From Acidimicrobiaceae bacterium (lineage in GTDB: Bacteria; Actinomycetota; Acidimicrobiia; Acidimicrobiales; Aldehydirespiratoraceae): a stretch of 64,000 nt of DNA. The notes beneath the pieces are model-generated. The model saw nothing but the letters and a program-made list of their open reading frames with translations. It had not been told where the DNA came from and did not search any database. The stretch lies in contig VYBO01000138.1 of NCBI GenBank assembly GCA_009844405.1, positions 1,514-65,513 of the forward strand. Direction: 5' to 3'. The position numbers and the translations under genes were made by a program. Positions 1 to 64,000 of the stretch are shown in pieces. How positions within the stretch are numbered: the stretch's first letter is position 1; every line of letters starts with the position of its first letter.

Positions 1-9
1 CCCCGGCGG

Positions 10-948
10 TCATGGGAGGCCGCGGTCCGAGAAGTGAACCGGAGCTCGTGTGGTCGCCCGCTCGGTCAGGCGGCAGAAGGCGCACACACCGGTGTCGGTG
101 GGCGACCCGCACCGCTCGCACGGCGCCAGCCCGGCCCGGTCCCGCTCGACCTCGGCCCGGAAGCGCTCGGAGGCCCTCTCGAGGAAGCCGAAGTAGAAGT
201 CGTGCTTGGCGCCGGGCGACTGGACCTCGATGTCGTTGAGCGCGGCCTTGTAGGCGAGGTGCTTGTTGCCGACCGCCATGGGGCACTCCTCGACGACGTA
301 GTCAATGCCCCGCAGGATGCAGTAGGCCGCGGTCTCCCGCTCGCTCAGCCGGACCAGGGGCTTGACCTTGCGGGGGAAGCCGTCGCGGGCCTCCAGCACG
401 GGCAGCTGCCGGCCCAGGTACTCGGTCTGCCACCTCAGCGTGTTGCCCATCAGGACCGCCGCCTCGTCGTCGAGGTTGTGGCCGGTGGCGAGGGCGTCGT
501 AGCCGCCGCGGCGGGCTGCCTCGTCGAAGAGATGCCGCTTGGACAGACCGCAGGCGGAGCAGGGTGCCCGCTTGGCCGCCCGGGCGCCGCCGGGAACGTC
601 GAAACCGTGGGCTGCCGGCAGGTCGACGGTGTGGAGGGTGAGGCCCCAGCTCTCCGCGTAGCGGTGGGCGTAGCCGACGGACTCGTCGCTGTAGTCGCCG
701 ATACCCAGGCCCAGGTAGAACCCGTCCGCGGCGTAGCCCAGGCCCACGAGGATGTCCCACAGAGCCAGGCTGTCCTTGCCGCCCGACACGGCCACCAGCA
801 CCCGCTCGCCGGGCTGCAGCATCCCGAAGCGGCGGATGGCCTTGGACACCTGGTCGCGACACAGCCGCAGGAAGTGCTCCCGGCAGAAGTTGGCGTTGTG
901 GCGCCGGATGTCGATCACCGCCGCCCCGCGGCACACCCGGCACTTCAC
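10..948 (-). CDS. TtuA/Ncs6-type PP-loop ATPase (sulfur-carrier-dependent thiolation enzyme)
   Basis: N-terminal zinc finger CRVCRG...FCREHF, PP-loop SGGKDS, C-terminal CERCGS...CAFC finger. GTG start at 948 overlaps the stop of the upstream ThiS-like ORF (GTGA). The track ORF runs to 1071, but that part overlaps the carrier gene. Confidence 0.75.
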
Positions 949-1181
949 CGCGACGCCGCCCTCGTCGCCGCCCGGCGCTTCACCCGCGACCCGCCCGATA
1001 TCACGCTGCGGATCTCCACCTCGGCCCCCGCCGCGAGCGTCCGGTCGCCCGCGACCAGCTCGCCGTCGCATATCACCAGATGAGACTCCCGGTTCAGCTC
1101 CAGGCGTTGCAGCAGAGTGTGCACCGTCATCGGACCCTCGACGTCGATCTCCCTGGTCGGGTTGCGCAGCACGACTCGCAT
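945..1181 (-). CDS. ThiS/MoaD-family ubiquitin-like sulfur carrier (TtuB-like) with 14-aa extension after the Gly-Gly
   Basis: 78 aa. Typical ThiS end ...[13 protein letters not shown], followed by [14 protein letters not shown]. Translationally coupled to the PP-loop ATPase. Confidence 0.65.
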
Positions 1182-1210
1182 CGGACCAGTCTGGCTCGGC
1201 CTGTGGCGGC

Positions 1211-1438
1211 TCAGCCGCGGTCCCTCTTCAAGTGCCGGATCTCGATGCCGGCACCCGGCTCGAGCCGTTCCTCCAGCACGGTCGTGGGCTCGCGAGGTCC
1301 GATCGTCCGGCGCGCCAGCTTGAACGCGCCCTGCGCGACGAATGCCGCGAACCAGAGCCGGGAGCTGCCGAGCAGGCCGCGTCGCACAGCCTGGCGTGTG
1401 ATCCAGGCTCCGGCTGCCTTGCCGCCGACCAGCCCCAT
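1211..1438 (-). CDS. small hypothetical protein
   Basis: 75-aa ORF, last gene of a three-gene same-strand cluster. No recognisable motif. Confidence 0.35.
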
Positions 1439-1440
1439 GC

Positions 1441-1653
1441 TCAGACCCGCCTCACCTCGACGACAGTCCTGCGAAGCCGGCCGGCCCTTCTCCCGAGCAG
1501 GTAGGCGAGGCCGATCAAGACGCTGGCGGCCGCGGCCGCTCCGTACGCGACCTTGACGAGAAGCGGCTGGGTGTCCCGGTCGATGTCGGCTTGCAGGTCG
1601 CGCAGGGCGTCCACCAGCGAATCACGGGTGATCCGGTCCGATTCCGCGGTCAC
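1441..1653 (-). CDS. small membrane-anchored protein (one C-terminal TM helix)
   Basis: GTG at 1653 overlaps the stop of the upstream gene (1650-1652). Charged helical N-terminus, then [19 protein letters not shown]. Confidence 0.45.
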
Positions 1654-1949
1654 TGGAGGCCTCGCTTGCCGACCTGGCGCAACAGCAGGGCGATGACCGC
1701 GGCGAGCGCGCCGATCGCGATCAGGTAGGGGATCCACGACCAGTTCCCGTCGAAGGCGCCTCGCGTCTCGGTCTGCAGGGCCCGCAGCAACGAGAGCAGC
1801 AGCAGGATCACACCCACGACCAGCGCGACGCTCCCGGCAAGACCCATCGACACCCACCGCCCGGCTCCCCGCAGCGGGCCGAGCAACTCTTGGCGCACGT
1901 AGGCCTTGATCAGGTCCACGACTTCTGCGACGCCCTGCCTGCGTGCCAT
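1650..1949 (-). CDS. holin-X-like (Phage_holin_3_6-type) two-TM membrane protein
   Basis: 99 aa with two hydrophobic helices (LAGSVALVVGVILLLLSLL and IPYLIAIGALAAVIALLL). This architecture is typical of the actinobacterial holin-X family. Confidence 0.5.
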   Translation of the reverse strand: MARRQGVAEVVDLIKAYVRQELLGPLRGAGRWVSMGLAGSVALVVGVILLLLSLLRALQTETRGAFDGNWSWIPYLIAIGALAAVIALLLRQVGKRGLQ

Positions 1950-2043
1950 CGGGGTTCCTCCGCCTCTCGGGGCTTCTCACGCTACCGGTTCGGCGGTCGT
2001 GTCTCACGGGGCCCGTACGATGCTCGTGACTCAGGGACGGCTG

Positions 2044-3129
2044 ATGGCAGATACCAATCGCACTGAGGTGCCGACGGCATGGCTCACCAGGGCCGGCAGA
2101 CATGGTGAGCGCGAGGATTTCGTTCTTGAACACGGCCTTGCGGGCACCGGCTGGGCCGACCTTCCTGATCTGTCGGGGATCTCCAGCCGTGGAGAGATGA
2201 AGGACATGATTCGCCGGCTGCTCCCTGGCAGGAGCAAGATGAGCGTGGCCAACTACTCAGGCCAACTGTGGGCGCTGCGAGCACATGTGAGCATCGGCGA
2301 CCTGGTCGTGCTGCCTCGCAAGAAGACACGTCAGATTGCAATCGGCGTGGTGACCCGGGAGTACTGGTACCGGGACGATCCGGACCCGGGCAGGCGTCAC
2401 GTGGCATCGGTGGACTGGAAGCGCACCGACGTGCCCTGGGAGGCCGCCCACGAGGATCTCCGGAACTCACTGAGTTCGCTGCGAACCATTTGCGCGGTCA
2501 AGTGTGACGACGGGGCACAACGCCTCCGCGATCTGATGACGACGGGCCGAGATCCGGGTACACCGAATCGTCCTGGGGCCATGACACCGAACGATCGCAT
2601 GACGCCGTCGGAGCTTCACGCTGAGTTCCTGGCTGCGCTCAGCGACCTGGTTGTCGAGTCTTCAGACCTTGGGGTCAAGCCGCTGGAACTCAAGATGGAG
2701 GGTTCACTCCCCTTGCGGGCTCGCGTGTACATGTACAACGCGACCCGTCCTCCTGGAGGCCGTCCTGCTGGCGAGTACAAGATCCAGCTCATCGTGCCGA
2801 ATCACGAGCGAGGACGGCGAGGCAACTTCGATCTCGCGGACGGCCGGATTGTGCTCCTCGTGGGCTACGCAGCTGACGACGCCGTGTTTGTCCTCTGGGA
2901 CGCCGGTGCCTACCGAGACTTTGCCTATTCCCGGAACTTACAGGTCAAGTCCGAGACGATCCTGGCCGCCTTCGCCCGCGGGATCGGCCTGCAAGAGCGG
3001 AGGCTGCGACCGGGGGGAGGGATGATGGTGCGCGAGACAGTCGTGGCAGCGACCGGAGAACATCTCGCAGAAGCGATCGCCCTGCGAGTCGATCTGTCCC
3101 GCAAGCGTCTCCTGGGCGAACTGAACTGA
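2044..3129 (+). CDS. two-domain protein: Mrr-type N-terminal sensor domain (COG4127-like) plus uncharacterised domain X shared with the 7816-8802 product
   Basis: N-terminus WLTRAGRHGEREDFVLEHGLAGTGWADLPDLSG...GQLWALRAHVSIGDLVVLPRK.TRQIAIGVV..EYWY matches the pattern I recall at N-termini of Mrr-cat restriction proteins. The C-terminal 150 aa (RVYMYNATRPPGGRP.GEYKIQL...VLLVGYA.DDAVFVLWDA...DFAYSRNLQV) is paralogous to the 7816-8802 product. No catalytic motif seen. ATG at 2044 chosen; 2020 is also possible. Confidence 0.65.
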   Translation: MADTNRTEVPTAWLTRAGRHGEREDFVLEHGLAGTGWADLPDLSGISSRGEMKDMIRRLLPGRSKMSVANYSGQLWALRAHVSIGDLVVLPRKKTRQIAIGVVTREYWYRDDPDPGRRHVASVDWKRTDVPWEAAHEDLRNSLSSLRTICAVKCDDGAQRLRDLMTTGRDPGTPNRPGAMTPNDRMTPSELHAEFLAALSDLVVESSDLGVKPLELKMEGSLPLRARVYMYNATRPPGGRPAGEYKIQLIVPNHERGRRGNFDLADGRIVLLVGYAADDAVFVLWDAGAYRDFAYSRNLQVKSETILAAFARGIGLQERRLRPGGGMMVRETVVAATGEHLAEAIALRVDLSRKRLLGELN

Positions 3130-3130
3130 G

Positions 3131-5254
3131 ATGAGCAGCCTGCGCGATGTCATGTTGAAGCTCTCGTACCACAAGGGCGAGGACGACATCGCAGCCGACT
3201 TCTACCTGCCGTGCATGCGTCGCTCCCACCGCTACGACCGAGCGGTCGGGTTCTTCAGCAGCAGCGTGTTTGTGCTCGCGTGGCCAAGTCTGCGGGAATT
3301 CGCCGCTTCCGGCGGTCGGATGAGGCTCGTCTGTTCGCCTGCTCTTTCGAGTGACGACATCGACGCGTTGAACGTCGGCTACAGCCCCTCTGGAGCCGAG
3401 CAGTTCTCGACTGACGCTCGCGAGGAACTGCAGCGACTCCTAGCCTCGCCCGTACTTCAGAAGCCGACGAAGGTTCTCGCGAGCCTCGTCGCTGGTGGCG
3501 TAATCGATCTCCGCATTGCCTGGATTGAGCCGCAGACCGCGGGTCGTAGCCGAAGGATCTTCCACGACAAGGTCGGGATCTTCTCCGATGTCGACGAACA
3601 GCAGGTGGTGTTCAAAGGATCCATGAACGAGACCTGGCTCGGACTCTCAGCCGACGGCAACCTTGAGTCGATCGATGTCTTCGCGTCCTGGCGGAACGAG
3701 GAGAACGAGCGACGCGTGGCCGATGAAGTCGAGTACTTCGACAACCTCTGGCACGATCAGCAGCCGGGTGTCACCGTGACGCCGTTCCCAGAAGTTGTCC
3801 AGCAAGAGCTGCTTGAAATCGCCGACGAGTTGCACTGGGAGGACCATGTCGACGAGATCTGTCAGGAAATGGAGACGGACGCCGGTGTCACCGCAGATCA
3901 CAGGCTGGGCACCCGGACTCCCCGCCCACACCAAGTTGCAGCACTCGATGCCTGGGAACAGCGGGGCCGGCGAGGCATCCTCGAACACGCCACGGGCAGC
4001 GGCAAGACCTTCACGGCGCTGTGCGCGATCCATGAGAGCCTGGCACTCGGCGAGGTCCCGCTCGTGCTCGTTCCGAGTGAACTTCTACTCGCCCAGTGGC
4101 AGGACGAACTCACTACAACATTCGAATCTCAGGGGCTCCAGCTGCTGGTGTGTGGTGGGGGGCACCGAGCCTGGGAGGACCAGCGACGGCTCTCGCTTTG
4201 GACTCGCGACGACAGTCTGGCCGAGCCTCGGGCGGTGCTTTCGACCATACAGACCGCAAGTTCAGAGGAGTTCAGGCGGCTCCTTCGCGACGGATCTCAT
4301 CTCTTCGTTGTCGCCGACGAGGTGCACCGAACCGGAAGCCCGACGCACCGCCAAGTGCTGCACTTCTCTTCAGGTCCACGAATGGGGCTCAGCGCGACTC
4401 CCAGGCGGGCAGGCGACCCGGTCGGAACTGCCGCGCTCATGGACTACTTCGACGGGATCGTGCCGCCTCCATTCACACTCCAAGATGCGATCGCGGCAGG
4501 CAGTCTGACGCCCTATTCGTACCGTCCCCACCGGGTGTCGCTTGACGCCGACGAACAGGACGAGTGGGACCGACTCACCGCCGAGATCGGAAGGCATCTC
4601 GCGATCCGTGGCGAGGAGGAGCCGGCCCCAATCGATGACGCGATCCGGCGTCTACTCATTCAGCGTGCGCGCGTCGCCAAGAAGGCCGCCGCGAAGAGCC
4701 CTCTCGCGGCGGAGGTCGTGTCACGGTACTTCGAGCAGGGGCAGCGCTGGCTTGTCTATTGCGAGGACCGAGAACAGCTTCGATCCGTCCGGGGCGCTAT
4801 CGGAGCGATGGGGGTACGGGAGGTCTACGAGTACCACTCCGCGATGGAAGGCGATCCGGAGTCGACGCTCCGCGTCTTCGAGCAATCTGGCGGAGTAGTG
4901 ATCGCCATTCGCTGCCTCGATGAGGGTGTGGACATCCCGGCCACGACCCACGCCCTCATCCTGGCGTCCTCGCGCAACCCGAGAGAGTTCATCCAACGGC
5001 GTGGCCGCGTTCTTCGCACCGCACCCGGGAAGTCGATTGCGCACATCCACGACGCCATCGTCCTCCCTTCAGGCCTCGGCCAAGACGTGCCAGTAGGTTC
5101 GATGGTGAAGGGTGAACTGGCTCGAGCGATCGAGTTCGGCCAGCACGCCGTCAACCCGGATGGGGTAGTCGAACTGAAGACGATCGCGGTTGACTACGGT
5201 CTCGACTGGAAGGCTCTAGTAGAAGAAGGATTCGAGATTGACGAAGACGAATGA
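3131..5254 (+). CDS. PLD-family (HKD) nuclease domain fused to SF2 DEAD/DEAH-type helicase
   Basis: HKD motif IFHDKVGIFSD...FKGSMNET. Helicase motif I ATGSGKT, motif II ADEVH, motif III LSATP, motif VI QRRGRVLR. ATG lies 1 nt after the upstream stop. Confidence 0.85.
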   Translation: MSSLRDVMLKLSYHKGEDDIAADFYLPCMRRSHRYDRAVGFFSSSVFVLAWPSLREFAASGGRMRLVCSPALSSDDIDALNVGYSPSGAEQFSTDAREELQRLLASPVLQKPTKVLASLVAGGVIDLRIAWIEPQTAGRSRRIFHDKVGIFSDVDEQQVVFKGSMNETWLGLSADGNLESIDVFASWRNEENERRVADEVEYFDNLWHDQQPGVTVTPFPEVVQQELLEIADELHWEDHVDEICQEMETDAGVTADHRLGTRTPRPHQVAALDAWEQRGRRGILEHATGSGKTFTALCAIHESLALGEVPLVLVPSELLLAQWQDELTTTFESQGLQLLVCGGGHRAWEDQRRLSLWTRDDSLAEPRAVLSTIQTASSEEFRRLLRDGSHLFVVADEVHRTGSPTHRQVLHFSSGPRMGLSATPRRAGDPVGTAALMDYFDGIVPPPFTLQDAIAAGSLTPYSYRPHRVSLDADEQDEWDRLTAEIGRHLAIRGEEEPAPIDDAIRRLLIQRARVAKKAAAKSPLAAEVVSRYFEQGQRWLVYCEDREQLRSVRGAIGAMGVREVYEYHSAMEGDPESTLRVFEQSGGVVIAIRCLDEGVDIPATTHALILASSRNPREFIQRRGRVLRTAPGKSIAHIHDAIVLPSGLGQDVPVGSMVKGELARAIEFGQHAVNPDGVVELKTIAVDYGLDWKALVEEGFEIDEDE

Positions 5255-5438
5255 GCAGTTCGAGTCGCTGCTGGAGACCCTCCTGTCAGTTCGCGGCTCC
5301 CTGCACCAAGACATACCGGAATCCCTTCTTCGCGAGATCGTCTCCGCCCACGTGGAGGAACCCGACAACACGAGGATCCATCAACGAGTTCAGCAAGCGA
5401 TCGAGAACAGAATGGGCGAGGCCGATGCTTCGGATTGA
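5238..5438 (+). CDS. small acidic hypothetical protein (66 aa)
   Basis: TTG start overlaps the helicase 3' end by 17 nt, and the ORF overlaps the ATPase start by 14 nt. The alternative frame (the track 5251 ORF N-terminus) looks non-coding. Helical, acidic composition. Confidence 0.45.
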   Translation: MTKTNEQFESLLETLLSVRGSLHQDIPESLLREIVSAHVEEPDNTRIHQRVQQAIENRMGEADASD

Positions 5439-7386
5439 TCGAGTCGAACTCGAAGACTTCGGACCCTTCAAGGGCCGCCAAGCGATCAACTTGCCCGAGG
5501 CGCCAGGCGTGGCCGTGGTCTACGGCGAGAACATGCGGGGCAAGACCGTCCTGCTCAACGCGATTCGCTTCGCGCTCTTCGGCAAGGTGCTCGGTCGAGC
5601 CCGTCGCGAGGGCTCGCTCCATACCATCGGCAACTGGGAGCAGGCCGCCGCGGGCCAGTACGGATTCGAGGTGGTCCTGCAGTTTCAGGACGAAGGAAGC
5701 CAGTACAGACTCACGCGATCCTGTCGGCCGCGCTCGGGAGTCGTGCCTGAGCAGCACAGCGACTACGACGTCAAACATTTCCTTCAGCGCGACGGGGAGG
5801 TGCTCGGCCCTGGTCAGGCCATCGCTGAGATCGAGCGAATCATGCCGGAGAAGATCGCTCGGTTCTTCCTGTTCGACGGAGAACTCCTGCAGGAGTACGA
5901 GGATCTCCTGCGCAACGAGAGCGACATGGGACGCCAGATCAGCGAATCGATCGAACAAATCCTCGGAGTTCCAGTGCTCACGCGTTCACGGGCGACGCTT
6001 GCCAAGCTGCTCGACGACTATGGAAAGAAGGAGGCAAAGAGCGCTCAGGCCAACACGATCACGAGCGAACTCGGAACCCAGATGAACGTCCTGCTCGACC
6101 AACGCCAAGTTCTTCAGGACGGACTTGACGACATGGAGGTGAGCCTCGCTCAGTTGCGTGAGGACAAGGCAGACCTGGACGAGCAGCTCCGCCGCAACGA
6201 GCGCCTCACAGCGATGATGGACAAGCGCGACATGCTCCTTGACGCCATCGAGTCGCTCGATGAACAGATCGAGGCTCGTCAAGCCGAAATCGCCATCGAA
6301 ATGCGAGTGGCGTGGAAGTCACTCGTCGCCGCTCGTGCATCTGACCTAACCGGAGGCCTGCGAGATCGAGAACGACGCTTACAGCTCCAGAAGATGCGAC
6401 ACGAAGTCCTACGGGCTTCGGCTGATCGAGGCGTAGGCCCCGACAAGTGCCCGACATGCTTCCAAGTGCTCAGCGACGAAGTGCTCGCGCAGATGGAGGA
6501 GGCTGCTGCCGGCGAAGCGGCCAAGATCGAAGATATCGAGCGACAGTTGCGCGACATCCAGCGACGCCTGGACGCCCTGGAGGACGCTGCCCGAGTTTCA
6601 AGTGAGACCGGTCTACGGATGCTCTGGAGCGACCTTGACCGCCTCAAGAGAGACCGGTACACCAATGAAGACGAAGCTTCAGAACTCGATCGTCGGCTGC
6701 AGGAAGCAGGGGACGACCAAGGCGCCGTTCGTCAAGCGCAGTACGAACAGGAGCAGACCGTCAAGAAGATCGCCCTGCTGGAGGAGGGGATTGGAGAACA
6801 AGAGGACGCGCTCGCCGAGAACGAGCGCGATCTGGAGAGAGTCCGAGCACGTCTGGCGTCCAGCGGTGGAGCGGACGTCGAAGGTGCCCGGCAACGGCGG
6901 CGTTTGTGCGCCGAATTGCATGGGTTGTTTGACCAAGCAGTCGCCAGGTACCGCGACCGACTCCGTCGAAGCGTTGAAGCCGACGCCACCGAACTCTTCT
7001 TGCAGCTCACGACCGAGCCAGAGTACGCGGGATTGCGGATCAACGAGAGTTACGGGCTCACAATCCTCCACCAGGACGGTTCCGAGATACCGGTGCGCTC
7101 CGCTGGCGCAGAGCACGTCGTAGCCCTGTCCCTCGTAGGCGCTTTGCAGAAGAACGCCCCCCTGCGAGGCCCGATCTTCATCGACTCACCATTCGGACGG
7201 CTCGACACCCAGCACACTAGGAATGTCATCTCCGCCCTGCCCAGCATGACGGAGCAGGTGTGCCTCCTCGTGTACGAGGAGGAGCTGCGACCGCAGCTTG
7301 CTCGGGAGCTGCTTAGGGGACAGCTACATGCCGAGTACTCCCTACGTCGGGTTTCCGCCCGTCACACTGAACTCGAAGAGAGATAG
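5425..7386 (+). CDS. DndD-like SMC/ABC ATPase (AAA_23 type) with coiled coil and CxxC hook
   Basis: N-terminus MLRIDRVELEDFGPFKG...VVYGENMRGKTVLLNAIRFALFG (Walker A). Long coiled coil with CPTCFQ. C-terminal IFIDSPFGRLD Walker B/D-loop, as in DndD and Rad50-like proteins. Confidence 0.8.
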   Translation: MLRIDRVELEDFGPFKGRQAINLPEAPGVAVVYGENMRGKTVLLNAIRFALFGKVLGRARREGSLHTIGNWEQAAAGQYGFEVVLQFQDEGSQYRLTRSCRPRSGVVPEQHSDYDVKHFLQRDGEVLGPGQAIAEIERIMPEKIARFFLFDGELLQEYEDLLRNESDMGRQISESIEQILGVPVLTRSRATLAKLLDDYGKKEAKSAQANTITSELGTQMNVLLDQRQVLQDGLDDMEVSLAQLREDKADLDEQLRRNERLTAMMDKRDMLLDAIESLDEQIEARQAEIAIEMRVAWKSLVAARASDLTGGLRDRERRLQLQKMRHEVLRASADRGVGPDKCPTCFQVLSDEVLAQMEEAAAGEAAKIEDIERQLRDIQRRLDALEDAARVSSETGLRMLWSDLDRLKRDRYTNEDEASELDRRLQEAGDDQGAVRQAQYEQEQTVKKIALLEEGIGEQEDALAENERDLERVRARLASSGGADVEGARQRRRLCAELHGLFDQAVARYRDRLRRSVEADATELFLQLTTEPEYAGLRINESYGLTILHQDGSEIPVRSAGAEHVVALSLVGALQKNAPLRGPIFIDSPFGRLDTQHTRNVISALPSMTEQVCLLVYEEELRPQLARELLRGQLHAEYSLRRVSARHTELEER

Positions 7387-7394
7387 GGGGCGTC

Positions 7395-7781
7395 ATGGCT
7401 GAAGACAAACGAACGATCGGGGTGACCGAGGCCGCAGACGGTGTTCTCGCCGTGATGGTCGAGCAAGGGCATTTCTCCGACGCCATCGACGCTGCCAAGT
7501 TCGCGATGGCCCTCGCGATCAACTCGCGGGGGCACGCGGAGGACCTCACGGTCGAGGGCACCACCACGAAGTGGAACGTCGGCAGCTTCGATCCGGACAG
7601 CCAACTCCGCTCACTCCTCGACGCCCTCTATCCGGATGTCGATCAGCCGTACCGGCTGCTTGAGTTCTTGATCGATGACGGGCTCCATCGTGTAAGCGAA
7701 CACATGGAGTCGGTAGGCGAGCTCGATGTCATCGCGTTGCTCGACGAGGCCGGGACCCGTCCTAGCGCAGCTGCGCCGTAG
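7395..7781 (+). CDS. small protein, possibly DndE-like
   Basis: 128 aa, 8 nt downstream of the ATPase. The N-terminal pattern RTIGVTEAADGVL...DAAKFAMALAINS recalls the DndE N-terminus (R.h.s......L..l......n...R.A...SL). Assignment is tentative. Confidence 0.4.
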   Translation: MAEDKRTIGVTEAADGVLAVMVEQGHFSDAIDAAKFAMALAINSRGHAEDLTVEGTTTKWNVGSFDPDSQLRSLLDALYPDVDQPYRLLEFLIDDGLHRVSEHMESVGELDVIALLDEAGTRPSAAAP

Positions 7782-7815
7782 AGGCCCGAAACCAGAGGTA
7801 CAGCGGTTCCACGTA

Positions 7816-8802
7816 TCAGACGCAGGTGTCGAGCAGTTCGTCGAACACGTCCGGCCAAGACAAGGCAACGCCATGAGACTCGCAGAGGTCGGGCCAGTAG
7901 GCCGACGATGGCTCCCGCTCGACGGCCAGCACGGGGTTGTTCTCGAACCCCCAGTCGACGAGATGTGCGTAGCTGAGCACCTGCCCGAGACCCAGCCGTA
8001 GCTGCCGTTCCTCGTTGGTGGGGGTGAGGCTCTTCACCTCTGCGATCCATGCAGCGTCGGCCGCAATCCACCCAACATCGACTAGAGGGTCCGAATCGCT
8101 CGGCGACAGCGGCTGCCATCCGCGCGCTCGGACAGCATCAGCAAGCTGGTTCTGGACCTTCCTGTGCGCGTTCGTTCCTCGATCGATCGCATCCGGATCG
8201 AATCTGAACACGCGCGACGTGGGAGTCGCCGAGCCGCCGGACGAAGGGCGCACATAAGGCTGTCCCTGCGTTGCCGGGACGCCCTTGCCGCGAGATTCTG
8301 CTTCCCCGCTTGAAGCACGCTCCTCGATGGCCTCGACCACCAGCTGACTCGGGGCGCAGATTACGACCTCCATCCCGGTCTTCAATCGACGGTCCTGGCG
8401 CACACGCACACCCGAGGCGGCCGCAGCCTCAACATTGGCCGTTCGGACCTGGAGATTCGTCGAGTAAGCGAAGTCGATGCGCAATGCAGCGTCCCAGAAG
8501 ACGAAGACGTCATGTTCAACGGCGTAGCCGCAGACCAGCACCAGGTCGACCCCTGACCAGTCGAACTCGCCCCGTTCGCCGCGGCGCTGACCGGTGAGTT
8601 GGATCTTGTGCTCCGGGGTCGGTCGGCCGCCAGGAGGGTCCGTCGCGTTGTAGATGTAGACCCGAACACGACTGGGCAGAGGGGGACGGAGTTCCACAAC
8701 GAGTTCGCCGGAGTCATCCGTCCTCGCCGCGATGAGTGCGGTGGGACCAACGGCGGCAACGAATCGGTCGTGAAGCTCCGTAGTCGAGAGCCGATCAGTC
8801 AC
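7816..8802 (-). CDS. domain X plus C-terminal PD-(D/E)xK-type nuclease
   Basis: The N-terminal 150 aa aligns with the 2044-3129 C-terminus at roughly 45% identity by eye. The C-terminus has DPLVDVGW...AAWIAEVKS...QLRLGLGQVLSY, a D...E-x-K restriction-endonuclease-like motif. Confidence 0.7.
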   Translation of the reverse strand: MTDRLSTTELHDRFVAAVGPTALIAARTDDSGELVVELRPPLPSRVRVYIYNATDPPGGRPTPEHKIQLTGQRRGERGEFDWSGVDLVLVCGYAVEHDVFVFWDAALRIDFAYSTNLQVRTANVEAAAASGVRVRQDRRLKTGMEVVICAPSQLVVEAIEERASSGEAESRGKGVPATQGQPYVRPSSGGSATPTSRVFRFDPDAIDRGTNAHRKVQNQLADAVRARGWQPLSPSDSDPLVDVGWIAADAAWIAEVKSLTPTNEERQLRLGLGQVLSYAHLVDWGFENNPVLAVEREPSSAYWPDLCESHGVALSWPDVFDELLDTCV

Positions 8803-8829
8803 GTCACCTTCCTGCGCCCCGCTGGTGGT

Positions 8830-10596
8830 CTACGCGTAGTACGCGCTGCCCACTCGTTCGAACCGATTGTTGCAGAGCTGCTCGAACGCCCGGAGCGAGA
8901 GTCCAACCGGTTTGGCACCACCGCCGATCACTGCGCTCACGGCGACCGAGTAGAGGTAGTCGAGCTGGCGCTGCGGTGAGGTGCTGCGCTCAAGACTCTC
9001 AAGGTGCGCCGTCACGGCATCGACGGCTATGTCGCCCGCCCCGTTGAGCCGCGGGGTGCCTTTCTTTGCGACGTCGAATGTCATGACGAGGTCGTAGAAC
9101 GGCACAAGCTCTCCTCGCCTGACCTTGTAGCCCTTCTGACTGCGCTGACCCTTGTCAAGGATCGACACCTCCGCCTGGCGAAGGCCAGCATCCTCTACCG
9201 CGTCAAGGAGCGCACTCCACACGGCGTCGTCCGAGTTGTGGAACACGACAGAGACGCGCCCGTCCTTGACGACGACACGCTTCGCCTCTCGGAAGGAGTC
9301 GGTGAGCAGCCGCTGATAGTCGCCGACCGTCTTGCCTCCGTCTTCGACGCGACGCGACTTGTTGACGACGATCTCCTGGTCGTTGTCGGTCGGATCTCCC
9401 AGCCACGCCTCCCAGACGATGTTGCAATCCGCGTAGTGGATGTTGTTGCCGAAAGGTGGATCGGTGAACACGTAGTCGACCGAGTTGTCAGCGAGCCAAC
9501 GCAAGTCAGTCGCGGACGCCTGGTTCACGTCGACTTCACCGTCCGGGAGCACGTCGTAGAGCCGGCATACCTGGCGCACCTGGTGACGGAAGACCTCGAA
9601 CACGTTGGGCTCCGAGATCAGCTGCGGGATAAAGAGAGTGCCGGTCAGCGGACGCTGGCCTCCCTTCGCGTTGTAGCGTCGCATCCGGCTGGCGTGCCAC
9701 GCCGTGTTCGTAAAGGCGAACTGCAGCGCCTCCCGAACGGCCACATCGTCTACTTGGCCAATTCGATGCCACAGCCGCGAGAGCGCTATGGCTGGGCGGC
9801 GAGCGAACATGTCGGCGACCGTCTGCACCCCACGAAGATGAAGCGCCGACCTGATGTACATCTCACGGGACGAGTCGATCGGCGCTGTCGGCATCCAGCG
9901 AGTGACCCGCCGACGTCCGATCTTGTCGATCCGGTTGAGCGCTTCGACGGTGGGATCGCCATGGACGAGCTTTCCGCCTGATACAGGGGCAAGCGTGATC
10001 CACCGAGGCACGGATGCGATCGGGACGCCGCCTCTCCGGTCGAACCACCATCTACAGCCATCACAGCGAATGTCACGAGGCAGTGGCCGGTCGGGCTCAG
10101 TCGCATCCCATAGAACAATCTCCGACGCGCACATCGGGCACTCGTAGACCTCCGACCAGACGGTATGGCGCGCTAGCCCCTGGACAACCCCGTCATCGGT
10201 GTCGACTGACGACCAGTACAGGTCGCGTTCTGTCCGCCGCATCCAAGAGCGGTCGAGCTCAGCGACAGCGTCGGACAGCTGCTCGGGGGACACACGTCGT
10301 GTGTGGTTGCGGGCGAGGTGCACAGCGCCGGGCGACAGGTCCGAGAGCGCCGCTCGGCGGCCTGCGAGCACAGCCGCAACTCCTGTCATGCCGGATCCGC
10401 AGAACGGATCGGCGACCAGACCGCCTGGCGCGGTCGACGCCTCAATGAAGGGTTCGATCGCCTCGGGCGGAACCTTGGTGGGATAGGTGTGCGACGTGTA
10501 CCAAGGCCCACCCTTGGAGCCCGTCACACTTGGGGGCAACGGCCGATGAGCAGCCAACGACGGCAGGCCTACTTGCTGTTGGCGGGCAGATTCCAT
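8830..10596 (-). CDS. amino (N6-A/N4-C) DNA methyltransferase with central Zn-ribbon region, paralog 1
   Basis: H.Y.TKVP...DPFCGSGMTGVAA (motif X/I) at the N-terminus, CPMC...CDGC insert, DYVFTDPPFG (motif IV) in the C-terminal half. Confidence 0.85.
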   Translation of the reverse strand: MESARQQQVGLPSLAAHRPLPPSVTGSKGGPWYTSHTYPTKVPPEAIEPFIEASTAPGGLVADPFCGSGMTGVAAVLAGRRAALSDLSPGAVHLARNHTRRVSPEQLSDAVAELDRSWMRRTERDLYWSSVDTDDGVVQGLARHTVWSEVYECPMCASEIVLWDATEPDRPLPRDIRCDGCRWWFDRRGGVPIASVPRWITLAPVSGGKLVHGDPTVEALNRIDKIGRRRVTRWMPTAPIDSSREMYIRSALHLRGVQTVADMFARRPAIALSRLWHRIGQVDDVAVREALQFAFTNTAWHASRMRRYNAKGGQRPLTGTLFIPQLISEPNVFEVFRHQVRQVCRLYDVLPDGEVDVNQASATDLRWLADNSVDYVFTDPPFGNNIHYADCNIVWEAWLGDPTDNDQEIVVNKSRRVEDGGKTVGDYQRLLTDSFREAKRVVVKDGRVSVVFHNSDDAVWSALLDAVEDAGLRQAEVSILDKGQRSQKGYKVRRGELVPFYDLVMTFDVAKKGTPRLNGAGDIAVDAVTAHLESLERSTSPQRQLDYLYSVAVSAVIGGGAKPVGLSLRAFEQLCNNRFERVGSAYYA

Positions 10597-12377
10597 GCGT
10601 TTCCCTTCCTCTCAAGAATCTCGCTGCACAGAGACTCGACGGCGGCGAAGCTCCAGCCGGCAGGCGATGCACCCTCGGCGAGTAGGTAACGCATCACTTG
10701 CGAGTGCAACCACGGCGTAGTCCGACGCGATGCAGGCTGGTGCGCGACGTACTCCCTTAGTTCCTTCTCGATCTCGGATCGGTCCACTTCGCGGCGCTGG
10801 ACATTGGGACCGGGCTGGGTTCCAGCAGCGAGGTGCATCACGAGGTCGAAGTTCGCGACCTTCTCACCCTTGTCCTCATGTCGGAGTCCCTTGAACGACG
10901 CCTGCCCCTTGTCCATCACGACGGCAGCTTCTACGCGCAGCCCCGCCGAATCGACAGCGTTCTGAATGGACGACCAGACCGCATCATCTGAGTTGTGGAA
11001 CTGCAGCGAGGCCCAAGCACCCGGCCGTATCACACGACTTATCTCCCCCATCGCCCGGCTCATCGCCTTCTCATAATCGTCGAGCGTCGTTCGGCCCAAC
11101 TCGGCCGTCAAGCGCCTGTTGACCACAGTCTCAGCAGCAACGTCGGTCTGCTCGCCCAGCCACGCCTCCCACAGGAAGGACGAGTCGCTGTAGTAGATGT
11201 TCGAGCCGAATGGCGGATCGGTGAACACGTAATCGACGCTGCCATCCGCTGCCCACGCGAGCTGCTCGGCCGATCCGAGGTAAACCTCACACGAGCCCGG
11301 CGCGTCCCAGGTCTGCCGGTACATGTCGGTGATGGTCGCAAGCTTGCGGCGGAAGAGGCTGAACACGTTGAACTCGTAGTTCAGCGATGCCAGATACATG
11401 GTGGACGACAAGACGTTGGTCGGCCGCCTCGGATGCCACTGGTAGCGACGAGAGGCGCGGTTGACACTTGCGGTGAACACGAAGCGAAGGCCGGCGCGAA
11501 GTGAAGGTTCCTCAACCTGCCCGATCGCATTCCAGAGTGCCGACAGTGCGTGCAGGTTGCGAGCCGTGAAGAAGTCTGCCGAGGTGACAATGCCTTGAAC
11601 CTCGTGCTGGGCTCGCCACATCTCGCGCCATGACTCCCAGGGAACGCTCGGGTACCAGTGCAGGATGTCAACCCGTTCGACTCGGTCCCCCTGTCCCGTC
11701 GCCTCGACCGGCCTCACGAGTCGAGCCGCTTGACCGTCCAGGCTGATGTTCTCTTGCACCGGCTGGGAACGCAGCCAGTGGAGGTCCGTCTTCCTGAAGG
11801 GTCCGTGGCCCTCAGAGCACGACAGCGCCTTAAGGACAGATCCGTCTTCATGGTCTACTGCCGCGTCCCAGAACAAGATCTCGCGCTCGCATCGCGAACA
11901 CCGGTAGAGGTCAGACCAGACCGTGTATTCGATCCGTCCCCCGGGCACGCCATACAGATCCAGCTCCAGTGGCCCAAATCCGGCAAGTAGCTCGGAGGCA
12001 ACCTGCTTGAAGCGATCGGGATCGACACGCGCGGTGTACCCGCGCGCGATGTGAACCGCGGCCGGCGACAGATCGGACAGCACTGCATGCCGACCAGTCA
12101 GCACCGCGGCGACGCCAGTCTGACCAGACCCGCAGAACGGGTCAAGCACCACATCGCCAGGATCGGTGTAGTGCTCGATCAGCTGCTTTAGGCCCTCCAC
12201 CGGCACCTTCGTGTGGTACGAGTGCGCCCGGTAGAAGACGCTCCCCTTGCCGCCCGCGATGTCCACCGTCATGGGCTCACGAGGCCGCTCTTCGTCGCGC
12301 GCTGAGTCTCCGAGGCGAGGATCAACCATGAGCTGCCGTCCTCGTTCCGTAGGAGCAGGCGGCAGACATCTCGCCAA
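10569..12377 (-). CDS. amino (N6-A/N4-C) DNA methyltransferase, paralog 2
   Basis: HSYHTKVP...DPFCGSGQTGVAA, CSRCE...C..GH insert, DYVFTDPPFG. Overlaps the downstream paralog by 28 nt. Start is uncertain (12377, 12329 or 12272). Confidence 0.85.
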   Translation of the reverse strand: MARCLPPAPTERGRQLMVDPRLGDSARDEERPREPMTVDIAGGKGSVFYRAHSYHTKVPVEGLKQLIEHYTDPGDVVLDPFCGSGQTGVAAVLTGRHAVLSDLSPAAVHIARGYTARVDPDRFKQVASELLAGFGPLELDLYGVPGGRIEYTVWSDLYRCSRCEREILFWDAAVDHEDGSVLKALSCSEGHGPFRKTDLHWLRSQPVQENISLDGQAARLVRPVEATGQGDRVERVDILHWYPSVPWESWREMWRAQHEVQGIVTSADFFTARNLHALSALWNAIGQVEEPSLRAGLRFVFTASVNRASRRYQWHPRRPTNVLSSTMYLASLNYEFNVFSLFRRKLATITDMYRQTWDAPGSCEVYLGSAEQLAWAADGSVDYVFTDPPFGSNIYYSDSSFLWEAWLGEQTDVAAETVVNRRLTAELGRTTLDDYEKAMSRAMGEISRVIRPGAWASLQFHNSDDAVWSSIQNAVDSAGLRVEAAVVMDKGQASFKGLRHEDKGEKVANFDLVMHLAAGTQPGPNVQRREVDRSEIEKELREYVAHQPASRRTTPWLHSQVMRYLLAEGASPAGWSFAAVESLCSEILERKGNAWNLPANSK

Positions 12378-12470
12378 GGCTACGTCGGTTCGACATAGTC
12401 CTCCGTGGAACGGCCGGATGAAGAACGGCCAAGTGATGAGACATGGCCTGACAACCTACGGACCGGGTGT

Positions 12471-12511
12471 GACAATTGTCGAACGCGTGTTCGTTGCCGC
12501 AAGTTGCGGCA
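12471..12511. promoter_or_regulatory. cluster of three palindromes upstream of the methyltransferase operon
   Basis: GACAATTGTC (12471-12480), CGAACGCGTGTTCG (12480-12493), TGCCGCAA-G-TTGCGGCA (12495-12511). Function unknown: could be an operator or the terminator of the Lon-N gene. Confidence 0.3.
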
Positions 12512-12522
12512 CGAAGAGCCCT

Positions 12523-13161
12523 TCACCAGTTCGCGCTAGCCCGCAAGAGTTCGACCGCGTCGGCCACGACACGGTGCGCGACGGCGAGCCGCTCGCCGGC
12601 GCCCGGCGTGCAGAGCACCTCGTAGCGGTCGAGCGGACCGAGTGGCGCAAGAGCGGCGGCCCGGTAGGAGGCCTGGGAGACGTCGCGGCCCACATCTACG
12701 GGAACCACTTCGGCGGCCGGATGCTGCGGCCCGGACGCGATCTCGATACGCCGGGCCAGGCTGCGCGCCTCGGAGACGAGCGCGCCCAACTGCCGCATCT
12801 GCTCGCCGGTCGGGGGCGGCTCGACTTCGGGCTCGTCGGGCCAGTCCTCGGTCTCGGCGCAGGGGTACGGATCGTCGGGCAGCCACCGCCGCACCCGGAT
12901 GCGACGGACTCCCAGCGCCATCACCAGCAGCCGGCCGTCGGCCAACTCGCGGGCCTCCACCACGCGGGCCATGGTGGCCGCATCGCAGCGCACATCTCCG
13001 CCCCCGACCTCGCGGCCCCGCTCGATCAGCACGACGCCCATCTCGCCGTCCGTCGAGATGACGGTGTCGAGCATGGCCACGTAGCGGGGCTCGAAGACAT
13101 GCAGCGGCAGCGGCGACCCGGGGAGCAGCACCGACTGGAGCGCGAACATCGGCGTAGCCAC
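12523..13161 (-). CDS. LON N-terminal (substrate-binding) domain protein
   Basis: MFALQSVLLPGSPLPLHVFEPRYVAMLD... is the typical Lon-N/PUA-like start. Confidence 0.75.
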   Translation of the reverse strand: MATPMFALQSVLLPGSPLPLHVFEPRYVAMLDTVISTDGEMGVVLIERGREVGGGDVRCDAATMARVVEARELADGRLLVMALGVRRIRVRRWLPDDPYPCAETEDWPDEPEVEPPPTGEQMRQLGALVSEARSLARRIEIASGPQHPAAEVVPVDVGRDVSQASYRAAALAPLGPLDRYEVLCTPGAGERLAVAHRVVADAVELLRASANW

Positions 13162-13177
13162 AGTGGCCTCGCTCCCG

Positions 13178-14797
13178 TCAGCCGTCGCTTGACTCGACGC
13201 CCGTGTCTACTGCCGGCGCCCGCGCCGGCTGCGGATGGAGCAGAGCGTCGGCCGAGGACGGTCCGTACGGGTGGCCGGCTGCAGCCGCGATGAGGTCCTG
13301 CTGGAAGGCGTTGCAGGAACGGGCTTGACGCTGCCAGGCGGGATCGAAGATGAGGCCCTCGCGGTTGGAGATCAGAGCGAACGTGAGCACGTCGCCGTTG
13401 CGGGCCACGGTCATCCCCGCCAGGGCCGAGACGTCGTTGAGGGTCCCCGTCTTGGCCCACACCGGGTGGTCCACCGCACCGCCGTTCAGGCCGGACGAGT
13501 CGGCGGCGGCCTCGTCGGAGGGCTGCCCTGCCTCGCAGTCCCGCAGGGTGCCGCTCTCCCCCACCTCGGCCAGACCCCTCACCAGGGGCGAGTCGGGGCC
13601 GGCGCGCAGCAGCAGTTTGGCAATCAGGTCGCAGGTCAGCCGGTTGTGCAGCGAGAGTCCCGAGCCGTCGGCGATGACGATCCCGGCGGTCGAGACGCCC
13701 AGCATCCTCTCCAGCACGTCGTGCACGCCGGTCACCGCCTCGGCGCGGGCCGAGCCCGAGAAGCGCCTTCCGATGTCTTTCAGGAGCATCTCGGCGGTGG
13801 TGTTGTCCGAGTAGCGCAGCATCCGGGCCACGATCTCGGACATGGGCGGCGACTCGACGCTGCCCAGCGAGTGAAGCTCCGAGAGCGGCGGGGCGGTGCC
13901 CTTGCCGGCCTGCGCCGCGACGCGGAGGCCGCGGGCCTCGATCAGTCCCTCCAGCACCTGCGCGGCGTGGAGCGCGGGATCGACGGCCCGCACGTTCTCC
14001 CGCCGGCTGGCGTAGTCCGCCGAAGCCGGGAACGACACGTAACCGTCGTTGAGCAGCAGCGCGGACAGGGGACCGACCTGGTTGCTGTTCACGTAGGACT
14101 GCTTCCAGATGGGCTGGTTGCTGGGCTGGACGATCTGGCCCGAGTAGTCCCGCTCCGCTTCGGGGAAGCGCGACTCGTCGGCGAGGACGCTGCCCTCCAC
14201 CACCGCGACGCCCCGATCGCGCAGGCTTGCCGCGGCCTGCACGGCCAAGTCCGTGAAGTCGGTGTGGACCATGGGCTCGGGGAAGCGCCCCATGTAGGAG
14301 AGCGTCGACAGGACGGGATCGCCCCGTCCGACCAGGAAGAGGTCGCCGATGAGCACGCCCCCGGCGGCCGCGTCGAGGTCCGCGGTGCGCACGAAGGCCT
14401 CGGTGGTGAAGGTGGCGTCGGGTCCCGCGGTCTCGAGGATCACGGCCGCGGTGACGATCTTCATCAGCGAGGACGGCACCAGCGGCACCTCGGCCTGCTC
14501 GCTCATTACGAGCTCACCGTTGCGGTAGACGGTCCGGCACGTCTGCGGCGGAGCGCTGGGCAGCTCGGCCACACCGGAGAGCCGTTCGAACAGGCGGGCC
14601 TCGGTGACCGGGCCCGACAGCCACGACGGCGTCCGGCGAACGTTCAGCAGCGGTGTGGACACCACCATCTCCGGAGGGCCGGCGTCGGAGACCCAGCCCG
14701 GATCGGAGTCGGCGTTGATGCGCCGCGCCTGGACATACGACCCGACCGCGGTGGTCGCCAGCGCAGCCAGCAGGATCGAGACCAGGATCCGACGCAC
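13178..14797 (-). CDS. dacB: D-alanyl-D-alanine carboxypeptidase/endopeptidase, PBP4 (peptidase S13)
   Basis: SxxK (PSSLMK), SxN (YSDNT) and KTG (AKTGT) motifs. GTG at 14797 gives a signal-like N-terminus VRRILVSILLAALATTAVG. Upstream ATGs at 14872 and 14878 are alternatives. Confidence 0.8.
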   Translation of the reverse strand: MRRILVSILLAALATTAVGSYVQARRINADSDPGWVSDAGPPEMVVSTPLLNVRRTPSWLSGPVTEARLFERLSGVAELPSAPPQTCRTVYRNGELVMSEQAEVPLVPSSLMKIVTAAVILETAGPDATFTTEAFVRTADLDAAAGGVLIGDLFLVGRGDPVLSTLSYMGRFPEPMVHTDFTDLAVQAAASLRDRGVAVVEGSVLADESRFPEAERDYSGQIVQPSNQPIWKQSYVNSNQVGPLSALLLNDGYVSFPASADYASRRENVRAVDPALHAAQVLEGLIEARGLRVAAQAGKGTAPPLSELHSLGSVESPPMSEIVARMLRYSDNTTAEMLLKDIGRRFSGSARAEAVTGVHDVLERMLGVSTAGIVIADGSGLSLHNRLTCDLIAKLLLRAGPDSPLVRGLAEVGESGTLRDCEAGQPSDEAAADSSGLNGGAVDHPVWAKTGTLNDVSALAGMTVARNGDVLTFALISNREGLIFDPAWQRQARSCNAFQQDLIAAAAGHPYGPSSADALLHPQPARAPAVDTGVESSDG

Positions 14798-14870
14798 TCC
14801 GCCATCGTACGCCGCCCGCCGCTCCGGGCCGGGCTGCCCGGCCGCGGCTGGCACTCGGTAGGGTCGGCGC

Positions 14871-15257
14871 ATGGACATCGTGGCCGCCTTGTTCATCGAC
14901 GACATCCAGCTCCGCCAGGCGCCGGGGCCGTCCACCCGCATCGACCTGACCGGCGTGCAGTTCTCGGCGGTCGCCCCCACGGAGCTGCCGCTGGTGTGGG
15001 CCCCCCACCTGGTGGTGATCGTTCGCTGCGCGCCCGACGAGCCCGGCGTCGGGGCGCTCGAGGTCGCCTACTTCCGCGACGGGGAGCGGATAGCCCGCAA
15101 CGTGCAGCCGCTGCAGGTCGAGCCGGGGAAGTTCAACTACCGGCTGGTCCGGGCCGAGCTCGAGTTCGCCGACTACGGCACGGTCGAGGCCCGCGCTCGC
15201 ATCGATGCCGGACCGGTGACCGTGGTCCCCTACACCCTGCTGCCGCCCCCGGAATAG
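14871..15257 (+). CDS. hypothetical protein (128 aa)
   Basis: Clean ORF with protein-like composition, divergent from dacB. No motif recognised. Confidence 0.5.
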   Translation: MDIVAALFIDDIQLRQAPGPSTRIDLTGVQFSAVAPTELPLVWAPHLVVIVRCAPDEPGVGALEVAYFRDGERIARNVQPLQVEPGKFNYRLVRAELEFADYGTVEARARIDAGPVTVVPYTLLPPPE

Positions 15258-15326
15258 CGGCGACCGCGAGCGGGTCGCAGGCTCCTCCCCCTCCCGGTCC
15301 GCGGTAGTAGCTATGGTGAGCCGCGC

Positions 15327-17357
15327 GTGCGCGGAGCGCGAGCGGTTGGAGGGCCGGTGACTTCCATCGAGAGGCTTGGCATCAACGTCATCAAGGCGCT
15401 GGCCATGGACGCGCCCCACGCGGCCCGTTCGGGCCACCAGGGCACCGCCATGGCCCTGGCCCCGCTCGCCCACGTGCTGTGGACCCGGATCCTGCGCTAC
15501 GACGCCCATCGGCCGGACTGGCCCGACCGGGACCGGTTCGTGCTCTCAGCCGGTCACGCCTCGATCCTGCAGTACGCCATGCTCTACCTGACCGGCCACG
15601 GCTTGACTCTCGAGGATCTGAGGAGCTTCCGGCAGTGGGGGTCGCCCACGCCGGGCCACCCCGAGGTCGGCTGCACCCCGGGGGTGGAGGTGACCACCGG
15701 CCCGCTCGGTCAGGGCATCGCCAACGCGGCGGGCATGGCCATCGCCGAGAGCCAGATGCGAGCCCGCTACGGCGCCGACGTCTGCGACCACCGCATCTTC
15801 GTGATCGCCGGCGACGGCGACCTGTCCGAGGGTGTCAGCCACGAGGCAGCCTCGCTGGCGGGACACCTGGGCCTGGGCCGGCTGGTCGTGGTCTACGACG
15901 ACAACGAGGTCACCATCGACGGCGGCACCGACCTGGCCCTCTCCGACGACGCCGCGGCCCGCTTCCGCGCCTACGGCTGGCATGTCGTCGAACTCGGCGG
16001 GGCGGCCGAGGACCTCGACGGGTTGGAAGCCGGGCTGCGCGACGCGGCCGCCGTCGAGGACCGCCCGTCGTTGGTGATCCTGCATTCTGTGATCGCCCAT
16101 CCCGCGCCCCAGGCGTCGGGAACGCCGGCGGCGCACGGCTACGCCATCTTCGACGAGGAGATCGCGGCCGCCAAGGACTTGATGGGACTGCCCGCCGCGG
16201 CGACGTTCCATGTGCCCTCCGAGGTGCTCGACTACTACCGCCGCGCCGGCACCGCCGGCCAGGACGAGCGCTTCGCATGGGAGGCCCGCACCGCCGCCTT
16301 CGACGGCGACCGCGACGGCCTGGAGGCGTGCCTGGCCGCGACCGGCCGTGCCGGCTGGACCGACATGCTGCCGTCATTTGAGCCGGGCCGGTCGGTCGCC
16401 ACCCGCAAGGCGTCCAGCGCCACCCTTCAGGCCCTCCTGCCGGTGGTGCCCGGGCTCACGGGAGGCGGCGCCGACCTGACCGGCAACACCGGCACCGCCA
16501 TCGCCGACGCCGGGGTGTTCTCGGCCGGCGGGCCGGGAGGCCGACAGATCTACTTCGGCGTGCGCGAGCACGCCATGGGGGCCGTCGCCAACGGCATGGC
16601 CCTGCACGGCGGCGCCATACCGGTGGTGGGCACGTTCCTGGTGTTCGCCGATTACATGCGGCCCGCGGTGCGGCTCGCCGCGCTGTCGGAAGCCAAGGTC
16701 GTCTTCGTGTGGAGCCACGACTCGGTGGGCGTGGGAGAGGACGGCCCCACCCACCAGCCGATCGAGCACCTCGCCTCGCTGCGAGCCATCCCGAACCTGC
16801 GGGTGATCAGGCCCGCGGACGCCACCGAGACGGTGGGGGCCTGGAGGATTGCGGTGGAGTCCGAGGGGCCGACCGCGTTGATCCTCACCCGCCAGGACGT
16901 ACCCGTGCTCGAGGGGACCCGGGCCGACGCGGTCTCGTCGGGCGGCTACGCGCTGCTGGAGCCCGCAGAGCCCAGCCTGACGCTGGTGGGGACGGGCAGC
17001 GAGGTGGCGGTGTGCTGCGACGCGGCCGCGCTCCTGGCCGCCGAAGGAGTCGCAGCCCGCGTGGTGTCGCTGCCGTCATGGGAGCTGTTCGCCGACCAGC
17101 CCTACCCCGAGCAGGCCCGGGTGCTCCGGCCCGACCTCCCGTCGTTGGCGGTGGAGGCGGGCAGCACCATGGGTTGGAGCCGCTGGACCGACGAGGCGGT
17201 GGGCATCGACCGCTTCGGTGCCTCCGCGCCCGGCGCGGTGGTGATGGAGCAACTCGGGATCTCCCCCTCCAACGTGGCCTGCAGGGCCCGGGCGCTGCTG
17301 GCCGGCACGCGAACAGAGGCCGAGCGGGTAGTCGAGAGTCAATATGCGGCCTCGTAA
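15327..17357 (+). CDS. tkt: transketolase
   Basis: SGHQGTAMALAP, GHPE, GPLGQG and GDGDLSEGVSHEA motifs, full length. Confidence 0.95.
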   Translation: MRGARAVGGPVTSIERLGINVIKALAMDAPHAARSGHQGTAMALAPLAHVLWTRILRYDAHRPDWPDRDRFVLSAGHASILQYAMLYLTGHGLTLEDLRSFRQWGSPTPGHPEVGCTPGVEVTTGPLGQGIANAAGMAIAESQMRARYGADVCDHRIFVIAGDGDLSEGVSHEAASLAGHLGLGRLVVVYDDNEVTIDGGTDLALSDDAAARFRAYGWHVVELGGAAEDLDGLEAGLRDAAAVEDRPSLVILHSVIAHPAPQASGTPAAHGYAIFDEEIAAAKDLMGLPAAATFHVPSEVLDYYRRAGTAGQDERFAWEARTAAFDGDRDGLEACLAATGRAGWTDMLPSFEPGRSVATRKASSATLQALLPVVPGLTGGGADLTGNTGTAIADAGVFSAGGPGGRQIYFGVREHAMGAVANGMALHGGAIPVVGTFLVFADYMRPAVRLAALSEAKVVFVWSHDSVGVGEDGPTHQPIEHLASLRAIPNLRVIRPADATETVGAWRIAVESEGPTALILTRQDVPVLEGTRADAVSSGGYALLEPAEPSLTLVGTGSEVAVCCDAAALLAAEGVAARVVSLPSWELFADQPYPEQARVLRPDLPSLAVEAGSTMGWSRWTDEAVGIDRFGASAPGAVVMEQLGISPSNVACRARALLAGTRTEAERVVESQYAAS

Positions 17358-17360
17358 GGC

Positions 17361-17411
17361 GCCCAGCGAGGCCGAGGCCCGAGCGGCCCGTGAACGCAGC
17401 GAACAAGAGCG
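17361..17411 (-). repeat. truncated copy (R5) of the dispersed 96-nt intergenic repeat, inverted relative to R1-R4
   Basis: CGAGGCCGAGGCCCGAGCGGCCCGTGAACGCAGCGAACAAGAGCG is the reverse complement of the left half of R1-R4. Lies just after the tkt stop. Confidence 0.7.
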
Positions 17412-17455
17412 GAAAGCACGGGCTGTCCTGTGATGCAGGGGAGGACCACTCCGAG

Positions 17456-18574
17456 ATGACTGCGACCACCAGACTGCACGAGCTCTACGACCGTTGCGGC
17501 CAGAGTCCCTGGCTGGACAACATCCGCAGGGGCTGGATCACCGGCGGGGACCTCCAGAGATGGGTCCGGCAGGGTGTCCGGGGCCTGACGTCGAACCCGT
17601 CGATATTCCAGAAGGCCATCACCGCCACCGCCGACTACGACGACGAGTTCCGGTCCTCCATCGATGCCGGGCTCGACGTCGAGTCGTCCTACTGGCGCCT
17701 GGTCACCTCCGACATATCGGCTGCGGCTGCGGTGCTGCGAGGGGTCTACGACGAGTCCGACGGACTCGACGGCTATGTGTCGGTAGAGGTCGCGCCCGAC
17801 CTCGCCCGGAACGGCGAAGCCACCGCCGAAGCCGCCCGGAACCTGCACGATCAGCTCGCGCTGCCCAACCTCTACGTCAAGATCCCAGGAACGGCGGAGG
17901 GTCTCGCGCCCATCGCCCAGATGATCGCAGAGGGCAACAGCATCAATGTCACGTTGATCTTCAGCGTCGAGCGCTACCTCGAAGTGGCCGACGCGTACAT
18001 GTCCGGGCTCGAGCGAAGATCCGGGGACCTGTCGAGAGTGTCCAGCGTGGCGTCGTTCTTCGTGTCGAGGATCGACACCGAGGTGGACCGGCGCCTCGAG
18101 GCCATCGGCACCGGCGAGGCTCTGCAGTTGCGGGGCAAGGCGGCCGTCGCCAACGCAAAGGTCGCCTACTCCCACTTCCAGAGGCTCTGCTCCGGGCCGC
18201 GCTGGCAGGCGCTGGCCGCCCGGGGGGCCCGGCCCCAGCGCCTGCTGTGGGCGAGCACCTCGACCAAGAACCCGGCCTACCGGGACACGCTCTACGTCGA
18301 CGAGCTGATCGGCCCCGGCACGGTGAACACCCTTCCCGACGCCACGCTGGAGGCCTTCGAGCACCACGGCACCGTCGAGCCCACGCTCGCGTCGGGAACC
18401 GGCGAGGCCGTCGAGTTGCTCGACCGGATCGCAGCGGCAGGCGTCGATCTCGAAGCCGTCACCGCCCAACTCGAGGACGAGGGGGTCGCCGCTTTCGCCA
18501 AGAGCTTCGACGAGCTTCTCGGGGTGCTGGGTGACAAGGCCGACGACCTCCACGCCGCGTCCCGCCCCTCCTAG
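17456..18574 (+). CDS. tal: transaldolase (actinobacterial long type)
   Basis: [16 protein letters not shown]...[13 protein letters not shown]...YVKIPGT motifs. Confidence 0.9.
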
Positions 18575-19490
18575 CCGCCCCGCGGCCGGGGAGCTCCCGG
18601 ACCGGCTGCAGCGGCTCGAGGACGAGAGCATCCACATCATCCGCGAGGTCAGGGCGCAGTTCAGCAACCCCGTGATGCTCTACTCGATCGGCAAGGACAG
18701 CTCGGTGATGCTGCACCTGGCCCGCAAGGCGTTCCATCCCGGCCCGATCCCCTTCCCGTTGCTGCACATCGACACGACCTGGAAGTTCTCCGAGATGATC
18801 GCCTTCCGGGACCGCATGGCCGACGAGATCGGCTTCGAGCTGGTGGTGCACACCAACCCCGAGGGGGTGGCGGCACAGATCAACCCGTTCGACCACTCGT
18901 CGCGGCACTACACCGACGTGATGAAGACCCAGGCCCTCAAGCAGGCCCTCGACGCTGGCCGCTACGACGCGGCATTCGGTGGGGCGCGGCGCGACGAGGA
19001 GCGCTCGCGTGCCAAGGAGCGGGTCTTCAGCTTCCGGGACCGGCTCCACCGATGGGATGCGAGGAACCAGCGGCCCGAGCTCTGGAACCACTACAACGGC
19101 AGGATCTCCGCTGGCGAGAGCATCCGGGTGTTCCCGTTGAGCAACTGGACCGAGCTGGACGTGTGGCACTACATCGATGCCAGCGGCATTGAGGTCGTGC
19201 CGCTGTACTTCGCCGCGCCGAGACCAGTGGTCGATCGGGACGGGACCCTGCTGATGGTGGACGACGACCGGTTCAGGTTCGAGGCCGGCGAGCGGCCCGA
19301 GGAGCGGTCGGTGCGCTTCCGCACGCTGGGGTGCTACCCGCTCACCGGAGCGGTCGAGTCGGCCGCGGCCACCGTGCCGGAGGTCGCGGCCGAGATGGCG
19401 CGCGCCACCCGCTCCGAACGGGAGGGCCGGGTGATCGACCACGACCAGGCCGGATCCATGGAGGAGAAGAAGCGGGAGGGGTACTTCTGA
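18531..19490 (+). CDS. cysD: sulfate adenylyltransferase subunit 2
   Basis: [12 protein letters not shown]...[22 protein letters not shown]...[10 protein letters not shown]. The only in-frame canonical start is GTG 18531, which overlaps tal by 44 nt, so the start is uncertain. Confidence 0.9.
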
Positions 19491-21415
19491 TGGCCCCCGC
19501 GGAAGCCGCAGGCGGCGGCCCGGGCCCGCGGCACGATCTGCTTCGCCTGCTCACGTGCGGCTCGGTGGACGACGGCAAGTCGACACTGATCGGACGGCTC
19601 CTGCACGACTCGGACCTCCTCTACGACGACCACCTCGCCGCGGTGCGCAAGGACTCGGCCGCCTCGGGCCATGCCGGGGGGCAAGTCGATCTGGCCCTGC
19701 TGGCCGATGGACTCAAGGCCGAACGTGAGCAGGGCATCACCATCGACGTCGCCCATCTGTACTTCTCGACCCCCCGGCGGAGCTTCATCATCGCCGACGC
19801 TCCCGGCCACGAGCAGTACACCCGCAACATGGCCACGGGCGCCTCGACCGCGGACTTGGCCGTGATCCTCGTCGACGCGGCCAAAGGTGTGACCACCCAG
19901 ACCCGGCGTCACAGCGTCATCGTGAGCCTGTTGGGCATCAAGGCGGTGGTCATGGCGATCAACAAGATGGACCTCGTCGGCTACGCCGAGGACCGGTTCG
20001 ACGCGATCGCGGCCGAGGCCTCCGATCTCGCCGGCGCGCTCGGACTGCCGGCCCCCGTGTGCATTCCCGCCTCGGCGCTGCATGGTGACTGCATCGTCGA
20101 ACAGGGCGCGAGCATGCCCTGGTACGACGGACCCTGCGTCATGGAGCACCTCGAGCAGGTGGATGTCGGCCGCGCCGCCGGCCCAGATGGCGCACCGGAG
20201 CACCTCGAAGCGCTGCGACTGCCGGTGCAGCTGGTCATCCGGCCCGACCAGAGCTTCCGGGGATACGCGGGGACCATCTGCTCGGGAACGCTGCGGCCGG
20301 GAGACGACGTGCGGGTCGAGCCCTCGGGCCTCATCACCACCGTCGAGCGGATCGTCACCTTCGACGGCGACCTCGACGCGGCCGGGCCGGGCCGGGCGGT
20401 GACCGTGACCACGGCCGATCCGATCGACATCGGCCGCGGCGACATCCTGTGCAGCCCCGACCGGCCGCCCGAGCGGGCCCGAGAGTTCACTGCGACGCTG
20501 GTCTGGATGTCGGAGTCCGAGCTCGTCGCGGGCCGGGACTACCAACTCCAGCAGGCCGGACAGAGACTGCGCTGCCGGGTGACCGAGCCCGTCCGCCGTC
20601 TCGACGTCGACACGCTCACCTCGGCGCCCGCGCCCGCCATGAGACTCAACGACATCGCCTCGGTGACGCTGCGAACCGACGCCGAGCTCATGTTCGACCC
20701 GTACGAGCAGAACCGCATCACCGGGTCGTTCATCCTCATCGACCCGGGCGACAACGTCACCGTGGCCGCGGGGATGATCAAGGCGGCCACCCGGGCCGCC
20801 CACATCGTTCCCAGCGCCGGCCGGGTGTCGCCCCAGACGAGAGCGCAGTTGCTGGGCCATAGCGCCCTGACGGTCTGGTTCACCGGGCTGCCCGGCTCGG
20901 GGAAGTCGACCCTGGCCAGAGCGGCCGAGGCCGAGTTGGCCGCGGCCGGGGTCTACGCCTGCGTGCTCGACGGCGACAACCTGCGATTCGGGCTCAATGC
21001 CGACCTGGGGTTCTCGCCCGAGGATCGGGCCGAGAACATCCGCCGGGCCGGCGAGGTGGTTGCCCTGCTGAACCGGTACGGCGCGGTGGTGCTGGCCGCG
21101 TTCATCTCGCCCTACCGCCAGGACCGCGACCGGGTGAGGAACCTGCACCCCGCGGGCGGCTTCATGGAGGTGTTCGTGGACGCGCCGCTCGACGTTTGCG
21201 AGAAGCGCGACCCCAAGGGCCTCTACGCCAAGGCGAGAGCGGGCGCCATCTCCGACTTGACCGGCGTGTCGGCCCCCTACGAGGCGCCCCCCGAGGCCGA
21301 AATGCACGTCCGCACGGCCGAGACCGACGTCTCGGAGGCGTCGGTTGAGATAGTGGCCGAGGTGCTACGGCGGGTGCGCGAGCGCGGTCGGGGCACGAAC
21401 GGCCGCCGCCACTAG
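19490..21415 (+). CDS. cysN: bifunctional sulfate adenylyltransferase subunit 1 / APS kinase
   Basis: GTPase motifs GSVDDGKST and DAPGH. C-terminal APS kinase P-loop FTGLPGSGKST. ATG overlaps the cysD stop (ATGA). Confidence 0.9.
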   Translation: MAPAEAAGGGPGPRHDLLRLLTCGSVDDGKSTLIGRLLHDSDLLYDDHLAAVRKDSAASGHAGGQVDLALLADGLKAEREQGITIDVAHLYFSTPRRSFIIADAPGHEQYTRNMATGASTADLAVILVDAAKGVTTQTRRHSVIVSLLGIKAVVMAINKMDLVGYAEDRFDAIAAEASDLAGALGLPAPVCIPASALHGDCIVEQGASMPWYDGPCVMEHLEQVDVGRAAGPDGAPEHLEALRLPVQLVIRPDQSFRGYAGTICSGTLRPGDDVRVEPSGLITTVERIVTFDGDLDAAGPGRAVTVTTADPIDIGRGDILCSPDRPPERAREFTATLVWMSESELVAGRDYQLQQAGQRLRCRVTEPVRRLDVDTLTSAPAPAMRLNDIASVTLRTDAELMFDPYEQNRITGSFILIDPGDNVTVAAGMIKAATRAAHIVPSAGRVSPQTRAQLLGHSALTVWFTGLPGSGKSTLARAAEAELAAAGVYACVLDGDNLRFGLNADLGFSPEDRAENIRRAGEVVALLNRYGAVVLAAFISPYRQDRDRVRNLHPAGGFMEVFVDAPLDVCEKRDPKGLYAKARAGAISDLTGVSAPYEAPPEAEMHVRTAETDVSEASVEIVAEVLRRVRERGRGTNGRRH

Positions 21416-21486
21416 CGTGAGGCCGACATGGCGCTGAACCGCGGCGACGACCGAGCGGCCCGCTAGTCTCGGGCTCACGCGGGCAC

Positions 21487-21699
21487 CTACGAATCGGATA
21501 GATCGGACCGAAGGAGGTGGGCAGCCTTCTCGACGGCTCGTCGGGCCTGAGTGAGGCGCTTCTCCCCTTGCGACGCCTTCGTTGCCCCAGCCTCGATGGA
21601 ACCCCGCAGGCTCTCAAGGGCCAGGTCCGCGATCTCCTCGGCGATGGCCGAGAGCCGCTCTGAAATATCATGACGCTTATCAACCATGCCTGACACCAT
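21487..21699 (-). CDS. small hypothetical protein (70 aa)
   Basis: Helical-looking ORF in an otherwise empty gap. Confidence 0.35.
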   Translation of the reverse strand: MVSGMVDKRHDISERLSAIAEEIADLALESLRGSIEAGATKASQGEKRLTQARRAVEKAAHLLRSDLSDS

Positions 21700-21716
21700 A
21701 AGGGCACCACAGACCG

Positions 21717-23414
21717 ATGCGGCCGCTCACTAAGACCCTCCGCCAGGCCCGCAACCCGCGCCTGCTGGCCGCGTCGGCAGCGACCGGCGTGATCGTGGCG
21801 CTGGTGGTGGCCGCGTTCGAGACGCTGGCGCTGCACGTCGTGCTCGAGCGGGTCCTGCACCAGAACCTGGCCGTGCTCGCGCTGGCCCCCGTGCTCGGTG
21901 TCGGAGCCTCCAAACTGGTGCTGCGCACCGTCGGAGGCGGGACGTCGGGCGCCACCTCCGACGAGTACGTCAGGGCCTTCCATGAGCGCCACCCCAGCCT
22001 CCCCTTCCGGTTCCTGCCGGCCAAGCTGCTGGCGGGGGTCGCCACCATCGGCTCCGGCGGCGCAGTCGGGCTGGAGGGCCCCTCGCTGTACGCCGGGTCG
22101 TCGGTGGGGCTGTTCGTCCACGAGCGCCTGGGCCGCTTCTTCCGGCGCGACGAGGCCCGGCTGCTGCTCACCGCCGGAGCTGCGGCCGGAGTGGCCGCGG
22201 TGTTCAAGACCCCGGCCACGGGCGTCATATTCGCCCTCGAGGCCCCCTACCGCGACGACGTGACGCCCCAGGCGCTGCTCCCCTCGCTGATCGCGTCGGC
22301 CGCGAGCTACGTCACGTTCGTGTTCCTTGTCGGCAGCACTCCCGTCGTCCCGTTCCTGGGCGAGGGCCCCGTCGACGTCGACGGCGCCGCCGCCATGCTC
22401 GACGTGCAGATCGGGGACCTGCTGGGAGCCCTCATCCTGGGTATCGCCGCCGGGCTGGGCGGCCGCGGCTTCGCCTGGCTGGTGCGCCGAGCCAAGCACG
22501 CCACCCACACGGTTCCCTGGCCCAGGCGGGCGGTGGCGGCCGCGGCGGCAATGGCGGGCCTCACGGTGCTGGCCGACGCCGCCTTCGGGGAGGTCCTCAG
22601 CCTGGGACCCGGGACCAGGGCGATGGAATGGGTCGTGCAGCAGGACGCGCTCGAGCTGATCGCCCTGCTGTTCGGGGTCAGGCTCGCGGCCACGCTGGCC
22701 ACGGTGCTGGGCGACGGCGTGGGGGGCCTGTTCATCCCGCTGGCCACTCTGGGCGTGATCGGCGGCCAGTTCGTCGGCGTGGCCCTCGACGCAGAATCCA
22801 CCGGCCTGTACGCCACGCTCGGCCTGGCCGCATTCCTCGGCGCCGGCTACCGGGCCCCTATCGCGGCGGTGATGTTCGTGGCCGAATCCACCGGTGCAGC
22901 CGCATTCGTCGTGCCGGCGCTGGTGGCCGCTGCGGTGAGCCAGGTGGTGGGCGGCCCTTCCTCGGTGACCGAGTACCAGCGATCCAAACGGCTGGGCCAC
23001 ATCGAGCAGCGCTTCACCCTGCCGCTCAGCTCGGTCCTCACCACCGACGTGCTAACCGTCCCGCCCGACGCCACCGTGTCGGATTTCGTGTACATGCATG
23101 TCCTCGCCCGCCGCGAGCGGGTCGTGCCGGTAGTGGACGGCAGCAACTACCTGGGAATGGCCCGGCTCTCGCGGCTCCCCTCGGTGAGCCGCGACGAATG
23201 GGAGACCACCACAGTCGAGTCCATGATGACCACGGACCTGCCGGCCGGATCGCCGTCGTGGACCGTGCGCGACGCGGTGGTCGCCATGGAGGCCGCCGAC
23301 GTCGAGATCCTGGCCGTCACCGACAGCCAAGGCAACTTCATCGGCGTCGTCACCGAGGACGACGTAGTCCGCCTAGGCGAGATCCTCGAGGAGACCGAGG
23401 GCGGCGAGGGCTGA
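21717..23414 (+). CDS. ClC-family chloride channel/antiporter with C-terminal CBS pair
   Basis: GSGGAVGLEGPS and GGLFIPLATLG selectivity motifs, multiple TM helices, CBS-like C-terminus. Confidence 0.85.
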   Translation: MRPLTKTLRQARNPRLLAASAATGVIVALVVAAFETLALHVVLERVLHQNLAVLALAPVLGVGASKLVLRTVGGGTSGATSDEYVRAFHERHPSLPFRFLPAKLLAGVATIGSGGAVGLEGPSLYAGSSVGLFVHERLGRFFRRDEARLLLTAGAAAGVAAVFKTPATGVIFALEAPYRDDVTPQALLPSLIASAASYVTFVFLVGSTPVVPFLGEGPVDVDGAAAMLDVQIGDLLGALILGIAAGLGGRGFAWLVRRAKHATHTVPWPRRAVAAAAAMAGLTVLADAAFGEVLSLGPGTRAMEWVVQQDALELIALLFGVRLAATLATVLGDGVGGLFIPLATLGVIGGQFVGVALDAESTGLYATLGLAAFLGAGYRAPIAAVMFVAESTGAAAFVVPALVAAAVSQVVGGPSSVTEYQRSKRLGHIEQRFTLPLSSVLTTDVLTVPPDATVSDFVYMHVLARRERVVPVVDGSNYLGMARLSRLPSVSRDEWETTTVESMMTTDLPAGSPSWTVRDAVVAMEAADVEILAVTDSQGNFIGVVTEDDVVRLGEILEETEGGEG

Positions 23415-23422
23415 TCGCGTCG

Positions 23423-23653
23423 TCAGTCGTCGTCGGCGGCGAACTCCGCCTCGGCGAGCTCCTCGTCAGCGAACTCCTCAGCCCAGGACGCGTGCTCGGG
23501 CTTCACGTAGTCGTCCGGCTCGTTGAAGGATTCGATCAGTCCTTGGAGATCGTCTACCTGCGAGCGCTTGAACTTGCGGGCTTCCTCATACCTTCGGTGT
23601 CGCCCCTTCTTCACGGCCCAACTCCCGGTTTGACGGATTCGCAGAGCTTTCAT
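23423..23653 (-). CDS. small basic/acidic protein (DUF3073-like)
   Basis: Basic N-terminus and acidic C-terminal tail EEFADEELAEAEFAADDD. ATG at 23653 chosen. Confidence 0.45.
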   Translation of the reverse strand: MKALRIRQTGSWAVKKGRHRRYEEARKFKRSQVDDLQGLIESFNEPDDYVKPEHASWAEEFADEELAEAEFAADDD

Positions 23654-23714
23654 TGTACCGGGCGGGCGACGCCGGCCCACCCGGACCACAACCGCGGGAC
23701 CGGTCGGAACGGGG

Positions 23715-24923
23715 TCAGGCCACCGGCCGGTGGCTGCGCTCCTCGAGGACGAGCTGGCCGTTGTCGAAGGCCAGGGCGGCCTCGCCCGCGACCAGCCGCC
23801 GCAGCGGCTCGCCCACCATCTCCGAGCGCCAGCCCCGGGCCAGCCGGGCGTCTGCGTCGCCTCGGATCAGGGCTTCGACGTCGGCCCTCGTGGCCAGCAG
23901 CGACGGCTCGATCATGCGGTCGCGGGCGAGCTGGCTCACCCAGGAGGTGACCAGGCCAACCGCCGGGCGAAGGCGGTCGACCGCCTCGGTGCGGGCCGTG
24001 GGCTTCGGGGGCGGGCGCCAATCGGATTCGAGCCCGTCGGCGACCGCCTTGAGGATGGCCGGCCCCAGACGGCCGCGGGCCAAGCCCTCCCCCACGCCCC
24101 GCACCGCGGCCAACTCCTCGGTCGTTCGGGGCGCAGCCTGTGAGATCGACACCACCGCGACGTCTGAAAGGACATGGCGGACCGGTTGGTCGACCCTGGC
24201 CGCCCGCTGCTCGCGCCACATCGCCACCGACCTCACCACAGGCAGGTCGCGGCGCCTCAGATGTCGCGCCTCCTTGAGCCGTGACCAGGCCTCCTCGGGC
24301 CGCTGGCCCTGCCGGTTGCGTTCGAGCACGAGCTCGAACTCGGCTTCGGCCCAGTCCTGCCGGCCCATCTCATCGAGCCGGGCCGCGAGCCGTTCGTGGA
24401 TCTCCAGCAGGTGCCTCACATCGCTGGCCGCGTAGTCGAGCTGCGAAACCTTCAGCGGCCGTGCCAGCCAGTCGGTGAGCCGGTCCGCCTTCGGGGGCCT
24501 CCAGCCGATCTCGCTCTCATAGAGCGAGGACAGGGCGGGCGTGCCGAGGCCCAGGAATCCGGCCGCGATCTGGGTGTCGAAGATGCGCCCGGGGACTGCC
24601 CCGCAGCAGTGGTCCAGCACCTCCAAGTCCTGTCCCGCCGCGTGGGCGACCATCAGACCGCCCGCTCCGAAGACCTCAGCCAGAGGGGCCACATCCACGG
24701 CCAGCGGGTCTATGAGGACCAGATCGGTGGGCCAGGCGACCTGGATCAACGCGGCCTGGGGCCGGTAGGTGCGCTCCCGGTGGAACTCGGTGTCGAGCGC
24801 GAAGCGAGGCTCGGAGGAAACCGTGGCCACCACGTCCCGCAGCCCCTGGTCGGAGTCGATGTAGCGGTAGGAGGCCGCGGCGCGGCTGCGGGAGCGGGAG
24901 CGTGAGCGGCGATTGCGGGACAC
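23715..24923 (-). CDS. rnd: ribonuclease D (DEDDy 3'-5' exonuclease + HRDC)
   Basis: ALDTEF, HAAGQDLEVL and YAASDVRHLL exo motifs. GTG at 24923 avoids overlap with mobA. Confidence 0.8.
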   Translation of the reverse strand: MSRNRRSRSRSRSRAAASYRYIDSDQGLRDVVATVSSEPRFALDTEFHRERTYRPQAALIQVAWPTDLVLIDPLAVDVAPLAEVFGAGGLMVAHAAGQDLEVLDHCCGAVPGRIFDTQIAAGFLGLGTPALSSLYESEIGWRPPKADRLTDWLARPLKVSQLDYAASDVRHLLEIHERLAARLDEMGRQDWAEAEFELVLERNRQGQRPEEAWSRLKEARHLRRRDLPVVRSVAMWREQRAARVDQPVRHVLSDVAVVSISQAAPRTTEELAAVRGVGEGLARGRLGPAILKAVADGLESDWRPPPKPTARTEAVDRLRPAVGLVTSWVSQLARDRMIEPSLLATRADVEALIRGDADARLARGWRSEMVGEPLRRLVAGEAALAFDNGQLVLEERSHRPVA

Positions 24924-24931
24924 GGGGTCCG

Positions 24932-25927
24932 TCAGGCGGACGCGGGGCCCGTCTCCACCGGTCGGCCCGACTGGTGCCAGGCGTTGGTTCCGCCGGCGAC
25001 ATTGACCGCGTCCACACCCAGGGACCGGAGGAACCCGACGGCCTGCCCGCTGCGGCCCCCGACCGCGCACACCACGCACACCGCTTGGACCGCCGCCGCC
25101 GTCCGGAACTCCTCGACTGCCTCCGGAACTGATGCCAGCGGCACCAGCACGGCGCCCGGTATGCGCACCTCGGCGTACTCGTCGGGCTCACGCACATCGA
25201 ACACGGCTGCTCCGGCCGCTCGCCGACGCTCGAGTTCGTCGATGTCTATCTCGGGGATGTCGGCGTCCTGCATGCCCGCCTCTTCTGTGTGGCCGTCGTC
25301 AAGCGTAGTCAGGGGAAGATCCTCGGGCCGGTCCGCGTCGTCGTACCAGCACGTTCCGGGCGCCTCGACCGCGACCGTCCGCAATTTCCGGGCCGCATCG
25401 TTCAGCGCCCTCACTCCGGTGGCGAACACCTCCGAAAGCCGCGGCAGGCAGCTCCGGTGCCACCCGGAATGCGTCCACTGGGGAACCCCGCCGCCGAGCG
25501 GTACGACCAGGTCGGCGGTCGGCGGGCCGGCCTCGGAGCGGTCGACCGCGCCGGCGAGGCGCTCCATCACCAACCGCACTGACGTCGGGTCGGGCGCCTT
25601 GACGTCGCAGGGCAGGGTCACCACCGCGTCCGGGCCGGAGCCGCCGGGCGGGTCGAGCGCGCCGAGGGCGGTGATCACCCCGCCCAGCGGGCCCTGGCCG
25701 GGATGGCGGTCCGGCACGTGGTACAGGCCCAGGGCGCTGAGGCGGGAACGGTCTCCGCCCACCACCAGCACGGGCGCGGCCCCCGCGGCCCGCAGCGCGC
25801 CCGCGGCACGGGCCACCATCGGCTCTCCGTCGATCTCGATGAACGCCTTGTCGGTGCCCATCCTGGCGCTGGCCCCGCCCGCCAGCACCGCTCCCATGCA
25901 CCGCAGGGCGGGTACCGCACTATCCAT
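24932..25927 (-). CDS. mobA: molybdenum cofactor guanylyltransferase (MobA-like) fused to a C-terminal rhodanese domain
   Basis: N-terminus GAVLAGGASARMGTDKAF. C-terminal rhodanese with active-site loop CAVGGRSG. Confidence 0.75.
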   Translation of the reverse strand: MDSAVPALRCMGAVLAGGASARMGTDKAFIEIDGEPMVARAAGALRAAGAAPVLVVGGDRSRLSALGLYHVPDRHPGQGPLGGVITALGALDPPGGSGPDAVVTLPCDVKAPDPTSVRLVMERLAGAVDRSEAGPPTADLVVPLGGGVPQWTHSGWHRSCLPRLSEVFATGVRALNDAARKLRTVAVEAPGTCWYDDADRPEDLPLTTLDDGHTEEAGMQDADIPEIDIDELERRRAAGAAVFDVREPDEYAEVRIPGAVLVPLASVPEAVEEFRTAAAVQAVCVVCAVGGRSGQAVGFLRSLGVDAVNVAGGTNAWHQSGRPVETGPASA

Positions 25928-25951
25928 GCGGCTCCGGGCTGTCGTGATTCT

Positions 25952-26047
25952 CGCTCTTGTTCGCTGCGCTCACGGGCCGCCCGGGCCACGGCCTCGCTCG
26001 ACCCTGCGCCCGATTCGTCACGAGTCTCCGCCCTCCCGCTCGGCCTC
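25952..26047 (+). repeat. dispersed 96-nt intergenic repeat, copy R1
   Basis: CGCTCTTGTTCGCTGCGCTCACGGGCCGC.CGGGCCACGGCCTCG...CCCGCTCGGCCTC. Its right end supplies the last 9 codons of the DUF3151 gene. Confidence 0.8.
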
Positions 26048-26485
26048 CGGGGTAGGCCAGTCAGGGTCGAGCTGCACTAGGAACAGGGCGCACCGCTCGG
26101 CCTCGTCGGTCTCTCCGATCCGCCCGGCGACACGCTGCAGCCCGCTGAGGGCGCGCAGGAAGCCCCGGTTGGACGGGTACTTCCAGCGCACGTAGCCGGA
26201 GCCGCGCCAGCCGCTGGCCCTGAGCCGGTCCAGGCCGCGGTGGTAGCCGGTGCGGAAGGCGGCATAGGCCAGAGCCGGTGGCGCGCCCGTCGACTCCAAG
26301 GTCTCGCCGAGCGAGGCCCAGGCCTCCAGGCTCACCGGCCGGCGCTCGCACACCGCGCTCATTGCGGCCACGGGTTCGTCACTGGCGGCAGCCGCAGCCA
26401 GCCCGGCCCGAATTTCGTCGGGCTCAGGGGGCAGAACGGTCTCGGGCGGACCGTGCCGCAGGAGGGGAACACCGGCGTCACTCAT
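26018..26485 (-). CDS. DUF3151-family protein
   Basis: AYAAFRTGYHRGLDRLRASGWRGSGYVRW..PSNRGFLRAL...GETDEAERC matches the pattern I recall for DUF3151. Confidence 0.7.
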   Translation of the reverse strand: MSDAGVPLLRHGPPETVLPPEPDEIRAGLAAAAASDEPVAAMSAVCERRPVSLEAWASLGETLESTGAPPALAYAAFRTGYHRGLDRLRASGWRGSGYVRWKYPSNRGFLRALSGLQRVAGRIGETDEAERCALFLVQLDPDWPTPEAEREGGDS

Positions 26486-26505
26486 CGCCGCCGAGGCTAC
26501 AGTCC

Positions 26506-26601
26506 CGCTCCTGTTCGCTGCGCCCACCGGCCGCTCGGGCCACGGCGTCGCTCCGCGCCACGTCGGGCTTCCCCCGAATTGCCGCCTACCCGCTCGGCCT
26601 C
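26506..26601 (+). repeat. dispersed 96-nt intergenic repeat, copy R2
   Basis: Same ends and the same 96-nt length as R1 and R3, with a more diverged interior. Confidence 0.75.
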
Positions 26602-26622
26602 CAACTACCCTCCGTCAGAGTG

Positions 26623-26883
26623 ATGGGTGAGTGGGTCGACCCCGAGTCTCTGCAGACGATCCTCCTCGGCGCGATCATGGCCCTGGGGGTACTCGCCGCG
26701 CTGTTGATGCGCGTCGTGCGCCGGCTGCTGCTGCGACTCGTGCTGGTGGGGCTCATCGGCGCGCTGGCCGTGAGCCTGTGGCTGCAACGCGCCGATCTCC
26801 AGGACTGCGTGGAGACCTGCTCGTGCAAGCTCTACGGCCAGGAGGTCGCCGTCCCCGCCGACGCCAACCCCAGCTGCGCCTGA
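26623..26883 (+). CDS. small membrane protein (2 TM) with Cys-rich tail
   Basis: 86 aa: ILLGAIMALGVLAALLM and LVLVGLIGALAVSLWL, then C..TCSC...SC. Confidence 0.45.
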   Translation: MGEWVDPESLQTILLGAIMALGVLAALLMRVVRRLLLRLVLVGLIGALAVSLWLQRADLQDCVETCSCKLYGQEVAVPADANPSCA

Positions 26884-26990
26884 CCGGCGCCCGGCGCAGC
26901 GGCTACCTCCACGACGATCTCCTCCACGAAGGCGCGGACCATCCGCCGGAGCTCCTCCACCTCGGGCGACAACTTGAAATCGCTGGCCAT
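26832..26990 (-). pseudogene. possible acyl-CoA dehydrogenase N-terminal remnant
   Basis: MASDFKLSPEVEELRRMVRAFVEEIV resembles a canonical ACAD N-terminus, but the frame stops after 52 aa. Confidence 0.25.
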
Positions 26991-27019
26991 GGCCCGAACT
27001 GCCGGGAGCCGCGCATCCG

Positions 27020-28450
27020 CTAGGGGACGCGCTCCAGGCGGAGCACGTTGGCGCTGCGCGACCGGTTGTCGGCCCCGGCCAGGATCCCGACGATCTCGCC
27101 GGAGCGGGCGAAGTCGCGGTCGCGGGCCACCGCCACCGCCTGGCGGACCATCTCCTCGTTGGAGCCCCTGTCCTTGACCAGCACCGGTGTGGTGCCCCAG
27201 CTCAGGGTGAGCTGCTGCACGGTCCTGGGGTTGTGCGACAGGCCGACGATCCGCGCGTGGGGCCGGAACCGGGCCATGGACCGTACGGTGAAGCCGGTGC
27301 CGGAGATGGCCAGGATGGTGGAGATCCCGAGCCCGTCGGCGGCCCGCCAGGCCGCCATTGTCATGGCGTCGGTGATCGAGGTGGCGTTGTGGCTGGAGTC
27401 GTCGGTCATGCGCAGCTCGGCCAGGCGCTCGGCCCACAGCTCGTAGTCGAACTCCTCGTCGGCCCGCCGGGCGATGCGGTCCATGGTGCGGACCACGTTC
27501 GCCGGGTCGGTCCCGATGGCGGTCTCACCCGAGAGCATCAGCGCGGAGGAGCCGTCGAACACGGCGTTGGCCACGTCGCTGGCCTCGGCCCGGGTCGGCG
27601 ACGGGCGCGACGCCATCGACTCGAGCATCTGGGTGGCGGTGATCACCGGACGGCCGCCCGCGATGCACTGCTGGATGATCTGCTTCTGGAGGTGGGGCAG
27701 CTCCTCGATGCTGCACTCGCTGCCGAGGTCGCCGCGGGCCACCATGATCGCTCCGGCGGCGTCGATGATGCCGGCCAGGTTCTGCACGGCCGCCCTGGTC
27801 TCGATCTTGGCGATCAGCAGCGGGCCGCGGGGATGGGGCTCGGTGCCGACCCGCCGGATGTCGTGGGCGGAGCGCACGAACGATATGGCCACCATGTCCA
27901 CGCCGAGTTCGATGAAGGCGTCGAGGGCCGCGAAGTCGCTGGGGGTCGGGGTGGACACCCGCAGCCGGTCGGCGGGGATGTGAACGCCGGGGCAGCCCGA
28001 CAACGCGCCGCCGTGGACGACCCGGACCTTGAGTCGGTCGCCGCCCTTGTCGATGACGTCGAGCACCACCCGCCCGTCGCCCACGTCGAGGGTGTCGCCC
28101 ACCAGCACGTCGTCCATCAGGCCCTCGTAGTCCACCTCCACGACGCCGTCGGTCGAGCGGTCGCTGCCGACCACCAGCTCGACGGTGCTGTCAGAATGGA
28201 ACCGCACCGGGTCCTCGCCGAAGCTGGCCGCCCGCACCTTGGGTCCGGGAAGGTCCACCAGGATCCCCACCGGCCGGCTTTCCTGCTCGGAGACCGAGCG
28301 GATGCGCTGGTAGCGCTCGATGGCCTCGTCGAGCGTCCCGTGGGCCAGCCCGATGCGGGCCACGTCCATTCCGGCGGCCATCATGTCGCGCAGCGTGGAC
28401 TCGTCCTCGCTGGCCGGACCGATGGTGGCGACGATCTTCGTGCGGCGCTG
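27020..28450 (-). CDS. pyk: pyruvate kinase
   Basis: MQRRTKIVATIGPAS... and MVARGDLG motifs. Start taken at the MQRRTK methionine. Confidence 0.9.
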   Translation of the reverse strand, partial: QRRTKIVATIGPASEDESTLRDMMAAGMDVARIGLAHGTLDEAIERYQRIRSVSEQESRPVGILVDLPGPKVRAASFGEDPVRFHSDSTVELVVGSDRSTDGVVEVDYEGLMDDVLVGDTLDVGDGRVVLDVIDKGGDRLKVRVVHGGALSGCPGVHIPADRLRVSTPTPSDFAALDAFIELGVDMVAISFVRSAHDIRRVGTEPHPRGPLLIAKIETRAAVQNLAGIIDAAGAIMVARGDLGSECSIEELPHLQKQIIQQCIAGGRPVITATQMLESMASRPSPTRAEASDVANAVFDGSSALMLSGETAIGTDPANVVRTMDRIARRADEEFDYELWAERLAELRMTDDSSHNATSITDAMTMAAWRAADGLGISTILAISGTGFTVRSMARFRPHARIVGLSHNPRTVQQLTLSWGTTPVLVKDRGSNEEMVRQAVAVARDRDFARSGEIVGILAGADNRSRSANVLRLERVP

Positions 28451-28530
28451 CATTTCCGAAATGCTACCGCCGGCGGTGGACGCCTGTGGATGACTGCCTG
28501 CCTTTGCTATGCGCCCACTACGGTGCACCC

Positions 28531-29292
28531 ATGGCGCGCCACCCGTACCTGGACGTGGACGGGCCCATCGCCTTCGCCCACCGGGGCGGGGCCGAGGAGT
28601 TCCCCGAGAACACGCTGCGGGCCTTCCGCCACGCCGTGGACCTGGGCTACACCCATGTGGAGACCGACGTCCACGCCACCGCCGACGGGGTCGCGGTGGC
28701 CTTCCACGACGACTCGCTGGACCGGGTCACCGACGGGAGCGGCGTCGTGGGCGACCTCCCCTGGAGCCGGGTCCGGCAAGCCCGGGTGGCAGGCAGCGAC
28801 CCGATCATGCTCCTCGACGAGCTCCTGGAGGAGTTGCCGGACACCAGGGTCAACATCGATCCCAAGAGCGACGCTGCGGTCGGGCCGCTGGTGGAGGTGC
28901 TCAGGCGAACCGGCGCGGTCGAGCGGGTGTGCGTGTGCTCGTTCTCGGACCGGCGCACCCGGCAGGTTCGCGACCAGATCGGGGGCTCGCTGTGCGTCGG
29001 CGCCGGCCCCCGCGGCGTCGCACGCCTGCTGGCCGCCTCGGCCCGGCTCGGCGCGCCGGCATCCTTCGACTTCCACGCCGCACAGGTGCCGGTGCGGGCC
29101 AAGGGCTTGACGCTGGTGCGGCCCGCGATGCTGGCCGCAGCCCATCGCCACGGCGTCGCGGTCCATGTCTGGACCATTGACGAGCCGGCCGAGGTGCACC
29201 GCCTCCTCGACATGGGGGTGGACGGAATCATGACCGACCGGCCCTCGGCACTGCGCCAGGTGATGATCGAGCGGGGCCACTGGGAGGCCTGA
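28531..29292 (+). CDS. glycerophosphodiester phosphodiesterase
   Basis: FAHRGG...PENTL.AF...G...VETDV..T.DG..V..HD motif set. Confidence 0.85.
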   Translation: MARHPYLDVDGPIAFAHRGGAEEFPENTLRAFRHAVDLGYTHVETDVHATADGVAVAFHDDSLDRVTDGSGVVGDLPWSRVRQARVAGSDPIMLLDELLEELPDTRVNIDPKSDAAVGPLVEVLRRTGAVERVCVCSFSDRRTRQVRDQIGGSLCVGAGPRGVARLLAASARLGAPASFDFHAAQVPVRAKGLTLVRPAMLAAAHRHGVAVHVWTIDEPAEVHRLLDMGVDGIMTDRPSALRQVMIERGHWEA

Positions 29293-29309
29293 TCGGGCCG
29301 TTCGGAGCA

Positions 29310-29345
29310 CTCGAATCGGCGCCAGGCCGTGACCGTGTTGTGCAT
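29310..29345 (+). repeat. 36-bp perfect direct repeat, copy 1
   Basis: CTCGAATCGGCGCCAGGCCGTGACCGTGTTGTGCAT, identical to 29382-29417. Confidence 0.9.
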
Positions 29346-29381
29346 GTCTTCGCGGGGCGCAGGAGCTGCGTGTACCGGCCG

Positions 29382-29417
29382 CTCGAATCGGCGCCAGGCC
29401 GTGACCGTGTTGTGCAT
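29382..29417 (+). repeat. 36-bp perfect direct repeat, copy 2
   Basis: Identical to copy 1, separated from it by a 36-bp unique spacer. Confidence 0.9.
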
Positions 29418-29433
29418 AACCGGGCACCGCTTG

Positions 29434-29473
29434 GGGATTTCTCGAGAATACTCGGGATTTCGATGGGGATTTC
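29434..29473 (+). repeat. three GGGATTTC motifs (iteron-like)
   Basis: GGGATTTC at 29434, 29454 and 29466, each near a CTCGRG-like element, directly upstream of a TTGACA hexamer. Confidence 0.4.
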
Positions 29474-29484
29474 GCGTTCTCGGG

Positions 29485-29513
29485 TTGACAACCCGGAGCA
29501 GACCCCCCAAGAT
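29485..29513 (+). promoter_or_regulatory. candidate sigma-70-type promoter
   Basis: TTGACA (29485-29490), 17-nt spacer, CAAGAT (29508-29513). No ORF follows for about 540 nt. Confidence 0.3.
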
Positions 29514-30064
29514 GCCCAGCGTCCGAAGTGAGCAGCGACATAGGCACTGAACCAGCCGCCGAGGGCCTCGGCCCGGAGCAGCGGAGCAGAGTCGTTGAAG
29601 CGGTCCGCAGAGGACGCCCAGCCAGCCAGACCGGTTCTCAGGAGCCGGTGGGTCAGCCGGGGACACGGAGGTTCTCCTCCGAGCTAGCTGCAGCAATCCC
29701 CGACGGGGGAGGATGGCAGCAAGGTCGGAGAAGGATCACCTCGCCGGAAGGCCCGGCGGCAACCGAGCACACCGCCGGGTGAGCGAGGGAGTCGCCGGAA
29801 CCGCCTCGAGGTGAGGGTGTCGCCGAGGCACCGGGGCGAGTCCCGATTCCGACGGGGACCGGGGAGAACCGGAGTCTCAGGAGGTGCCGACGGGTACCGC
29901 CGGGTGATTCGGGCCAACGCCACGGAGCCGTCCGGGGCGGGGGTCAGGGCACTGAACCGGATACGGGGATGTGTCCCGGAGCACCGCAGAGTCCGACGGG
30001 ATCAGGCGGTCGGTGGACAGGCGCAATCGGAGCCCCGAGAAGTTGAGCGGCGCAAGCCGGGAGG

Positions 30065-31077
30065 CTACTCGGGGCTCCGTCGCGTCCCGGCCGCTTGAGC
30101 CGTCCCGAGCGCCCGAGCCGTGGCGCCAGTGGAGGCAGGGCTGAGCAGCCGGATGTCCGAGTCGCCAGGCCGGACGCTCGCCAGCGCAGCGAAGGCGTCC
30201 ATGATGGCCTCGGCCTCGAACACCCGGTTGCGGCGGCCCGCGCTCCGCTGCACCAGGATGCCGGCACGCTGCAACGCGTCGAGGCTGCGCAGCGCGGTGT
30301 GCTTCTTGACGCCGAGCAGGTCCATCACCTGAGGCATGGTGAGCACGGGGTGGGCGGGCAGCAACTCGATCAGCCGCAGCGCGGCGCTGGACTTGCGCAG
30401 GCCCGCCGCCGCGGCCTGGGCCCGCCAGCGGTCCCCGACATCGGAGATGTGGGAGAGTATGCGCTCAGCGTAGGACGCGGCGTCGATGACGCTCTCGGCC
30501 ATCAGACCCAGCCACGGCACGAGCGCGGCGGACCGCTCGGGATCCGTCACGCCGCAGGCGACATGGGATCGGCTGAGGGCGTCCACGTACTCGACGCGGC
30601 GCATAGCCAGCGAGGAACTGATCGGCACGGTGCAACCGGGGGTGAGACCGCTTCGCCGCAGCATCAGGTGCATGAGCGCGCGCCCCGTGCGGCCGTTGCC
30701 GTCGACGAACGGGTGGATCGTCTCGAACTGGACGTGGGCGAGAGCCACCCCTAACAGGCTGCCCGCGCCGTAAGAGTTGATGTAGGCCACGAGGTCCGCG
30801 ACGGGGTCCTGCACCTCCTCGGGCGGCGGCGGGACGTAGGACGCGTCGAGCGGGGTCGGGAGCGCCCTGGAGGCAATCCAGCTCTGTCTGGTCCGCAGCC
30901 GCCCGGCATCCGGGTCGTCGGTGCCCAGCAGCGTCGCATGCGCTGAAGCCGCCGGCGGCCAATGTGCATACTCCCCCGCGGTTTCGGTGGTGCACGCCGG
31001 CGGCGTGCGCCAATGGAGTTCTCGACATCGAGGACCGTCAGCGTTCCGGCCGAAGGGCTCGAGATACTGGTGTTCAC
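30065..31077 (-). pseudogene. Fic-domain (AMPylase family) gene remnant, 5'-truncated and frameshifted
   Basis: HPFVDGNGRTGRAL core and a C-terminal wHTH-like region are intact. Upstream homology (GRLRTRQSWIAS...YVPPPPEEV) continues in frame with no start codon. The SS.(I)EGT-like segment (ISSPSAGTLTVLDVEN) sits in another frame. About the first 55 aa are absent. Confidence 0.65.
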
Positions 31078-31108
31078 CGCAGAACCCTCAGCCGCTGCCC
31101 TCGCCGTC

Positions 31109-31743
31109 GTGAAGGTCGGCGAGGAAATGGCCGAGGAGGAGGCGCCCGGGACGATCGTGGATGTGGCTGTGGCCTCGGGGTCGTTCCCGACCCTGGTCGC
31201 GGCGGTTCAGGCTGCCGGCCTGGTCGACACGCTGAACGGCGAGGGACCGTTCACGGTGTTCGCGCCCACCGAGGAGGCCTTCGCGGCGGCGCTGGCCGCG
31301 TTGGGCGTGTCTGCCGAGGATCTCCTGGCGAACACCGAGCTGCTCACTTCCGTGCTGACCTACCATGTGCTGCCAGTGGTCGCGCCGGCCGATGTGGTGG
31401 TCACCCTGGACGGCGAGAGCGTCACGACCGTCAACGGAGCGGGCGTGAACATAAGCATCGACGGCAGCACCGTCATGGTCAACGACGCGACCGTGGTGAC
31501 CACCGACAAAGAAGCCTCCAACGGCGTCATCCATGTCATCGACGCCGTCCTGCTCCCGCCCGCTGACGACATGGCCGAAGAGGACATGGGCGACGAGTAT
31601 GGCGCCCGAAGGTGCGGCCGAGACCCCGCTTCGGCGGCACGGCCGGCGCCGGCGCCAACAGCGTGGCCGTCCCGCTGGCCGCCACCTTGGCGGCCGTGGC
31701 CCCGATCGGCGGGACAGCCCTGGTGGCCCGGCGCCACAGCTGA
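31109..31743 (+). pseudogene. fasciclin (FAS1) domain protein, apparently degraded
   Basis: The FAS1 core is intact (TIVDVA..SGSFPTLVAAVQAAGLVDTL.GEGPFTVFAPT..AF...NGVIHVIDAVLLP). There is no signal peptide. Two +1 shifts, near 31598 and 31627, are needed to read the MAPEGAAET/FGG...TM...RRHS tail that is paralogous to the next gene. Confidence 0.5.
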
Positions 31744-31980
31744 CGGCGAACCGACTCGCCGGGCACGGAGTTCGCAACGAACACCGGGCCCTCAGCGGAA
31801 AGACGGCGGACTGCGGCACTGGCGTTTCATGGTCGCTGCCGCAGTCGCGTTGCCCCGCCCCGCAGAGCGCGTCGTGTGTATACTCGCCGGCAGTTGCGGT
31901 TGGGTGTGCTCAGAGCGCATGCAGCGGGAGCTTGGTATCGGCAGACGCGGAGCAGTCAGCTCCATGAAAGGACAGAACCG

Positions 31981-32688
31981 ATGAAGAGAATCACGGCACT
32001 GGCAGCCCTCGTGAGCGTGTTGGCCCTGTTTGTGCTCACCGGCCAGGCCTCAGCTCAGGACGGACCGTCGCTGACAGCCGACCCGCCGGCCGTGGCCGGA
32101 CCGGGAACCCATTCCTTCACACTCACGGGATCGGGCTGGACGCCAGGGCTCATGGTGTTCATCGTTCCATGCACATTGCCAGGCGACCAGCTGACGACTG
32201 CCTCGTCGTTCGATGAGATCGTGGCCACCCTGTCGAGCATCGGTCAAGACGCCTGCGTTCTCGCTCCCATGGGCTCGGCTCCGGTGGGAGGCGACGGCAC
32301 CTTCACCGTCGAGGTCACGCACGACGTGCCGGCCAACTTCGCCTTCGGTGCTGGCGACGCCGGCAGCACGGAGACCAGCGCTGCTCCGGTGCTGTTCATC
32401 GCCGAGGACATGGGTGACGACATGGACGACATGGGTGACGACATGGACGACATGGACGACATGGACGACATGGACGACATGGACGACATGGGTGACATGG
32501 ACGACATGGGTGACATGGACGACATGGACGACATGGGTGACGACATGGCGCCCGATGGTGCGGCCGAGACCGGCTTCGGCGGCATGGCCGGATCCGACGG
32601 CAACAGCGTGGCCGTCCCGCTGGCCGCCACCCTGGCGGCAGTAGTCCTGCTCGGCGGGGCTGCGCTGGCCACCCGACGTCACTCCTAA
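31981..32688 (+). CDS. secreted protein with (Asp-Met)n repeat and C-terminal AAETG-type sorting signal
   Basis: Signal peptide MKRITALAALVSVLALFVLTGQASA, then a globular domain, then the DMGDDMDDM... repeat. The tail is PDGAAETGFGG, a hydrophobic helix and RRHS. Confidence 0.8.
   Translation: MKRITALAALVSVLALFVLTGQASAQDGPSLTADPPAVAGPGTHSFTLTGSGWTPGLMVFIVPCTLPGDQLTTASSFDEIVATLSSIGQDACVLAPMGSAPVGGDGTFTVEVTHDVPANFAFGAGDAGSTETSAAPVLFIAEDMGDDMDDMGDDMDDMDDMDDMDDMDDMGDMDDMGDMDDMDDMGDDMAPDGAAETGFGGMAGSDGNSVAVPLAATLAAVVLLGGAALATRRHS
32407..32547 (+). repeat. in-frame tandem repeat (GACATGGAC/GACATGGGT units) encoding Asp-Met-rich tract
   Basis: About 47 codons made almost only of D, M and G. Confidence 0.9.
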
Positions 32689-32719
32689 CAGACAACCAAC
32701 CCGCTAGGGGCGGGAGTTC

Positions 32720-33487
32720 GTGGCGAACACCAAGTCCTCAGCGGCAAGACTGCGGACTGCGGCAGCGGCGCTCATCGCCGCTGCCGCAGTCGCGTCCTGC
32801 GGTACCGACCCGGTGGCGGGGGGCGTACCGGAACCGACGTCGACGGCCGCGACAGAGGCGCCGGCAGTCACGACGGACGCGTTGACAACCCACACGGACG
32901 CGACGACGCTCATCGCGGTAGAGCCGTCGGCCTCAGCGGCTGAGCCTGCCCTCGCCCCCGTCACCACCGGCGCGCCGTCTTGGGACTACTCGCCGTTGGC
33001 GGACCACTTGAGCCACGACGCAGTCGACGACGCCCGGATGCAGGCGCCCAACCCCGCGGCCATCCGCATCCCGAGGCTCGAGGTGGAGGCTCCGATCATC
33101 CCCCTGGGCCTTCAAGAGGACGGCTCGATAGAGGTGCCGGAGGACCCGGACAGCGCAGGCTGGTGGCTGGGCGGCCCCGAACCGGGCGAGACGGGACCCG
33201 CCGTGATACTCGGTCATGTGGACTCCCAGGAGGAGGGCCCCGCCGTGTTCTTCTACCTCCAGTACCTGGACCCCGGCGACGAGATCCACATAGACCGGGT
33301 GGACGGATCGACGGTCACCTACGTGGTCGAGTCGACCGAGCGCCACGACAAGGACGAGTTCCCCACTGATGCGGTCTACGGGCCGACGGAGGATCCGACG
33401 CTCCGGCTGGTCACCTGCGGCGGCGACTTCGACTTCGGTGTGAGGACCTACGCGGACAACGTGATCGTCTTCGCTTCGCTGGCCTGA
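32720..33487 (+). CDS. sortase-family transpeptidase (class F-like)
   Basis: Catalytic His in VILGHVDS, Cys in LRLVTCGG, downstream Arg (GVRTYADN). N-terminal hydrophobic/lipobox-like AAVASCG. Confidence 0.8.
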   Translation: MANTKSSAARLRTAAAALIAAAAVASCGTDPVAGGVPEPTSTAATEAPAVTTDALTTHTDATTLIAVEPSASAAEPALAPVTTGAPSWDYSPLADHLSHDAVDDARMQAPNPAAIRIPRLEVEAPIIPLGLQEDGSIEVPEDPDSAGWWLGGPEPGETGPAVILGHVDSQEEGPAVFFYLQYLDPGDEIHIDRVDGSTVTYVVESTERHDKDEFPTDAVYGPTEDPTLRLVTCGGDFDFGVRTYADNVIVFASLA

Positions 33488-33543
33488 GGCCGAGCTTGCG
33501 AGGCCCCCGGGCGCGAGCGGTCTCAGGATGCCTCAAGCAGCAT

Positions 33544-35007
<1,464 letters not shown>

Positions 35008-35013
35008 GCTCCC

Positions 35014-35109
35014 CGCTCTTGTTCGCTGCGCTCACGGGTCGCTCGGGCCACGGCCTCGTTGGGCGTACCGGTGGAGCCATCACGAATCGCCGCTTTCCCG
35101 CTCGGCCTC
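35014..35109 (+). repeat. dispersed 96-nt intergenic repeat, copy R3
   Basis: Fills the gltB-gltD intergenic gap and ends 3 nt before the gltB stop codon. Confidence 0.8.
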
Positions 35110-35112
35110 TGG

Positions 35113-38100
35113 TCACCCGTGGGCCGCGGCCATGACCGCGGCCACCTCGTCGATGCCCTCGACGCGGGCCTGCTCAGCCGCCTGACGCACGCGCTTGTAG
35201 TCGATGGGCATCACCTTCACGAACTTCTTCGAGGCTGAGGCCCAGTCGTCGAGCAGCCGGGCCGCTACCTCGCTGCCGGTCTCGTGGCGGTGGCGCTCCA
35301 CCCGGTGCCGCAGCCACACGAAGTCCTCGCCGTCGAGCTCCTCCAGTTCCACCATCTCGGGGTTCGCCCGCACCGGCAGCCTGCCGCCGGGGTCGTAGAC
35401 GAGGGCGATGCCGCCCGACATCCCGGCCGCGAAATTGCGGCCCACCGGGCCGAGGACCACCGTGCGACCGCCGGTCATGTACTCGCACCCGTGGTCGCCG
35501 ACGCCCTCCACCACCGCGATGGCCCCAGAGTTGCGCACGCAGAACCGCTCCCCCACCAGACCCCGCAGGTACATCTCTCCCGAGGTGGCGCCGTAGCCGA
35601 TGACGTTGCCCGCGATGACGTTGCGCTCCGCCGCGAAGTTGGCGTCGGCCGGCGGGCGCACGACGATGCGCCCGCCCGACAGGCCCTTGCCGACGTAGTC
35701 GTTGGCGTCGCCCTCGAGGCGCAGGGTGATTCCCCGTGGCACGAACGCCCCGAAGGACGTTCCGGCCGAGCCGGTGAAGTTCACGACGATGGTTTCGTCG
35801 GGCAGGCCGGCCGCGCCGTAGCGCCGCGTCACCTCGCTGCCCAGCAGCGTGCCGACCGTGCGGTTGGTGTTGCGGATGGGGATGTCGATGGTCACTGGAC
35901 GGCTGTCGGACAGGGCGCCCTCGGCGAGCTTGATCAGCATCTGGTCGAGGGCCCGGTCCAGGCCGTGGTCCTGCTCCGCTCGCTGGTGGCGCACGGCGCC
36001 TGGCTCGACCGGCGGCAGGTGCAGGATAGGCGTGAGGTCCAGGCCCGAGGCCTTCCAGTGGTCGACTGCGTCGGTCACGTCGAGCATCTCGACCTGCCCG
36101 ACGGCCTCCTCGATGCTGCGGAAGCCGAGCTCCGCCAGCATCTCCCGCACCTCTTCGGCGATGAACTCGAAGAAGTTGACCACGAACTCGGGCTGTCCCG
36201 AGAACTTCTTGCGCAGTTCGGGGTTCTGGGTGGCCACGCCCACCGGGCAGGTGTCGAGGTGGCACACCCGCATCATCACGCAGCCCATCACCACCAGGGG
36301 CGCGGTGGCGAAGCCGAACTCCTCGGCTCCCAGCAGCGCGGCGATGACCACGTCGCGGCCGGTCTTGAGCTGGCCGTCGACCTGCACGACTATGCGATCG
36401 CGCAGATCGTTGAGGAGCAGCGTCTGCTGGGTCTCGGCCAGTCCCAGCTCCCAGGGCGCGCCGGCGTGCTTGATGGAGGTCAGCGGCGACGCTCCCGTGC
36501 CGCCGTCGTGGCCGGAGATGAGCACCACGTCGGCGTGGGCCTTGGACACCCCGGCGGCCACCGTGCCCACCCCCACCTCGGCCACCAGCTTGACGTGGAT
36601 GCGGGCCGCGGGGTTGGCGTTCTTGAGGTCGTGGATGAGCTGGGCCAGGTCCTCGATGGAGTAGATGTCGTGGTGGGGCGGCGGGGAGATGAGCCCGACC
36701 CCCGGCGTGGAATGCCGGGTCTTGGCGATCCACGGGTACACCTTGTGTCCCGGCAGTTGGCCGCCCTCGCCGGGCTTGGCCCCCTGGGCCATCTTGATCT
36801 GGATGTCGTCCGCGTTGACCAGGTACTCGCTGGTCACGCCGAAGCGCCCCGACGCGGCCTGCTTGACCGCGCTGCGCCGGAGGTCGCCGTTGGGATCGGG
36901 GATGTAGCGGTCGGCGTCCTCGCCGCCCTCGCCGGTGTTGGACTTGCCCCCGATGCGGTTCATGGCGATGGCCAGGGTCTCGTGGGCCTCCTTGGAGATC
37001 GATCCGTAGCTCATGGCGCCGGTGGCGAAGCGCCTGACGATCGCCGCCACCGGCTCGACCTCGTCGAGCGGCACCGCAGGACGCTCACCGGTGCGGAGCC
37101 GGAACAGCCCCCGCAGGGTGCCCAGGCGGCTGGACTGGTCGTCGACGCGCCGGGTGTACTCCCCGAAGATGTCGAAGCGGCGCTCGCGGGTGGCGTGCTG
37201 GAGCTTGAACACGGTCTCGGGGTTGAACAGGTGGTACTCGCCCTCGCGCCGCCACTGGTACTCGCCGCCGGCCTCGATGGTGCGGTGGGCCCGCCGGGTG
37301 GCGTTGGCCGGGAAGGCCCGACGGTGGCGCACCGCCACCGCGGCCGCGATCTCTTCGGTGCCGATGCCTCCCAGGCGGCTGGCCGTTCCGGTGAAGTGCT
37401 TGTCCACCAGCTCGGGGCCCAGCCCGATGGCCTCGAAGATCTGGGCGCCGGTGTAGGAGGCCACTGTGGAGATGCCCATCTTGGACATCACCTTGAGGAT
37501 CCCCGCGCAGGCGGCCTTCACGAAGTTGCGGTGCGCGGCCTCGACCCCCGTGGCCGGGTCCAGGCCGTGGAGTCCCTCCGTCACCATCTGGGTGATGGTC
37601 TCGAAGGCCAGGTAGGGGTTGACCGCGTTGGCGCCGTAGCCGAGATGCAGGCACAGGTGGTGGACTTCGCGGGCGTCGCCGGACTCCGACACCAGCCCCA
37701 CCCGGGTGCGGGTGCGCTCCCGCACCAGGTGCTGGTGCAAAGCGGAGACGGCCAGCAGCGACGGGATGGGCGCCATCCGCTCGTCGCTGCCCCGGTCGGA
37801 CACCACCAAGATGTTGGCTCCGGCCTCGATGGCGTCGGAGGCCGCCTCGCAAAGCCCGTCCAGGGCCCGGCGCAGGCCGTCGCCCCCGTCGACGACGGCG
37901 AACAGGGCGGGCAGCACCTCCGTGCGGAAGTCGCCGAGACCGCCCGGCCCGTCGATCTCCACCAGCCGGGCCAGCTCGGAGTCGGTGATGACCGGGCTGT
38001 CGAGGTGAACGGTCCGGCACGACGACGGCTGGGGGTCGAAGAGGTTGCCCTCGCCGCCGACCCGGGCGTACAGCGAGGTGACCAGCTCCTCCCGGATGGC

Positions 38101-39726
38101 GTCCAGCGGCGGGTTGGTGACCTGCGCGAAGAGCTGCTTGAAGTAGTCGTAGATCGGCCGGGCCCGGTCCGACAGCACCGCCGGCGGAGTGTCGGTGCCC
38201 ATCGAGCCCAACGCCTCCTTGCCGTCGATGGCCATGGGCGCCAGCAGCAGACGGTGCTCCTCGTGGGTGTGGCCGAACATCTGCTGGCGCTGCACCAGCG
38301 AGCCCTCGTCGCGGCGGGACAAGTCACGCGCAGGCAGGTCGTCGAGGTGCACCAGGTTCTGGTCCAGCCACCGGCCGTAGGGACGGGCCGAGGCCAGGCG
38401 GTCCTTGATCTCGTCGTCGCGCACGATGCGGCCCTCGGCGGTGTCGATCAGGAACATGCGCCCGGGCTGGAGGCGGCCCTTCTCGACCACCGAGGACTGC
38501 GGCACGTCGATCACGCCGGCCTCGGACGCCATGACCACCAGACCGTCGCTGGTGACCATGTAGCGCGAGGGTCGCAGCCCGTTGCGGTCGAGAACCGCGC
38601 CGATCACGGCCCCGTCGGTGAACGCGATCGAGGCCGGGCCGTCCCAGGGCTCCATCCGGGTGGCGTGGTACTGGTAGAAGGCCTTGCGCTCGGCGGCCAT
38701 CTCGGCGTGATGCTCCCACGGCTCGGGGATCATCATCAGGACCGCCTCGGCCACCGAGCAGCCGCCCAGCGTCAACAGTTCGAGCACCTCGTCGAAGCCG
38801 GCGGTGTCGCTGGCGCCGGGCGTGCAGACGGGGAAGGCCCTCTCCAGGCCCTCCAGCGACGGCGACGACAGCAGCGTCTCGCGGGCCCGAATCCAGTTGC
38901 GGTTGCCGGCGATGGTGTTGATCTCACCGTTGTGGGCGATCATGCGGTAGGGGTGGGCCAGCGGCCACGACGGGAAGGTGTTGGTGGAGAAGCGGGAGTG
39001 GACCAGCGCCAGCGCGCTCTCGATCCGCTCGTCGCGCAGGTCGGCGTAGAACGACGTGAGCTGGCGGGACATCAGCATCCCCTTGTAGACCAGCGTCCGG
39101 GCGCTGAGGCTCGGGAAGTACACGCCGGCGTGGGGCGGTGCGGCGTTGCCCATGGCCGCGTCGTCGTCCTCGGCCGCCTCGTAGCCGGTGCCCCCCGGCC
39201 CGATCTCGTGCTCGATGCGCTTGCGCACGATGTAGACCCGCCGGTCCAAGTCGATGCCCGCGAGGTCGTCGCCGGCGATGAACACCTGGCGGAAGCTGGG
39301 CATCGCGGCCCGCGAGCCCGAGCCCAGCACCGCGGTGTCGACGGGGACGTCCCGCCACCCGATCACACGGAGTCCCTCGGACCCCACGATGCGCTGCACC
39401 TGGGCGGCCGCCTTTTCGGCGTCGTGGTGGGCCGGGGGCAGGAACCCGATGCCGGTGGCGTACTGGCCAGCGGGCGGGAGCTCGTAGTCCACGACGTCAC
39501 GCAGGAACCGGTCCGGTATCTGGATCAGGATGCCGGCGCCGTCGCCGGTGAGCGGGTCGGCGCCCAGCGCCCCCCGGTGCTCGAGATTGCACAGGGCCCG
39601 CACGCCGAGGGCCACCACGCTGTGGGATGCCTTCCCGCTGATGTTGCAAACGAAGCTGACGCCGCAGGCGTCGTGCTCGTTCTGCGGGTCGTAGAGGCCC
39701 TGGGGCTGTGCGGGGTCGGCAGCCAT
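35113..39726 (-). CDS. gltB: glutamate synthase large subunit
   Basis: 1537 aa with Ntn Cys (HDACGVSF), FMN and GXGXG domains. Confidence 0.95.
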
Positions 39727-39906
39727 CGTTCTCCTCGCGGGAGGCTGGATCGTCGTCGGCAGCGCTTCTCAGGCAGAACTGGTGTGCCCGAACCGCGGCT
39801 TGCACGGCGGCGGGAGGGACGTCATTGGCCGCTCACCGCTCGAAACACGTCCAGACAACCTACCGGACACTCCCCGCGAACCGTCAAGTCGACAGGCGGC
39901 CGTGGA

Positions 39907-41484
39907 TCAGCGGCGGGCTGCCCGGGTCAGGGCCCTGACCCGGTAGACGTAGGGCACTACCGCCAGCAGGACGGGCAGGATCTCCAGGCGACCGACAATC
40001 ATCAGCAACGCCAGCACGAGCCGGGCCGGCTGGCTGAACGCCACCGCGTAGTTGGAGGTCGGGCCGGCCTCGCCGAGGGCCGGGCCCATGTTCCCAAGCG
40101 CCGAGACGACCGATCCGAGCGAGGTCTCGAGCTCCCCGCCGAGTGCGGTGACCGCCAGCAGGCCCGCGATCACCAGCAGGAAGTGGAGCAGGAAGAACCC
40201 GGCCACCCGGGACACGACGTTCTCGCTGACGGTGTCGCGGCCGAGGCGGATCGGGATCACGGCCCGGGGCGTCTGGGAGTGCTGGACGGAGCGCAGCATC
40301 ACCAGCCCCAGCACCTGCATGCGCATCACCTTGATACCGCCCGAGGTCGAGCCCGTGCAGCCGCCTACCACCATCAGGAAAAGCAGCACGAGCTGCGCCC
40401 CGGCGACCCAGGTCACATAGTCGCCGGGCGAGCCGGGCCCGGTGGCGTTGGAAAGGCCGGTGCTGGTGCCCAACGACACCACGGTGAAGACCGCTCCCCG
40501 GATCGCTGAGCCCAGCGGCAGGCCGCTCTCCAGCCACACCAGGATCACGATGACGGCCGAGGCCACGGCCAGCACGCCGAGGTACGAGCGGAACTCGCTG
40601 TTGCGGTGATGCGGCAGCCTGCCGGTGGCCACCGCCCGCCAGTGCAGCGAGAAGCTGGCGCCGCCGAGGACCATGAACACGATCACCACCGTCTCGACGG
40701 CGACGCTGTCGTAGTGCCCGATCGAGTCGGCATGCACCGAGAAGCCGCCGGTGGCCGCGAGCGTGAACGCGTGGGCCACCGCGTCGTAGAGCGATGAGAA
40801 TCCGTCAGCCGCGAAGAAGGCCACCGTCGCGCATGCCGTGAAGCCGATGTACACCATCCACAGGCGCCGGGCGGTCTCGCTGACCCTCGGGGTGAGTCGG
40901 TCCGAGGTTGTTCCCGGCGCCTCGGCCGTGATCAGCTCCAGCCCGCCGACACCGAGGAACGGGAGCACCGCCACCGCCAGGACCACTACGCCCATGCCGC
41001 CGTACCAGTGAGTGAGCTGGCGGTACATCATCAGGCCGCGGCCCGGGGACTCGAAGTCGGTCAGCACGGTGGAGCCGCTGGCCGAGAAGCCCGACGCCGA
41101 CTCGAACACGCTGTTGACGACCTGCTCGACGAAGCCCGCGCCGGGTACGGCGAAGGTGCCGGCAAGCATGAAGGGAAGGGCGCCCACGACGGTGGTGAGG
41201 ATCCAGGTCCACGCCACCGTGGCGAAGATGTCGCGCTTGCGGATCGCGCCGGGCACGGTGAGGTGCCACAGCAGGCCTCCCGCCGCTCCGGCCACCAGCG
41301 CGGAGGCCCCCAGTGCCATCGTGTCGCGCCGGCTGGTGGCCGCCTCCAGCAGAGCGCAGGCCAGCATCCCCAGCGACACCGCGGCCAAAGCGATGCCGAG
41401 GATGTGAAGGGTCGTTGAGGCGAACCGGTCCCGGAGCGGGCCCGGGCCGGTCGGCGCGGCCGCGGGAACTCCACCTTCAGCCAT
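39907..41484 (-). CDS. trkH: Trk-type K+ uptake membrane subunit
   Basis: Polytopic, with TrkH/KtrB-like repeated M1-P-M2 units (GFSASGSTV, TGGFS, GTSTG, CTGSTSGGIK). Confidence 0.85.
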   Translation of the reverse strand: MAEGGVPAAAPTGPGPLRDRFASTTLHILGIALAAVSLGMLACALLEAATSRRDTMALGASALVAGAAGGLLWHLTVPGAIRKRDIFATVAWTWILTTVVGALPFMLAGTFAVPGAGFVEQVVNSVFESASGFSASGSTVLTDFESPGRGLMMYRQLTHWYGGMGVVVLAVAVLPFLGVGGLELITAEAPGTTSDRLTPRVSETARRLWMVYIGFTACATVAFFAADGFSSLYDAVAHAFTLAATGGFSVHADSIGHYDSVAVETVVIVFMVLGGASFSLHWRAVATGRLPHHRNSEFRSYLGVLAVASAVIVILVWLESGLPLGSAIRGAVFTVVSLGTSTGLSNATGPGSPGDYVTWVAGAQLVLLFLMVVGGCTGSTSGGIKVMRMQVLGLVMLRSVQHSQTPRAVIPIRLGRDTVSENVVSRVAGFFLLHFLLVIAGLLAVTALGGELETSLGSVVSALGNMGPALGEAGPTSNYAVAFSQPARLVLALLMIVGRLEILPVLLAVVPYVYRVRALTRAARR

Positions 41485-43072
41485 CGCCGGACCTGGACTC
41501 GGCCAGAGCCTCGAGGCGGCGCAGCGCCAGCCTGGCCGAGAAGCGGCCCCGCCGCACCGCGGCCTTGTACCAGTTCATGACCAGGCCGAGGCCGGCCAGC
41601 ACCGGAGGCACCGACATCCGGCCGCCCATCATCAGCGGCACCAGGGCCAACCGCTCCGCCCGGTCCACGCCGTCGAGCAGGCCGAAGGCCCCGATCTCCC
41701 CGACCGCGGGACCGAAGGTGGTCACCGCGCTCACCGACCCCCACACGCTGCCCAGCAGCGACACGCCCGAGACGCCCAGCAGCAGGGCCCCGACCCCCAC
41801 CAGGACGACATACGCGACCTGGTGGCCGCCCAAGCGGTCCAGGGTGCGCTGGGATAGGGCCTCGTCATTGCGCCGCACCAGGACGACCGCGTACGGGTCG
41901 AGCTGGCGGCGAAGCTCTCCCCCGGCCGAGCCCATTAGCAACTGGACCCGCATGACCCGCATGCCGCCTCCCGGCGAGCCCATCATGGAGCCGATCCCGG
42001 CCGCGACCAGCATGATCACGGTGGTCGCGGTCCCCCACCCGGTCCAGTCGACGACCGCGAACCCGGTGGTGCTCACGGCCGACACGGCCATGAAGGCGGC
42101 CTCGCCCCAGCCGACGCCCCGGTGCAGGCCCATGGCCGCGGTGGCTGCCGCCAGCAGCACGACGAAGGTCCTGAGCTCCTGGGAGCGCCAGAGGGAACGG
42201 AGCCGTCCCCGGGCGATCCACCAGACCACGAAGATCCCCGCGCCGGCCAGGAACATGCCGGCGCCGGCCACCGCCTGGGTGGCACCCCCGCAGCCGGCCA
42301 GCGAGTCGGCCCGGCCGGTGAAGCCCCCGGTGGATGCGGTGCCCAGCCCAACCACCAGCGCATCAGTGACACCCAGTCCGGTCAGCAGGTAGGCGACCAC
42401 GCAGGCCGCGGTGAAGCCCGAGTACAGGAGGAGCACCCGTCGCTGGCCGGTGGAGGCGCTGGGGACGAGGTCCAGCCCCCTGCGCCCGGTGGTGTAGCCG
42501 ATCAGGGCCGTGGACCGCAGCACGGCCGGGAGGGTCACCACCCCGATCCACACCGCCATCAGTCCCCCCACCCAACTGGTGGCCGCCCTGAACAGCAGGA
42601 CCGACCGCGACGCCTCGGCGGCGTCCAGGAGGGTGAGCGACGTGGTGGTGAAGCCGGCGGCCGACTCGACCAGGGCGTCGTCTAGGCGGGCCAGGGTGCC
42701 GCTGCCCGCATACAGGACCGTGCCGAACATCACCAGTGCCGTCCAGAGCAGGCCGATCCCGGCGAACACCCGGCCCGTTCCGGGCCGTTCCGGCGGCGCC
42801 ACCCGCCGTCTGGCCACGGCCGCGAGGGCCGCGAGGACCGCCCCCACGCAGGCGAACGCGACGGCGTCGGTGCTGTCGTCCCCGATCCCGGCGAGGCCGC
42901 ACAGCATGGTCACCACGCCGAGGACGAGGCCGGCGTCGACGATGGACGCGAGCGCCCAGGACACGATCCGCGCCGGCGGCCGCCTCGCCGAGCCGGGAAG
43001 CAGGGGGCGGGTGCGGCGCAGCCCGCCCAGACGTCTCAAGCCGGCAGCCGGTCGACCCGCTAGTCTTCGCAC
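41477..43072 (-). CDS. second TrkH-family membrane subunit
   Basis: Paralogous polytopic protein (AAGFTTTS, STGGFTG, STTGF, GSPGGGMR), overlapping both neighbours. Confidence 0.8.
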   Translation of the reverse strand: MRRLAGRPAAGLRRLGGLRRTRPLLPGSARRPPARIVSWALASIVDAGLVLGVVTMLCGLAGIGDDSTDAVAFACVGAVLAALAAVARRRVAPPERPGTGRVFAGIGLLWTALVMFGTVLYAGSGTLARLDDALVESAAGFTTTSLTLLDAAEASRSVLLFRAATSWVGGLMAVWIGVVTLPAVLRSTALIGYTTGRRGLDLVPSASTGQRRVLLLYSGFTAACVVAYLLTGLGVTDALVVGLGTASTGGFTGRADSLAGCGGATQAVAGAGMFLAGAGIFVVWWIARGRLRSLWRSQELRTFVVLLAAATAAMGLHRGVGWGEAAFMAVSAVSTTGFAVVDWTGWGTATTVIMLVAAGIGSMMGSPGGGMRVMRVQLLMGSAGGELRRQLDPYAVVLVRRNDEALSQRTLDRLGGHQVAYVVLVGVGALLLGVSGVSLLGSVWGSVSAVTTFGPAVGEIGAFGLLDGVDRAERLALVPLMMGGRMSVPPVLAGLGLVMNWYKAAVRRGRFSARLALRRLEALAESRSGDG

Positions 43073-44412
43073 GTCAACAGCCGGTGGACCTCCCGAGCCG
43101 AGCCCGGGGTGGCGAAGGCGACCACATGGTCGCGTCCGCGCAGCCGGCTCCGGCCGCGGGCGATCTGCGGCTTGCCGTCGCGCACGATGGCCCCGATGAG
43201 CACGCCCTTGGGCAGCTTGAGGTCCTTCACGAGAGCCTCGTCGGCCGGGCTGCCCTTCTCCACCTCGAGCTCCAGCACCTCGGCGTCGGACTCCAGGAAG
43301 GTGGTCACCGCGGCCACGTCGCCGCGCACGAAGCGCATCACCCCGTCGGCGGTGGCCGTCCGGGGCGACAGGGACACATCGACGCCCGCGGAGTCCAGCA
43401 GCGACAGCAGGGCCAGCTTGTGCACCACCGCGATCGTCTCCGACGCGCCCACGGACTTGGCGTAGAGGCAGGCCAGGATGTTCGACTCGTCCTCGCCTGT
43501 CAACGCAGCCACCACGTCGAACCGGCCCAGGTTGGTCTCCTCGAGGAGGTCGGCGTCGGTTATGTCACCCTCGAACACCTGCACATCCGCGAGGTGCTCG
43601 GCCAGCTCCAGGGCCCGCGGCGCGTCGCGCTCGACGATGACCACCTCGACGCCTCTCGACACCAGCCGGGCCGCGAGGATCTCGGCGGTGCGGCCCCCGC
43701 CGAGCAGCAGCACGTGGCGGACCGCACCGGCTCCCAGGCCCAGGAGTTTGGCCACCCGGTGACGGGCCCGCCGCTTGCACACCACCCGCACCAGGTCGTC
43801 CTCGAGCAGCATGTAGTCGGCGCGGGGTATGTAGGTGTCCTCGCCCCGGGAGATCGACCCGACCATGAACTCCCAGTCGGGCTCGTACTCGGCGGCGATC
43901 TCCGACAGGCGCCGGCCCACGATCGGGGCGTCGGCCTCGAGGCGGGCGCCCATGACGATGGCCTCGCCGTGGGCCATGAGCGCGATCTCCGACGCCCCGG
44001 GGTAGTCGAGCAGGTCGAGGATCCGCTCCGCGGTCGCGTAGTCGGGATCGATCACCAGGTCGGCGCGGAATGTCTGCCTCAACTCTGCCGAGGCCTTGCC
44101 GCGCAACTCCTCGGCCTCGATGCGAACGATCGCCTTGTCCACACCCCGCTGCTTGGCGATCAGCGACACGACCAGGTTCACCTCGTCGTTGCTGGTGACC
44201 GCCACGACCAGCTCGCAGCTGTCGAGGCCGGCGTCGAAGAGCACGCTGGGATGGGTGCCGCTGCCCTCCACCGTCAGCACGTCGAGGTCGGCGCCGATCT
44301 GGCGGAGACGGTCGGCGTCGACGTCCACCACCGCGACGTTGTGGCGCTCACGGCTGAGCCGGGCGGCCACGTAGGAGCCGACCTCTCCGGCCCCCACCAC
44401 GATGACATGCAC
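43060..44412 (-). CDS. trkA: Trk system NAD-binding subunit (two RCK units)
   Basis: MHVIVVGAGEVG and LLLGGGRTA Rossmann motifs. Confidence 0.9.
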   Translation of the reverse strand: MHVIVVGAGEVGSYVAARLSRERHNVAVVDVDADRLRQIGADLDVLTVEGSGTHPSVLFDAGLDSCELVVAVTSNDEVNLVVSLIAKQRGVDKAIVRIEAEELRGKASAELRQTFRADLVIDPDYATAERILDLLDYPGASEIALMAHGEAIVMGARLEADAPIVGRRLSEIAAEYEPDWEFMVGSISRGEDTYIPRADYMLLEDDLVRVVCKRRARHRVAKLLGLGAGAVRHVLLLGGGRTAEILAARLVSRGVEVVIVERDAPRALELAEHLADVQVFEGDITDADLLEETNLGRFDVVAALTGEDESNILACLYAKSVGASETIAVVHKLALLSLLDSAGVDVSLSPRTATADGVMRFVRGDVAAVTTFLESDAEVLELEVEKGSPADEALVKDLKLPKGVLIGAIVRDGKPQIARGRSRLRGRDHVVAFATPGSAREVHRLLTCED

Positions 44413-44466
44413 GACTATGTTCTAGCGCTCCGGCGGGCCACTAGCGCGATCAGGCCGGCGGGCCGA

Positions 44467-45057
44467 TCAGGCCAGAAGCCCGCCCTCGGCGATAACGATG
44501 CCGGCATCGGTGGCGACTGCGTCGAGAGGCACGTCCCACCGGTCCTGGGGGACCTCGGCGACCTGCTGGAACGAGTAGGCGACGCCGATGGCCGCGGGTC
44601 GGGGTCCGCCGGTCGGCAGCGCCGCCAGGGCCCGGTCGTAGAACCCCCCTCCCTGTCCCAGCCGGCGGCAGCGCCCGTCGAACGCGGCGAGGGGCACCAG
44701 CACCGCATCGTGGTCGGCGAAGGCCACCACCTCGCCGTCGACCGGCTCGGGAATGCCGAAGGACCCCCGCACGAGCGACTGGCCCTCCCGCCAGGCCACG
44801 AACTCCAGGTCGTCGCCCACCACGCGGGGGACCGTGAACACCTCCCGGCGCGGTCCGTCCAGCAGCACGTCGAGCGGAATCTCCCCCCGCACGGCCCGGT
44901 AGGCGGCGACGCGGCGAGCCCCGGCTATCGCCGGAAAGGCTCCCAACCGCCGTGCCACGGCTGCTCCGGCCTCGGCCACGGCCGCCGGGCTCAACCGCGC
45001 GCGGCGGGCCCTCATCTCAGCCCGGAGGCGGGCCTTGGCATCCGACACCGAATCCAT
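44467..45057 (-). CDS. 5-formyltetrahydrofolate cyclo-ligase
   Basis: LR...R......A...............A.Y....GE...........P.V...L.F..........G.FGI.EP........D.VLVPL.AFD..G.RLG.GGG.YDR pattern. Confidence 0.8.
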   Translation of the reverse strand: MDSVSDAKARLRAEMRARRARLSPAAVAEAGAAVARRLGAFPAIAGARRVAAYRAVRGEIPLDVLLDGPRREVFTVPRVVGDDLEFVAWREGQSLVRGSFGIPEPVDGEVVAFADHDAVLVPLAAFDGRCRRLGQGGGFYDRALAALPTGGPRPAAIGVAYSFQQVAEVPQDRWDVPLDAVATDAGIVIAEGGLLA

Positions 45058-45108
45058 CCCCCAAGAGTAGGCTCGCCGGGTTCTAGGACTCTCAAAGGGA
45101 GCAGTGTC

Positions 45109-47217
<2,109 letters not shown>

Positions 47218-47232
47218 CAGCAGGGCGCGGTC

Positions 47233-48135
47233 GTGGTATCGGAGCTCTTCGACGCTGGTGCCTGGCGGGCTGTCGACGGCTTCGAGGATCTCACCGACGT
47301 CACCTACCACCGGGCGGTGGGCCAGGGAACGGTTCGGGTCGCCTTCGACCGCCCCGAGGTGCGCAACGCCTTCCGCCCCCACACCGTGGACGAGCTGTAC
47401 CGCTGCCTCGACCACGCCCGCATGACCGGCGACGTTGGCTGCGTGCTGATCACCGGCAACGGGCCGTCACCCCGCGACGGGGGCTGGGCCTTCTGCTCGG
47501 GCGGGGACCAGCGCATCCGGGGCCGGGACGGCTACCGGTACGCCTCCGGCGAGACCGGCGACACCATCGACGCCGGTCGGTCGGGGCGGCTGCACATCCT
47601 CGAGGTGCAGCGCCTGATCCGCATGATGCCCAAAGTGGTGGTCGCGGTGGTGCCCGGCTGGGCCGTGGGCGGGGGCCACAGCCTCCACGCGGTGGCCGAC
47701 CTGACCCTGGCCAGCGCCGAGCACGGCCTGTTCCAGCAGACCGACACCGACGTGGCCAGCTTCGACGGCGGGTTCGGCTCGGGCTACCTGGCCCGGCTCA
47801 TCGGCCAGAAGCGGGCCCGCGAGATCTTCTTCCTGGGTCGCACCTACTCGGCCCAGGAGGCCTTCGAGATGGGCATGGTCAACAAGGTGGTCCCGCACGT
47901 CGAGCTCGAGAGGGTCGCCCTGGAGTGGGCGCGGGAGATCAACGCCAAGAGCCCGACGGCGCAGCGGATGGTGAAGTTCGCGCTCAACCTGGTCGACGAC
48001 GGGCTGATCGGCCAGCAGGTCTTCGCCGGCGAGGCCACCCGGCTGGCCTACATGACCGACGAGGCCGCCGAGGGCCGCGACGCCTTCCTGCACAAGCGCC
48101 CCCCCGACTGGTCACCCTTCCCCTGGCACTACTGA
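47233..48135 (+). CDS. menB: 1,4-dihydroxy-2-naphthoyl-CoA synthase
   Basis: Crotonase fold with FCSGGDQ..RG..GY and the C-terminal DAFLHKRPPDW. Confidence 0.9.
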   Translation: MVSELFDAGAWRAVDGFEDLTDVTYHRAVGQGTVRVAFDRPEVRNAFRPHTVDELYRCLDHARMTGDVGCVLITGNGPSPRDGGWAFCSGGDQRIRGRDGYRYASGETGDTIDAGRSGRLHILEVQRLIRMMPKVVVAVVPGWAVGGGHSLHAVADLTLASAEHGLFQQTDTDVASFDGGFGSGYLARLIGQKRAREIFFLGRTYSAQEAFEMGMVNKVVPHVELERVALEWAREINAKSPTAQRMVKFALNLVDDGLIGQQVFAGEATRLAYMTDEAAEGRDAFLHKRPPDWSPFPWHY

Positions 48136-48178
48136 GCGACGGCCCGCCGGTCGCGTCGGGCGGGCTCCGCACCACTCC

Positions 48179-48282
48179 CGCTCTTGTTCGCCGCGCTCGC
48201 GGGCCGCTCGGGCCACGGCCTCGCCCGTATGGGGCGCGTTCGCCCGTATGGGACGGATTCGCTCGAATTATCGCTCGGCCTC
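48179..48282 (+). repeat. dispersed intergenic repeat, copy R4 (104 nt, internal 19-nt duplication)
   Basis: Same ends as R1-R3. CGCCCGTATGGG occurs twice (48222 and 48241). The right end overlaps the stop codon of the RNA methyltransferase gene. Confidence 0.75.
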
Positions 48283-49547
48283 TAGGGCGTCGCGATGAAG
48301 GCCGCTACCGTCTCTACGTGGGAGGTGAGGGGGAAGAGGTCGACGACGGTCCAGCGGTCGAGGGTGTAGCCGCATTCGATGAGGCGGCCGGCGTCCTTGG
48401 CGAACGACGACGGGTCGCAGCTCACCAGCACCACCAGGCGGGGCTTGCACGACAGCAGAGGGCGCACGGCCGCCTCGCCGAGCCCGGAGCGGGCCGGGTC
48501 GGCCACCAGGACGCTGGCCGGCGAGGCCCGCCACTTCTCCACCGGGATCCGCAGCACCTTGGCACCGTCGCCCAGGTTGACCCGGGCGTCGGCCGCGGCG
48601 TCGACGCTGCGCTCGATGGCGGTGACCTTGCGGCCGGAGCCGACCGTGCCTGCGAACAGCCCGACGCCGGCGTAGGCGTCCACTAGCGGGCCCTCGTCGG
48701 CCAGGTCCTCCACCATCTCGGCCACCTCGTCGATGAGGGCCTCTGCCCCCGCGGGCCGGTTCTGGAAGAAGGACCGGGCCGAGATCCTCCAACGCCGGCC
48801 CGACAACTCCTCGTGTATCCACGCCCGCCGGTCGTTGTCGAGCTCGTCGGTGCCCACCACCATCACGTCGTCGGGAACCGAGACCCCGCCGACGGTGGGG
48901 TCGACCACCACCATCCGCTCCCCGGTGCGGGACCCCACCCGGATGAACACGCCGTCGGCGGGGCCGTAACGGCCCTCGACCAACAGCTCCTCGGCCGCGT
49001 CGTCGACCGCCCCGCAGTCCTCGGGGACGACCACCTCGTGGCTGGAGCGGGCCATGAACCCGGCTCGCCCGTCCACCACCCTGGCCCGCACCGTGGTGCG
49101 GCCCCGGTCGGCGTCGAGCATCCGCAGGGCCGGGGCGGGCGCGTCCACGCCGTGGCGGGTGAGCTGGTCCACCACGATCGACGCCTTCATCCGCATCTGG
49201 GCCCGGGCATCGACATGGAGCATGTCGCAGCCGCCGCAGCCCTCGAGATGGTGCTCGCAGGCGATCGGAACGCGGTTCGGCGACTCCTCCAGCACCTCGA
49301 TGAGCCTTGCTCTGGCCCAGCGCCGATCGACGGTGTGGATATCGGCGGTTACCAGCTCTCCGGGCAGGGCGCCCTCGACGAAGACAACTCGCCCGTCGCA
49401 GCCCCTAGCCACCCCGACGCCGTCGCGCGCCGTGGCCGTCACCCGCAACTCCACGAAAGCGACGGTATCGGCGCGATCAGCGATAGCGACCACCCCCTCT
49501 GATCGGCTTCCGTTCGGTGAAACGGCGGCGGCTGCGACCAAGCTCAT
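48282..49547 (-). CDS. TrmA/RlmD-family RNA (uracil-C5) methyltransferase with TRAM domain
   Basis: Cys cluster C..H..GCGGC, AYAGVGLF, DPARSG and SCDP...D.FP.TSHVE motifs. Confidence 0.85.
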   Translation of the reverse strand: MSLVAAAAVSPNGSRSEGVVAIADRADTVAFVELRVTATARDGVGVARGCDGRVVFVEGALPGELVTADIHTVDRRWARARLIEVLEESPNRVPIACEHHLEGCGGCDMLHVDARAQMRMKASIVVDQLTRHGVDAPAPALRMLDADRGRTTVRARVVDGRAGFMARSSHEVVVPEDCGAVDDAAEELLVEGRYGPADGVFIRVGSRTGERMVVVDPTVGGVSVPDDVMVVGTDELDNDRRAWIHEELSGRRWRISARSFFQNRPAGAEALIDEVAEMVEDLADEGPLVDAYAGVGLFAGTVGSGRKVTAIERSVDAAADARVNLGDGAKVLRIPVEKWRASPASVLVADPARSGLGEAAVRPLLSCKPRLVVLVSCDPSSFAKDAGRLIECGYTLDRWTVVDLFPLTSHVETVAAFIATP

Positions 49548-49578
49548 CGGCCGGGCGCGGCGCGGTTAGGGTTCAGGC

Positions 49579-50235
49579 GTGGCTGTGGAGATAGCGCCCT
49601 CGGTGCTGGCGGCCGACGCCTCACGCCTGGGCTCCGAGTGCCGGGCCATCGCCGAGGCGGGCGCTCATCGGGTCCACTGGGATGTGATGGACGGGGTGTT
49701 CGTGCCCAACCTCACCTTCGGACCCGACGTGGTGGCGGCCTGCCGGCCGCTGGTGGACCTGCACTTCGAGGCCCACCTCATGGTGGTGAAGCCCGACGAG
49801 TTGGCCCCCCTCTACATCGAGGCCGGTTGCGACACCGTGCTGATCCATGCCGAGACCTGCCCGCACCTGCACCGCTCGCTGGCCGCCATCTCCGAGGCCG
49901 GCGCCCGCTGCGGCGTGGTGCTCAATCCCCACACCCCGGCGTCGAGCATCTCCGAAGTGGTGCCGATGATCGACGAGGTGCTGGTGATGACGGTCAACCC
50001 CGGCTTCGGCGGGCAGCGCTACATCGCCTCGGTCGAGTCGAAGATCGCGGCCGTGCGCCGCATGATCGAGGACTCCGATCGCGACATCGACTTGGAGGTC
50101 GACGGAGGCATCAGCGCGGCGACCGCTGGAGCCGCGGTCGGGGCCGGGGCGAACGTCTTGGTGGCCGGCTCGGCGGTGTTCGGCCACCCCGAGGGCCCGG
50201 CCATCGCCATCAAGGAGCTGTCCGCCAGCGTCTGA
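49579..50235 (+). CDS. rpe: ribulose-phosphate 3-epimerase
   Basis: PS.L.AD...L......A.....HWDVMDG.FVPN...G and MTVNPGFGGQ. Confidence 0.9.
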   Translation: MAVEIAPSVLAADASRLGSECRAIAEAGAHRVHWDVMDGVFVPNLTFGPDVVAACRPLVDLHFEAHLMVVKPDELAPLYIEAGCDTVLIHAETCPHLHRSLAAISEAGARCGVVLNPHTPASSISEVVPMIDEVLVMTVNPGFGGQRYIASVESKIAAVRRMIEDSDRDIDLEVDGGISAATAGAAVGAGANVLVAGSAVFGHPEGPAIAIKELSASV

Positions 50236-50312
50236 GTAGGCCTGCCAATCGAATTGGCAGCGCTCAGCGCCCTTTTCGGCATCCTCCGCTGCCAGTTCCC
50301 GCCGGGGGGCGG

Positions 50313-50948
50313 CTACAGCATCTCGCCGCGCTTGACGATGACGTGGTCGATGATGCCGTAGTCCATGGCCTCCGACGCCGTGAACCATCGGTCGCGGTCG
50401 GAGTCGGCCTCGATCTGCTCGACGGTCTGGCCGGTGTGGTGGGCGATGCGCTCCTGGAGGAGCTTCTTGGTGTAGGCCATCTGCTCGGCCTGGATGGCGA
50501 TGTCGGTGGCCTGGCCCCGAACCCCTCCGAGGGGCTGGTGCATCATGATCCGGGCGTGGGGCAGGGCGTAGCGCTTGCCGGGAGCCCCCGCGCACAGCAG
50601 GAACTGGCCCATAGACGCGCCCAGGCCGATGCAGATGGTGCCCACCTCGGGCTGGATGAACTGCATGGTGTCGTAGATCGCCATGCCGGACGTGACCGAG
50701 CCGCCGGGGCTGTTGATGTACAGCCAGACGGGCCTGCGGGCGTCCTGGCCCTCCAGGTACAGCAGCTGCGCCATGATGAAATTGGCCACGTCGTCGTTGA
50801 CGTCGGACCCGAGCACCACGATTCGATCCTGCAGGAGCCGGCTGTACACCTCGCTCTGGCGGTTGGCGACGGTGGTCGGCGTCTCGAATCCCACCTCGCC
50901 GGGCTCGGGACGGAGTTGGGGCGGCAGTGCATGCGACGTCATGGCCAC
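50313..50948 (-). CDS. clpP: ATP-dependent Clp protease proteolytic subunit
   Basis: [18 protein letters not shown] (Ser) and MMHQPLGG (His). Confidence 0.9.
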
Positions 50949-51028
50949 GAGGCTACCGGTGCCGCACGCGGGCAGAACCCCACCGGCGGACCGGGCGGCG
51001 GCAGGCCGTCAGATACCCTGATCGGACT

Positions 51029-51113
51029 CGCGGACGTGGCGGAATCTGGCAGACGCGCTGGGTTTAGGTCCCAGTACCCACCAGGGTGTGGGGGTTCGAA
51101 TCCCCCCGTCCGC
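51029..51113 (+). tRNA. tRNA-Leu (anticodon UAG), long variable arm, CCA not encoded
   Basis: Acceptor GCGGACG/CGTCCGC, anticodon stem CTGGG/CCCAG with loop TTTAGGT, T-arm GGGGG-TTCGAAT-CCCCC. Confidence 0.9.
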
Positions 51114-51142
51114 ACCCACCACCCACGAAGGGAGACAACCAA

Positions 51143-51877
51143 GTGCCCACGGCCATCGTCACCGGCGGAGCGAGAGGTCTGGGACGTGTCTACTGCATGG
51201 CCCTGGCCGGCGACGGGTTCGACATCGTCGTGGCCGACCTGCTCGACACCGCCGAGGCCGTCGAGGAGATCGAGGCCGGTGGCGGCCGGGCCATCGGCTG
51301 CCGCACCGACGTCAGCTCCGCGGCCGACACCGAGGCTCTGGCCGCGGCCGCAGCCGGCGCGTTCGGCACCATCGACGTGCTGATCAACAACGCCGCCTAC
51401 TACTCCCAGATCACCCGCAGCCCGTTCCACGAGGTCTCGCCGCAGGAATGGGACCGGGCCTTCGAGGTCAACGTGCGGGGCGCCTGGCTCATGTGCTGCG
51501 CGGTCTACCCCTGCATGAAGAAGCAGGGGTCGGGGAAGATCATCAACATCTCGTCCACCACCTGCTTCAAGGGCACGGTCGGCTTCCCCCACTACGTGGT
51601 GAGCAAGACCGCCCTCATAGGATTGACGCGCTGCCTGGCCACCGAACTCGGTCCCGACGGCATAACGGTCAACACGGTCAGCCCCGACCTGATACCCAAC
51701 CCGTCGCTGCGTCCCTCCGACGCCGCCAGCGACGAGTTCGTGGTGGCCGGGCGGGCCATCAAGCGCACCCAGGCGCCCGAGGACATGGTCGGAACCATCC
51801 TGTACCTCGCCGGGAGCGCCTCCGACTTCGTGACGGGCCAGAACATCGTGGTCAACGGGGGCGCCTTCTTCCAGTAG
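51143..51877 (+). CDS. short-chain dehydrogenase/reductase
   Basis: TGGARGLG, NNAA and Y...K (YVVSK) motifs. GTG start 8 nt after GAAGGGAG. Confidence 0.85.
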   Translation: MPTAIVTGGARGLGRVYCMALAGDGFDIVVADLLDTAEAVEEIEAGGGRAIGCRTDVSSAADTEALAAAAAGAFGTIDVLINNAAYYSQITRSPFHEVSPQEWDRAFEVNVRGAWLMCCAVYPCMKKQGSGKIINISSTTCFKGTVGFPHYVVSKTALIGLTRCLATELGPDGITVNTVSPDLIPNPSLRPSDAASDEFVVAGRAIKRTQAPEDMVGTILYLAGSASDFVTGQNIVVNGGAFFQ

Positions 51878-51974
51878 ACCGCCTGCCACCGCCTGATGAC
51901 CCGGTGACGACGGATTGCGGATGACGACGGATTCGCCGAAACGCCGGATCAGGAAGGCGGGTCGGGGCCTGCGG

Positions 51975-52562
51975 CTAGCTCCTAACCCTCAGCAGTTCCA
52001 GCAGGGCTCGCAATGCTCGGGCGCGGTGGCTCATGGCGTTCTTGGCGGCCGGGCCCATCTCCGAGAAGGTGAGGCCGCCGGCCTCGGCCGGCGCGAACAC
52101 CGGGTCATAGCCGAAGCCGCCCGTGCCTCGGGGCTCCGTGGTGATGGCTCCCTCAACGGCGCCCTCAGCCGACAGGCTGGTGCCGTCCGGGAAGCAGACC
52201 GCGGCCACGGTCCGGAACTGGGCTGTCCGCTGCGATGGCGGCACGTCACGCATCTCGGCCAGCAGCCGGGCCAGGTTTTCGGCGTAGCCGGCGCCGGGGC
52301 CCGCGTACCGGGCCGACCACACTCCGGGGGCTCCCCCAAGGGCATCGACCTCCAGGCCCGTGTCGTCGGCCAGAGCCGCCGCACCCGCGAAGTCGCAGAC
52401 GGCCCGGGCCTTGAGGATGGCGTTGCCCTTGAGGGTGTCGGCGTCCTCGACTACCTCGCCCATGCCGGCCGGGCGGGGCAGCAGCACGGCCTGGCCCTCC
52501 AGCGCCACGGCCATCTCGGCCACCTTGTCGGGGTTGGCGCTGGCGCAGACCAGCTCGATCAT
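51975..52562 (-). CDS. rdgB: non-canonical purine NTP pyrophosphatase (RdgB/HAM1)
   Basis: [23 protein letters not shown] and GFGYDP.F motifs. ATG overlaps the rph stop. Confidence 0.85.
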
Positions 52563-53299
52563 CTGGCAGGAGGCGGGCTTGCGAGCATTGACCGCTGCGC
52601 GGCGACGATCTCCGAGATCCCCTTCGAGGCCAGGTCGAGGAGCTCGTCGAGCTGGGACCGCGTGAAGGGCCGGCCCTCGGCGGTGCCCTGCACCTCCACC
52701 AGCTCGCCGTCGCCGGTCATGACCACGTTGAAGTCCACGTCGGCGCGGGAGTCCTCGGAGTAGGGCAGGTCCAGCAGCGACACGCCGCCTATCAGGCCGA
52801 CGCTCACCGCGGCGCACTCCCCCGCCATCGGCGACGCCTTCAGGTCGCCGGCCTGCATCAGCCGGGTCACCGCGTCGTGCAGGGCCAGGTAGCCCCCGCA
52901 TATCGACGCGGTGCGGGTGCCGCCGTCGGCCTGCAGCACATCGCAGTCAACGATCACCTGGCGCTGCGGAAGCGCGGCCAGGTCGACGACCGTCCGCAGC
53001 GACCGGCCGATGAGGCGCTGGATCTCCTTGGTGCGGCCGCCCACCCGGCGCGACACCCGCTCCGGCGAGGATCCCGGCAGCATCGAGTACTCGGCGGTGA
53101 GCCATCCGCTGCCGCGCTCGCGCATCCACCGCGGCACGCCTTCGTCGATCGACGCCGTGCACAGCACCCGGGTGGCCCCGAACTCGGCCAGCACGGACCC
53201 GCCGGCCATGGTGGTGTAGTCGCGCCGGAACCTCAGGGGTCGCAGCTCGTCGGGCCTGCGACCGTCGGCGCGCCGGCCGCCGGCGTCGATGGCGGTCAC
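52559..53299 (-). CDS. rph: ribonuclease PH
   Basis: GR...ELRP......GS......T.VLC....[11 protein letters not shown] and [16 protein letters not shown]. Confidence 0.9.
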
Positions 53300-53309
53300 T
53301 GCAGGTGCC

Positions 53310-54059
53310 TCACACCGTCATGACCAGACCGGGGCGGGCCACGTCGACAGGGCCGGAAAAAGCCTCGAAGGCCTCGGCCAGCTGCGCGGCAGGGTCGCAT
53401 CCGGGGGCCAGATGGGTGAGCACCAGACGCTCGGCACCGGCCGCGGCCGCGGCCCGGGCCGCCTGCCGGGCGCTCATGTGCGGGATGCCCTCATCCTCGT
53501 GCTCGCAGCCGTGGCTGGCGTCGCACATGGCCAGGTGGATGCCCTCGCCCAGTGACCGGAAGTCCCATTCGGGACCGGAGTCGGAGCTGAAGGCGAAGGA
53601 TCGGCCGCCCGAGTCCACCCGCACGGCCAGTGTCTCCACCGGATGGTCGGTGAGGGCGAAGCTCCACTGCTGGTCGCCGATGGTCAGCTTCGACGAGGGG
53701 TCGATCACGTGCCAGGCCAGCGGATCGGACTTGCCCGACCGCATCACGGTTATGGCCCTGTCCATGGCCCGGGTCTCAGCCGTGCCGTAGACGGGGACGC
53801 CGCTGCGGGGCACGAACCAGATGAAGACGTTGCGGATCACCGGCAGCTCCAGCCAGTGGTCGGGATGGCAGTGGGTGGCGACGATGGCGTCGATGTCGGC
53901 GAGGTCTATCGCCTCCTGGAGGGGCCCCAGGGTTCCCGGCCCGCAGTCGAGCAGCACCGCGGTGGAATCGCTTCGCACCAGGTAGCCGGTGCAGGGGTTG
54001 TCCGGCGCGGCGTAGCTGCCGCTGCACCCGAGGACCGTGACCGTGAGTGTCGGTGTCAC
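53310..54059 (-). CDS. MBL-fold metallo-hydrolase
   Basis: THCHPDHW zinc motif. Confidence 0.75.
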
Positions 54060-54096
54060 CGGAGTACTTCGGATCGAGCGGTGTCGAGCTCGGCCC

Positions 54097-54258
54097 CTAG
54101 CGCTCCTCCTTGAAGACCACGTGCTTGCGGATCACCGGGTCGTACTTCTTGAGCTCGATGCGGTGACGGGTGTTGGTCTTGTTCTTGGTGGTCACGTAGG
54201 TGTAGCCGGTGCCGGCGGTGGACCGCAGCTTGATGATGGGACGCTTGTCGCTGGCCAT
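54097..54258 (-). CDS. rpmG: 50S ribosomal protein L33
   Basis: Not in the ORF track (53 aa). My hand translation is [53 protein letters not shown]. Confidence 0.85.
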
Positions 54259-54273
54259 CGCCGTCTCCTTGCT

Positions 54274-54510
54274 CTAGACCTTGCGGCCGTTGCGGCGCAT
54301 CTCGGCCACCACGCTCTCGATGCCCCGCTTGTCGATGGTCTTGATGGCCTTGGTGCTCAGGCGCAGCTTGATCCAGCGCTTCTCGCTGGGAAGGTAGTAG
54401 CGCTTGGTCTGGACGTTGGGATCCCAGCGGCGGCTGGAGCGGCGGTGCGAGTGCGAGAGCTGCTTGCCGAACTGCGGCTTCTTGCCGGTGACCTGGCAGA
54501 TCCTGGACAT
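54274..54510 (-). CDS. rpmB: 50S ribosomal protein L28
   Basis: [28 protein letters not shown]. Confidence 0.9.
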
Positions 54511-54589
54511 TCGAGAAAGGGTAGCGAGGCTCCGCCCGCGCTCCACTGGAATGTGACGGATGACCGCGGCCTGCGACGGTCCGCCGCCG

Positions 54590-55537
54590 CTAGAAGTAGA
54601 TGATCTCCGAGGCCCGCTCGGCCACCTCGTCGAGGTCGCCGGTCCAGGCCCGGCTCGAAAGGTACTTCCAGCCGCCGTCGCACACGATGAACACCACCGT
54701 GCCGGCGTCGATCCGCTCGGCCACCCGGACCGCCCCGGCCAGGGCCGCGCCCGACGACAGGCCGGCGAAGATGCCGGCGTCGGCCAGCCGCCGGGTGTAC
54801 TCCACCGACTCGCGGGGCCGCACTATGCGCTTGCCGCTGAGCAGGTCGGATCCGCCCCACTTCTCGTAGACCGGCGGTATGAAGCCGTCGTCGAGGTTGC
54901 GCAGGCCGTCGACCATCTCGCCCGCGGGCGGCTCCACGGCATACACCTCGATGTCGGGGTGGGCCTCCTTGAGGCAGGTCCCGACGCCCATGAGGGTTCC
55001 GCTCGTGCCCAGGCCGGCCACGAGGTGGGTCACGTTGGGCACGTCGCGCAGGATCTCGGGCCCGGTTGTCTCGTAGTGGACACGGGGGTTGGCCTCGTTG
55101 GCGTACTGGTACAGGAAAACCCAGTCGGGCTGTTCCAGAGCCATCCGGCGGGCCAGGCGCACCGCGCCGTTGGATCCCTCCGCGCCGGGCGACGCCACCA
55201 TGTCGGCTCCGAACACCTGCAGCATCTGGCGGCGCTCCGGCGACGTGTTCTCGGGCATCACGACCGTTATCGGGTAGCCCCGGATCCGGGCGATCATGGC
55301 CAGGGCGATGCCGGTGTTGCCCGAGGACGGCTCCAGTATCCGCTTGCCGGGGCCGAGGGTGCCGTCGGCCTCGGCGTCGAGCACCATGGCCTTGGCGATG
55401 CGGTCCTTGACCGAGCCGGTCGGGTTGGAGCTCTCGAGCTTGGCCACCAGCCGGACTTCGGGGTTGGGGCTCAACTGCGAGACGTCCACGGCGGGCGTGT
55501 TGCCGATGAGGTCGAGTGCGTCCCGCTTGAGGGCCAT
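54590..55537 (-). CDS. cysteine synthase (CysK/CysM family, PLP-dependent)
   Basis: NPTGSVKDR (PLP Lys), [10 protein letters not shown] and GTSGT loop. Confidence 0.85.
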
Positions 55538-55574
55538 GTGGCGTGGTCCTGTGGTCGTCCTAATCCCGAGTATT

Positions 55575-57017
55575 TCACTCAGGATTATACCTGCGGGACA
55601 GTGCGAACGCGGCGGGCACCGTCAGCACGCAGAGCACCGCCATGGCCGCCAGCGACCAGGTGTAGGCCGAGGCCAGCGCGTCGGCCACGGCGGGGTCGAC
55701 AACGGCCTCGGCCTCGCCCAGCAGGCCCCGGACCAGCTCGGCGTCGCCGGTGCTGCGGTCGACCAGCCAGAAGATCACCAGCCCGGCGACGGCGGCGCCG
55801 TAGGCGAATCCCAGCGAGCGGATGAAGTGGTGGGCCGCGCTGACCCTGCCCATCTCGTGGGGATCGGCCCGGCCCTGCAGCAGCGCGAGGCTCGAGGTGC
55901 TGATCGTGCCGATCCCCCAGCCGACGCAGGCGAACGCCGCCAGCAGCACCGGCACCGGCGCCCCGACCCCGGCCGCCGCCGTCACCGCCACGCCTCCGGC
56001 GGAGATGACGACCGAGCCGATGAGGGCGACGGTCTGGGCCCGGAGGCGCTGCTGGAGCGCGCCGGAGACCCAGGCCGCCGTCGACCACCCCAGCGTGGGC
56101 CACAGCACCGCGAAGGCGGCGAAGGCGGCCGAGGCGCCCCGAGCGCCCTTGAGGTACAGGGGCAGGAAGACGCTGGAGCCGGTGCCGCCCGACACCGCCG
56201 TGACCCCGAGCATGTGAATGTGGCGCCAGCGCCTGCCGGTGATGTGCGGCAGGCGCACGATGGGGGTGGGGAAGCCCCGGGCGTGGCGGACGTAGAGCGC
56301 AGCCAGGACTGCGGCGGCCACCAGCAGCGCCGCGCTGTTCCAGTTGAGGTCGGAGGTCGCCAGCAGCAGGGCGACGGTGAGCACACTGAGCATCGACAGG
56401 CCTCTGCGGTCGAGGCGCTCGGCCGCGGCCTGGGCCTCCACCGGCAGCCGCCCCCATCCCACGGCGGCCGCGGCCACCGCAACCGGGAGGTTGAGCGCGA
56501 ACACGGCCCGCCACCCCAGCGTGCTCACCAGGACCGCAGCCAGCGCCGGCCCGCCGATGCCCATGATCCCCCACACCGACGACATCAGCGCGTAGGCCCA
56601 GGGCCGGACGGTCTCGTCGAACACCAGTCCGATGCACGTCAGCGAGGTGCCGATCAGCGCGCCGCTGCCCAGGCCCTGGAGGACGCGGGCCGCGACCAGG
56701 AGTTCCATCGTGGGGGCGACCACGCACATGGCCGACGTGACCAGGAAGGCCATCACCGTGAGACGGAAGGCTCGCCGGGCCCCGGCGCCGTCTATGTAGG
56801 GCCCGACCGCGAGCACCGCGATGGCCGCCGACAGGAGTTCCACCGTCACCACCCAGGGAAGCAGCGCCACCCGGCCCAGGTCGTCGCCGATGTCGGGCAG
56901 GGCGGCCGTGACCGACAGGTTGTTGTAGGAGGCCATGGCGATGGCAGCCATCAACGCCAGCGACGCAGCCCGGTACTTGGGCCCCAGAAGGCCGCGGGCC
57001 CGGGCGCGTGTCACCAC
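55575..57017 (-). CDS. MFS transporter (14-TM drug-exporter type)
   Basis: Polytopic protein of 480 aa with MFS-like repeats. Confidence 0.7.
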   Translation of the reverse strand: MVTRARARGLLGPKYRAASLALMAAIAMASYNNLSVTAALPDIGDDLGRVALLPWVVTVELLSAAIAVLAVGPYIDGAGARRAFRLTVMAFLVTSAMCVVAPTMELLVAARVLQGLGSGALIGTSLTCIGLVFDETVRPWAYALMSSVWGIMGIGGPALAAVLVSTLGWRAVFALNLPVAVAAAAVGWGRLPVEAQAAAERLDRRGLSMLSVLTVALLLATSDLNWNSAALLVAAAVLAALYVRHARGFPTPIVRLPHITGRRWRHIHMLGVTAVSGGTGSSVFLPLYLKGARGASAAFAAFAVLWPTLGWSTAAWVSGALQQRLRAQTVALIGSVVISAGGVAVTAAAGVGAPVPVLLAAFACVGWGIGTISTSSLALLQGRADPHEMGRVSAAHHFIRSLGFAYGAAVAGLVIFWLVDRSTGDAELVRGLLGEAEAVVDPAVADALASAYTWSLAAMAVLCVLTVPAAFALSRRYNPE

Positions 57018-57057
57018 CCGAAGCTATCGAAGGCGAGCAGCCGATAGAAATACGCGG

Positions 57058-58401
57058 ATGTCCGAGCCCACGCTGTTCTTCGAGGACTTCGCTCCCGGCG
57101 ATGTGATCGAACTCGGCACCTACGAGATGACCGAGGACGAGATCATCGACTTCGGCCGGCGCTTCGACCCCCAGTACTTCCACACCGACCCGCAGGCCGC
57201 GGTGGACTCGCCGTTCGGGGGGCTGATCGCCAGCGGCTGGCACACCGTCTCGGCCTGGGCCCGCCTGTGGATCGACACCGTGGTCTCGCGAGCCGACGGC
57301 CGGGGCTCGCCCGGCATGCAGGAGGTGCGCTGGTTCGAGCCGGTGCGTCCGGGCGACCTGCTGACCGCGACGGTGGAGATCCTCGACGCCCGGCCGTCGT
57401 CTCGGCATGCCGACCGCGGCACGGTGTTCATCGGCTGCAAGATGACCAATCAGCACGGCCGTGTGGTGATGAGCTGCCACGGGCGGGGCCTGTTCGGCCG
57501 GCGCCACCCGTTGAGCGAGCCTGCTGGGAGCTCGCCGGCTCCGTCGGACGCTTCCCCCGGTGACACCGTCAAGGTCCGATCGGCCGATGGTGTGGACCTG
57601 AACTTGCAGATGATGGGAGGATCGGGCCCTGACCTGCTGATCTGTCACGCCACCGGCTTCCACGGGCCGGCCTACCGGCCGCTGGCCCAGTACCTCGCCG
57701 AGCGGTTCACTGTGTGGGCCCTGGACTTCCGGGGCCACGGCTCCTCGGGCCCCGCGCCCGGCGACGACTACGCCTGGAGCGGCATGGGCGCCGATGTCGC
57801 TGCGTGTGCGGCCGCCGTCGGCGCCGAGCGTCTGTACGGGTTCGGCCACTCGATGGGCGGGGCCGCGCTGCTGCTGGCCGAGCGGTCCCGGCCCGGGACC
57901 TTCGAGCGCCTGTTCCTCTACGAGCCGATCGTGCTGCCCAGGGGCTTCTTCGACCAGCCCGGCAACAACCCGCTGTCGGCGGGCGCCCGCAACCGGCGCG
58001 AGGTCTTCGGTTCGCGGGCCGAGGCGCTGGCCCGCTACTCGAACCGGTCGCCGCTGGCGGTGATGCGGGCCGACGCGCTGGCCGCCTACGTGGAGGGCGG
58101 CTTCGTGGACCTGCCCGACGGCCGGGTGCGCCTGGCCTGCTCGGCCGAGACCGAGGCTCGCACATTCGAGGCCAGCGGCGGCCTGCCGACGGAGGAGGCA
58201 TCCGCCATCAGCGTTCCCGCGACGGTGGCGGCGGGGACGGTGATCACCGGTGTGTCCAACGCCGGGGTCTTCGCCTCCGCCATCGCCGAGGCGCTGCCCC
58301 AGGCCCGGTTCCTGAGCTTCGAGGACCTGGGCCATTTCGGCCCGCTGGAGGCACCCGGCGTGGTGGCCGCGGCCGCGGTCCGCGAACTGCTCGACGGCTA
58401 G
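57058..58401 (+). CDS. MaoC-like hot-dog dehydratase fused to alpha/beta hydrolase
   Basis: N-terminus F...FHTDP..A..SPFGGLIASGWH (MaoC). C-terminus HATGFHG...GHSMGG nucleophile elbow. Confidence 0.7.
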   Translation: MSEPTLFFEDFAPGDVIELGTYEMTEDEIIDFGRRFDPQYFHTDPQAAVDSPFGGLIASGWHTVSAWARLWIDTVVSRADGRGSPGMQEVRWFEPVRPGDLLTATVEILDARPSSRHADRGTVFIGCKMTNQHGRVVMSCHGRGLFGRRHPLSEPAGSSPAPSDASPGDTVKVRSADGVDLNLQMMGGSGPDLLICHATGFHGPAYRPLAQYLAERFTVWALDFRGHGSSGPAPGDDYAWSGMGADVAACAAAVGAERLYGFGHSMGGAALLLAERSRPGTFERLFLYEPIVLPRGFFDQPGNNPLSAGARNRREVFGSRAEALARYSNRSPLAVMRADALAAYVEGGFVDLPDGRVRLACSAETEARTFEASGGLPTEEASAISVPATVAAGTVITGVSNAGVFASAIAEALPQARFLSFEDLGHFGPLEAPGVVAAAAVRELLDG

Positions 58402-58820
58402 CCCGGGCCGTCCATCGCCACGGGCTCCTCGGTGACTTCGCCGTCGAGGATGCGGAACGACCGCAGCGACGGCTCGGCGTGGCGCAGCGACACGATCACG
58501 AAGCGCCAGGCGCCGAAGGGGTCGAAGCGGGCCGCGTCGGCGATGTCGGTGGGCGACGGGTAGTTGGTGGTGTGGGTGTGGGAGTGCATCACTCCCATGA
58601 CCGTCAGGCCGGCGTCGTCGGCAGTGCGCTCCACGTCCATCATCTCGAGGCCGTCGAGCACGTAGATCTCGCGGGACTCGGCCGCGTTGCGCATCGGAAA
58701 GAAGCGCTCGACGCGGTTCGAGCCGGGCAGCCCGGCGAACAGGCCGCAGGCCTCGTGGGGAAGTCCGGCGATGGCGTGGTCGACCATCGCCGTGTGCATC
58801 TCCGCCGACATCTCCAGCAC
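58398..58820 (-). CDS. JAMM/MPN+ metalloprotease (Mec-like)
   Basis: E..G (HEACGLF) and HSHTHTTNYPSPTD (H.H...S..D) JAMM motif, 140 aa. Confidence 0.8.
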   Translation of the reverse strand: MLEMSAEMHTAMVDHAIAGLPHEACGLFAGLPGSNRVERFFPMRNAAESREIYVLDGLEMMDVERTADDAGLTVMGVMHSHTHTTNYPSPTDIADAARFDPFGAWRFVIVSLRHAEPSLRSFRILDGEVTEEPVAMDGPG

Positions 58821-58883
58821 CGCCCCGCACCATACCGGCGGTCCGCTTCTCCCCTGCTGCGGGCACCGGTACCGTGAGCAGCC

Positions 58884-59396
58884 ATGGCGAAGTCACAGAA
58901 GCGTCGGGATGTCCCAGAAGGGGCGTCGGTGGTGTCGACCAATCGCCGCGCCCGCCGGAACTACGACGTCATCGAGACTCTGGAGGTCGGTCTGGTGCTC
59001 CAGGGCAGCGAGGTCAAGTCCCTGCGGGAGGGCAACGTGCAGATCGCAGAGAGCTGGGCCCGCATCGACCAGGGCGAGCTGTGGCTGCACAACCTGCACA
59101 TCTCGCCCTACTCGCATTCGGCGGCATCGTTCCGCTCGGAGCCGGACCGGGTCCGCAAGCTGCTGGCCCACCGGCGCGAGATACAGCGCCTGGCGTCCCG
59201 GGTCGACCAGGAGCGATTGGCGCTGGTGCCGCTCGCCCTCTACTTCAACGAGGGGAAGGCCAAGCTGGCCCTGGCCCTGGCCCGGGGGCGCACCCGGTCC
59301 GACCGCCGCCGCGACATCCAGCAACGCGACGCCGACGCCGAGGCGGCCCGCTCGATGGCCGCCGCCCGCCGGCGCCGCACTCCCCCGCCGCCATGA
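58884..59396 (+). CDS. smpB: SsrA-binding protein
   Basis: N.RARRNYDV.ET.E.G..L.G.EVKSLR and K.RKLL.H..EI motifs. Confidence 0.9.
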   Translation: MAKSQKRRDVPEGASVVSTNRRARRNYDVIETLEVGLVLQGSEVKSLREGNVQIAESWARIDQGELWLHNLHISPYSHSAASFRSEPDRVRKLLAHRREIQRLASRVDQERLALVPLALYFNEGKAKLALALARGRTRSDRRRDIQQRDADAEAARSMAAARRRRTPPPP

Positions 59397-60007
59397 GCCG
59401 CGACCAGCTCGCCTTCTGGGTGGCGGTGGTCGCCAACGGGGTGACCTTCGTGCAGATCATCCCCCAGATCGCCAGGCTGATCCGCACGGGACGCACCGAG
59501 GGTGTGTCACCCATCTGGGCCGCGGCCGGCATGACCATCAATCTGGGCTGGCTCACCTACGTGGTGGAGAACGGGTTCTGGGAGACGATCCCGTCGATCT
59601 TTGCCGCCATCTCCAGCTTCGGGCTGGCGCTGTTCCTGCTGTACCGCAACGGTGTGAGTGTGCGCGCCTCCCTGCTGGTAGGCGCCGGCGTGATAGTGGC
59701 CAGCGTGGTGATCCAGCGGGCGGCGGGCTGGACGGTGCTGGGGACGGTGCTGGGCCTGTCGAACGGGCTGTATCTGGGACCAGCGTTGATCGCGGCGTGG
59801 CGCACCTACGCCCCGGTCGGGATATCGCCCGGCACTTGGTGGCTGACCGTGTTGGAGGGCTTCAAGTGGGGTCTCTACGGAGTGTTGGTGGCCGCGGTGC
59901 CGATCGTGGTGTACGGGTCGACCGCGATCCTGCTGGCCGTCGGGGTGCTGTTGCGGCTGTGGCTGACCCGCGACCGTATCCGCGCCGCGCTCAGTCCCGG
60001 GGCCTGA
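59393..60007 (+). CDS. PQ-loop/SWEET-like membrane protein
   Basis: FVQIIPQIARLIRTGRTEGVS PQ motif, about 6-7 TM helices. ATG overlaps the smpB stop. Confidence 0.55.
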   Translation: MSRDQLAFWVAVVANGVTFVQIIPQIARLIRTGRTEGVSPIWAAAGMTINLGWLTYVVENGFWETIPSIFAAISSFGLALFLLYRNGVSVRASLLVGAGVIVASVVIQRAAGWTVLGTVLGLSNGLYLGPALIAAWRTYAPVGISPGTWWLTVLEGFKWGLYGVLVAAVPIVVYGSTAILLAVGVLLRLWLTRDRIRAALSPGA

Positions 60008-60074
60008 GTGTCGGTGGCGGCGAGTATCATGGTTGGTCCCTTCGGGGACAGCAGCTTGAAAAGAGACTGCACGA

Positions 60075-60471
60075 GGGGCTGACCGGTTTCGACGTCGGGA
60101 CCAGGAGGCCGCGGAGTGCGACCGGAGTTGCTCAGACTCCTTAAACGGGGCAACCAAAGAGACGCCGAAGACGACGCTCTCGTTCTCGTCGCCTGATCAG
60201 ATCTGATCTAGCATTTGAGAATCATCGCGACCAGCAATGGCACGCGGGGCCGGACCGCTGCAGCCTGGCACCAGAAGCAGGGGTGGACGACGGGGAGAGA
60301 CCCGCTGACAGCCGGCAAAGACCGCTGACACCGGAGAAAGATCCGGCGGCCGGATCCTCGGATCCGCACGACCCGGCGTAGCGGCAGCCGCAAGCCGCAG
60401 ACTCGGGAATGGTCGTAGCGAGCCCGGCATCCGCCTGACGGACGGGAGTTCGATTCTCCCCAGCTCCACCA
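60075..60471 (+). ncRNA. ssrA: tmRNA (SsrA)
   Basis: 5' GGGGCUGACCGGUUUCGAC. 3' T-arm GGGAGTTCGATTCTCCC plus CAGCTCC-ACCA, forming an acceptor stem with a G3-U pair. Internal tag frame GGC AAC CAA AGA GAC GCC GAA GAC GAC GCT CTC GTT CTC GTC GCC TGA (60149-60196). Follows smpB. Confidence 0.9.
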
Positions 60472-60623
60472 CTCCAAACCATATAACCCCAGGTCACAGG
60501 GCAAAAATGGCGGGCTCGATAGCTCGCAATGTTGGTTACAGTGTCACTGTTGGAGCGTCACGGCAGCCCCGGAGGTGTGGCAGAGATGTGACACTGGTGG
60601 CTGCGGCAGATTCGGACGGGCCG

Positions 60624-62292
60624 TCACTCGCGCTTCACAGATGCGATGGTGAGCGTCACCCCCGCTTCGGCGAGCGAGGAGTCGAGCCGGGTGAGGGTCA
60701 CCTGGCTGAAGCTGAACAGCTCTTCGGCGGTGATCGGTTCGGGCCGGGCCATGGCGAGCATCACAGAGCTCAGTCGATCAGGGAGCCAGCTGGGGTCGCC
60801 GCCGGCATCAGTCGTCAGCTTCCGCAGTTGCTGGCGCGCCTCGTTGTCGTGTCGGAGAGCATCGGTGGACACCAGAGCCTGGGCGATGAGGTGGCTGACC
60901 GCCGATGACTTCGGCGTGTGCTTCACGTGGATGATTAGCCCATCTTCCGTGATGATGTCGCATGCCTCGAAGCCCCGTGGGTGCTGGGTCGTCCTCAGCA
61001 GCTGCCGGTCGAGCATGACGCAACCAAGCGACGCCGCAGCCATGGCGTTGTAGGCCCCTTCGCCGGGATGAGTCGAAACGGTCCAGTCCGGGAGCGAGAC
61101 TGCCGGTGGACGTGCGAAGATCTCGTCGACGTGGGCTTGAAGGCGCTGGGCGTAGTCAGTGTCCATCGCATACCAGCGAGAGTCGAACAGGCAGTAGCGG
61201 ACTCCGCTGATTTCAATCTCGAAGAAGAGCCAGTGGATAGCCGGGATTGCGCCGCTAACTGGCTCCTCGCCATCGCTGTCGCGGAAGAGCTGCACCTTGA
61301 TCGAAGAGGCTCCGGCGAGCCGGTCGCCAGGAGCCTTCCGCTCGATCGCTTCCAGCAGGTCATCGAGACTTGGCAGGTCGTCTCTCGCCTCGACGTTGTG
61401 CTTGCCGGTTCCCAGCAGCTTGAAGGCTGAGGGTGTTCCGTTGTCGTCGATGCGCTCGTGGGGCCAGCCAAGCGCCAGCCTCCCATTGGATCCGCCCTCG
61501 AGAGCAGCCCGCAGCTCTGCCTCGAGCTGCTCGATCATCTCACCGTTCTTGACACGAACGAACTGCTCGAGCGCCTGGAGTTCGGGCTGAGCAGTGAGAT
61601 CGAGGGTCGCGGCGATGGCGTCCAAGTCGCTCATGAGGAGTCGGGGTGTCTTGCCAAGCGGGACGCTCAGCGCAGCAGCAGCACGGATCCGAACACTGGC
61701 GTCTCCAAGCGCGAGACCCGACACCGTGGCTGAGCCGCTGATGCGTGTAACGACTTCGCCGAAGTCGCCGATCCCGAAGCCGCGAAGCGCCTCCCCGGCG
61801 GGGATCGAGGACCGATCGGTGCGCGCACGGTGGTCGAGTTCGCTCCTCGTCAATGACTGAATCGCATCCGGCTGGGCAGTGCGGATGGCTACTCGCATCC
61901 CGAATCCGGGATCGGTGTGTGCTGGCTCCAAGAGCTGAAAAGCCCATACCGTAGGCGAGTGCCCATGCCTCGGTCGGGGCAGCGCGGATCACGAGCACGG
62001 CAGCGGCTGTTGTGTTGCCGAGACTGATGCTCACGCCGGACAGCGTCGAGAGCCGCCCCGCCCAAGTTGTCTGCTCGCGGTGCATGGCTCCAGTCACGAG
62101 CAGCGATTCGCTGCCCTCGACTACCCCCGAGGTGGCCGTGAAGGCGCCGGGACCGAGGTACTTGGAGCGGATTGCATCGCTGAGATCGGTGATCCCACGC
62201 ATCCGATACAACGTGGTCCGGACAGACGGGGACTCCTTGCGAGGCACCCACACATTGTGGCCGATCAGGTGGCGTGAGGGACTGACCGCCAC
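60624..62292 (-). pseudogene. TIGR04141/DUF6119-like sporadically distributed protein, interrupted by a 1-nt frameshift
   Basis: The N-terminal part (...TEAWALAYGMGFSAL) is in one frame. The continuation (LEPAHTDPGFGMRVAI...FEACDIITEDGLIIHVKHT.KSSAVSHLIAQ) is in another. The junction is near a T4 run at 61937-61940. Confidence 0.6.
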
Positions 62293-62408
62293 GACTGCGA
62301 CGGGCGCTCTAGCCGCCGGAGACTCCGAACGATGTCGGAAGGATCATCGAGGCCACGCGCTCGGCTGCATCGGACTGAACCATTCACGATGCGCACACCC
62401 GCGGTTCT

Positions 62409-63551
62409 CTACAACTCGACGATCGGCCGATCGTCTACGGCCGCCGCTAGGAGGTCATGCATGTCGTCGATCGGGAGGTGGGCAGTGCGGACGAGGTCCT
62501 CAACTGACACGTCCGCTTCGATCTCTGCTCGCCGCATCGAGCGTTCGACAAGCATCGGTGCCTCCGGGGCACCCATCTCGCGATCTCCCGGCTCCTGCTT
62601 GCGCCAACCCCGAGCGGACATGTAGCGCATGGCTGCCTGGTATGCCTCGGGTGAGAGGACTCTCAAGGTTCGAGCCCGGTACAGCAGCGCTGACATCGAC
62701 AGACCCCACACGCGCTTCATCTCCGCGAGCCGCGACCACCCTGTAGCGTCCAGCCGCGATGGCAGCTCCTCAAGCGCGCTAGCTTCTGGAAGCAGAAAGG
62801 ATGCAGCGAAGTTCTGGGCCTGGCTTTCGACCTGCTTGGTACCGGGTTCGGCCGCTTCGTGCATCACTAGGTGTCCCAGCTCATGGCTCGCGTCGAACCG
62901 TGACCGCACGTAGTTGTCGGACTTGTCGTCGGTTAGAAGAACGAGCGGACGTACGCCGGTCCTGGTCGAGAAGGCATCGACTTTCACCGTCCCGAGAGTG
63001 AGCCGGGCTACGGCGATGCCATGGCGCTCCAACTCGCGTACGACATGCCCGATGGGGCCGTCACCGAGATTCCAGGCTCGTCGTACCAACATGGCGATGT
63101 CGTCGATCTCAGCGGCTGTTGCATCCGAGCCGACAGGGCGCTCTGGCACGTCGACTTCGGGAATTCGGACGTGCTGCTCCAGCGCTGTGACAAACTCGCC
63201 AAGAAGCACTGCCTGAGCCCGGGCGCGACGCCGTTCCCGAATGCTGGTTGAGCGGAGATCACGAAAGTAGGTGACCGGTTCGCTATCGACGGGCCACTGG
63301 GCGGAGAAGAACTCCGGTGGTACATCGAGGGCGGAGGCCAGATTAACGACTGCTGCCTCCGACGGCCGAAGTCGTCCAGATTCGATCTGGCTCAGGGCGG
63401 GCGCCGACAGGGCGTTGCCGGTCCCTGCCACTACCTGGCGTTGCGTGAGCCCTCGCAGTTCGCGAGCCAGCCGGATACGAGCCGGAATCGGTAGCGACGC
63501 AGGGTGGTCGTAGGCCTTGCTCATCTGTCCCGTCATCGTATCCCCCATCAT
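62409..63551 (-). CDS. XRE-family HTH fused to ImmA/IrrE-type zinc metallopeptidase (COG2856-like)
   Basis: HTH: IRLARELRGLTQRQVV...LSQIESG. Peptidase HEXXH: SHELGHLVMH. Confidence 0.8.
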   Translation of the reverse strand: MMGDTMTGQMSKAYDHPASLPIPARIRLARELRGLTQRQVVAGTGNALSAPALSQIESGRLRPSEAAVVNLASALDVPPEFFSAQWPVDSEPVTYFRDLRSTSIRERRRARAQAVLLGEFVTALEQHVRIPEVDVPERPVGSDATAAEIDDIAMLVRRAWNLGDGPIGHVVRELERHGIAVARLTLGTVKVDAFSTRTGVRPLVLLTDDKSDNYVRSRFDASHELGHLVMHEAAEPGTKQVESQAQNFAASFLLPEASALEELPSRLDATGWSRLAEMKRVWGLSMSALLYRARTLRVLSPEAYQAAMRYMSARGWRKQEPGDREMGAPEAPMLVERSMRRAEIEADVSVEDLVRTAHLPIDDMHDLLAAAVDDRPIVEL

Positions 63552-63623
63552 ACTGGATTTAGCTTATGAGATCAGAAACGTTGAAAAATTAAGTGATAGA
63601 GTGGCCGTGTGTTGTAGTCTTAG
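63552..63623. promoter_or_regulatory. AT-rich divergent intergenic (switch-like) region
   Basis: By far the most AT-rich stretch in the window (TACTGGATTTAGCTTATGAGATCAGAAACGTTGAAAAATTAAGTGATAGAG), lying between divergent genes. Confidence 0.4.
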
Positions 63624-64000
63624 ATGCTAGCGATAGGCTACGACAAGCCGAGAGCCCAGGCCCGAGCGGCGGAGACGAGCATCCCGATGCACTGCGAGCA
63701 CAATATTCCTGAGACCAAGAAGGGCCATGGCCCCTGCGTCATCCGCTGGGAGGTCAAGAAGCGCAACGGCATGCCGAACTGGTGGTGTCGAACTCACGGG
63801 CTCGAGGCCTCCGCCCCCGACGGGGCCGCATTGGATCGATGCTCAGCGTCTTGGTTTGAGCCCGTGTCCGAGGAAATGCGGACCGATATCGACCTCGACG
63901 ACGGCGAATTTGCTGTGTGGGGCGTTGTGCCGCCGGCATTCTGCATCGGCGAAGTCCCCACCGAAGACGGCAAGGTCCACATCCACTACCGAGCAGAGGC
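63624..64000 (+). CDS. hypothetical Cys/His-containing protein, 3'-partial at window end
   Basis: Open frame to the window end. ATG at 63624 or 63687 (MHCEHNIPETKKGHGPCVIRWEVKKRNGMPNWWCRTHG...). Absent from the ORF track, presumably because it has no stop. Confidence 0.45.
   Translation, partial: MLAIGYDKPRAQARAAETSIPMHCEHNIPETKKGHGPCVIRWEVKKRNGMPNWWCRTHGLEASAPDGAALDRCSASWFEPVSEEMRTDIDLDDGEFAVWGVVPPAFCIGEVPTEDGKVHIHYRAE

Follow-up and report, generated by a model that had tools for sequence, protein, structure and literature searches.

PbeABCD systems are among the least understood of the modification-based defences. They have been studied only in a phosphorothioate (PT)-linked archaeal form, DndCDEA-PbeABCD of Haloterrigena jeotgali / Natrinema, and their mode of action is disputed, as there is no visible DNA cleavage; in that form neither cleavage of viral DNA nor toxicity after loss of the modification was seen (Xiong et al., Nat Commun 2019, PMC6459918). 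In those parts of their text that deal with CxC-ABC/DndE systems (the same as PbeABCD), Krishnan et al. (NAR 2024, PMC10853773), citing their 2020 paper, describe that the place of the phosphorothioation genes can be taken by methylases (permuted N4 or C5) along with a gene for MTaX1. There, MTaX1 is predicted to discriminate modified DNA, and CxC systems are also noted without linked modification genes. The account of methylase/MTaX1-linked CxC-DndE by Krishnan, Burroughs, Iyer and Aravind is computational alone (PMC10853773), and no experimental tests of any methylation-linked variant are apparent in the literature.

The window (the whole 64-kb stretch of DNA that was analysed) contains a 10.5-kb block that, judging from its genes and borders, is a real and mobile island of predicted anti-phage function, in which a PbeABCD-type (DndD/DndE-like) machine stands beside a two-methyltransferase restriction-modification (R-M) module. 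The features are as follows, with the evidence in brackets.

1981..2043, plus strand: left border and leader, 5' of g1 (homology onset, GC fall)
2044..3129, plus strand: g1, 361 aa, DUF8426 and MTaX1 (Pfam, PADLOC, AF2/Foldseek)
3131..5254, plus strand: g2, PbeA, predicted HKD nuclease/SF2 helicase (PADLOC, Pfam, motifs)
5238..5438, plus strand: g3, PbeB, a 66-aa small protein, the 'SP' of CxC-DndE systems (position, size, conservation)
5425..7386, plus strand: g4, PbeC, ABC ATPase with a predicted zinc hook (PADLOC, motifs)
7395..7781, plus strand: g5, PbeD, 128 aa, DndE fold with two ribbon-helix-helix repeats (AF2 and Foldseek)
7816..8802, minus strand: g6, MTaX1 and a C-terminal PD-(D/E)xK nuclease (Pfam, motifs, homologs)
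8830..10596, minus strand: g7, methyltransferase M2, a circularly permuted beta-type amino-methyltransferase (Pfam, PADLOC, motifs)
10569..12377, minus strand: g8, methyltransferase M1, a paralog of g7 (PADLOC, motifs)
12378..12495, minus strand: right border of the island, 5' of the methyltransferase operon (conserved block in alignment)

All eight open reading frames of the original prediction were present at their positions, and the spacings that it had reported were confirmed: 1 nt separates g1 from g2, and overlaps of 17, 14 and 28 nt join g2/g3, g3/g4 and g7/g8, respectively. The remaining gaps are 8 nt (g4/g5) and 27 nt (g6/g7), and the convergent ends of g5 and g6 lie 34 nt apart. Support was found for the view that this is a methylation-linked defence locus with its genes in two convergent operons. 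Catalytic motifs were intact, on inspection, in every enzyme of the island.

Borders and co-transfer of the block

The eight-gene block coincides with a GC trough (62-64%, vs 70-73% in the flanks), and GC already falls at 1981..2043. The whole block recurs, sharply bordered, in other Acidimicrobiia genomes, where five loci (L001-L005) keep all eight products at 76-96% amino acid identity; all eight genes move as a single block into differing flanks. Except in the near-conspecific L001, nucleotide homology to these loci ends at ~1981-2041 on the left (onset at 1981-1996 for L002, L003 and L005, and at 2041 for L004) and at ~12305-12495 on the right (12492-12495 for L002, L003 and L006). An inverted repeat, CGAAC-N4-GTTCG, is located within the right border region at ~12480-12493. 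The island is flanked by housekeeping genes and lacks dnd genes, and no second DndD- or DndE-like gene was found within the 64-kb window. Co-localisation in other genomes, which the original prediction had named as a test, was found in L001-L005, and L021 retains this layout although its PbeD is just 63% identical.

The PbeABCD arm

The plus strand is, on the strength of profile and fold matches, a predicted PbeABCD or "CxC ABC-ATPase-DndE" system with an MTaX1 protein in front. The g2 product matched the PADLOC PbeA profile over nearly its full length (7e-208, residues 3-676), contained the Pfam domains ResIII and Helicase_C, and matched TIGR04095 ('DNA phosphorothioation system restriction enzyme') at 4.6e-96, with 322.5 bits, which is below the curated cutoff of 600. 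It carries HDKVGIFSD/GSMN (HxK...D and GSxN) together with GSGKT, DEVH, SAT and QRRGRVLR (helicase motifs I, II, III and VI intact), as expected of a fusion between an HKD (PLD) nuclease and an SF2 helicase. The g4 product matched PbeC nearly over its full length at 5e-219, vs just 2e-46 for DndD models; its Walker A (GENMRGKT) and Walker B (IFIDSP) motifs are intact, and a CPTC motif at residue 342 of 653, the midpoint of the protein, predicts a zinc hook, all of which places it with the ATPases of PbeABCD / CxC ABC-ATPase-DndE systems. Its start was set at 5425 because the in-frame N-terminal extension of the open reading frame (from 5251) carries stop codons in the orthologs of L003-L005.

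No sequence-level match to g5 was found in Pfam, PADLOC or PDB. Its AF2 model (pLDDT 86) has a beta-alpha-alpha x2 topology, and the best 13 Foldseek matches in PDB were all DndE (4LRV, 5WTU; prob up to 1.00, target-normalised TM 0.64-0.71); 7X4E was matched too. The protein that had been predicted simply as a 128-aa open reading frame is present and, with the modelled fold added, corresponds to the cognate DndE-like protein, which has two RHH domains and is encoded immediately 3' of the ATPase.

The small g3 gene overlaps both of its neighbours. Its frame is open across six loci, its product is conserved at 79-91% in L001-L005, and the two most divergent loci show mainly third-position changes. 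In L012-L014 and L019-L021, a small open reading frame of 62-74 aa is found at this position, and Sp-DndD (PF20306) was the best, sub-threshold Pfam match in four g3 orthologs (E 0.12 to 0.0011). By position and size g3 corresponds to the ~60-70-aa protein between PbeA and PbeC, with a weak sequence-family assignment; PbeB of H. jeotgali likewise has 66 aa (Xiong et al., 2019, PMC6459918).

The persistence of this small protein bears on an abortive infection scheme, the alternative model that Krishnan et al. (2024, PMC10853773) set out in the text on these systems, in which PbeB restrains the HKD nuclease until it is removed or altered by a phage factor, whereupon PbeA is set loose on any DNA, including that of the host. 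All examined Pbe operons for which genes had been called have a small open reading frame at the PbeB position (sequence conservation was measured in the close clade L001-L005 only), and PT-PbeABCD showed no degradation of viral DNA, both of which would suit such a suicide mechanism. However, a PT-modified virus escaped PbeABCD (Xiong et al., PMC6459918), and the steady linkage to methyltransferases and to a reader of the MTaX1/EVE-like kind speaks for epigenetic discrimination. We regard abortive infection as improbable for this arm, although it and the shared-mark model that we prefer (below) can both hold.

MTaX1 proteins and the methyltransferase trio

The two MTaX1 proteins of the island differ in their fusion partners. 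In g1, a C-terminal MTaX1 domain (PF20296, 5e-22) follows an N-terminal domain (~ residues 8-175) that matched PADLOC PDC-S02 at 8.5e-48 but nothing in Pfam, not even Mrr_N; homologs of g1 carry DUF8426 (PF28530) in precomputed annotation. The top Foldseek matches of the AF2 model (pLDDT 84) were EVE (2gbs, 1zce) and YTH (7yxe) domains (prob 0.91-0.99), a likeness that is moderate (E ~0.01, TM 0.44-0.55) and without sequence-level support. These matches indicate a probable EVE/YTH-like PUA fold for the N-terminal domain, which the original prediction had labelled Mrr-type. An assignment of g1 to the Mrr-family Type IV enzymes was rejected, with Mrr_N and Mrr_cat unmatched even at E <= 10; Mrr_cat occurs only in relatives of the N-terminal domain, in some of which the two are fused. 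We consider g1 a candidate reader that would sense methylation status on behalf of the Pbe arm. Both the EVE/YTH-like fold and the fusion of the same domain to Mrr_cat in relatives were counted as support for a reader role.

The same two features might also be taken to suggest that g1 is a Type IV-like sensor. Phage DNA with modified bases (e.g., 5mC, 5hmC or m6A in a context other than the host's) would then be bound by its EVE/YTH-like domain, and PbeA would be recruited there as an added modification-dependent arm, as the 'Mrr-type' sensor label of the original prediction would imply. Among known Type IV enzymes, EVE domains have a reader function, and the Mrr_cat nuclease fusions and the PADLOC candidate PDC-S02 are in line with this role. 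On the other hand, most Pbe operons have a bare MTaX1 at this position, without the EVE-like domain, and the gene is always found in a methyltransferase-linked operon, where a methyl-triggered reader would clash with host methylation unless its specificity differs. This explanation appears highly unlikely.

The MTaX1 domain of g1 shares 52-54% identity with the MTaX1 proteins that stand alone in other Pbe operons, and 44% with the MTaX1 domain of g6; therefore, the two readers were not co-derived within the locus. What had been described as a split sensor/nuclease pair is really two distinct MTaX1 proteins with separate evolutionary histories. The PD-(D/E)xK nuclease predicted for g6 stood, with the motifs D...EVK (255) and QVLSY kept across the homolog alignment (QxxxY), but its N-terminal MTaX1 domain (5.6e-19) had been missed. 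This protein is a putative restriction endonuclease of an R-M-like trio. Its homologs (46-49% identity) adjoin the same methyltransferase pair in L015/L016 and L018, and another one in L017 (64%) adjoins a different, SPPF-type methyltransferase, which speaks against MTaX1 being tuned to a single methyltransferase.

The g7 product contains motif I (FCGSG at 65), a Zn-ribbon (CxxC...CxxC) and motif IV (DPPF at 379), and its residues 36-95 match the C-terminal part of N6_N4_Mtase (Pfam); in g8, FCGSG and DPPF lie at 81 and 387. Both matched PglXI (4.5e-85 for g7 and 2.7e-99 for g8) and the PADLOC profile MTase_II PDLC03312 of 1344 positions. Because g8 and g7 cover successive parts of this profile (184-684 and 775-1291, respectively), fused M1-M2 proteins must exist with the same order. 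Orthologs in L015 and L018 are 51-57% identical to g7 and 50-53% to g8, vs 38% between the two paralogs. By their sequences, both are permuted amino-methyltransferases and ancient paralogs. The DPPF motif is more typical of N6-adenine enzymes, so the predicted modified base leans towards N6-adenine, with N4-cytosine as the alternative. The trio has the composition of a Type II-like R-M system (methyltransferases plus a separate endonuclease, as an autonomous unit), its activities being predicted from motifs.

Modular distribution and a proposed shared methylation mark

The eight genes travel as one block, yet the minus-strand trio also exists without Pbe genes, namely in L015/16 and L018, and it persists despite partial deletion of the Pbe genes in L006 and L008. 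The stand-alone modules resemble the island in their orthologous methyltransferase pair (50-57%) and MTaX1-PD-(D/E)xK nuclease, and differ from it in the lack of Pbe genes and in a conserved Mrr_cat-like gene (300-464 aa), which the window lacks. The Pbe arm has relatives in six-gene operons of the order beta-class methyltransferase-MTaX1-PbeA-SP-PbeC-PbeD, found in the metagenomic loci L011-L014 and L020 and, without MTaX1, on the Aurantiacibacter atlanticus plasmid NZ_CP015441. Their PbeA, PbeB, PbeC and PbeD are orthologous to those of the island (PbeD 41-47% identity), and MTaX1 is likewise directly 5' of PbeA. In contrast to the island, they have one SPPF-motif methyltransferase in the operon, just 5' of an MTaX1 that stands bare at 176-180 aa, and they lack a nuclease fusion; that methyltransferase gene is absent from the island, whose methylases come from the convergent M1-M2-MTaX1-nuclease module instead. 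L019 combines MTaX1-PbeABCD with the same convergent M1/M2 pair and lacks the MTaX1-nuclease. In all independent contexts examined for this PbeD subfamily (L011-13, L014, L019, L020, L021 and the A. atlanticus plasmid) a methyltransferase is adjacent, and no annotated or Pfam-detected dnd genes were present in the flanks shown.

As module A is autonomous elsewhere, adjacency alone could reflect defence-island clustering. The two arms might then be independent neighbours: a self-contained R-M system (M1, M2 and MTaX1-nuclease) and an MTaX1-PbeABCD that ignores the M1/M2 mark and works without modification or with one encoded elsewhere in the genome. The solitary trios, their survival where the Pbe genes decay, the separate histories of the two MTaX1 domains, and the CxC systems without linked modification genes noted in the text of Krishnan et al. 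(PMC10853773) all point in this direction. It is opposed by the transfer of the block as a whole with shared borders, the retention of the layout in the more divergent L021, the pairing of the Pbe arm with M1/M2 even without the nuclease in L019, and the constant neighbourhood of a methyltransferase. Independence of the two arms is thus rather unlikely, and we favour, as somewhat the more probable reading, a horizontally mobile composite island whose two modules share one DNA-methylation mark.

Under this shared-mark model, M1 and M2 of module A (minus strand) would mark host DNA, most likely by each modifying one strand of an asymmetric site or by acting as a heteromer, and the g6 MTaX1-PD-(D/E)xK endonuclease would cut DNA without the mark. 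In module B (plus strand), PbeD and PbeC may form the core for DNA scanning and recognition, PbeA would be the translocating effector, PbeB a regulator, and g1 may report methylation status to the Pbe machine. Lacking its own methyltransferase in this lineage, module B would depend on M1/M2. The earlier working model, in which the methyltransferases mark self and the remaining genes restrict, was reasonable in outline. The observations on PT-PbeABCD imply that, for the Pbe arm, simple cutting of unmodified DNA may be the wrong model. One tentative version, possible and still doubtful, is that a single mark made by M1/M2 as an obligate pair is read oppositely, blocking the MTaX1-nuclease but licensing or steering PbeABCD via g1 bound to methylated host DNA. 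Such licensing would have a parallel in PT-PbeABCD, for which dependence on PT has been reported (Xiong et al., 2019, PMC6459918).

SspE, which senses PT, offers an analog for a mark-licensed Pbe arm. If opposite reading is correct, MTaX1 and DUF8426 would be new families of DNA-methylation readers, and the locus would provide the first methylation-dependent, possibly non-degradative, Pbe-type immunity. The locus also gives both domains a concrete and falsifiable functional hypothesis. A compact, self-contained and methylation-linked version could open PbeC/PbeD recognition, PbeA cutting and the role of the small protein to direct testing, for which standard methylome and phage-challenge tools would suffice. 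Intact catalytic motifs, a clear modification module and the candidate reader domains MTaX1 and DUF8426 are helpful features of the locus, and natural variants are at hand in the six-gene operon, the nuclease-less form and the forms with a decayed Pbe arm.

Comparison with described systems

Several named systems were considered and set aside, in agreement with the original prediction, as PADLOC matches to BREX, DISARM, Hma and phosphorothioate Dnd/Ssp families were weak or partial. For BREX, only the methyltransferases resemble PglXI, and no PglZ or BrxC was among the PADLOC matches listed (best 25 per protein); for DISARM, no DUF1998/Drm was found in Pfam or among the same best 25. HmaA (an SNF2/DEAD helicase of ~1,180 aa) reached just E = 0.001 over a helicase fragment, vs 7e-208 for PbeA. 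Of MADS (mad1-mad8), g8 had a weak mad2 match (3.4e-11), with no other mad gene among the PADLOC matches listed. A phosphorothioate-dependent DndCDEA-PbeABCD likewise finds no support within the 64-kb window, as dndCDEA is absent from the island and from this window. The island nevertheless shares with DndCDEA-PbeABCD (PMC6459918) the core order PbeA-PbeB-PbeC-PbeD, the 66-aa PbeB, the small PbeD and PADLOC profiles of PbeA and PbeC that cover its proteins nearly fully; it differs in that methyltransferases are predicted to modify the DNA, and in its additional MTaX1 proteins and PD-(D/E)xK nuclease.

Compared with the text of Krishnan et al. (PMC10853773), as distinct from its figures, the island has two MTaX1 proteins, fused to a DUF8426/EVE-like domain and a PD-(D/E)xK nuclease, respectively, a conserved paralogous pair of methylases on the opposite strand, and a DPPF motif where that text gives the label 'cytosine-N4'. 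The components that this text describes are all present: the HKD endoDNase with SF2 helicase, the small rapidly evolving protein, the zinc-hook CxC-type ABC ATPase with its cognate DndE, and circularly permuted amino-methylases (two N6_N4 methyltransferases here) with an MTaX1-domain gene. The gene combination, which had been put forward as unclassified, is contradicted as such by the PbeA and PbeC matches, the DndE fold of g5 and the place and size of g3, and it is already known from comparative genomics, so far as this text describes it, as methylase/MTaX1-linked CxC-DndE.

Island borders and surrounding elements

The island formed a sharp trough in base composition (62-64% GC vs. 70-73% on both sides) and was flanked by housekeeping genes encoding a TtuA-like PP-loop enzyme, an S13 D-Ala-D-Ala carboxypeptidase, and a transketolase. 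The eight reading frames placed here by the original prediction were all present in the ORF list, as were the junctions that it had reported, namely a 1-nt gap between g1 and g2 and overlaps of 17 nt (g2/g3), 14 nt (g3/g4), and 28 nt (g7/g8). The plus- and minus-strand gene sets converged on a 34-nt gap (7781 to 7816).

From 2044, plus strand: g1, DUF8426-MTaX1 protein
Plus strand: g2, PbeA
Plus strand: g3, PbeB (66 aa)
From 5425, plus strand: g4, PbeC
Plus strand: g5, PbeD (predicted DndE fold)
Minus strand: g6, MTaX1-PD-(D/E)xK nuclease
Minus strand: g7, methyltransferase M2
To 12377, minus strand: g8, methyltransferase M1

One genome per species was scanned for the block, and Acidimicrobiia MAGs carrying it were found; closed MAGs such as OZ242297.1 and OZ220703.1 are among the carriers. 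All eight products were kept in L001-L005 at 76-96% identity, which bore out the expected co-localization of these genes in other genomes. Except in L001, a near-conspecific that was 94% identical through the flanks, nucleotide similarity in each locus reached no further than approximately 1981-2041 to the left and 12305-12495 to the right; the flanks of the remaining loci were unlike those of the window and mostly unlike one another. Because similarity ends at shared borders while the flanks differ among loci, the block is a discrete unit of approximately 10.5 kb that sits in varied genomic contexts. No tRNA was found, nor was there an integrase in the window flanks. The borders had no terminal repeats, either direct or inverted, and the repeats that were detected reflected only methyltransferase and MTaX1 paralogy. 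A scan for promoters and terminators gave the same counts as in shuffled sequence.

A conserved non-coding block (12440-12495) located upstream of the methyltransferase operon could be its operator or promoter. This block was kept in three loci (L001, L003, and L006) and in part in L002, and contained an inverted repeat (CGAAC-N4-GTTCG) at approximately 12480-12493; the palindrome GACAATTGTC within it occurred in the window only. In the stand-alone module of L018, a small HTH_3 gene was located upstream of the methyltransferases in place of this block. Other elements were observed elsewhere in the window:

60624-63551: another stretch of low GC content (63-64%), located at the window's far end
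61540-62292 and 60624-61931, minus strand: overlapping ORFs into which a DUF6119 gene is apparently split or frameshifted
62409-63551, minus strand: HTH_3 and Peptidase_M78 (ImmA/IrrE-like) gene
17388-17415, 25948-25975, and 35010-35037: dispersed short repeat with the core CGCTCTTGTTCGCTGCG(C/T)TCACGG, followed by a GC-rich hairpin-like stretch

The far-end stretch may be another defense-island element. In L004, the DUF6119 region recurred at 66% identity directly upstream of the cassette, and a DUF6119 gene adjoined the stand-alone methyltransferase trio in L018. The dispersed repeat (three copies at <=3 mismatches vs. 0 expected), of which blastn recovered further copies at approximately 26486-26551 and 48172-48224 as well as in the L006 flank, resembles an intergenic element of the REP or terminator type.

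The Pbe arm and the R-M-like trio

The protein encoded by g2 matched the PADLOC PbeA profile (7e-208, residues 3-676) and contained one HKD motif (HDKVGIFSD...GSMN), whose predicted catalytic residues are H145 and K147, and a full SF2 motif set. The ATPase encoded by g4 matched PbeC at 5e-219 vs. 2e-46 for DndD models, and harbored Walker A and Walker B motifs together with a CPTC motif at the protein midpoint, which is the position expected for a zinc hook. PADLOC profiles started only at residue 60 of the ATPase ORF that begins at 5251, and its in-frame stretch upstream of 5425 contained stop codons in L003-L005. The 66-aa frame (g3) was open in six of six loci, with third-codon-position changes dominating in the two most divergent. 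Because the overlapping upstream frame is interrupted while the 66-aa frame is open, the ATPase starts at 5425, the longer ORF being mis-started, and the 66-aa ORF is genuine, as had been assumed earlier. The g3 gene occupies the PbeB position and its product matches H. jeotgali PbeB in length (66 aa); the top Pfam match in four orthologs, Sp-DndD (PF20306), was always sub-threshold.

Searches of Pfam, PADLOC, NCBIfam, and PDB returned no sequence-level match for g5; structure prediction was needed. Its AlphaFold model (pLDDT 86) contained two beta-alpha-alpha repeats, and the 13 best PDB matches in Foldseek were all DndE (probability up to 1.00, TM 0.64-0.71 on the target).

The C-terminal domain of g1 is MTaX1 (5e-22). 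Its N-terminal domain had been described as Mrr-type, a label that was rejected because Pfam, including Mrr_N, gave no match even at E <= 10; PDB sequences also gave none, either by single sequence or by profile. This domain matched the PADLOC candidate PDC-S02, carries the precomputed Pfam label DUF8426 (PF28530) in g1 homologs, and is fused to Mrr_cat nucleases in some relatives. The best PDB matches of the g1 AlphaFold model (pLDDT 84) were EVE (2gbs, 1zce) and YTH (7yxe, 6t04) domains, with probabilities of 0.89-0.99 and E-values of only approximately 0.01-0.09. Since the PDB profile search was empty and these E-values are weak, the model suggests, with moderate strength, that the N-terminal domain is EVE/YTH-like at the fold level only.

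As predicted for the two amino-methyltransferases, g8 and g7 are paralogs (38% identity) with beta-class N6_N4 motifs. In both, motif I (FCGSG) lies close to the N-terminus and is followed by a CxxC zinc-ribbon-like insert and, approximately 300 residues on, by motif IV (DPPF), an order that is a circular permutation of a beta-class N6_N4 methyltransferase. The first half of a single 1,344-position PADLOC profile, MTase_II, was matched by g8 and the second half by g7; therefore, there are enzymes in which M1 and M2 are fused in this order. Orthologs of M1 and M2 in other loci were 50-57% identical vs. 36-40% between paralogs, and the pair is ancient. The trio is completed by g6, in which MTaX1 (5.6e-19) is followed by a C-terminal nuclease core (D...EVK / QxxxY), both motifs of which were conserved across homologs; E253 and K255 are its predicted catalytic residues. 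Judging from beta-class enzymes, the DPPF motif would favor N6-adenine as the target, whereas permuted methylases are called cytosine-N4 methylases by Krishnan et al. (NAR 2024, PMC10853773).

Recurrent layouts and the proposed working of the island

The homologs of PbeD and g6 were located in their contigs, and four layouts recurred.

Layouts of loci containing PbeD or g6 homologs
(i) Beta-class SPPF methyltransferase, MTaX1 (176-180 aa), PbeA, small ORF, PbeC, and PbeD in one operon: L011-14 and L020; without MTaX1, A. atlanticus plasmid NZ_CP015441
(ii) MTaX1-PbeABCD and a convergent M1/M2 pair with GmrSD in between, without the MTaX1-nuclease: L019
(iii) The eight genes of the window: L001-L005 and L021 (PbeD just 63% identical in L021)
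(iv) M1-M2-MTaX1-nuclease with a conserved Mrr_cat-like gene, without Pbe genes: L015/16 and L018

The MTaX1 domain of g1 was nearest to stand-alone Pbe-linked MTaX1 proteins (52-54%), g6 was nearest to the nucleases of layout (iv), and the two MTaX1 domains of the island were only 44% identical. A recent internal duplication as the source of both was rejected, because that of g1 is nearer to Pbe-linked MTaX1 from other phyla-level contexts. Two modules, each with its own history, make up the island: the R-M-like trio, and a PbeABCD-type machine that has an MTaX1 protein as accessory. In L017 (7311-8267), a g6 homolog (64% identity) was paired not with the DPPF pair but with a 318-aa SPPF-motif methyltransferase, itself 63% identical to that of the six-gene Pbe operons; the methyltransferase partner of MTaX1 proteins is therefore exchangeable.

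The Mrr_cat-like gene of the stand-alone trio modules (300-464 aa; L015 4192-5394, L017 8346-9740, L018 2586-3984) shared 61% identity in L015 and L018, was apparently split in the latter, and was absent when sought in the window. The related cassettes of L015 and L020 lie in defense islands; ThiF/BubE/Multi_ubiq (bacterial ubiquitin-like) genes adjoined them (L015 1-1283, L020 143-2203), and a Thoeris-like pair (SIR2_2/STALD and ThsB_TIR) was located directly downstream of the L020 cassette (10580-12555).

An internal deletion in L006 (8902-10002) fused PbeA (to residue 372) to PbeC (from residue 190), and in L008 (10001-10510) PbeC was reduced to its last 178 residues; PbeD, the MTaX1-nuclease, and both methyltransferases were intact in these two loci, which are natural decay variants. 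In L003 (12400-15000), approximately 2.6 kb encoding a 466-aa protein with DUF4357 (3e-20) replaced the MTaX1-nuclease gene in an otherwise syntenic cassette. Distant plasmid relatives of PbeC were linked to phosphorothioation genes in Ruegeria and to a large sigma-like HTH protein in Lactiplantibacillus.

Beyond mere adjacency, we argue that both modules act on the same mark, because they move as one block whose layout is kept at greater divergence, because the Pbe arm here has lost the in-operon methyltransferase of its simpler relatives, and because it pairs with M1/M2 even without the MTaX1-nuclease (L019). Based on domain content, the model of Krishnan et al. (2024), and the genetics of Xiong et al. 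(2019), PbeC and PbeD would form the scanning core, PbeA would be a translocating nuclease, PbeB a regulator, and g1 a reader of methylation status. Neither degradation of viral DNA nor toxicity upon modification loss was seen for the phosphorothioate-linked PbeABCD (Xiong et al., 2019, PMC6459918); because of this, the mark may by analogy license the Pbe arm instead of simply blocking it.

Comparison with known systems

The Pfam results and the PADLOC hits listed (best 25 per protein) ruled out Hma, BREX, DISARM, Dnd/Ssp, and MADS as the identity of the island, which agrees with the exclusion of the first four in the original prediction. Its further claim of an unclassified combination did not hold, as g2 and g4 matched the PbeA and PbeC profiles and Krishnan et al. 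(PMC10853773), citing their own 2020 NAR paper in which the CxC clade was first defined, describe CxC ABC-ATPase-DndE systems and regard these as equivalent to PbeABCD. This kind of system is therefore already known in silico, and the methylation-linked forms had only in silico descriptions in the papers found. The island would not surprise a specialist, but it offers experiments a good way into the biology of Pbe and of two reader-like domains. Compared with the excerpted text of Krishnan et al., it adds the merger with an autonomous M1-M2-MTaX1-nuclease module, a second MTaX1 protein (two in all), and the putative DUF8426/EVE-like fusion.

Follow-up and report, generated by a model that had tools for sequence, protein, structure and literature searches.

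We propose, with a probability of roughly 0.7, that a low-GC island of 10 kb, located at about 2.0–12.4 kb of the window (the whole stretch of 64,000 nucleotides that was analysed), is a methylation-based defence island in which two separable restriction arms share one methylase pair, and in which the MTaX1 domain is the shared targeting module that reads DNA. The first arm, on the minus strand, would be a triad that resembles a restriction-modification system: the genes of methylases A and B, followed by that of an MTaX1-PD-(D/E)xK nuclease. The second arm, on the plus strand, would be headed by a PF28530-MTaX1 protein that is apparently translationally coupled to the PbeABCD operon; the products of this operon would be a fusion of HKD nuclease and SF2 helicase, a small protein, a zinc-hook ABC ATPase and a DndE-like protein. 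The features of the island were as follows.

2044..3129, plus strand: operon-head protein of 361 aa, with an N-terminal PF28530 "Mrr-type sensor" domain and a C-terminal MTaX1 domain
2044..2568, plus strand: PF28530 domain; the same domain is joined to Mrr_cat in other proteins
2590..3126, plus strand: MTaX1 copy 1, operon-head type (BLASTP, Pfam, AF2 model)
3131..5254, plus strand: PbeA, HKD (PLD-type) nuclease and SF2 helicase (PADLOC PbeA, E 7e-208; Pfam ResIII, DEAD and Helicase_C)
5238..5438, plus strand: PbeB-like small protein of 66 aa between PbeA and PbeC, in a position kept in related loci
5428..7386, plus strand: PbeC, ABC ATPase that resembles DndD and has a CPTC zinc hook as well as a coiled coil (PADLOC PbeC, E 5e-219)
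7395..7781, plus strand: PbeD-position protein of 128 aa, presumed from its position to be the DndE cognate; kept in all intact Pbe loci surveyed
7816..8802, minus strand: MTaX1-PD-(D/E)xK nuclease of 328 aa, directly downstream of the two methylases and co-oriented with them
8308..8802, minus strand: MTaX1 copy 2, effector-fused type (BLASTP, Pfam, family alignment)
7816..8217, minus strand: PD-(D/E)xK nuclease domain (invariant motif residues, Foldseek)
8830..10596, minus strand: methylase B, N6_N4_Mtase with motif I before motif IV (Pfam, E 2e-18; PADLOC MTase_II PDLC03312, E 3e-140)
10569..12377, minus strand: methylase A, N6_N4_Mtase, paralog of B (Pfam, E 4e-16; PADLOC PDLC03312, E 6e-138)

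A database protein with the same 361-aa sequence (P0121) supported 2044 as the start of the operon-head protein, and 1 nt separates the stop codon of this ORF from the start of PbeA. PbeA carries the HKD motif HDKVGIFSD from residue 145, and CPTC is found at residue 341 of the 652 residues of PbeC, which also matched the NCBIfam DndD model (E 1.6e-44) at a score under the cut-off of that model. The PbeB-like protein showed a weak match to Pfam Sp-DndD (E 0.12), and no Pfam or NCBIfam match was obtained for the PbeD-position protein. On the minus strand, the nuclease ORF and methylase B are separated by a 27-nt gap, and the methylase A and B genes overlap by 28 nt. The PADLOC model PDLC03312 describes a fused double methylase; methylase A matched its positions 184–684 and methylase B its positions 775–1291. 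In addition, a 96-nt stretch of methylase A was 78% identical to methylase B. The methylases are 590–600 aa long, with a stretch of roughly 300 aa between motifs I and IV. There were no att-like direct repeats at the island ends and no tRNA gene or integrase within the island, and a search against PHROGs returned no phage family matches.

The products of 2044–3129 and 7816–8802 were compared by BLASTP, which showed 44% identity and 59% positives over 170 columns (E = 7e-37). The aligned parts were residues 183–348 of the 361-aa product (nt 2590–3087) and residues 2–162 of the 328-aa product (minus strand, nt 8317–8799). The likeness of the two MTaX1 copies is far beyond chance. The sequence-only reading of this DNA had placed a shared domain of about 150 aa in the C-terminal half of the first product and the N-terminal half of the second. 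Both ORFs were as it described, the peptides it quoted were found in the translations, and the domain is real, with an alignment that proved significant once computed and a length that agrees with the conserved stretch of about 170–180 aa. Pfam PF20296 (MTaX1, "Methylase-associated X1") matched residues 226–345 of the 2044–3129 product (E 4e-22, 79.3 bits) and residues 45–154 of the 7816–8802 product (E 5.6e-19, 69.2 bits), both above the gathering cut-off of 25 bits; the Pfam model has 111 positions, compared with the longer conserved stretch. The family was reportedly defined by Krishnan et al. in 2020. The domain, which had been called uncharacterised, is therefore already catalogued, and it has been discussed for loci of this kind (PMC10853773).

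MTaX1 is a small family that accounts for about 433 of the 50%-identity clusters in a set of 1.8 billion representatives, and solo MTaX1 proteins, about 175 aa long, occur in databases. The residues kept family-wide are R47, Y49, N52, T54, R60, E64, Q68, G92, F100, D104, F111, S114, Q118, Q136 and E145 (numbering of copy 2). Copy 1 showed 54–60% identity to the Pbe-head MTaX1 proteins of Proteobacteria, and head MTaX1 domains were 46–66% identical across phyla. Meanwhile, head and effector MTaX1 domains within one locus were 15–41% identical, no different from the mean identities between loci for these classes; co-variation of the two copies, sought through within- versus between-locus identity, gave no signal. 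The pI was approximately 8–9.4 for head copies and 6.2 for nuclease-fused copies, values that are uninformative as a proxy for DNA binding.

The shared domain had been taken as a sign of a split Mrr-like enzyme, in which a sensor protein and a nuclease might be joined by heterodimerisation through MTaX1. Its premise concerning the sensor was confirmed. PADLOC PDC-S02 matched residues 11–181 of the 2044–3129 product (E 6e-48), the precomputed database architecture of the 361-aa protein is PF28530+PF20296, and single-chain relatives of 350–367 aa, in which Mrr_cat directly follows PF28530, have N-domains that are 52–56% identical to this one. The PF28530 domain found no match in the Pfam copy scanned, under relaxed scans, or in PDB sequences, and when PF28530 alone served as the query of a homolog search, most of the matches were fragments that contributed little. 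Compared with these Mrr-type Type IV enzymes (the PADLOC candidate class PDC-S02), the protein described here has MTaX1 in place of Mrr_cat. Moreover, Mrr enzymes act alone on modified DNA, whereas this locus has its own methylases and a Pbe operon.

The neighbouring nuclease, however, is not the missing Mrr half. Mrr_cat (PF04471) was not matched by Pfam at E <= 0.1, and its hhalign probability was 0.3–0.9%. In the AF2 model of the 328-aa nuclease (pLDDT 85), the fold is that of a generic PD-(D/E)xK domain; Foldseek matched it to the nuclease domains of Cdn1, Can2 and Card1, and also to NucS, PaqCI, McrC, AF1548 and Hjc. Residues E255, K257, Q274 and Y278 were invariant across 37 homologs, and D242 was nearly invariant. 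The nuclease forms its own family of 445 database relatives, had no match among the PADLOC restriction-enzyme models, and is found downstream of two methylases in genomes without the PF28530 protein and the Pbe genes.

We surveyed 53 genome loci plus others, among which 32 Pbe loci were informative. The methylase-methylase-MTaX1-nuclease triad occurred without Pbe genes or a second MTaX1 in 10 loci (at least 10 genomes; e.g., L001, L003 and L007), and 5 further triad loci contained only decayed Pbe fragments; the methylase-methylase-nuclease triad was kept in more than 20 loci. Both MTaX1 proteins were present in 20 of the 32 informative Pbe loci, and they occur together in the window and in its 5 closest complete relatives. 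The remaining 12 informative Pbe loci had the head MTaX1 without an MTaX1-effector; among them was L011, a 92%-identical relative in which a DUF4357 protein fills the nuclease slot. These observations show that the two arms are separable and that neither MTaX1 protein needs the other; the obligate pairing of two halves did not survive the survey.

Partner domains were swapped as well. The N-terminal partner of the operon-head MTaX1 was PF28530, HTH_17 or none, with PF28530 replaced in most lineages. The effectors joined to MTaX1 were PD-(D/E)xK, HNH, GmrSD_N, NOV_C, AAA_5 (McrB/MoxR-like) and N6_N4_Mtase domains. In Burkholderia gladioli, MTaX1-HNH comes first, followed by HTH_17-MTaX1-PbeABCD and a fused double methylase, and on haloarchaeal plasmids MTaX1-HNH adjoins DUF1156 methylases and MTaX1-AAA ATPases adjoin methylases. 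The swapping of partner domains, the identity of the domains and the gene order were all directly observed.

A split Mrr-like enzyme is thus very unlikely. The single-chain PF28530-Mrr_cat fusions and the co-occurrence of both MTaX1 proteins in the window, in its closest relatives and in most informative Pbe loci would suit it, and restriction-endonuclease-like folds often oligomerise, as is generally known, which would count if MTaX1 has such a fold. Nevertheless, the nuclease has no Mrr_cat match, many genomes, close relatives included, encode the sensor protein alone or the nuclease alone, which contradicts the obligate form of the idea, and the sensor protein is apparently coupled to PbeA on the strand opposite the nuclease. 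In addition, HTH_17 or nothing takes the place of PF28530 in most lineages, and the two MTaX1 copies show no locus-specific similarity. An optional contact between the two proteins may still occur in loci that encode both. What stood of the sequence-only reading was the shared domain, the Mrr-type N-domain and its fallback of a common docking or recognition module, which is the reading favoured by the comparative data; the uncatalogued status, the assignment of the nuclease as an Mrr half and the obligate pairing were lost. On the best reading, MTaX1 has one of two roles, reading unmethylated DNA or docking on the methylases; it does not serve to bring two parts of a split Mrr enzyme back together.

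DNA readers in restriction enzymes usually take the form of a variable N-terminal domain whose nuclease or NTPase effector can be exchanged. In the docking alternative, MTaX1 would instead be a protein-protein adaptor that docks each effector on the methylase pair, and it would be the methylases that recognise the sequence and sense its methylation, in the manner of Mod for Res (Type III systems) or M2S for R (Type I systems). All MTaX1 loci examined had a methylase within or close to them, so that docking on the methylase accounts for the distribution just as well. Direct N6_N4_Mtase-MTaX1 fusions are known (P0318), the cross-phylum conservation of head MTaX1 would suit a conserved protein interface, and the stretch between motifs I and IV of the methylases could hold recognition domains of their own. 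However, the two MTaX1 copies of one locus can share only 15–25% identity and yet would both need to bind the same methylase. MTaX1 also sits N-terminal to McrB-like AAA_5 ATPases and to HNH, GmrSD_N and NOV_C nucleases, which is the normal position of a DNA reader, and polar and aromatic residues predominate among its conserved positions, which look more like a pocket than a hydrophobic patch. We consider docking rather unlikely and favour MTaX1 as the reader of DNA.

The isolated MTaX1 copy 1 was modelled with AF2 (pLDDT 91, pTM 0.89). The best PDB match of this model by Foldseek was the PD-(D/E)xK homing endonuclease I-Ssp6803I (prob 0.97, E 0.02), with a TM of 0.38–0.47, which is below 0.5, and the best annotated viral structure match (prob 0.89) was a PD(D/E)XK-domain protein. 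Foldseek also gave START/Bet v 1-like matches, to PYR/PYL receptors, which were dropped at a prob of 0.1 or lower. Single-sequence and profile searches with both proteins and the MTaX1 profile returned nothing meaningful among PDB sequences, where MTaX1 has neither a solved structure nor a sequence relative. Profile-profile comparisons of MTaX1 with the nuclease domain and with Mrr_cat were both non-significant, so the evidence for a restriction-endonuclease-like fold of MTaX1 consists of the weak Foldseek matches; the model suggests that the fold may be a degenerate restriction-endonuclease fold. We infer this fold, the DNA-reading function and the methylation sensitivity of MTaX1.

Such a fold raises the question of whether MTaX1 is itself catalytic, as a variant nuclease or nickase of restriction-endonuclease fold or as another DNA-modifying enzyme, which would give each protein a second activity. 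The best structural matches are PD-(D/E)xK nucleases, E64 and Q68 are universal, most members have an E-x-K triplet (E64-H-K66) on a beta-strand, and MTaX1 proteins occur on their own. Even so, K66 is not conserved family-wide, the "PD" position has no conserved acidic residue, and the profile comparison with nuclease domains was non-significant; moreover, dedicated nucleases are recurrent fusion partners of MTaX1, and the operons that it heads already encode an HKD nuclease. A catalytic MTaX1 is hence highly improbable, the least likely of the readings considered here.

PbeABCD was first described in PMC6459918, and a published type of CxC ABC ATPase-DndE (PbeABCD) system is accompanied by a pair of permuted N6/N4 methylases and by MTaX1 genes (PMC10853773). 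This locus shares with the systems of PMC10853773 the HKD-SF2 helicase PbeA, the small PbeB, the zinc-hook ABC ATPase PbeC and a protein in the DndE position; in both, permuted N6_N4-family methylases replace the phosphorothioation genes and an MTaX1 gene is present. Unlike those systems, this locus has two copies of MTaX1, one joined to PF28530 at the operon head and the other, downstream of the methylases, to a PD-(D/E)xK nuclease, and the arm with the methylases and nuclease is also found alone as a triad. PbeABCD as originally defined depended on phosphorothioation and was linked to dndCDEA phosphorothioate genes, whereas here these are absent and methylases are found instead: no Dnd modification genes (dndCDEA) were identified among all called genes of the 2.0–12.4 kb island, where the only DndD-like match was PbeC.

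The triad itself was compared with classical restriction enzymes. In FokI (Type IIS) and Sau3AI, both two-domain restriction endonucleases, targeting resides in a domain of its own, and Sau3AI pairs its catalytic domain with a similar, non-catalytic DNA-binding domain. Two methylases are typical for an asymmetric target. In the island, the PD-(D/E)xK nuclease keeps its catalytic motif intact, lies adjacent to the methylases and is co-oriented with them. Like FokI and Sau3AI, the nuclease has an N-terminal domain, presumably non-catalytic, and a C-terminal, predicted PD-(D/E)xK cleavage domain, with methylase genes adjacent and co-oriented; unlike them, its targeting domain would be MTaX1, which has no solved relative. 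In McrBC and LlaJI-type systems, an AAA+ GTPase carries a variable DNA-reader domain at its N-terminus. Some MTaX1 proteins are alike in that MTaX1 lies N-terminal to AAA_5 (McrB/MoxR-like) and they adjoin methylases; the window contains no AAA_5 fusion, and this likeness bears only on the type of module that MTaX1 is.

In the mechanism that we favour, MTaX1 would be a mobile methylase-associated module that links each effector to the methylation system. It would bind DNA and tell unmethylated from methylated target sites. Incoming DNA that lacks the mark would be cut by the fused PD-(D/E)xK domain, and the same unmarked DNA would be passed in parallel to the PbeA nuclease-translocase. PF28530, seemingly borrowed from Mrr-type enzymes, would give the Pbe arm a second, lineage-specific input.

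A more specific version of this mechanism is possible, although we hold it tentatively. One methylation mark would license two different restriction machines through paralogous MTaX1 readers of unmethylated DNA, each with a degenerate restriction-endonuclease fold; one copy would drive the PD-(D/E)xK cutter, the other would act as the specificity subunit of PbeABCD, and PF28530 would add an input from modified DNA. If this were true, the Pbe arm would answer both unmarked and foreign-modified DNA, and such a modular "reader swap" would also account for the decay of the Pbe arm with persistence of the triad.

The locus type and the MTaX1 domain have already been described and the split Mrr idea fails; therefore, the finding is useful context rather than a surprise. 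The survey adds that MTaX1 marks two separable arms whose partner domains swap freely, and that the compact methylase-methylase-MTaX1-nuclease triad stands alone, which would make it the easiest system to test. MTaX1 is very well conserved and always tied to methylase-based defence. Settling whether it reads DNA or docks on the methylase would explain how methylase-linked Pbe systems choose between self and non-self.

Residues 183-348 of the 2044-3129 product (361 aa) and residues 2-162 of the 7816-8802 product (328 aa) aligned by BLASTP with 44% identity over 170 columns (E 7e-37). Each segment separately matched Pfam PF20296 ("MTaX1, Methylase-associated X1"), with 79.3 and 69.2 bits, respectively, against a cut-off of 25 bits; therefore, the similarity is real and represents homology. 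Both ORFs were present as the sequence-only reading had given them, with its quoted peptides found in the translations, and the alignment on which it based a shared domain proved significant. The domain it called uncharacterised already had a catalogue name.

The two genes lie in an island of 62-64% GC (~2.0-12.4 kb) within a genome of 70-72% GC, set between housekeeping genes (TtuA-like PP-loop and ThiS-like genes upstream; a LON-domain gene and a putative PBP4-like ORF downstream). Neither direct repeats flanking the island nor a tRNA gene or integrase within it were found (window 2000-12400). The nearest genome match, 98% identical over the domain, was an Acidimicrobiales MAG. Just upstream of the island, a 99-aa ORF (1650-1949, minus) weakly matched Phage_holin_3_6, an actinobacterial holin-like family (E 5e-4, short of the cut-off); as it overlaps with other ORFs where GC content is high, it may be spurious. 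Genes for tRNA-Leu (51030-51116) and tmRNA (60075-60471, tag AEDDALVLVA) are unrelated to the finding.

Genes of the island
2044-3129, plus: PF28530-MTaX1 protein (Pfam and precomputed database annotation)
3131-5254, plus: PbeA, HKD nuclease plus SF2 helicase (PADLOC E 7e-208)
5238-5438, plus: 66-aa small protein
5428-7386, plus: PbeC, DndD-like ABC ATPase (PADLOC E 5e-219; CPTC hook at residue 341)
7395-7781, plus: 128-aa protein in the PbeD position
7816-8802, minus: MTaX1-nuclease (Pfam MTaX1, invariant motif residues, AF2 model matches)
10569-12377 and 8830-10596, minus: two paralogous methylases of the N6_N4 family, motif I preceding motif IV

PbeA starts 1 nt past the stop codon of the 2044-3129 gene, and the minus-strand methylase and nuclease genes converge on the plus-strand Pbe operon. 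The methylase pair is a single fused 1,300-aa protein in other organisms. Motif IV reads DPPF in both methylases (8830-12377), a form commoner in N6-adenine than in N4-cytosine enzymes; the class has been described in print as "circularly permuted cytosine-N4 methylases". The locus is of the type set out in PMC10853773, that is, CxC ABC ATPase-DndE systems (PbeABCD, described in PMC6459918) with methylases in place of phosphorothioation genes. Both the domain, as a Pfam family, and the type of system are already known.

The sequence-only reading had proposed that the sensor protein and the nuclease are halves of a split Mrr-like enzyme, possibly heterodimerizing through the shared domain. In the 2044-3129 product, the first 175 aa are PF28530 in precomputed annotation and also match the PADLOC candidate PDC-S02 over its N-terminal half. 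As that reading expected, PF28530 domains 52-56% identical to this one are joined directly to Mrr_cat in single-chain proteins of 350-367 aa. In the C-terminal domain of the nuclease, E255-V-K257 and Q274xxxY278 were invariant and D242 nearly so among 37 homologs (46-90% identity), and the AF2 model (pLDDT 85) matched PD-(D/E)xK nucleases, i.e., the nuclease domains of Cdn1, Can2 and Card1, as well as NucS, PaqCI, McrC, AF1548 and Hjc. Pfam Mrr_cat was not matched, and hhalign against the Mrr_cat domains of PF28530+Mrr_cat proteins gave a probability of <1%. The product is a PD-(D/E)xK nuclease; its assignment as an Mrr is not supported.

We surveyed 53 genome loci encoding MTaX1, together with loci around selected homologs, and mapped all component families onto them. 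Complete window-like loci were present in 5 further Acidimicrobiia genomes. In Burkholderiales and others, MTaX1-HNH is followed by HTH_17-MTaX1-PbeABCD and a fused double methylase, keeping the window's plan with other partner domains. Alphaproteobacterial loci run from a fused methylase through HTH_17-MTaX1 and PbeABCD to a ~350-aa protein that begins with a divergent MTaX1 (Pfam E as low as 3e-30) and ends with a ~190-aa domain; the latter had no Pfam match and is presumably a so far undescribed effector. MTaX1-GmrSD_N replaces this protein in one locus.

The head copy, which starts the PbeABCD operon, was the only MTaX1, solo or HTH-fused, in 12 of the 32 informative Pbe loci. One of these, L011, is 92% identical to the window; its nuclease slot holds a 466-aa DUF4357 protein (16251-17651, minus; Pfam E 3e-20), and the head gene is immediately preceded by a separate Mrr_cat protein (8144-9184). 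The locus is otherwise conserved around the exchanged effector. The triad (methylase-methylase-MTaX1-PD-(D/E)xK nuclease) occurred without Pbe genes and without a second MTaX1 in 10 loci, and intact beside Pbe fragments only in 5 more. In several Acidimicrobiia genomes, the intact triad adjoins decayed remnants, namely PbeD together with a truncated PbeC or PbeA, and the database protein P0159 joins a PF28530 domain in frame with a PbeD tail. Repeated deletion seems to have removed the Pbe arm, with the triad retained.

End proteins and remnants in the surveyed loci
~350-aa end protein, alphaproteobacterial Pbe loci: L017 15205-16260; L019 15231-16295; L026, L027, L028, L030, L031; L038 15213-16268
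Decayed Pbe remnants: L048 12810-13106; L049 11021-11197; L051 11025-11967; L052 5089-6124; L054 11025-14037

In locus L001 (1-5820), two proteins lie upstream of a stand-alone triad: one of >1,500 aa with a faint sacsin-like (SACS) match, the other of 463 aa and weakly similar to Mrr_cat (E 0.0026). They may constitute a further associated arm.

Throughout the surveyed loci, the head copy was always directly upstream of PbeA, and the effector copy (MTaX1 fused to a nuclease or similar) always accompanied the methylases or adjoined the operon. Together, these patterns indicate that each MTaX1 protein belongs to its own module and that each module can stand alone. Head and effector copies within a locus were 15-41% identical, the same as the mean between loci for these classes; therefore, the copies are not paired locus by locus. 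Head copies were strongly conserved across phyla (46-66% identity), and effector copies were diverse. A heterodimer or split Mrr is very unlikely.

The MTaX1 family is small (433 clusters at 50% identity) and consists mostly of solo proteins of 170-200 aa. Its fusion partners include PD-(D/E)xK, HNH_2, NOV_C and GmrSD_N, as well as HTH_17, Sigma70_r4, RNA_pol_A_CTD, N6_N4_Mtase and AAA_5 (McrB/MoxR-like). In restriction enzymes, a DNA-targeting or reader domain usually sits at the N-terminus, joined to nuclease or NTPase effectors that can be exchanged. On haloarchaeal plasmids, MTaX1-HNH genes are paired with DUF1156 methylases, and MTaX1-AAA ATPases adjoin methylases, DUF499 and a phosphatase; by annotation, L063 (a Haloglomus plasmid), L064, L065 and L066 carry such genes within DUF499, DUF1156 methylase and alkaline phosphatase clusters, indicating that MTaX1 also serves a second, unrelated methylase-based defence class. 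Halosegnis has 3 DUF1156 genes and 2 HNH genes in tandem.

The isolated domain was modelled with pLDDT 91 and pTM 0.89. Its top PDB match was I-Ssp6803I, a PD-(D/E)xK homing endonuclease (E 0.02, prob 0.97, TM 0.38-0.47), and its top annotated viral structure match was a PD(D/E)XK-domain protein; sequence-profile comparison gave no confirmation of a restriction-endonuclease-like fold. Family-wide conserved residues (R47, Y49, N52, T54, R60, E64, Q68, D104, S114, Q118, Q136 and E145) include neither a lysine nor the "PD" aspartate. If restriction-endonuclease-like in fold, MTaX1 is probably non-catalytic, and catalysis by MTaX1 itself, despite these matches, is extremely improbable. In the literature that we consulted, we found neither a layout with two copies and exchanged partner domains, nor the free-standing triad, nor this tentative fold; no priority is claimed.

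As the foremost alternative to DNA reading, MTaX1 might dock effectors onto the methylases, by analogy with Type I and Type III systems. Since methylases are invariably close by, the data fit docking and DNA reading alike; we consider docking unlikely, and regard DNA reading itself as a tentative detail at slightly less than even odds. We favour, with a probability of roughly 0.7, the modular reading that MTaX1 links two separable arms to the methylation mark. The two methylases would mark host DNA, and MTaX1 would connect each arm with this mark. The MTaX1-PD-(D/E)xK protein would act as the cognate endonuclease, and the PF28530-MTaX1 protein as a specificity or sensor subunit of PbeABCD.
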